Origin: Candidatus Thorarchaeota archaeon
GTDB taxonomy: Archaea; Asgardarchaeota; Thorarchaeia; Thorarchaeales; Thorarchaeaceae
Length of the DNA: 32,000 bases
Assembly: GCA_008080745.1 (NCBI GenBank)
Contig: SHMX01000006.1
Location: 120,001 to 152,000, forward strand
Direction: 5' to 3'
The stretch's first letter is position 1. Each line of letters begins with the position of its first letter. The notes below the pieces were generated by a model that worked only from the letters and a program-made list of their open reading frames with translations, ran no database searches and was not told the DNA's origin. A program made the translations under genes and the position numbers. Shown one piece after another: positions 1 to 32,000 of the stretch.

Positions 1-825
1 AATTATTTGTTTCATTATGATGTTACAGGTGCTGCAATGGAGGAAGTTCTAGAGAAAGAGCTGGGAAACGATTGTTATCAGGGAGTATGTCTTACTACCG
101 GATCAGCAGGAACAATAGCTTGCGGGGATTACATGAAACAACTATATCCAGCATCTAAGATTGCTGCTGGAGAGGCTCTGCAATGTCCCACTTTATTGTT
201 GAATGGATACGGGGCACATAGAATTGAAGGGATTGGAGATAAGCATGTACCTTGGATACATAATACACGCAACACTGACATGGTGATAGCGATTGATGAT
301 AATGATTCCATGGCCTTGATGAGACTGTTCAATGAACCTGCTGGAAGACACTATCTAACTGAAGAAATTGGGATTCCGGGAGAGTTTATTTCACAACTTG
401 ACCTCCTTGGAATATCTAGTATTGCAAATCTACTAATGTGTATAAAATTTGCAAAATATTACGAATTAACCTCTGATGATGTTATTCTTACGGTCTTCAC
501 TGACTCTATGGAAATGTACGATTCTCGATTGAGAGAGGCAAGAGCTAAACATGGAGAATATACGCGAGAAAATGCCATTCGTGACTTCCACCTGCATCTG
601 AAAGGAATGAAAATCGATGCATTGATGGAGATGGGTTATTACGATAGAAAACGAATCCACCACCTGAAATATTTCACGTGGATTGAGCAACAACAATTCG
701 AACTTGATGAGCTGAACAGGCAGTGGTATGATTATGATGAATACTGGTCAAGCATCCAAGCCATAACCCCAGAGATTGACGAACAGATAACCAAGTTCAA
801 TCAAGCAGTAGGTCTTCTTAAGTAA
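1..825 (+). CDS. Fold-type II PLP-dependent enzyme (cysteine synthase/threonine synthase-like), C-terminal part; 5'-truncated by the window edge
   Basis: The frame is open from base 1 (NYLFHY...). It contains the phosphate-binding loop TTGSAGTIACG and the cysteine-synthase-like motifs HRIEGIG and GISSIAN. The catalytic Lys region lies upstream of the window. Confidence 0.8.
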   Translation, partial: NYLFHYDVTGAAMEEVLEKELGNDCYQGVCLTTGSAGTIACGDYMKQLYPASKIAAGEALQCPTLLLNGYGAHRIEGIGDKHVPWIHNTRNTDMVIAIDDNDSMALMRLFNEPAGRHYLTEEIGIPGEFISQLDLLGISSIANLLMCIKFAKYYELTSDDVILTVFTDSMEMYDSRLREARAKHGEYTRENAIRDFHLHLKGMKIDALMEMGYYDRKRIHHLKYFTWIEQQQFELDELNRQWYDYDEYWSSIQAITPEIDEQITKFNQAVGLLK

Positions 826-840
826 TTGAAAAGCAAAGAG

Positions 841-1998
841 ATGAACAAGATGGAGTCCTCAAAATCACTTGTTAGGATTCCTTATTCTGGAAATCTTGGA
901 AAACAAGTTGAAGAAGTCTCTGAAGATGCTATGAAAATTGATCTCTATCTCCGTACAATTTCATCTATTGACCTACAAGAAGTATCCAGAATGAAACAAC
1001 TCGAATGTCTTGATCTATCCTATAACCGTCTGGAAGAAGTAGACTTGAGTGGACTGTCAGGTTGCATCAAACTACGTGAAGTGCGATTGCAGCACAACGG
1101 TCTTATTTCAGTAAACCTTTGGCCTTTGATATTTTCAGAGAACCCATTCTATATTGACATATCAAATAATGAAATTGATTTCATAGACCTCACTCCCGTG
1201 TTTCATTGGAAGGCAGTACTTACTGATCCAGGTCTTCATGTCCAATTCGATCCGTGTTTGAAATACATTCCACAGATTCTTAGTAGAAGTATGATTGATG
1301 AAAGAACGAAGTTCAAAGAACCCTTGGCAATAGTGGGTTTCAATGACTATCAAAAGGTCATTGAAGAGCAAGGCTGGAAATACGTTGTAGACAGGATAAA
1401 TCGGGTCTTTGAGAAAATTCAATCTAATGATTGGTTTGCATTCCAGAGAGGAGTCATGGAGGGGCTGGGGATGGGAGAGATTGCTTGCTATGACGGAAAT
1501 CCCATGGATATCTTAGAGAACGGTCTTGAAATTGACTCATTTGAAGATGCCAGATATACCATCTACTCTGAAGCAGTCAGCCTAATAGATAGACAGATTG
1601 AATCTAGCGGGCCCACAACATTTCTAGACATTGAACGTATGCTGAAGACCGAAGCCTGTACCTTAGTGCCGAAGATTGTAGACCGGAGAATAAATGAGAT
1701 TGAGAACACAATCGTACCTCAGACAAATGATAGAGTTCTCTTGATGCCTTTATGGATTACATCAATTGGTTATAGTATTCTATCAGCGATGAAACTTGGA
1801 TTACGAACGAATCCAAAAGTTGTACAACAAATTAGAAAGCACATTGCAAAGCTTGGTCAAAACATCACTATTGCTCGAAATGTCGCTACTGAGAATCCCT
1901 ATGGGGTAGCATGTAGTAGGTCATATCGTAGACACATTGCTCAGATGGTGCAGCATAACCAGCCATCGCCCCAATACATTAGTTCACGGAAACTGTGA
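841..1998 (+). CDS. Leucine-rich repeat protein with an uncharacterised C-terminal domain
   Basis: About 4-5 LRR units (LECLDLSYNRLEEVDL, LREVRLQHNGLISVNL, YIDISNNEIDFIDL). The start is uncertain (TTG 826, ATG 841 or ATG 850). Confidence 0.8.
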   Translation: MNKMESSKSLVRIPYSGNLGKQVEEVSEDAMKIDLYLRTISSIDLQEVSRMKQLECLDLSYNRLEEVDLSGLSGCIKLREVRLQHNGLISVNLWPLIFSENPFYIDISNNEIDFIDLTPVFHWKAVLTDPGLHVQFDPCLKYIPQILSRSMIDERTKFKEPLAIVGFNDYQKVIEEQGWKYVVDRINRVFEKIQSNDWFAFQRGVMEGLGMGEIACYDGNPMDILENGLEIDSFEDARYTIYSEAVSLIDRQIESSGPTTFLDIERMLKTEACTLVPKIVDRRINEIENTIVPQTNDRVLLMPLWITSIGYSILSAMKLGLRTNPKVVQQIRKHIAKLGQNITIARNVATENPYGVACSRSYRRHIAQMVQHNQPSPQYISSRKL

Positions 1999-2065
1999 AA
2001 AAATATTGGTACAAAATGAAGATATACAGCATCCTTTTCTGTAAACAGTTCTACTACATATTGCA

Positions 2066-3004
2066 ATGATATCAAAAACAGCTAAAGTGCAGCCATATAA
2101 ATCAGAAGACGCAGATATAGATACTCTGGTCAGTTTTCTAAGAAGAGTTGCTAAACTGCTTGACGATATATTTGAGCCTTCAACTATCATCCAAGACGAT
2201 TCTACCGAATCAGAGCCATACGATTATGTAGAGAGGACCTATAAACTTGGCAGTGAAGATGCGCATTTTGCAATCCTTCATAGAATGGAATTTGAAGCCA
2301 AGTATGGCGGTCATGCTGTTGACATTGTAAGAGTTGCTTGTGAAGGTCTTGTTGATGATCAATCGGTTAGTATAGAAGTGGCAAGAAGATATAGTCAACC
2401 AAGATATGCTGAAATCACCCTCCGTTGCTCTGATGGGGAAAAAGCGGAAAAAATATTGAGGCTCTTCAAAGAAGAATTCGATGCCAGATCACAGCTCGAT
2501 GAAAAGGACATCAAATCCCATCTCACCAGTGCTCTTATAGCAATAAAGAGAAGAGCTTGGAGCGGAGCAGAGGCTCAGGCAAAAATCGTCTTAGATTATG
2601 ATCCTTCTAATGTAGAGGCGCTGTTCTATCTTGGGATTGCTAGAGCTGCTCAAGGAGATCTTCAACGGGCAGAGGAAATCCTCACAGATGTTATAGATAG
2701 AGATCCCAGTAATTATGATGCTTACTATAATCTCGGTCTTGTCTACAAAAATACAGAAAGAGTCGATGAAGCTATCAAACTTTATGAAAAGGGATTGTGC
2801 ATAAACCCAGACAACCATGCACTCCAATTTCAATTAGCACGGGCTCATGAGGAGGCAGGAAATAAAGAACAGGCATTGTTCTATTATCGCGAAGCACTCC
2901 GAACCAGTCCTAATCCAGATGGAGCTTTTCATTTTACTGGTATGGATTTCACGGACTACACAAAGGAAGCAATTGAAAGACTGGAGAAAGAACTCGCAGT
3001 CTAA
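2066..3004 (+). CDS. Tetratricopeptide repeat protein with an unknown N-terminal domain
   Basis: TPR consensus in the C-terminal half: ALFYLGIARAAQGDLQRAEEILTDVIDRDPSN, AYYNLGLVYKNTERVDEAIKLYEKGLCINPDN, LQFQLARAHEEAGNKEQALFYYREALRTSP. Confidence 0.85.
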   Translation: MISKTAKVQPYKSEDADIDTLVSFLRRVAKLLDDIFEPSTIIQDDSTESEPYDYVERTYKLGSEDAHFAILHRMEFEAKYGGHAVDIVRVACEGLVDDQSVSIEVARRYSQPRYAEITLRCSDGEKAEKILRLFKEEFDARSQLDEKDIKSHLTSALIAIKRRAWSGAEAQAKIVLDYDPSNVEALFYLGIARAAQGDLQRAEEILTDVIDRDPSNYDAYYNLGLVYKNTERVDEAIKLYEKGLCINPDNHALQFQLARAHEEAGNKEQALFYYREALRTSPNPDGAFHFTGMDFTDYTKEAIERLEKELAV

Positions 3005-3009
3005 TAATA

Positions 3010-4446
3010 TCACATGTTACTTCTTCTTTCTCGGACTTCGTAGTAATCACAGACCTTTGAGAGAGCTGTTACCGCTTCCTGCATGTTTCTAAATACAGGA
3101 AGTTTCTTCTCAACAAATATGTCCCAGGCTTCTTTTCTTGCCTGAGGATATGCAATATCCGGCACAGCAACAAGAACGGGTTTCTCATGTCGAATGCTCA
3201 CTTCTCTAGCAGCTTCTGCCATTGCACGCCAGAAATCAACGACAACATCAGCAGCACCCATTATTGTAGCAACCTGATGAATATGATGAACATCAGCCTC
3301 AAAAATCAATGAATCAAAGTTAGGTTCCGCCCCAACCAGTCTAAGAACTTCAGCAGTGGTCTGATCGGAGTAGTAATCCGCTGCAAGATCGATTGGATTT
3401 TTGAGTGAAGTTCCCACGTCACGAATCAAAGGATCAAGTTTCTCTAGGGTGTCAGTGGAAGTGGTAGGTACTTTGAGACCTGCCCCTACACACATATCAG
3501 TGTAGATGACACTAGTTCCTCCACTAATTGCAACCATACCAATATTTCTTGACTTCGGTTTCGGGGAAAGTGAGAATACACTCAGAGTAGCCACCAGCTC
3601 TTCAAGAGTGGTTACTGTAGGGACATTAGCCTGTCTGAAGGCAGCAGACCATATATCTTGGCTACCCGCTAATGCACCAGTATGGGATGAAACTGCTCTT
3701 GAACCCTCGACAGAACGGCCTCCTTTGAGAACCACAACAGGTTTCTTCTTAGCCAAGACCTTCATCTCAGTAAGCAATTCACTACCAGATTCCACACCTT
3801 CGATGTACGCACCGATAACTTTTGTTTCATCATCATCTTGGAAATAACGAATAAGCTCTGGTGGTTTGATATCCACTGAATTGCCAAAACTGAATAGCTT
3901 GCTAAACCCAACTCCAGATTCTGCACCAGCAGTGTAGGTGCTAATAGCAACACCGCCAGATTGGGAGATGAAACCAACATCACCCATTCTTTTGATAATA
4001 GTTGGGGCAAAAGCAAAGCCGAGTCGAGGATAACATAAACCCATGCAATTGGGCCCAAACACTCTCATTGGAATGCCTTCAACTAGCTCTTTGAACTTGC
4101 GTTCCTCTTCTTTACCATCAGGTGTACCTAGTTCAGAGTATCCGCTAGTGAATACTGTTGCACCCTTTGCCCCTTTATCAGCAACCTGTTTGAGAACAGG
4201 CAAGACAACTTTTCGAGGAACAGCAACTATGGCATAGTCTATCTTATCGGGTATATCGTCGATGTCAGCATAGATCTTATGGCCTAATACTTCTCCTTCT
4301 CTTTTTGAAACTAACCAGACCTTTAGATCATGTGGCCATTGTAACATTGAGTGAACCCAGTAATAGCCCAGTTTCATTGAAACCCCAATGATAGCAACTG
4401 ATTGGATATCAAGCATCTCAGCAATGGATGGTTTTCTAACTGTCAT
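3010..4446 (-). CDS. ADP-forming acyl-CoA synthetase (acetate-CoA ligase) alpha subunit / CoA-binding protein
   Basis: Motifs AIIGVS, GPNCMG, SQSGG, SFGN, phospho-His SHTGALAG and NPIDL. No ATP-grasp domain is fused. The start was moved to ATG 4446 (MTVRKP) because the ORF-track extension looks non-coding. Confidence 0.88.
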   Translation of the reverse strand: MTVRKPSIAEMLDIQSVAIIGVSMKLGYYWVHSMLQWPHDLKVWLVSKREGEVLGHKIYADIDDIPDKIDYAIVAVPRKVVLPVLKQVADKGAKGATVFTSGYSELGTPDGKEEERKFKELVEGIPMRVFGPNCMGLCYPRLGFAFAPTIIKRMGDVGFISQSGGVAISTYTAGAESGVGFSKLFSFGNSVDIKPPELIRYFQDDDETKVIGAYIEGVESGSELLTEMKVLAKKKPVVVLKGGRSVEGSRAVSSHTGALAGSQDIWSAAFRQANVPTVTTLEELVATLSVFSLSPKPKSRNIGMVAISGGTSVIYTDMCVGAGLKVPTTSTDTLEKLDPLIRDVGTSLKNPIDLAADYYSDQTTAEVLRLVGAEPNFDSLIFEADVHHIHQVATIMGAADVVVDFWRAMAEAAREVSIRHEKPVLVAVPDIAYPQARKEAWDIFVEKKLPVFRNMQEAVTALSKVCDYYEVRERRSNM

Positions 4447-4609
4447 CGATAAGACCTTACCGTGATGTGGGAGTCCTGTAATGCGGGATTTAAGAGTACC
4501 TGATTGGTAAAGCTTTGAATTCCAAAAATGTGTAATCAAACGAATGAATAATGAGAAAAGGTTTTCTTTGAGAAAATCATCCTATGGTATAGAAACAGAG
4601 GAAATGTAA

Positions 4610-5752
4610 ATGGAAAAATTGAGCGTGTTCGGGATAATCCATAAATTCCGGAAACCGATTGTTGTTTCTTTGGTTATATGGAGTCTTTTTGTACCTGTAG
4701 TTGATGGAATCATCGTACAGAGAGATAGAAACCGGAATATGCTCTATGGTGAGTTATTCTGGAGCAGGGGATTTGGTGTCTATGACTTGACAGATGAAGA
4801 TCTGAATAATACAATCCCTAACGTACCAGAAGACCATCTATTGACTGACGTCTTGAATGTGACGTATGAATATCCAATAATCACGTTGATGTTTTTTGCA
4901 GGTATTGCTCTCATTGAACCAGGTGTATATGGACCACATTATTTAGCAAATTGGATTCTTATTTTGGTTTCCCATATGAGTATGGTTTTCTTTGTCTATC
5001 TAAGTCAAGATTATTGGAATAAAAAATGGTATCGACAGATATTCGGAGCATACTATTGTTTTGGATTATTTCTTACTGTTGGTTTTGCAAAAATAGAACC
5101 GTTTGTTGATCTTCTCTTTCTGATATCGATTTATTTCCTGAGGGAGAAAAAGTATGTACAAGCCAATATCTTGTTAGGTCTTGCATTTCAGACAAAATTA
5201 TACCCTGCCTATGCATATCCTTTCTTCTTTCTTTCCAATCCCACTGCTTCAATTGCATTTCTATTAACAGCAGGAAGTCTCACATTACCATTGATATTTG
5301 CTGGGGTTTCTAATGAATCCTTAGTCGCCCATCTGCTTAACAGCTCTAGCTATTCAGACATCATAACAAACCCATTTTATATTGGATGGATTTTTGAGAA
5401 TCCTCTCTCTATACTCGCACCTTTGACCTTATTTATTGCATTTCTATATTGTGTTCTTGAAACCAAGAGATGGCGAGGAATTCCAATAATACAACCTAAA
5501 TTTAGAATTCAAGAGCCAATGGCAGTATTGCTGTATCTTATCCCACTAGGTCTTGTCTTCTTGTCTTGGGTTTTGATTTGGTACTATGCTTGGTTCATTA
5601 CTGCCATTTTACTATTTGAGAGAGAAGTAAATGCTGAGAAATACAGGTACATTCTCATTGGTTTTGTAGCAGCACATATAGTAGGAGTAATAGTTAATCC
5701 AGGCTATTTTCTAACCGGACCACTTGAAGAGCTTCTAAGCCATTTCAAATAA
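4610..5752 (+). CDS. Polytopic GT-C fold glycosyltransferase (GT87/DUF2029-like)
   Basis: About 9-10 hydrophobic helices, an acidic first loop (GVYDLTDED) followed by YEYP, and the LGLAFQTKLYP motif typical of GT87/PIG-M-like enzymes. Confidence 0.6.
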   Translation: MEKLSVFGIIHKFRKPIVVSLVIWSLFVPVVDGIIVQRDRNRNMLYGELFWSRGFGVYDLTDEDLNNTIPNVPEDHLLTDVLNVTYEYPIITLMFFAGIALIEPGVYGPHYLANWILILVSHMSMVFFVYLSQDYWNKKWYRQIFGAYYCFGLFLTVGFAKIEPFVDLLFLISIYFLREKKYVQANILLGLAFQTKLYPAYAYPFFFLSNPTASIAFLLTAGSLTLPLIFAGVSNESLVAHLLNSSSYSDIITNPFYIGWIFENPLSILAPLTLFIAFLYCVLETKRWRGIPIIQPKFRIQEPMAVLLYLIPLGLVFLSWVLIWYYAWFITAILLFEREVNAEKYRYILIGFVAAHIVGVIVNPGYFLTGPLEELLSHFK

Positions 5753-5889
5753 GAGGATACTTTAGCATAATGCACAACCTTTTTGTCCAAGTAAGAATTT
5801 GATGGCTTGATTTCGTTGCTCATATAGCAAAAGACCTTAATGGAGTTGAAACTCCTTTACTAAATCTCAGGGTCTCTAGAAATAATCCC

Positions 5890-5897
5890 TTATAAAA
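5890..5897 (+). promoter_or_regulatory. Possible TATA box for the PIN-domain gene
   Basis: TTATAAAA starts 24 nt upstream of ATG 5914 and is preceded by purine-rich AGAAATAA (BRE-like). AGGAG at 5899-5903 could alternatively be an RBS. Confidence 0.4.
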
Positions 5898-5913
5898 CAG
5901 GAGTAGAAAATGA

Positions 5914-7728
5914 ATGCGCGTTTATCTCGATGCCAATTTCTTCATATCTGGTTTCTCAGACAGACCAAAAGACGTTTTTGTAATCAAAGAAGCTGCAGAA
6001 ATGGTTGGATGGGAACTGTGGATAACAAGACAGGTCTTCCACGAACTTAGATGGTACCTTCGTAGAGAAGTTGAAGAAATGATTCAAATTGAAGAGACCC
6101 TATCCAAGGAGATCAAATCCTTCATGGAAAGTTTCCATAGACCAGAGAGTTCACTCCCACAGTCTAACGACATGTCATTAGTCCTAGCAGCTATGCGAGC
6201 AAAGGAAGCAAAGATAGTAACCAGCGATTTGAAGCTACTAAACACTATAGAAGATCTTGACGTAGATACTGAAGGGATGGTAGGATCAGCATTCGTTCTA
6301 CAACTCATGGAAATGATTGATGACGAGGCTCTCAAGAAGAAATTGGGAAAGATACGAGACCGAATCTACACTGAAGAAGTGAGGTATAGTATCTCTCGTC
6401 AGGGTTCTTACGATCCAGTGGCTCGAATCCGAGTCATCGAGGAACATGCAATGAGTGTCCTTAGAGATGTAAAGCGACCAGCAGAGGTGGATAAAAAACT
6501 CTCAAAGGGTCAACCATTGTTTGTGCTTGATTTTCTTGAGGACATTAAGGCAGGCATCCCTGATATGTTCGAAGATTTCAAGGCAGGAAAATACGATACC
6601 CTCGCTCGTGAGATTGAAACCGTACAGAATGAAATAGAGAGGATGCTCATAGCATCCACCCTTACCCAAGATAAGGAAACCCACGATGCGCTAGTCAATC
6701 ATGCATCTGATTTGACTTTATTCCTTTATTTCCTAGAGATGATTTGTCACCTTTACAGAGGGACACGTGACGGATTGGAATATGCCCTGAAGATAAGCGA
6801 AGAAGCCTTCCGGTTGCTGATGTTCGCAGGTATAACTAACGATGAATTAAAGGCATCAGTATTCTTTGTCCGAATTGTACTCTATATAGTGCGAGAAGAC
6901 TACAACGAGATAGATTACTATTACAGTCTTTATGATTCAATGTTAGAACGAGCAGGTCTCAAAGAGATGAATAGAACCTCAGAAGGGCTCTACGTCACCA
7001 TGCAAATCTTACGTGAATTTATGGGTGGTTTCTCTCTCAGAAAAACAAAACTGGCTAATCCTGAGGTAACCATTGCAATGCTCATTGATATTTCAAAATA
7101 CGCAATTCAATTCGATAATCATGAGAACGCATGGCAGCTTGCAGTCAACGCCTATAAGATAGGAGTTGCTTATAATAAAGAAGAGGGAGCTCTAACTTCA
7201 TTTCTTATGCTTTACAAGATTTCATCATCCGCTCATGACAAGTTCGAAAACGCTTTGGAGAAAATAGCAGAGCATGCTCTAAAGGTGTTTGTAAAGAAGG
7301 GATGGAACACAGCTTCTGTTACCCCCATCTTAAATGAATTACAAGGCAGTCTTGTTTCGGTTGAGGAGGTCTCCTTTGATGAAACTCTTGGGATAGAAGA
7401 TATACCAGATGAACTTCAAGGTTGGATGGATGTGCTCATGCTAACTGAGACAAAGGGGAAAGAATACCTTATTGTCCGAAATGAAAAGATTCATGCTCGC
7501 ATAGGTATAGATGTAAGTAAGCATCCTGACCTTAAGATACTGATGACAGGGCACAAAGTAGCTCTGACACATGGAGAATTCACTCTCACCAAACCGCCTA
7601 AGGTATTAACAGACAAACACGCAGTTGTTCTGGTAATCACACCTTCAGAAGGTTCAGAGGTCTCATTTGAGGGAGAATATGGATTCTCATATCTGAAGGT
7701 TGCCGAACCTAAAAAAGAGAGCGAGTAG
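5914..7728 (+). CDS. PIN-domain nuclease fused to a long helical region and a beta-rich C-terminal domain
   Basis: PIN signature VYLDAN (D6), VFHEL (E44), SNDMSLV (D86) and IVTSD (D105). About 350 aa of predicted helices and about 110 aa of beta-rich sequence follow. Confidence 0.75.
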   Translation: MRVYLDANFFISGFSDRPKDVFVIKEAAEMVGWELWITRQVFHELRWYLRREVEEMIQIEETLSKEIKSFMESFHRPESSLPQSNDMSLVLAAMRAKEAKIVTSDLKLLNTIEDLDVDTEGMVGSAFVLQLMEMIDDEALKKKLGKIRDRIYTEEVRYSISRQGSYDPVARIRVIEEHAMSVLRDVKRPAEVDKKLSKGQPLFVLDFLEDIKAGIPDMFEDFKAGKYDTLAREIETVQNEIERMLIASTLTQDKETHDALVNHASDLTLFLYFLEMICHLYRGTRDGLEYALKISEEAFRLLMFAGITNDELKASVFFVRIVLYIVREDYNEIDYYYSLYDSMLERAGLKEMNRTSEGLYVTMQILREFMGGFSLRKTKLANPEVTIAMLIDISKYAIQFDNHENAWQLAVNAYKIGVAYNKEEGALTSFLMLYKISSSAHDKFENALEKIAEHALKVFVKKGWNTASVTPILNELQGSLVSVEEVSFDETLGIEDIPDELQGWMDVLMLTETKGKEYLIVRNEKIHARIGIDVSKHPDLKILMTGHKVALTHGEFTLTKPPKVLTDKHAVVLVITPSEGSEVSFEGEYGFSYLKVAEPKKESE

Positions 7729-7737
7729 GAAAATAGA

Positions 7738-8190
7738 ATGGACATATTCATCTGGATATTGGTGACTGTAGGAACTGCAGTCCTGATGTTATTCAACTAC
7801 TATTTGAACAAGGCTCCTGGAGCAGACCCAGACGACTACATCGTCGGCCCTCCGGAATTAGGAATAACCTGTGATTGTTTCATAAATGTCCTGATCTTAG
7901 GAGGAATAGCTGTCATCGCTATATCAATCAACTCTGCTGCATTTGATTCAAGATTAGAGCTCTATTTGGTTGGGATTGCATCTTTTCTAGCAATAACCGT
8001 TGCAGGAATATATGGACGGAGAGAACGTCATAGAGAATGGAAAGAATTACGTAAGACCTTTCAAAGAGCTATTCCCGAGGCACATACACGCACCTATGGA
8101 AGACCCACTTTTGAAATCTATTTTGATGATGAGTATCTTGAAGAGGAAGAAGATGAGGATGATGACTCCGATTGGGGCTACGGTCCATAA
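7738..8190 (+). CDS. Small membrane protein (about 3 TM helices) with an acidic C-terminal tail
   Basis: Three hydrophobic segments, a basic stretch RRERHREWKELRK, and the tail FDDEYLEEEEDEDDDSD. It starts 9 nt after the PIN gene stop. Confidence 0.75.
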   Translation: MDIFIWILVTVGTAVLMLFNYYLNKAPGADPDDYIVGPPELGITCDCFINVLILGGIAVIAISINSAAFDSRLELYLVGIASFLAITVAGIYGRRERHREWKELRKTFQRAIPEAHTRTYGRPTFEIYFDDEYLEEEEDEDDDSDWGYGP

Positions 8191-8547
8191 TCATTCAGCC
8201 TGAACCTTATCATCCTTGAGATTTGGAAGTTTTATTGCAATAACAGTAACAGGCTCATTATAGGTTTCAAAGTGATGAGCTTCACCAGGATTTACAACCA
8301 CTAAATCACCCTTTTCTAATTGATGGATTTCACCATTAATTCCAAGCTTTGTTGGATTCATGACGATGAAAATCTCCTCTAGCTCCATATGAGCGTGAGG
8401 TATGGTTTTTGTTTTAGCTGGGATATTGACGATGATAAAACCCGCTGTTGTAATCTCACTTCTCAGAAGTACGTCAGCAACATATGTCGCAGTATATCCA
8501 GATTTTCCCTTTGTAGGTGCAATAGATCGCCGATGAATTTTCACCAT
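8191..8547 (-). CDS. Cupin domain protein
   Basis: Cupin motif 1 PHAHMELEEIFIV and motif 2 GDLVVVNPGEAHHF. ATG 8547 is preferred over TTG 8556. Its stop directly abuts the stop of the convergent gene. Confidence 0.88.
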   Translation of the reverse strand: MVKIHRRSIAPTKGKSGYTATYVADVLLRSEITTAGFIIVNIPAKTKTIPHAHMELEEIFIVMNPTKLGINGEIHQLEKGDLVVVNPGEAHHFETYNEPVTVIAIKLPNLKDDKVQAE

Positions 8548-8600
8548 AGGAATCAAGTATTAACATTCACCGTTCAAGATAAGACTGTGGGAAAGGTGTA

Positions 8601-8627
8601 GGGGAACGTCTGGAGTGACGCTCACCC
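8601..8627 (-). terminator. GC-rich hairpin, possible terminator or RNA-processing stem
   Basis: The minus strand reads GGGUGAGCGUC-ACUCCA-GACGUUCCCC (about 10 bp with one G-U pair and one bulge), followed by a pyrimidine-rich tract. It lies 18 nt downstream of the small-ORF stop at 8646. Confidence 0.35.
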
Positions 8628-8645
8628 AATAATAGACCATGCGAT

Positions 8646-8789
8646 TTAGGTCTCTGTTTCCCCTTCGGTAGCATCCTCAACTTCAGGAATTTCCTCGGGA
8701 AAATCGTCTAGGTCCGAAGCCTTTCGCGATTGTTCACCGCGAAGGATATGTTTGTTGAATTTAGGCTTCATCCTTTCCTTTGTCTCCAT
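8646..8789 (-). CDS. Putative 47-aa small protein (basic N-terminus, acidic tail), below the ORF-track cutoff
   Basis: Manual translation gives METKERMKPKFNKHILRGEQSRKASDLDDFPEEIPEVEDATEGETET*. The composition resembles acidic tails of neighbouring genes. There is no clear RBS. Confidence 0.4.
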   Translation of the reverse strand: METKERMKPKFNKHILRGEQSRKASDLDDFPEEIPEVEDATEGETET

Positions 8790-9133
8790 AAAGGACAACT
8801 AAGGTATCTACCAAAGCAGCTATCATTAATGTGAGGAACACCCAGGTCATACACAGATGGATATATGCGTATTAGCTAACTCGTGCGGCAATTGCACAAA
8901 GAACATAATATCATTCCAAGTGCGTTATTTGCACAACTCCTCGCATCATATCGTACAATGCTACTTCAAACACCTCAACTATAACTAGTATTCAACGGTT
9001 TTAATCACCTACAAAATTCAGAAGAAAGGACCAACTGACTAGTAACAATTATCAATACATATCTATTACACAAATTATGCTCTTTGAATCGAAGCTAGGA
9101 GTTATTAGTCCAAAATAACAAGGTTAGAATGTG

Positions 9134-16586: not shown

Positions 16587-19500
16587 TTAGGTATCAATAC
16601 CGAGGCTCTTCAATAAAGCCTCCATATCAGCTTTGGATAGGTCTTGAGCCTGTTCAAGAATGATTGCAATTTCTTCCTGAGCAATACCCTTCTGAAGTAG
16701 TTTCTTCCTGAATTCTTCCAAGACTTCTGGTTGTTCTCCTAAGGTCTTAGGCCGTTTAGGTTTTGGTTCTGGTTCGGCAGCAACCTCTTTGGCTTCTGGT
16801 TCCATCAATTCGGTCTCTTCAAGTTTTTCAGGGGCTTCACCTATAGGTTCAGTCACTTCAGGTACCGTTGGAACCTCAGATGGCCTCGTTTCAGCTAATG
16901 CCTCCGCACGTCGAGCTTCCTCTTGAGCAATGACTTCCTTAAGGAAACCAATTCGTTCGCTTACACGCATTCGAGCCAAGTCTAATTTGAAGGCTTCGAG
17001 GTCGCTCTCACCTAGTCCTGTAATCTCAGTAAGACGATCGAGTAATTCATTCATCTCGGGAACATCAATCACAATTGGTGGGTCTTGTACCCTATCAGCA
17101 TCTATAGTGATGGTAGTATGTTTGAATTCATCAGATAGTATATTCATGACCAAATCTTTCCTAGAACTAGCAGGGTATGGTCTTGGAATCTTACCTTTTC
17201 GAACCGATGATATCATGCCATTCAGAACTCGAATTATCTTAGGCACACTATAGATTCGAACATAATAGACAAGTCCCAAAGCTATGAATATGAAACTGAA
17301 TCCACCGACTACCTGTGCAGTTTGTAACAAAGCTTGTTCTGCAGAAATATCAGAGATAATCTCAATTTCGATTGATTGGGTAACATAGTTCTCCCTTGAC
17401 ATTGATATTCGTATTGTGAAGGATCTACCAACATTAACTTGGAAGTATAATTTGTAGACTCCAGGTTCGGTTTCTTGAGTTCTGTCTGGATAATAGGTAA
17501 CATTTCCTTCATTAAAGGAGAGATCAGGTTCTACACCGGATATACCCACTTGATGGTCAAGGTCATAGTATTGAATCTCAATGATTATTACACTGCCTGG
17601 TGAGGTCTGAATTCTCGTCTGTGATGCAGTCAAATTGGTCCGAATCAAGTCTACTGAGATGAATACAGTCTTTGTGGATATTGCATAGATTTCTGTTTGG
17701 AAAGCGATCTCTACTTGGTAGGTTCCTAATATGAGATCATCTGGAATAGCAAGAGCATAGTTCTGACCTACCACTTCCAAACTGACTTGACCAATGTCTG
17801 ACCAGACAGCAATACCATTCAGGTCTGTAATCAATTCTCCAGTTAGTGAATTTGTCACATTGAAATACATCGTGTTAGTTTCATTAATTGGTGTTGAGAA
17901 TTCATCAGGTCCATGAATAATTGCCTCTGTCGGGATGATTGTAACAGCTAATAAAATACCAGCAGTTTGGAAATTCTCTTTACCAATACTTACGGTAATA
18001 TCATAGAACTGAGGTAATGTCAGATTTAGGTGAATATCGATTAGATAGCTACCGTTTTGTAAATCGGTTATTGTTGCATCTGGACCCACCCAAGAGACAA
18101 TCACAGTACCGTTCGATATTGGTTGATTAGCATACGTATCATTGAAGTAAACAACATATGTTACATTCTGACCTGTGTATCCGCTCTGAAGTGAGTCAGA
18201 AGTGGTAAGGTCCGTTAGATGAGGTCGAACGGTCAATGATAATGTTCGCTTTGAGGTTGAATATCCTGTCTTAGTGGCGGTTATACTGATGTAGTAAGTC
18301 TTAGCTGAGAGAAGGCTTGTGTCTATTGTTGATGAGTAAGAACCATCTATTTGCTGAGTCAAAACACCTACAGATACACCTACTTCATAGGATATCAGTG
18401 CATCATCAATAGATACATCATAATAGGTATCGTTGAAAATAAACTCCAAGACTATAGAATCACCATAGAAGACTGTCAAATCGGCCAGGTCTGTGAGGAG
18501 AGTTAGTTTCGATGGGATGGGGTCTACAGATATCACAATCTCAGTATTTAGGATATCATGATTTATTGAACTAGCACTAAGAATCAGGCTATATTGGCCA
18601 TATCCAAATCCAGAAACATTCACCGAGCCCAAGTAGAATCCTGCGGTCCCATTGAAAGTTAGCATCGTGATGGTATCATTCCATTCAGCTTCGACCGTTG
18701 CAGATTGAATCGGTTGGTTATTAGTAGCATCGAATAGATAGATATAGTATGACCCAGTGGTATTTGCTACGACTGAGAGCAATGTAGAACTTGGTTCAAT
18801 GTATCCAGTGGCTTTTGATATCACAAGAGAGAAGGTAGTTTGTCTTGTCTGATAGTATTCACGACTCACTGTAATCTGTGGCTTGTAAATTCCCCAATCA
18901 ACCACACTCGAATCTAAATTATACGAATAAGAGCCGTTATTCAAGTCAGTGAAGTAATAGGTAGAGCCATTCAACAATAGACTGCCATTCATACCACGAA
19001 CAAGAGTTCCATGATATGTATCCTTAACATTGAATCGTATTGTGATGGTCTGACCCCAATCACCATAGTAAGTTGTTTGAGCCAAGATTATCTGGACTGA
19101 GCCAGAACCTGGTTGTACATCGATGCTAATATTGGCTGTTGCATGGTATTGCTTGTTTGCGGCAACTGTAAAGGTGTATTCCTGAGCAACAAGACCAGTC
19201 GTGTTTAAGGTGATACGGTATTCACCATCTCCTAACTCCGTGATTGTAGCTGGTAATCCAGTAAGGTCGGTCCAACTTGTGGTTAGTGTCGCTCCAGATA
19301 GAGGTATACTGTGATCAAAGTCAGTCAAAGTGAGGTTAACTATTAGAGGATCACCCACTGGAATAGTACCTGCACCAGGTGCTTCCGAAATAAGTGAGGT
19401 TTGAATGGCTCTAATAGTTGCAGGTATGTTAGACTCGGTCCTTGATGCATAGAACGGAATACCACTCTTACTTAGTGTCAATTCAATATAGATATCCCCA

Positions 19501-22500
19501 AGTCCACCAAACTGTTCTGATGGAATTATGAGTTGATATGAACCAGAAGATAATATTTCAAGATACCAGATTGGAGTGGTAAGATTCGTAATTGTCAAAT
19601 CAACATTTGCCCCATCAATTCCTACATCACTCAGATAATCTACATATTCGAAGTCAATTGTAATGTTGTCACCGTATGGAGTATCTGCAATGGATGGAAA
19701 CAGAATCTGAGTAGGCCTCTCTATCGTAGTTGCTACTGTATTCTTAGTTCTAACATCGTAGTAAGGTATTGCAGTACTCTTATTGATCTGTAGAGAAATA
19801 CTGTGCGAACTTACCAGTTGCGTAGAATCGAGAATGGTAGAGTTGAAAGATATTTCATAGTATGTTCCATATGAGTAAAGAGAATACTCGCTTGAAGTGA
19901 TTACCAAAGAACTTGGACCATGAGTTAATATGATGTGAGTCTTATTCAACTCGATATTTTCACTGGTGAAAAAGTCTTCAAAACGGAATTCGAAGGTAAC
20001 ATTTTCAAGAAATGATGTATCTCCAGGGGTCTTTGTTAGAATAATCTGGGTAGTTCTTTCACTTATACGAGCATTAACACTTTCACTCAGAGGGAGATAA
20101 TAGGGTTGACCCGAATAAGTAACCTGAATCTGCACCGTATAGATGTCCGGAGCTCCTAATGCGGTACTGTTGATCTCGATTTGATATTGACCATCACCCA
20201 AGTAAGAAACCCAATAATTGGTATTTAGAACAAGAGTATCGATAGAGGTTAAACACGATAAAGCGATACTAGCTCCAGATATGCCAGTACCAGTAGAGTC
20301 ATCGGTATATGAGATTAGGATTGTGGAATTCGTTCCGTATGGAGCTGTATCAGGACTCTCATATCCAAGCTGAGTACTTCTCTTCAAAACATTAATTGTG
20401 AATAGATGAATAGCATCAGCAGCGTAGTTGGACCCAGTGTATAGAATAGTAGCATTGAGGGTGTAAGTTCCGTCGGATACAAAACCTGATGAATTTAGAA
20501 CGATTCTGTACTCTCCATCTCCCAAATATGAAACATCATACCAACCGTCAAGGGAAGTATTCAATGAGAGGTCTCCAGTCATGCCAACTGAGCTTCCTGA
20601 CACTAAATCTGTGTAAACAAAACCAATTGTGACATTATTGCCCCACTGTGGTGAATTGAAAGCAAGATTGCTAAGCTGAGTTGTCCTTAGTGTAACCTCG
20701 ATAGTGAACTGTAAACTAGTTATATCAGCATAGTTTGGTAATCCAGTCCATGTGACAGTCATATGTAATGAGTGGGTACCGATTCCTCCCAATGAGGAAG
20801 TGTCAACAAGTAGAGTGAATACTTTTTCAACAGAGTCATAACTTAAAGTATAGGAAATACCACCCTCATCTACAGAAATCATGAGGTTTGATGAATTGAC
20901 TATCTCACTTGTTGAAAGTGAATCGACATAGGTGAAGGAGAATTCAGCAATTTCTCCATAAGGTGTACTCTCTACTGGAGTATAGTCAATATAGGTTGGG
21001 CGTTCAAGTACCACTAATGTCACGGTCAAGCTCTTATTTTCATACAATGGAGATATTCCTGCTTCCCACATGAAGTCAAGCTGGAACTTGAAGGTGCCAG
21101 TTGTGACAAATAGAGAACTATTCAGATTGAACTGGTAGGTTCCAGGAATAGTTCCTGACTCCACTACATAGAAGTCTGATTGTGTGACAGAGTGACCTGC
21201 AGTTAACGACGTTATTTTTAGAAAGACGTGATTGCTGCTGTTTGATATTCTAGTACTCGTATCTAACTCACGATATACAACCGTGTAACTGAAGTTTTGA
21301 AGACAATACCTCGCCGTAGGAGCAATCTCAAGAAAGACAATAGTATCAGTACCTTTTACTCGTACTGTTGAAGTTAGATCTCCCGGCACGTATTTGACCG
21401 ACCCTTCCCACCAGATTGAGATAGTGAGACTCTTTGTTCCAATAGTGCCCCATTGATCGCTGGGAATTGATATATTATAATGACCATCCCCTGAAGTGGA
21501 TGCATCTACCCAGAATTCAAGAGAAGCAACATCCGGCGATGTAACTGATATTCTCAAGTTACCAGATATATTCGTTATAGGTAAGCTCAGGTCTGTGTCT
21601 TCATAATATACCAAAGCTGTGATGTTATCACCATATTGGGTCTGTTGAATTGGTGAATCAAATTTGAACAATGTCTGATGTCTTCGTACGAGGATGTCAA
21701 TGGAAAATGAATGATTCTGATAACTTGGTCTCTCAATAGTGAAGTTGACAAGATACCATTTCTCGTTAGCACCCTGAGTATCATCATCTTCAGTAAAGAT
21801 TGTAATTTCATATGTTCCAGCAGTTGCGGTTTCTGTCACCGTATAGTTATCTTCGCCTAGAGTGTGATGATTACCCCAGTCACAGATAATGTATGAGCCA
21901 GCACCAGTTATGGGACTACCATCGTCTTCCGACCATGTCAAGAAGAAGGACTCATTTTCACCAACAGGAATAGACAACTGATTCGCGGTATAACTAATTG
22001 AGTTATAGACTTCTCTGACCTCTATAAGAAGATACATCTGAACAGGATTGACAAAGGCTGCTGTTGCATTGATTAATAACTTGTAATTTCCTAATGCTAC
22101 ACCTGTTCCTTCCAACTCAAAGTCATATGTACCATCAAGATTATCAATAACTGTAAATCCTGCAGACCAGTTACACCAAAGAGTACCTCCAGAAATAGGT
22201 GTAGGTGTGGCTGCATCTCTACGGAACTTCACTGTGAAAGATTGGTTGTTTCCGATTCGATCAGAAATTCCAGGATACTGGTCTGATGTTAGAGTTGCAT
22301 CATAATTCGCATTGATTGTAAGTACGCTTGATGTATCATCATAATAGGTGGCAGACCAATTCATCACCATGTAATATTGACCTCTGTCAGGGAGATTACT
22401 AGTTTCAAGAACTAGGGTATATTCCCCATTACCACTGTCTGAGAATGAGCCACTGAGGACTACGTCATTGGTAGAGTTGCGAATTTCGTATGGCATCACC

Positions 22501-24467
22501 CCACCAGAAACTGGTATCGAGCTATCAATATCGTTTGCTTGAATTATCACATAGAGCAAATCACCATAAGTCACATTGGTTAGCCAAGTGCCTATAGCTT
22601 CACTTGGTCCTACGACTTCTAAATTCGTATCGTGTGTAATTGTAAATGTTCTGAGGAAATAACCAGTTGAGTTCCAGATGCTCCCATCAGCACGATTATC
22701 AGTGAATGCTCTAATTGTCCATTCACCTGCAGTGGCATTAGAACCTGCAAAAGTCATATAGTCAGAGATTGCGTACCCACTAGCATCAACAGTTGCATTG
22801 ATACTACCCCAGAAGGCATTGTCAGGGTTGTAAATTGAAATATTAACGACCGAGTTTTCATACTCTACTCCAACATTGATACGAAACCGAGTATCATCAC
22901 CAGCTCTAATGTTTACAAATTGCTCCCAAAGACTACTAGTTGGGTCTTCTAACTCAACATCAGAAATCATGTTGGGAGATGAACTAAGAATCCGCCAATA
23001 TCTGTATCTTCCAACCTCATTGGTTATGTCATAAGTTGATACATTGAGATATCCATCGCCAGGATTACCACCGGAAACGCCTGTAGTGACATTTACAGTT
23101 GGATTCAAAAATGTTGCAACATGATAGACATCACGGTTTGTGGGTATACTGATATTATAGAAATAGCGATTGACATAGCCGTCTGGAATATCAGCGTAAT
23201 AATAAGTTGTGAAGTTTGCTTGAGTTGCGTTTTGAATCTGGACAAACTCACCATATGACGTTTGATCTATTTGATAAACTGTCGGAACGTCATATTGTCT
23301 GCTAAAGAGGTTTGTATCCACATCGAAGTCTATGATAATAATTTCATTGGGATCGGGATTGGTTGGCACTGGAGTCCATGAGAACTCAAGATTCACAGGA
23401 TTTGTAGTCCAAGGTGTGGTTGGTGTCTGTGTTATTGTTCCCACACCCCTTGTAGCACCATCATTTACATCAAGACCATTCATCTGAAGATTGATCTCAC
23501 TTGGAGAAACTTTCGTTTTCAGATAGAGATGAATATTATCCATCCTTGCATTGGGTCCAATTTCTGGATCGTAACCAACAGTATCCGTACACCATAGACC
23601 AACTTGAAGAGTGATGGTGTTATCTGTGAATATTGTTGTTGGAACACTAACTAGACCGGAACTGAACCATTGTGCCTCCGCTGCAATATCACCAAACGCA
23701 AGAGCCCAAACTGAATTAGTTGGGTCGGTATCCTCAATCATTGCATAAATGGAGAAGCTACCACTGAGGTCATAGCTGACATCATCATATGTATCAGCAA
23801 AATAGTCAAGTGATAGACCAGCCCAAACAACATCTCCACGATCGATAGTAACAGATTGCTCAGCATAAGCCCGGTCACCACTATCATAGAAATAGGGCGC
23901 AGAACTCGATGATGAATTTAACTCGAACTTCACACAATCATCATCGGTTTCATGTCCATCATCCATCCAAGTTGAATATGGGATACTATAGCCACCACCA
24001 GCACCAGTTTCATCAAGGGTCCAACTAGTAGCACTCCCAGTGAAGCCGGGGTTTAGATACCAAGTTCTGTTTTCCGTGAGACCACTGATTTCTGCTTGAA
24101 CATTATATGATTCCCAACCGCTACCAGTTGGAATCTGAATAGTATCGGTTGTAGTAGTATTATCAGTGAAATAGGACATACTCCTATCGTTCCAGGTATC
24201 TGACCGATTACCATACTCAGAACCAATCAAAGGAGAGGATGTAGCATTAACCTCGACCCATCCATCTTCCGTTAGTACATACTTGTGAAGCTCTTCATTT
24301 GGGGCGATTTCGATAGTATCACCATTTCCAATATCTACAATTCTCGAATCTTCAGGTTGACTTCCAATATATTGAGAAGGCACAAGATTGGGGGTGATAG
24401 AGCCTATTTGAAATATCAATAGCATTGCAACCATTGCAACTAGAATTTGACCGTGTAGCTTCTTCAT
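16587..24467 (-). CDS. Giant type I membrane surface protein A (2626 aa): signal peptide, beta-sandwich head, about 17 Ig-like repeats, TM helix, about 223-aa cytoplasmic tail
   Basis: N-terminus MKKLHGQILVAMVAMLLIFQIG, Ser/Thr/Asn-rich beta repeats with recurring GxY motifs, many N-x-S/T sequons, and TM VVGGFSFIFIALGLVYYV. RBS GGAGG at 24477-24481. Confidence 0.9.
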   Translation of the reverse strand: MKKLHGQILVAMVAMLLIFQIGSITPNLVPSQYIGSQPEDSRIVDIGNGDTIEIAPNEELHKYVLTEDGWVEVNATSSPLIGSEYGNRSDTWNDRSMSYFTDNTTTTDTIQIPTGSGWESYNVQAEISGLTENRTWYLNPGFTGSATSWTLDETGAGGGYSIPYSTWMDDGHETDDDCVKFELNSSSSSAPYFYDSGDRAYAEQSVTIDRGDVVWAGLSLDYFADTYDDVSYDLSGSFSIYAMIEDTDPTNSVWALAFGDIAAEAQWFSSGLVSVPTTIFTDNTITLQVGLWCTDTVGYDPEIGPNARMDNIHLYLKTKVSPSEINLQMNGLDVNDGATRGVGTITQTPTTPWTTNPVNLEFSWTPVPTNPDPNEIIIIDFDVDTNLFSRQYDVPTVYQIDQTSYGEFVQIQNATQANFTTYYYADIPDGYVNRYFYNISIPTNRDVYHVATFLNPTVNVTTGVSGGNPGDGYLNVSTYDITNEVGRYRYWRILSSSPNMISDVELEDPTSSLWEQFVNIRAGDDTRFRINVGVEYENSVVNISIYNPDNAFWGSINATVDASGYAISDYMTFAGSNATAGEWTIRAFTDNRADGSIWNSTGYFLRTFTITHDTNLEVVGPSEAIGTWLTNVTYGDLLYVIIQANDIDSSIPVSGGVMPYEIRNSTNDVVLSGSFSDSGNGEYTLVLETSNLPDRGQYYMVMNWSATYYDDTSSVLTINANYDATLTSDQYPGISDRIGNNQSFTVKFRRDAATPTPISGGTLWCNWSAGFTVIDNLDGTYDFELEGTGVALGNYKLLINATAAFVNPVQMYLLIEVREVYNSISYTANQLSIPVGENESFFLTWSEDDGSPITGAGSYIICDWGNHHTLGEDNYTVTETATAGTYEITIFTEDDDTQGANEKWYLVNFTIERPSYQNHSFSIDILVRRHQTLFKFDSPIQQTQYGDNITALVYYEDTDLSLPITNISGNLRISVTSPDVASLEFWVDASTSGDGHYNISIPSDQWGTIGTKSLTISIWWEGSVKYVPGDLTSTVRVKGTDTIVFLEIAPTARYCLQNFSYTVVYRELDTSTRISNSSNHVFLKITSLTAGHSVTQSDFYVVESGTIPGTYQFNLNSSLFVTTGTFKFQLDFMWEAGISPLYENKSLTVTLVVLERPTYIDYTPVESTPYGEIAEFSFTYVDSLSTSEIVNSSNLMISVDEGGISYTLSYDSVEKVFTLLVDTSSLGGIGTHSLHMTVTWTGLPNYADITSLQFTIEVTLRTTQLSNLAFNSPQWGNNVTIGFVYTDLVSGSSVGMTGDLSLNTSLDGWYDVSYLGDGEYRIVLNSSGFVSDGTYTLNATILYTGSNYAADAIHLFTINVLKRSTQLGYESPDTAPYGTNSTILISYTDDSTGTGISGASIALSCLTSIDTLVLNTNYWVSYLGDGQYQIEINSTALGAPDIYTVQIQVTYSGQPYYLPLSESVNARISERTTQIILTKTPGDTSFLENVTFEFRFEDFFTSENIELNKTHIILTHGPSSLVITSSEYSLYSYGTYYEISFNSTILDSTQLVSSHSISLQINKSTAIPYYDVRTKNTVATTIERPTQILFPSIADTPYGDNITIDFEYVDYLSDVGIDGANVDLTITNLTTPIWYLEILSSGSYQLIIPSEQFGGLGDIYIELTLSKSGIPFYASRTESNIPATIRAIQTSLISEAPGAGTIPVGDPLIVNLTLTDFDHSIPLSGATLTTSWTDLTGLPATITELGDGEYRITLNTTGLVAQEYTFTVAANKQYHATANISIDVQPGSGSVQIILAQTTYYGDWGQTITIRFNVKDTYHGTLVRGMNGSLLLNGSTYYFTDLNNGSYSYNLDSSVVDWGIYKPQITVSREYYQTRQTTFSLVISKATGYIEPSSTLLSVVANTTGSYYIYLFDATNNQPIQSATVEAEWNDTITMLTFNGTAGFYLGSVNVSGFGYGQYSLILSASSINHDILNTEIVISVDPIPSKLTLLTDLADLTVFYGDSIVLEFIFNDTYYDVSIDDALISYEVGVSVGVLTQQIDGSYSSTIDTSLLSAKTYYISITATKTGYSTSKRTLSLTVRPHLTDLTTSDSLQSGYTGQNVTYVVYFNDTYANQPISNGTVIVSWVGPDATITDLQNGSYLIDIHLNLTLPQFYDITVSIGKENFQTAGILLAVTIIPTEAIIHGPDEFSTPINETNTMYFNVTNSLTGELITDLNGIAVWSDIGQVSLEVVGQNYALAIPDDLILGTYQVEIAFQTEIYAISTKTVFISVDLIRTNLTASQTRIQTSPGSVIIIEIQYYDLDHQVGISGVEPDLSFNEGNVTYYPDRTQETEPGVYKLYFQVNVGRSFTIRISMSRENYVTQSIEIEIISDISAEQALLQTAQVVGGFSFIFIALGLVYYVRIYSVPKIIRVLNGMISSVRKGKIPRPYPASSRKDLVMNILSDEFKHTTITIDADRVQDPPIVIDVPEMNELLDRLTEITGLGESDLEAFKLDLARMRVSERIGFLKEVIAQEEARRAEALAETRPSEVPTVPEVTEPIGEAPEKLEETELMEPEAKEVAAEPEPKPKRPKTLGEQPEVLEEFRKKLLQKGIAQEEIAIILEQAQDLSKADMEALLKSLGIDT
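17350..22635 (-). repeat. Array of about 17 diverged Ig-like (~100 aa) protein repeats in giant protein A
   Basis: I counted 17 equivalent (D/N)GxY-type strands (e.g. SGNGEYTL, NLDGTYDF, LGDGEYRI twice, LNNGSYSY, EPGVYKL). Boundaries are approximate. Confidence 0.65.
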
Positions 24468-27400
24468 TATTCCATTCCTCCTAGCTGATCAATTAAAGCA
24501 TCAACTTCGGCTTTGGAAAGCTCCCTTGCCTGTTCAATCATGATTTCAACCTCAGATTCGCTGATACCCATCCTAAGTAGTTTCTCTTGAAGGTCATCCA
24601 GTTCAGTCTCACTCAATTTCTGTTTGACTTCACGTTCTTCAACAGATTCCTCTTCTCCTTCTGCCTCCGCTAACTCCTTAGCCCGTCGAGACCTTTCCTG
24701 CCGGATTACTTCACTGATAAAGCCAGCCCTCTCGCTGGGTCGCATGGCCTCCAAATTCGTCCGGAGCGTTTGAACGTCGGCATCAGTAAGACCCACTACT
24801 TTTGCTAATTCGTCAAGAAGTTCTTCGACATCAAGAATCTGTATTTCAATAGTTGAAGGAGTAATATCATCTGGTGTCTTCCTGATACCCATAGGAAGTA
24901 ATTCTTCATTCATCATAGATAGAATCAATCTATTACGAATCATGACATCCTCTGGTTTAGGAATACCACCCTTAGAGATGACTTTCAACATACGTTGTAT
25001 CTTTCTAACAAGCTTGGGAACAGACAATACCCGAATATACAAGGCAGCAAGAATAGCTATTCCAATAATTCCCAATCCAGTATAGGTGAATCCTGATACC
25101 AATGCTTGTTGTTCTGGTGGTATCTCTGAAAATACTACAACATTGATAGTTTGAGTCTGATAATCACTAAGACTCAAGGTTATTGTAATCTCATAAGTAG
25201 CAACAGCAGGTGGTATAAATGCAAATACATAGGTTCCATTACCGAAATCGATTTCTTGGTCGGTCAATCTCGTTAGGGATAGATTGGGTGTCGCATTATT
25301 AGCTCCAGCAATAGGAACATTGTGATCTACGTCCATATAGGTTACACGGACATAAATAACACGTCCAGAATATACTGTGGCTGGCAATGGTTCATAAATT
25401 AGCTCAGTGTTTATTTCCCTAATTCTCAAATTGAACACTAATTCAGTCTGGCTATAGTTCCCTTTACTGATTATAATCCGAATCCTATAGGGTTCATCAC
25501 GAATATCCAATCTCGAAATATCTGTAGCATCAGGCCCAAATACGTATGTTCCATTCCCCAGGTCAATTAGATTTACTGTGCCAAACTCCCATATTGCTGA
25601 GGCTGTGGCACCTGTTACCAATTCATCATGCAGAATGTCCATGTAATCAAAAGCTACCGAGTAATCATCACCAACGGGGAATGTGAACTCATCGTTTCCT
25701 ACTACCTCGGTACTAATCGGCCTAACTAAGAGCTTAACATTGGTAAATGAATAAGCATGATTTTGTTTGCTTAGTGTGATGGATATGCCTCTTGCAATAC
25801 TTCCAGCATATACCATAGAGGAGTTCAGGGTTAGCGAATAGTTACCTCCACCCTCGTTGACCAAACTTCCTGTAAAGCCTTCGAAGATGAAACTAGATGT
25901 TGCATTATCAATTCCAAGATTGGAATGGGTATTGTTATAGTAGAATCTGAATGTTGCATTCTCTCCATAGAAGACAGAAATCAGAGCAGGACCTACAATA
26001 TCAATCTTAGTTGGAATCTTTAGAACTTGCAGAGTGACATCAATTGTTGCAGGCGAGTAGCCAGATAGACTGCTTGAAACGGTCAAGACCCATTCACGAA
26101 TATCGATAGAACTGGTTGGAACCATAGCTGAATACCAGCCAGTTCCCAATTCGGTCATGTTGCCAACTACAGTGCCCACGCTATAAGTAAGAGTTGAACC
26201 TAATACAGGAATATTTAGTTCAGTGTTGTTCAAATATACGGTAACATTGACTTCATCACCATATACCACGGGTAGAACAGAATTATCGTTCAATATCGAT
26301 AATTCAGTGGAGGCCTCGCTGACCTCAATTATAAGTTGTGTAGATACTGTCTTGTAGTTTGTCGAGTTGGCGGAAACCTGTATTTGATGAGATCCTACTG
26401 TTATACCGGAGATAGTGAATTGACCAATATATTTTGATTCAACCGCACTCCAGTAGATTTGACCAGAACCACCCGTCCATGAATAGGTTACGATGCCAGT
26501 CGATATGGGAGTAGAATCGGATTTAATGAGATATTCAACCTCAATTGAAACTGTCTGCCCATTAACTGTGATGTAAGAGTCTAGAATTGCATCTATGGAT
26601 GTACTGACTTTCGCTATTCGAATCTGGAAATCTCTTTGTACACTCTCATAATTCTTTAATGATGAAATAAAGGTAACAGAATATTCTCCTGCATTGAATG
26701 AAGACGAAAGTATCGAATAGTTGTATATTCCTGGAGAAACTTCTGTCAGATTGAATATTTGTTCGCTTATCGACATATTTGCGAGGGCTCCAATTACGGG
26801 TGAGCCATCACGGGCATCAGTGATATTTGCTGAGAACTCGATTGAGTCACCCCAAATCGGATCTGTAGGTGTTGCAATAATTTCCATTGTCACAGGAACA
26901 GCAGCTAGGACAATATCAGCCAGGATTGATTTGTTCAAGTGGAGATACTTTTCAGCACTAAATGAACAACTGTAAATCTCAGCATCAAGTCCACTTGTTT
27001 CAATTGTTACATTGTAAATACCATTACCCAGTTCTACAATTGTTATAGAAGTACCATATAATGAATTCCAATTAGAACTCACAATACCTCCCTCTATCCC
27101 CTCACCAGATATCTGGTTGATGTAGGTAAGATTGCCTACGACTACATCCCCTATGTAGTTAGTGGAGGTATCTGATATTTCAAAGGAAAGCGTAGTTGAT
27201 ACCGGATTGACAGTGATAGCAAATCTCAACATCGTTTTATTCTGATAGAAGGGTGAGCCACTCCAAGAAAAGTTGGCATAGAAAGTGAATCGACCGAGGG
27301 TAAGAAGTGCAGTGGTGTTGATTGATACCGAATAAGTCCCATCTACATTATCAGTAATCCAATATTGGATTGGTGTGATATTCACACATTGAATACTGAC

Positions 27401-30400
27401 CGATGCACCTGAAATAGCCGTTCCATCAATGTAGTCGGAATATGATAATAATGCACTGGCATTTAATGTGAAGTATGCAGGTGGTGTTGATAGAACAGAT
27501 ACCTGAGTAGGTCGAGAGGTGATAGTAGCTTCTGTACTAACCGTAGCGTTAGCGTAATACGGCTCGGTATCGCTCCAGAAGAATTTCACTGAGATATCAT
27601 GACCAGATTCTAGATAGGAAGTGAGGATGGTAGAGAGAATCGATATTGAATAAATTCCTACTGAACCCGATAACGTATACTGACTTGATAAAAGAACAGT
27701 ACCGCCACCATGTGTAAGAATCAAGTTACTCTTATCCAATTCTATAGGACTGTCCAGAAGTGAATCTGAGATCGAAATTTCAAAGGAAACATTCTCACCA
27801 AAGGGTGTATTGAGAGGTGATTTCGAAACGGTAAGAGAAACAATTCGTCTCGATACCTCAATATCTACATCTCTTACTCGTGTCTGATAGTAAGGAGAGC
27901 CAGTGAAGCCCGCAGTGATGGAAATAGTATAGGTTCCGAAATTACCCAAGGCAACAGTATCGATACTTATTATGTAATGTCCATCACCTTCATCGGTAAC
28001 CCAATAGTTATCATTCAAAACCAAAGTTGCCTCTGAGCACGATGCAACTACAGTCGCACCAACTATTCCTGCTGCATTATTATCATCAGTATAATAAACA
28101 GTTATGTTTGCTAGACTAAGGTAAGGAGTTAGGTCGGGCAATTCGCTAGTTAATTGAGCGCGTCTTTCTGTAACAGTTAGATAGAACAAATCTGTTGCAT
28201 CTACTGCATAGCGAGAGCCAGTATATGCTGCGTACGCGGATATTGCATAAGTGCCTGGTGTTACCAAGCCTGTGGTATTAAGATGCAATGTATAAGTGCC
28301 ATCACCATTGTCTATGAAGACATAGAAACCAGATAATGAACCATTCAGTGATAAAATGGCTCCATCCATACCTATGGATGTTCCATCATCAGTATCGGTA
28401 TAGGTGAATACGAGAGTAAGATTGTTTTGATATTGTATCGGTGAATAGGTACCATGAGTCAGCTCAGTATATCTCTCACGTACTTTGATTTGAATAGTAA
28501 TCGAGCTCTTGTTTTGATAATATGGTGAACCTTCCCAAATGATGTCGATATGGAAGCTATGTGTTCCCGGAGTCCAAGAAGAGGTATCAATCTCGATCTT
28601 GAATATGCCAGTGCTATCTCCTTCGTAGTAAATTTGGTAGGTGATTGACTCTTGTATTGAAATTTGAAGATGTGTGCTATTACGAATTGCCTCGGTGGAT
28701 AAAACATCCTTGTAGATGAGTGTGAGATTTACAAGTTCATCATATGGAGTAACTGGCAGCGGATTCCATTCGACAGTAGTTTGTCGATATGTCGAAGTTA
28801 CTGTTACTACAATCGATTGATTCTCGTAAAGAGGTAAAGCTCCATTAGTCCAATTGAACATGATTCTCAATTGGCAGTCAACCAAACCGCTCAGCGCGGA
28901 AGTATTGAATTCAAACCGATATTCACCGGGATTAGTGAATGGATTAATCTCTGTGATGAGGAAATCTGATTGTGTAATGGTCTCTCCAGAAGTGAGGACT
29001 GTGATGTAGATGTGAACATTCCCAGCATAAGAACCAGTAGAATTAACGATTCCTGTGGTATTTGCGGTATCATAGTAAATTATTGAAAACGTGAGGTTTT
29101 CTAGATAGGGAGTCATAACAGGATTATCACCGATGAATATGTCAGTGGGAGTGCTTGTTATCGTTACAGAGGTCTCAATTGAGAGGTCTTCATATTTGTC
29201 AGTTGCTCCGGTCCAGAAGATTTCAATTGTCAGATTACGTTCTCCTACTGAACCCCATTGATCAGCTGGGATGAGTATTAGGTATTCTCCAGGATTTGTT
29301 CCATTCTCGACTGTAAATATAACGGGATTTCCGTCACTAGTGACATTTACTAGTACTGCGAAATCATTGAGGGTTCCATTTTCTATACCCGCCTCAACAT
29401 CAGAGTCATAGTACAGAACAGTTGCCTCAATATCAGCTGTATAGGGAGTAGGATCAATGGAGTTCACTAAATCAAATGATGTGAGATGAGTGCGTAGTTC
29501 AACAGTAATAGTAAAGGTATGATTCTGAGAACCATATCTCTCCACATTAAAGACAACGGTGAAGCTACCAAGAGGATCATCATTTAGCGAATTTAAATCA
29601 ACAGTATAGATACCAGGTTCAACTTCAGTAACAGTATAATTTGTATCCCCTATACTATGAAATTCAGTCCAATTGCAGCTTATCTCACTCTCAGCGTATT
29701 GGATTGGTTGATTTGCATCAGTATCAGTATATGTAATATTTAGAGAACCAGTGTAGCCTACCGGTATTGAAACGAAGCTAGTTGAACGGATAACAGATGT
29801 GTGAACATCTCGAACCTGAACTGAAAGTGCTATTGAACGTGATTCGCAGAAGTCTTTTGTCGCAGTGATATTGATGTCGTATAATCCAAGCGTTACACCA
29901 CTGGTATTGAAGCTAATAGTGTAATGTCCAGGATTCCCAACAACTGCCTCTACGCTATAAGATGTAAGAGTCCAATTAGTGATGATGGATGCATCCGTAA
30001 TCGGCTGACCCAATTGGTCCTCATAGTATACGTCCATCTCAGCGATGTATCCACTAGGCACGTTAATACCAGGTGCATCTTCAGAGAAGAACTCAGTAGT
30101 ATATACAACATTTAATGTGAAGGTATCACTAACCGAGTCATAGTTGTTCTTTGTCCAATCTAGCTGAATGGGATACTGCCCATTGCTGGGTAAAAGAGAA
30201 GTATCTAATGAAACGCTGTATTCTCCAGTGCCCATGTTACTAACTATACCTGAGCCAGCAGCCCAATCATAAGTCATAACACCATCTGGGACCAATTCGT
30301 TAGCATCAGTATCGTTTATCCTCAGTTGGAGAAGGACAACATCACCATATGTCACATTTTTGCTCCAAGAGGTTTCTGAACCAATTGGATATTTAACCAG

Positions 30401-31999
30401 CATATCTGTACTATGATCAATATCAAATAATCTCCTGAAGAAACCAACATTGTGAATCTCATTCGAGCTACTAATACTATCATTTACAAAAGCCTGAACT
30501 TCCCAGTTACCGACAGATGCATTATTGGCCTCTAGAAAGATATAGTCACTTATCGCATAACCAGAAGAAACAGTTGCTGATAGTGAGTACCATTTAGCAA
30601 CATCTGGGTCGTATACATCAAATGTCACAATATCCCCATCATATGAACCGGGAACTGTAGCCCTAAATCGGGTTTGTTCATTGGCTCTGAAGGTTCTTGT
30701 ACTAGACCATTCAGATTGGGTTGAGTCCCATACTTCAAGGTTAGTAATCATATTAGGCGAGTTACCTTTGATCAACCAAAATCCATTCTGATAAATAGTT
30801 GTGATGTCATAGACAGAAACATTTACCACTTCATCGCCAGGTTGTCCCTGATTCCAGCCATAACTCAGATTTGTTGCTCTATCAAAGGGTTCAGCTACAA
30901 AGGTTACATCTCTATTGGTAGGAATTGATACATTGAATGAATATTCGGGCTCGTATCCATCTGGAACTGCTGCATAGTAATTTGTTGTCCATTGTACATT
31001 TGAAGCATTAGAAACAGAATAGGTTTCTCCAGAGTTGAAAAGAGTATCATAAACGGTCATACCACCATGCTTCTTTGCAAATGCCTTGACATCTACATCA
31101 AATTCAATACTAATATCTAAATCGGGGTCCGGGGTAGCTGGAGTAGGAGTCCAAGTGAAGTTGGCAAGTGCATTACTAGTCCAAGCTGGATCTGCCTGAT
31201 AGATGGCGTATCCCTCACCAAAAACAGATGCTCCACCAATGTCACTAACTGAATTTCCATTCATCTCCATATTAATCTGTGATGGCTTTACTTTTGCTTT
31301 TACATAGACGTAAATATTGTCAAATCTTACCTCTGGACGAATATCTTGATTACGATACCATTCTTTCTGAGTTACTCTTAGGCCTAATGTGAGGTCTAAA
31401 TTATTTGGATCTACTTCCGTAGTACTTGCTTCAACAAGACCCGTTGAATACCAAGTATTTGAAGCCAATGTTGGATCTTCAAGACTCCGCCTCCATAGAT
31501 AATCCCCTCCACTATCAGGATCACCATCAGCAACATACATCTCAAAGAAGCCACCCATGATACCCCAACCGCGTAAATCTGCCCAATGGTCAACTGATAC
31601 ACCAATCCAAGTGACTTCACCACGATTGATGTTCAGATTTTGAGTGGCATATGTTTTATCATCTAAATTATACCAATAACCATACGTAGAGTCAGGACGA
31701 TCATCATACCAATAACCATCCATTCTAAGACTAAGAGCAGGATTTCCACTACCATGTCCATTTGCCTCCCACCGAGAATTGAGTTTCATATGACCGCCAC
31801 TCTCAAGGGAATAGACATAACCAGTTGAATTAATTGCAACTCCATAATTGAAATAGAATTCTCCGTTACCCGTACCTTTGCTTCCCCATTGATATTGATA
31901 ACTGTCAATTCCAGAGTCATAAACTAATACTCGATGGTCTCCAGAGTCACATATGAAAACATCACCTGATGAGTCTATGGCAAGTCCTCGAGGGTCTCG
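24467..31999 (-). CDS. Giant type I membrane surface protein B (at least 2510 aa, 5'-truncated), paralog of A, with NHL repeats at the visible N-terminus
   Basis: The frame stays open for 70 more codons upstream of the ORF-track ATG 31789, to the window edge. It is colinear with protein A, with TM FTYTGLGIIGIAILAALYI and a tail of about 188 aa. Its TAA shares base 24467 with the ATG of A. Confidence 0.9.
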   Translation of the reverse strand, partial: RDPRGLAIDSSGDVFICDSGDHRVLVYDSGIDSYQYQWGSKGTGNGEFYFNYGVAINSTGYVYSLESGGHMKLNSRWEANGHGSGNPALSLRMDGYWYDDRPDSTYGYWYNLDDKTYATQNLNINRGEVTWIGVSVDHWADLRGWGIMGGFFEMYVADGDPDSGGDYLWRRSLEDPTLASNTWYSTGLVEASTTEVDPNNLDLTLGLRVTQKEWYRNQDIRPEVRFDNIYVYVKAKVKPSQINMEMNGNSVSDIGGASVFGEGYAIYQADPAWTSNALANFTWTPTPATPDPDLDISIEFDVDVKAFAKKHGGMTVYDTLFNSGETYSVSNASNVQWTTNYYAAVPDGYEPEYSFNVSIPTNRDVTFVAEPFDRATNLSYGWNQGQPGDEVVNVSVYDITTIYQNGFWLIKGNSPNMITNLEVWDSTQSEWSSTRTFRANEQTRFRATVPGSYDGDIVTFDVYDPDVAKWYSLSATVSSGYAISDYIFLEANNASVGNWEVQAFVNDSISSSNEIHNVGFFRRLFDIDHSTDMLVKYPIGSETSWSKNVTYGDVVLLQLRINDTDANELVPDGVMTYDWAAGSGIVSNMGTGEYSVSLDTSLLPSNGQYPIQLDWTKNNYDSVSDTFTLNVVYTTEFFSEDAPGINVPSGYIAEMDVYYEDQLGQPITDASIITNWTLTSYSVEAVVGNPGHYTISFNTSGVTLGLYDINITATKDFCESRSIALSVQVRDVHTSVIRSTSFVSIPVGYTGSLNITYTDTDANQPIQYAESEISCNWTEFHSIGDTNYTVTEVEPGIYTVDLNSLNDDPLGSFTVVFNVERYGSQNHTFTITVELRTHLTSFDLVNSIDPTPYTADIEATVLYYDSDVEAGIENGTLNDFAVLVNVTSDGNPVIFTVENGTNPGEYLILIPADQWGSVGERNLTIEIFWTGATDKYEDLSIETSVTITSTPTDIFIGDNPVMTPYLENLTFSIIYYDTANTTGIVNSTGSYAGNVHIYITVLTSGETITQSDFLITEINPFTNPGEYRFEFNTSALSGLVDCQLRIMFNWTNGALPLYENQSIVVTVTSTYRQTTVEWNPLPVTPYDELVNLTLIYKDVLSTEAIRNSTHLQISIQESITYQIYYEGDSTGIFKIEIDTSSWTPGTHSFHIDIIWEGSPYYQNKSSITIQIKVRERYTELTHGTYSPIQYQNNLTLVFTYTDTDDGTSIGMDGAILSLNGSLSGFYVFIDNGDGTYTLHLNTTGLVTPGTYAISAYAAYTGSRYAVDATDLFYLTVTERRAQLTSELPDLTPYLSLANITVYYTDDNNAAGIVGATVVASCSEATLVLNDNYWVTDEGDGHYIISIDTVALGNFGTYTISITAGFTGSPYYQTRVRDVDIEVSRRIVSLTVSKSPLNTPFGENVSFEISISDSLLDSPIELDKSNLILTHGGGTVLLSSQYTLSGSVGIYSISILSTILTSYLESGHDISVKFFWSDTEPYYANATVSTEATITSRPTQVSVLSTPPAYFTLNASALLSYSDYIDGTAISGASVSIQCVNITPIQYWITDNVDGTYSVSINTTALLTLGRFTFYANFSWSGSPFYQNKTMLRFAITVNPVSTTLSFEISDTSTNYIGDVVVGNLTYINQISGEGIEGGIVSSNWNSLYGTSITIVELGNGIYNVTIETSGLDAEIYSCSFSAEKYLHLNKSILADIVLAAVPVTMEIIATPTDPIWGDSIEFSANITDARDGSPVIGALANMSISEQIFNLTEVSPGIYNYSILSSSFNAGEYSVTFISSLKNYESVQRDFQIRIAKVSTSIDAILDSYITVNGQTVSIEVEYLIKSDSTPISTGIVTYSWTGGSGQIYWSAVESKYIGQFTISGITVGSHQIQVSANSTNYKTVSTQLIIEVSEASTELSILNDNSVLPVVYGDEVNVTVYLNNTELNIPVLGSTLTYSVGTVVGNMTELGTGWYSAMVPTSSIDIREWVLTVSSSLSGYSPATIDVTLQVLKIPTKIDIVGPALISVFYGENATFRFYYNNTHSNLGIDNATSSFIFEGFTGSLVNEGGGNYSLTLNSSMVYAGSIARGISITLSKQNHAYSFTNVKLLVRPISTEVVGNDEFTFPVGDDYSVAFDYMDILHDELVTGATASAIWEFGTVNLIDLGNGTYVFGPDATDISRLDIRDEPYRIRIIISKGNYSQTELVFNLRIREINTELIYEPLPATVYSGRVIYVRVTYMDVDHNVPIAGANNATPNLSLTRLTDQEIDFGNGTYVFAFIPPAVATYEITITLSLSDYQTQTINVVVFSEIPPEQQALVSGFTYTGLGIIGIAILAALYIRVLSVPKLVRKIQRMLKVISKGGIPKPEDVMIRNRLILSMMNEELLPMGIRKTPDDITPSTIEIQILDVEELLDELAKVVGLTDADVQTLRTNLEAMRPSERAGFISEVIRQERSRRAKELAEAEGEEESVEEREVKQKLSETELDDLQEKLLRMGISESEVEIMIEQARELSKAEVDALIDQLGGME
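25130..30415 (-). repeat. Array of about 17 diverged Ig-like protein repeats in giant protein B
   Basis: I counted 17 equivalent strands (MGTGEYSV, NPGHYTI, EPGIYTV, NGDGTYTL, EGDGHYII, LGNGIYNV, LGNGTYVF, FGNGTYVF and others). Boundaries are approximate. Confidence 0.65.
31790..31999 (-). repeat. Two NHL-type beta-propeller repeats in giant protein B
   Basis: Manual translation gives RDPRGLAIDSSGDVFICDSGDHRVLVYDSGIDSYQYQWGSKGTGNGEFYFNYGVAINSTGYVYSLESGGH, matching the NHL consensus P-x-GLA-x-D-x-x-G-x-V-F/Y-x-x-D-x-x-x-HRV and G-x-x-G-x-G-x-GEF. Confidence 0.85.
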
Positions 32000-32000
32000 T

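Follow-up and report, generated by a model that had tools for sequence, protein, structure and literature searches.

The window analysed here, a 32,000-nucleotide stretch of Thorarchaeia DNA, carries on its reverse strand two adjacent giant genes, B followed by A (Table 1). Both products have a Sec-type signal peptide, a jelly-roll head, 17 Ig-like repeats, one transmembrane (TM) helix and a helical cytoplasmic tail. Their hydropathy peaks were confined to the N-terminus and a single C-terminal TM helix, which predicts a type I topology. The first-pass annotation had described a paralog pair with a head, about 17 Ig-like units, a single TM helix and a tail; this description was borne out, and an iterated repeat HMM set the number of repeats at exactly 17 in each protein. 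The start of B, which had been placed at 31789, was corrected, because the frame extends 1.1 kb past the window edge to an ATG at the window-equivalent position 33118 (G000:C6:153118), where it has its own signal peptide, giving a full length of 2883 aa. A and B were 33% identical across 2555 aligned columns and collinear from head to tail. Searches of the whole proteins against Pfam and NCBIfam returned only sub-threshold beta-sandwich matches, NHL excepted, and our literature searches turned up no account of either one.

Table 1. Features of genes A and B, with coordinates in the window.
Feature	Coordinates	Strand	Basis and remarks
Gene A: from signal peptide and head through 17 Ig-like repeats to TM helix and cytoplasmic tail	16587..24467	-	2626 aa; ORF, translation, architecture
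A cytoplasmic tail: basic juxtamembrane helix and helical module 1, then a disordered acidic/Pro linker and a terminal three-helix module	16590..17237	-	model pLDDT 85.7
A TM helix, residues 2388-2410	17238..17306	-	hydropathy scan; helix in tail model
A stalk, residues 621-2373: 17 Ig-like repeats of 96-116 aa	17349..22607	-	iterated HMM
A head, residues about 31-620: jelly-roll domain, then beta-sandwich domains	22608..24377	-	AlphaFold2 model, mean pLDDT 87.4
Coupling junction: GGAGG (24481-24477) in B Gly-Gly codons, 9-nt spacer, TAATG stop/start overlap (24469-24465)	24465..24481	-	sequence
Gene B, part in window: residues 374-2883 of 2883	24467..32000	-	ORF open at window edge (listed 24467-31999)
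B cytoplasmic tail: A-like modules, ending in B-specific (L/I)GGxxE	24470..25015	-	tail alignment
B TM helix, residues 2679-2701	25016..25084	-	hydropathy scan
B stalk, residues 911-2665: 17 Ig-like repeats matching those of A one-to-one	25124..30388	-	iterated HMM
B head after propeller, residues 446-910, homologous to A head	30389..31783	-	A-B alignment
Last blades of six-bladed NHL propeller in B head (whole insert, B residues about 147-445)	31784..32000	-	Pfam NHL, DUF5128

The one-to-one correspondence of the repeats had been claimed from short motifs, and these do fall in repeats 3, 8 and 9 of both proteins. All 29 complete stalks (13 A and 16 B) had 17 repeats with position-specific lengths (HMM), and the repeats within a stalk were mutually only about 15-40% identical. 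The divergence between A and B was greatest in repeats R10, R12 and R13 (19-28% identity, against 41-49% among orthologues there). Single cysteines, considered as possible inter-chain links, lie at equivalent positions of repeats 2, 3 and 8 in A and B, but in only 59-82% of orthologues. The repeat profile matched the Ig-like domains of FdeC (PDB 4e9l) with an E-value of 4.7e-8, Bap and invasin less strongly, and S-layer chains weakly; no Pfam Big family reached the gathering score on A or B. Domain-wise rate covariation between A and B was regional (distal versus proximal block), with no sharp repeat register: the diagonal value was 0.275, compared with 0.15-0.23 at a shift of +/-1, in sequences that are non-independent.

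Analysis of the modelled A head by Foldseek gave a fold-level likeness to TmCBM61 (TM-score by target 0.61-0.63, probability 1.0, identity 11-12%). Among the best whole-head matches were Eph receptor ectodomains and the MAM-Ig-FN region of RPTP (E 5e-8 to 1e-6, probability 0.94-1.0), with low TM-scores (0.14-0.28) and 7-9% identity; a Nitrosopumilus S-layer protein was also listed. The A head matched no Pfam or NCBIfam sequence family, and an Atlas structure search with the head returned unnamed Asgard clusters only (TM 0.44-0.49). The head of B, about 37% identical to that of A, contains in addition a propeller that was recognised by Pfam NHL (PF01436; E 2.2e-32, five scored stretches) and by the DUF5128 6-bladed propeller (E 2.2e-13), and six blade motifs were readable in its sequence. 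The propeller sits in a head loop, the equivalent of which in A is a loop of about nine residues, and a Pfam scan of A gave no NHL repeats. The insertion site was identical in 6 of 6 aligned NHL-bearing B heads. Because the propeller is found in B of some lineages only, B would be the variable subunit.

About 180-215 cytoplasmic residues followed the TM helix in A and B. Searches with the tail matched 103 clusters, and all 81 well-covered ones ended 0-5 residues from the C-terminus; an alignment of 74 tail sequences had 11 invariant columns. The tail matched no Pfam family, and the A tail model had no PDB match by Foldseek at E <= 0.001. In a wide fold search the highest Z was 6.8, for a 62-residue helical hairpin, which is within noise for helical models; the last module could conceivably be UBA-like. 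Complex prediction with the last repeat, TM helix and tail of A and the same part of B scored 0.02 (mark, 0.32) and returned no answer, which weighs neither for nor against pairing. The tails showed no charge complementarity, the two carrying similar charge.

At the junction, the TAA stop codon of B (24469-24467) shares a base with the ATG start codon of A (24467-24465). The TAATG overlap and the GGAGG within the last codons of B had both been reported in the first-pass annotation, and we found them conserved among 17 junctions. A stop/start overlap (TAATG or ATGA/GTGA) was present in 15 of the 17, and GGAGG lay nine bases upstream of the A start in 16, in 15 of these within the terminal Gly-Gly codons of B. 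The first Gly codon was GGA in every Gly-Gly junction (15/15), compared with 38% GGA use genome-wide, and the -GG- ending was specific to B. The genome carries the 16S rRNA 3' end ...GATCACCTCCT, the anti-Shine-Dalgarno (anti-SD) sequence. Stop/start overlaps are frequent in operons of this genome.

The B-then-A arrangement was found on one contig in at least 36 of 87 Thorarchaeia genomes, with the two genes 7.67-7.84 kb apart, and a further 24 genomes had matches on short or split contigs. No singleton A or B occurred on any contig long enough to judge in the 87 genomes of the class. Single orthologues and freely varying repeat numbers had been named beforehand as signs of an ordinary tandem duplication; neither was seen, the pair standing as B-then-A in the 36 genomes and complete stalks always having 17 repeats. 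The A and B clades were reciprocally monophyletic with largely congruent topologies, indicating that the duplication is older than both families sampled. One genome (G003) had a B-A-B-A arrangement, and within each clade its two copies fell in one genus-level clade. In G004 (96% complete), a single deletion flanked by conserved sequence removed both genes and left a 34-aa B remnant, and the single-contig genome G044 (86% complete) gave no match to the pair; this loss and this absence indicate that the pair is dispensable. A-B identity within a genome equalled that across genomes, indicating that there has been no gene conversion and that both copies are kept distinct.

By the HMM used for A and B, two single-copy paralogues in the same genome carry these repeats too: one is 5022 aa long with 31 repeats (G000:C1:39552-54620), the other at least 3397 aa long with 30 repeats or more (G000:C1:44-10237). 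Orthologues of the former measured 5022-5071 aa in five genera, and other length classes were also seen in the family. The Thorarchaeia single-copy paralogues resemble A and B in repeat type, TM helix and a two-module tail at the extreme C-terminus, and their length is largely conserved; they differ in having other heads (no match to A residues 1-630) and nearly twice as many repeats, and in having neither a conserved tandem pair nor a coupled junction. As judged from sequence, the match between A and B is far beyond chance, and the pair, its order, its repeat count and its junction recur across Thorarchaeia. By the same comparisons, B and A are ancient paralogues in a protein family specific to Thorarchaeia, whose giant, tailed, single-pass members carry Ig repeats and are predicted to be surface glycoproteins.

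N-x-S/T sequons were enriched about 2-fold in both ectodomains (64 vs 30 expected and 66 vs 36 expected), and none occurred in the A and B tails. The enrichment favours the earlier suggestion that the two are glycoproteins; the accompanying link to nearby glycosylation genes proved weak, because operon synteny is limited to one family. The operon concerned (DUF362-UbiA-PHP-flippase-like) is convergent to A, with TyrRS in between, and was syntenic with the pair in 12 of 15 genomes of that family, G025 being an exception. A dedication of this operon to A and B was rejected as unsupported, given the break in synteny in G025 and the presence of the operon in G004, where the pair is missing. A check for further paralogues upstream of the window had also been suggested, and none was found there; a membrane-anchored HExxHxxGxxH protein (gene U) is encoded there instead. 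This motif, the zinc-binding signature of metzincin/zincin metallopeptidases, was unchanged among six orthologues with identities as low as 32-34%, which makes U a candidate metallopeptidase; gene U had no Pfam, NCBIfam or PDB sequence match.

Conservation of the pair and of its junction, together with duplication and deletion as a unit, supports a coupled, probably equimolar co-function of A and B, and the two very probably work as a two-part unit. The best explanation overall, which we hold at somewhat better than an even chance, is that B and A are produced together and function as the two subunits of one unit. Ribosomes finishing B would re-initiate on A, giving a near-equimolar output. 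A and B would be N-glycosylated and would stand as stalks of roughly 70-80 nm (about 4 nm for each of the 17 domains, plus the head), with two different heads held at equal height, most simply in a side-by-side heterodimeric adhesion or receptor fibril. The conserved A and B tails may dock a cytoplasmic partner. A fuller version, in which A and B are the subunits of an obligate, integrin-like heterodimeric receptor with two heads (one NHL) and tails signalling inward, and in which the upstream HExxHxxGxxH protein matures or sheds the complex, appears unlikely.

The first-pass annotation had proposed equimolar, in-register partners. The coupled co-function in this proposal stood, on the conserved junction and the joint duplication and deletion, whereas for in-register physical contact and a surface filament we go no further than to infer them. 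In the case of contact, this is because the single-copy paralogues have the stalk and the tail in common with A and B and, as a rule, likewise vary little in length. Given length constancy across the family, a fixed, matched A/B length need not reflect pairing, and common descent, with a family-wide tendency towards stable length, could also account for the matched number of repeats.

A and B might then be co-expressed but physically independent receptors or adhesins that bind different ligands at the same height, their equal length being inherited and stable. This reading would accommodate the length constancy seen in the single-copy 5022-aa class and the other length classes, the differing heads (NHL only in B), and the tails without charge complementarity; the A-B divergence in R10, R12 and R13 with conservation among orthologues would suggest subfunctionalisation. 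However, the two genes are inherited strictly both or neither and in a fixed order, are duplicated and deleted together and keep their junction, which exceeds what co-expression needs, and we regard independence as a genuine but minority possibility.

A structural role, with A and B as components of a cell coat or S-layer-like canopy, a glycocalyx built on a logic like that of two-gene S-layer operons, is quite improbable. Two membrane-anchored partners at a fixed height would fit such a canopy, as would the heavy sequon load, the Nitrosopumilus S-layer protein listed by Foldseek and the weak matches of the repeat profile to S-layer chains. The pair is nevertheless dispensable (G004, G044) and several other giant paralogues coexist with it, and it would be unusual for a lattice protein to have a lectin-like head and a conserved folded tail of some 200 aa. 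An ordinary tandem duplication with functionally unlinked copies, however well it would suit two adjacent paralogues from a multi-copy family, is hardly credible and is refuted by the conservation, junction and unit inheritance of the pair: the duplication predates two families, the order, overlap and SD are retained (36 genomes with the pair), and there is no gene conversion.

Asgard archaea are the closest prokaryotic relatives of eukaryotes, and to our knowledge almost nothing is known of their contact with their surroundings and with partner cells. Read as a two-subunit unit, the locus offers an evolutionarily validated surface module with a fixed order, 17 + 17 domains, a coupled junction, a folded tail and natural knock-outs. 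Should A and B pair, with an internal partner bound to their tails, the module would represent prokaryotic outside-in wiring by a heterodimeric single-pass receptor. Even without pairing, a whole archaeal class keeps these very long Ig-repeat stalks at an exact number of domains, which argues that stalk length is a selected trait.

Archaeal 'huge proteins', defined by a 5000-aa cut-off, have been described with an N-terminal concanavalin-clan (Laminin_G_3) domain (PMC11573180). Like A and B, they are giant archaeal proteins with an N-terminal lectin-like beta-sandwich (in A and B, by predicted fold); A and B differ in falling below 5000 aa and in having no Laminin_G_3 Pfam match, and neither pairing nor a cytoplasmic tail is described in that paper. 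Eph receptors and RPTP mu/kappa resemble the modelled A head in placing a jelly-roll head (LBD or MAM) before a beta-sandwich (Ig/FN3) stalk. Their kinase or phosphatase has no counterpart in A or B, and the likeness is one of domain types and order, not of family membership.

In the bacterial giant Ig-repeat adhesins (the inverse autotransporters intimin/invasin/FdeC; SiiE, LapA/MpIBP, Bap), Big-type arrays extend a distal binding module, as the probably Big-type stalks of A and B may do. These adhesins are anchored in the outer membrane or cell wall without a cytoplasmic tail and are single gene products, and their repeats are often near-identical and variable in number, whereas those of A and B are about 15-40% identical and fixed in number. 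Integrin alpha/beta is an obligate non-covalent heterodimer; each subunit is a type-I, single-pass protein with a large ectodomain, Ig-like leg domains and a partner-docking tail, and the head of one carries a beta-propeller. It provides a functional analogy for A and B and no homology: the B propeller is NHL and not the seven-bladed FG-GAP type of the alpha subunit, and neither FG-GAP nor VWA (the vWA-type beta-I domain of the beta subunit) gave a match at E up to 1 in the two proteins. Unlike integrin subunits, A and B are mutual paralogues with stalks four to five times longer; what the genomes show of their pairing is co-inheritance and coupling, and a heterodimer is putative. In Sulfolobales, two adjacent, co-expressed genes encode SlaA and SlaB, which form a heteromeric S-layer lattice with SlaB anchored in the membrane by a C-terminal TM helix. 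SlaA and SlaB differ from A and B in being non-paralogous and lattice-forming, in having only one anchored member and in being without a folded cytoplasmic tail.

The paralogous giant surface-protein genes A and B lie on the minus strand of the window (G000:C6:120001-152000), with B upstream. The B reading frame continued past the window edge to an ATG at C6:153118 on the source contig (window-equivalent 33118, numbering continued beyond the edge), where the N-terminus was a typical signal peptide. The first-pass annotation had described two paralogs of at least 2500 aa; paralogy and the size of A (2626 aa) were upheld, and full-length B had 2883 aa, not about 2500. The two proteins were 33% identical over 2555 aligned columns and collinear from head to tail. 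Hydropathy analysis of each detected two segments only, a signal sequence at the N-terminus and a single TM helix near the C-terminus, the latter followed by about 180–215 residues. Compared with shuffles, sequons were enriched about 2-fold in the ectodomains of A (64 vs 30.3 ± 5.0) and B (66 vs 36.0 ± 5.2), and the tails had none. The ectodomains were also very Lys-poor (1.4%).

Coordinates of the A/B locus and related features (L029 and L038, extracted loci; G000 and G004, source and second Thorarchaeia genome)
Feature	Position	Strand	Detail
ORF A	window 16587-24467	minus	2626 aa
ORF B, in-window part	window 24467-31999	minus	open at window edge
B-A junction	B TAA 24469-24467; A ATG 24467-24465	minus	GGAGG, nine bases, TAATG
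NHL propeller, in-window portion	window 31784-32000, continuing beyond	minus	B residues about 147-445
Stalk repeats	A 621-2373; B 911-2665		iterated HMM
Stalk Cys, repeats 2, 3, 5, 8, 10	A 765, 862, 1405; B 1148, 1415, 1694, 1911
TM helix	A 2388-2410; B 2679-2701		hydropathy
Gene U	G000:C6:153298-155454 = L029:1295-3454; window-equivalent 33298-35454	minus	719 aa; directly upstream of B
DUF362-UbiA-PHP-LPG_synthase_TM(flippase-like)-TyrRS block	window 11713-16548	plus	downstream of A, convergent
B remnant in G004	L038 (G004:C51:121500-130347) positions 5650-5751		34 aa; matches B residues 31-64, 47% identity, E 2e-4

We searched 41 relatives and then all 87 Thorarchaeia genomes available. A/B matches were found in 60 of the 87, and in 36 of these 60 the B-type and A-type heads shared contig and strand, 7.67–7.84 kb apart with B upstream (hand count). 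The other matches were on short or split contigs; no lone A or B was seen in the 87 genomes on any contig of assessable length. Among 16 loci examined, 17 repeats were present in all complete stalks (13/13 for A and 16/16 for B). The pair and its repeat count, whose conservation the first-pass annotation had proposed to check, were both kept across the class. Protein lengths across loci were 2557–2629 aa for A, 2564–2618 aa for B without the NHL domain and 2879–2909 aa for B with it.

The junction was conserved as well. A stop/start overlap (TAATG or ATGA/GTGA) was found in 15 of 17 junctions, the remaining two having gaps of about 4–5 nt, and GGAGG preceded the A start by nine bases in 16/17; the 16S 3' end has CCUCC. 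This GGAGG was made by codons of the C-terminal Gly-Gly of B in 15 of the 16 junctions bearing it, and the -(L/I)GGxxE ending was confined to B-type tails. The first Gly codon was GGA in 15/15 vs 38% GGA genome-wide; because the sequences share ancestry, these 15 do not count as independent observations.

In a tree of stalk plus tail, A and B were reciprocally monophyletic with largely congruent branching, and an outlying family (genome G025) was basal in both clades, showing that the duplication is older than the sampled class (two families). A–B identity within a genome equalled that across genomes in every domain, so gene conversion between them has not occurred. Orthologue identity peaked in the distal repeats and tail (0.50–0.57) and was lowest in the membrane-proximal region (0.37–0.41), and A-vs-B identity fell to 0.19–0.28 in repeats 10, 12 and 13. 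One genome, G003, had four giant genes in a row in the order B-A-B-A (loci L025 and L026; G003:C22:1-32500), with an ATGA overlap and GGAGG at each junction. Its A copies were sisters and both B copies fell in one clade with a congener's B; the two genes were duplicated together, as a unit, within a single genus. Conversely, in G004 (96% complete) only about 750 nt separated TyrRS and U, with the DUF362-UbiA-PHP-flippase-like-TyrRS block intact on one side and U on the other. These intact flanks, together with a 34-aa remnant of the B N-terminus within the gap, show that a single deletion removed both genes.

Exactly 17 repeats of 96–122 aa were delimited in each protein by a repeat HMM that had been iterated over A and B, over orthologues of both and over two paralogues. 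The profile of the 34 repeats matched Ig-like domains of FdeC (4e9l, E 4.7e-8), an adhesin of the intimin/invasin type, and, more weakly, Bap, invasin, filamin and S-layer chains; no Pfam Big family matched A or B at threshold. Repeat lengths were position-specific across orthologues (repeat 5, 115–122 aa; repeat 9, 110–113 aa; repeat 10, 103–109 aa). Single, apparently unpaired Cys residues occurred at matching positions in repeats 2, 3 and 8 of both proteins (59–82% of orthologues), and Cys in repeats 5 and 10 was confined to B (88%).

The A head (residues 30–622) was modelled as an all-beta, multidomain structure (mean pLDDT 87.4). By Foldseek, its first domain resembled TmCBM61 (TM by target 0.61–0.63) and the entire head matched ectodomains of Eph receptors and the MAM-Ig-FN ectodomains of RPTPs, indicating a jelly-roll head followed by beta-sandwiches; its relatives in the Atlas were unnamed Asgard ones only. 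An NHL propeller with six blades (Pfam NHL E 2.2e-32) was present in B, inserted at the site of a predicted loop of A's jelly-roll. The same loop held the propeller in all NHL-bearing B orthologues (B heads of loci L013–L017). On the B tree NHL was patchy: it was present in G000 and G001, missing from their sister G012, and also found in the G005/G020/G007/G013 clade and some genomes of genera g6 and g10. Such a distribution at a constant site implies that the propeller has, more than once, been precisely lost or exchanged through recombination. In the tail model (pLDDT 85.7), the TM helix is followed by a basic juxtamembrane helix and a helical module, after which a disordered acidic/Pro linker leads to a terminal three-helix module; structure and family searches with the tail gave no interpretable match.

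The product of gene U has a C-terminal TM anchor in addition to a signal peptide, and its HExxHxxGxxH (metzincin-type) motif is invariant in 6/6 orthologues. By coordinate comparison, at least 31 genomes of the class had U next to B. U occurred without the pair in G004 and others of its genus lacking A/B matches, and the pair without U in G003 and G089. No match was obtained against Pfam, NCBIfam or PDB sequences, and the Atlas gave weak metallopeptidase leads only. U is a candidate for a membrane-bound metalloprotease at this locus. A U paralogue lay elsewhere in G000 (C4:226117-228084, minus, 858-aa open frame, 40% identity), and G001 had a similar second copy. The DUF362-to-TyrRS block was syntenic with the pair in 12/15 genomes of one family, unlinked in G025, and persisted in G004 despite loss of the pair. 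Upstream in the window, on the plus strand, lay a small LRR protein (826-1998) and a GT87-like membrane glycosyltransferase match (4610-5752; E 6.4e-7, slightly above the Pfam cut-off).

The tail query retrieved 103 clusters among 1.84 billion representatives, the tail ending 0–5 residues from the C-terminus in 81/81 well-covered matches, and tail-bearing proteins reached 5543 aa in recurring length classes. Head searches of 5.8 billion proteins yielded about 97 clusters, all Thorarchaeota 'hypothetical protein' and nearly all 2550–2610 aa, or about 2870–2890 aa with NHL. G000 also encodes two single-copy paralogues that share the repeats and tail but have different heads: one of 5022 aa with 31 repeats, and one of at least 3397 aa and at least 30 repeats, interrupted by a contig end.

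A two-subunit unit whose genes are translated in a coupled manner is the most parsimonious interpretation. We lean, by a modest preference, towards coupled co-function, most simply as a heterodimeric adhesion or receptor fibril. That A and B are independent, co-expressed paralogues is a less likely but serious alternative. The first-pass annotation had read the retained repeat count, with translational coupling, as suggesting in-register partners. The 17 + 17 count was fixed and the stalks may touch in register, but a matched length is to be expected from common descent, and the single-copy 5022-aa class is itself mostly length-stable (5022–5071 aa across five genera, with some outliers). Domain-wise A–B rate covariation was real yet regional (diagonal 0.275; shift ±1, 0.15–0.23; off-diagonal mean -0.04), and no charge complementarity was found between the tails. 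A role as a coat component seems improbable. An unconstrained duplicate is hardly credible: ordinary tandem duplication was rejected, two of the signs proposed for it, single orthologues and freely varying repeat numbers, having both been absent from the loci that could be assessed.

A full-text literature search found no published description of the A/B proteins. A survey of huge proteins reported that archaeal giants, whose function is not understood, typically begin with a concanavalin-clan domain (PMC11573180). This analysis adds the pairing across the class, the fixed 17 + 17 count, the conserved junction, the duplication and the deletion of the pair as a unit, and the upstream HExxHxxGxxH gene.
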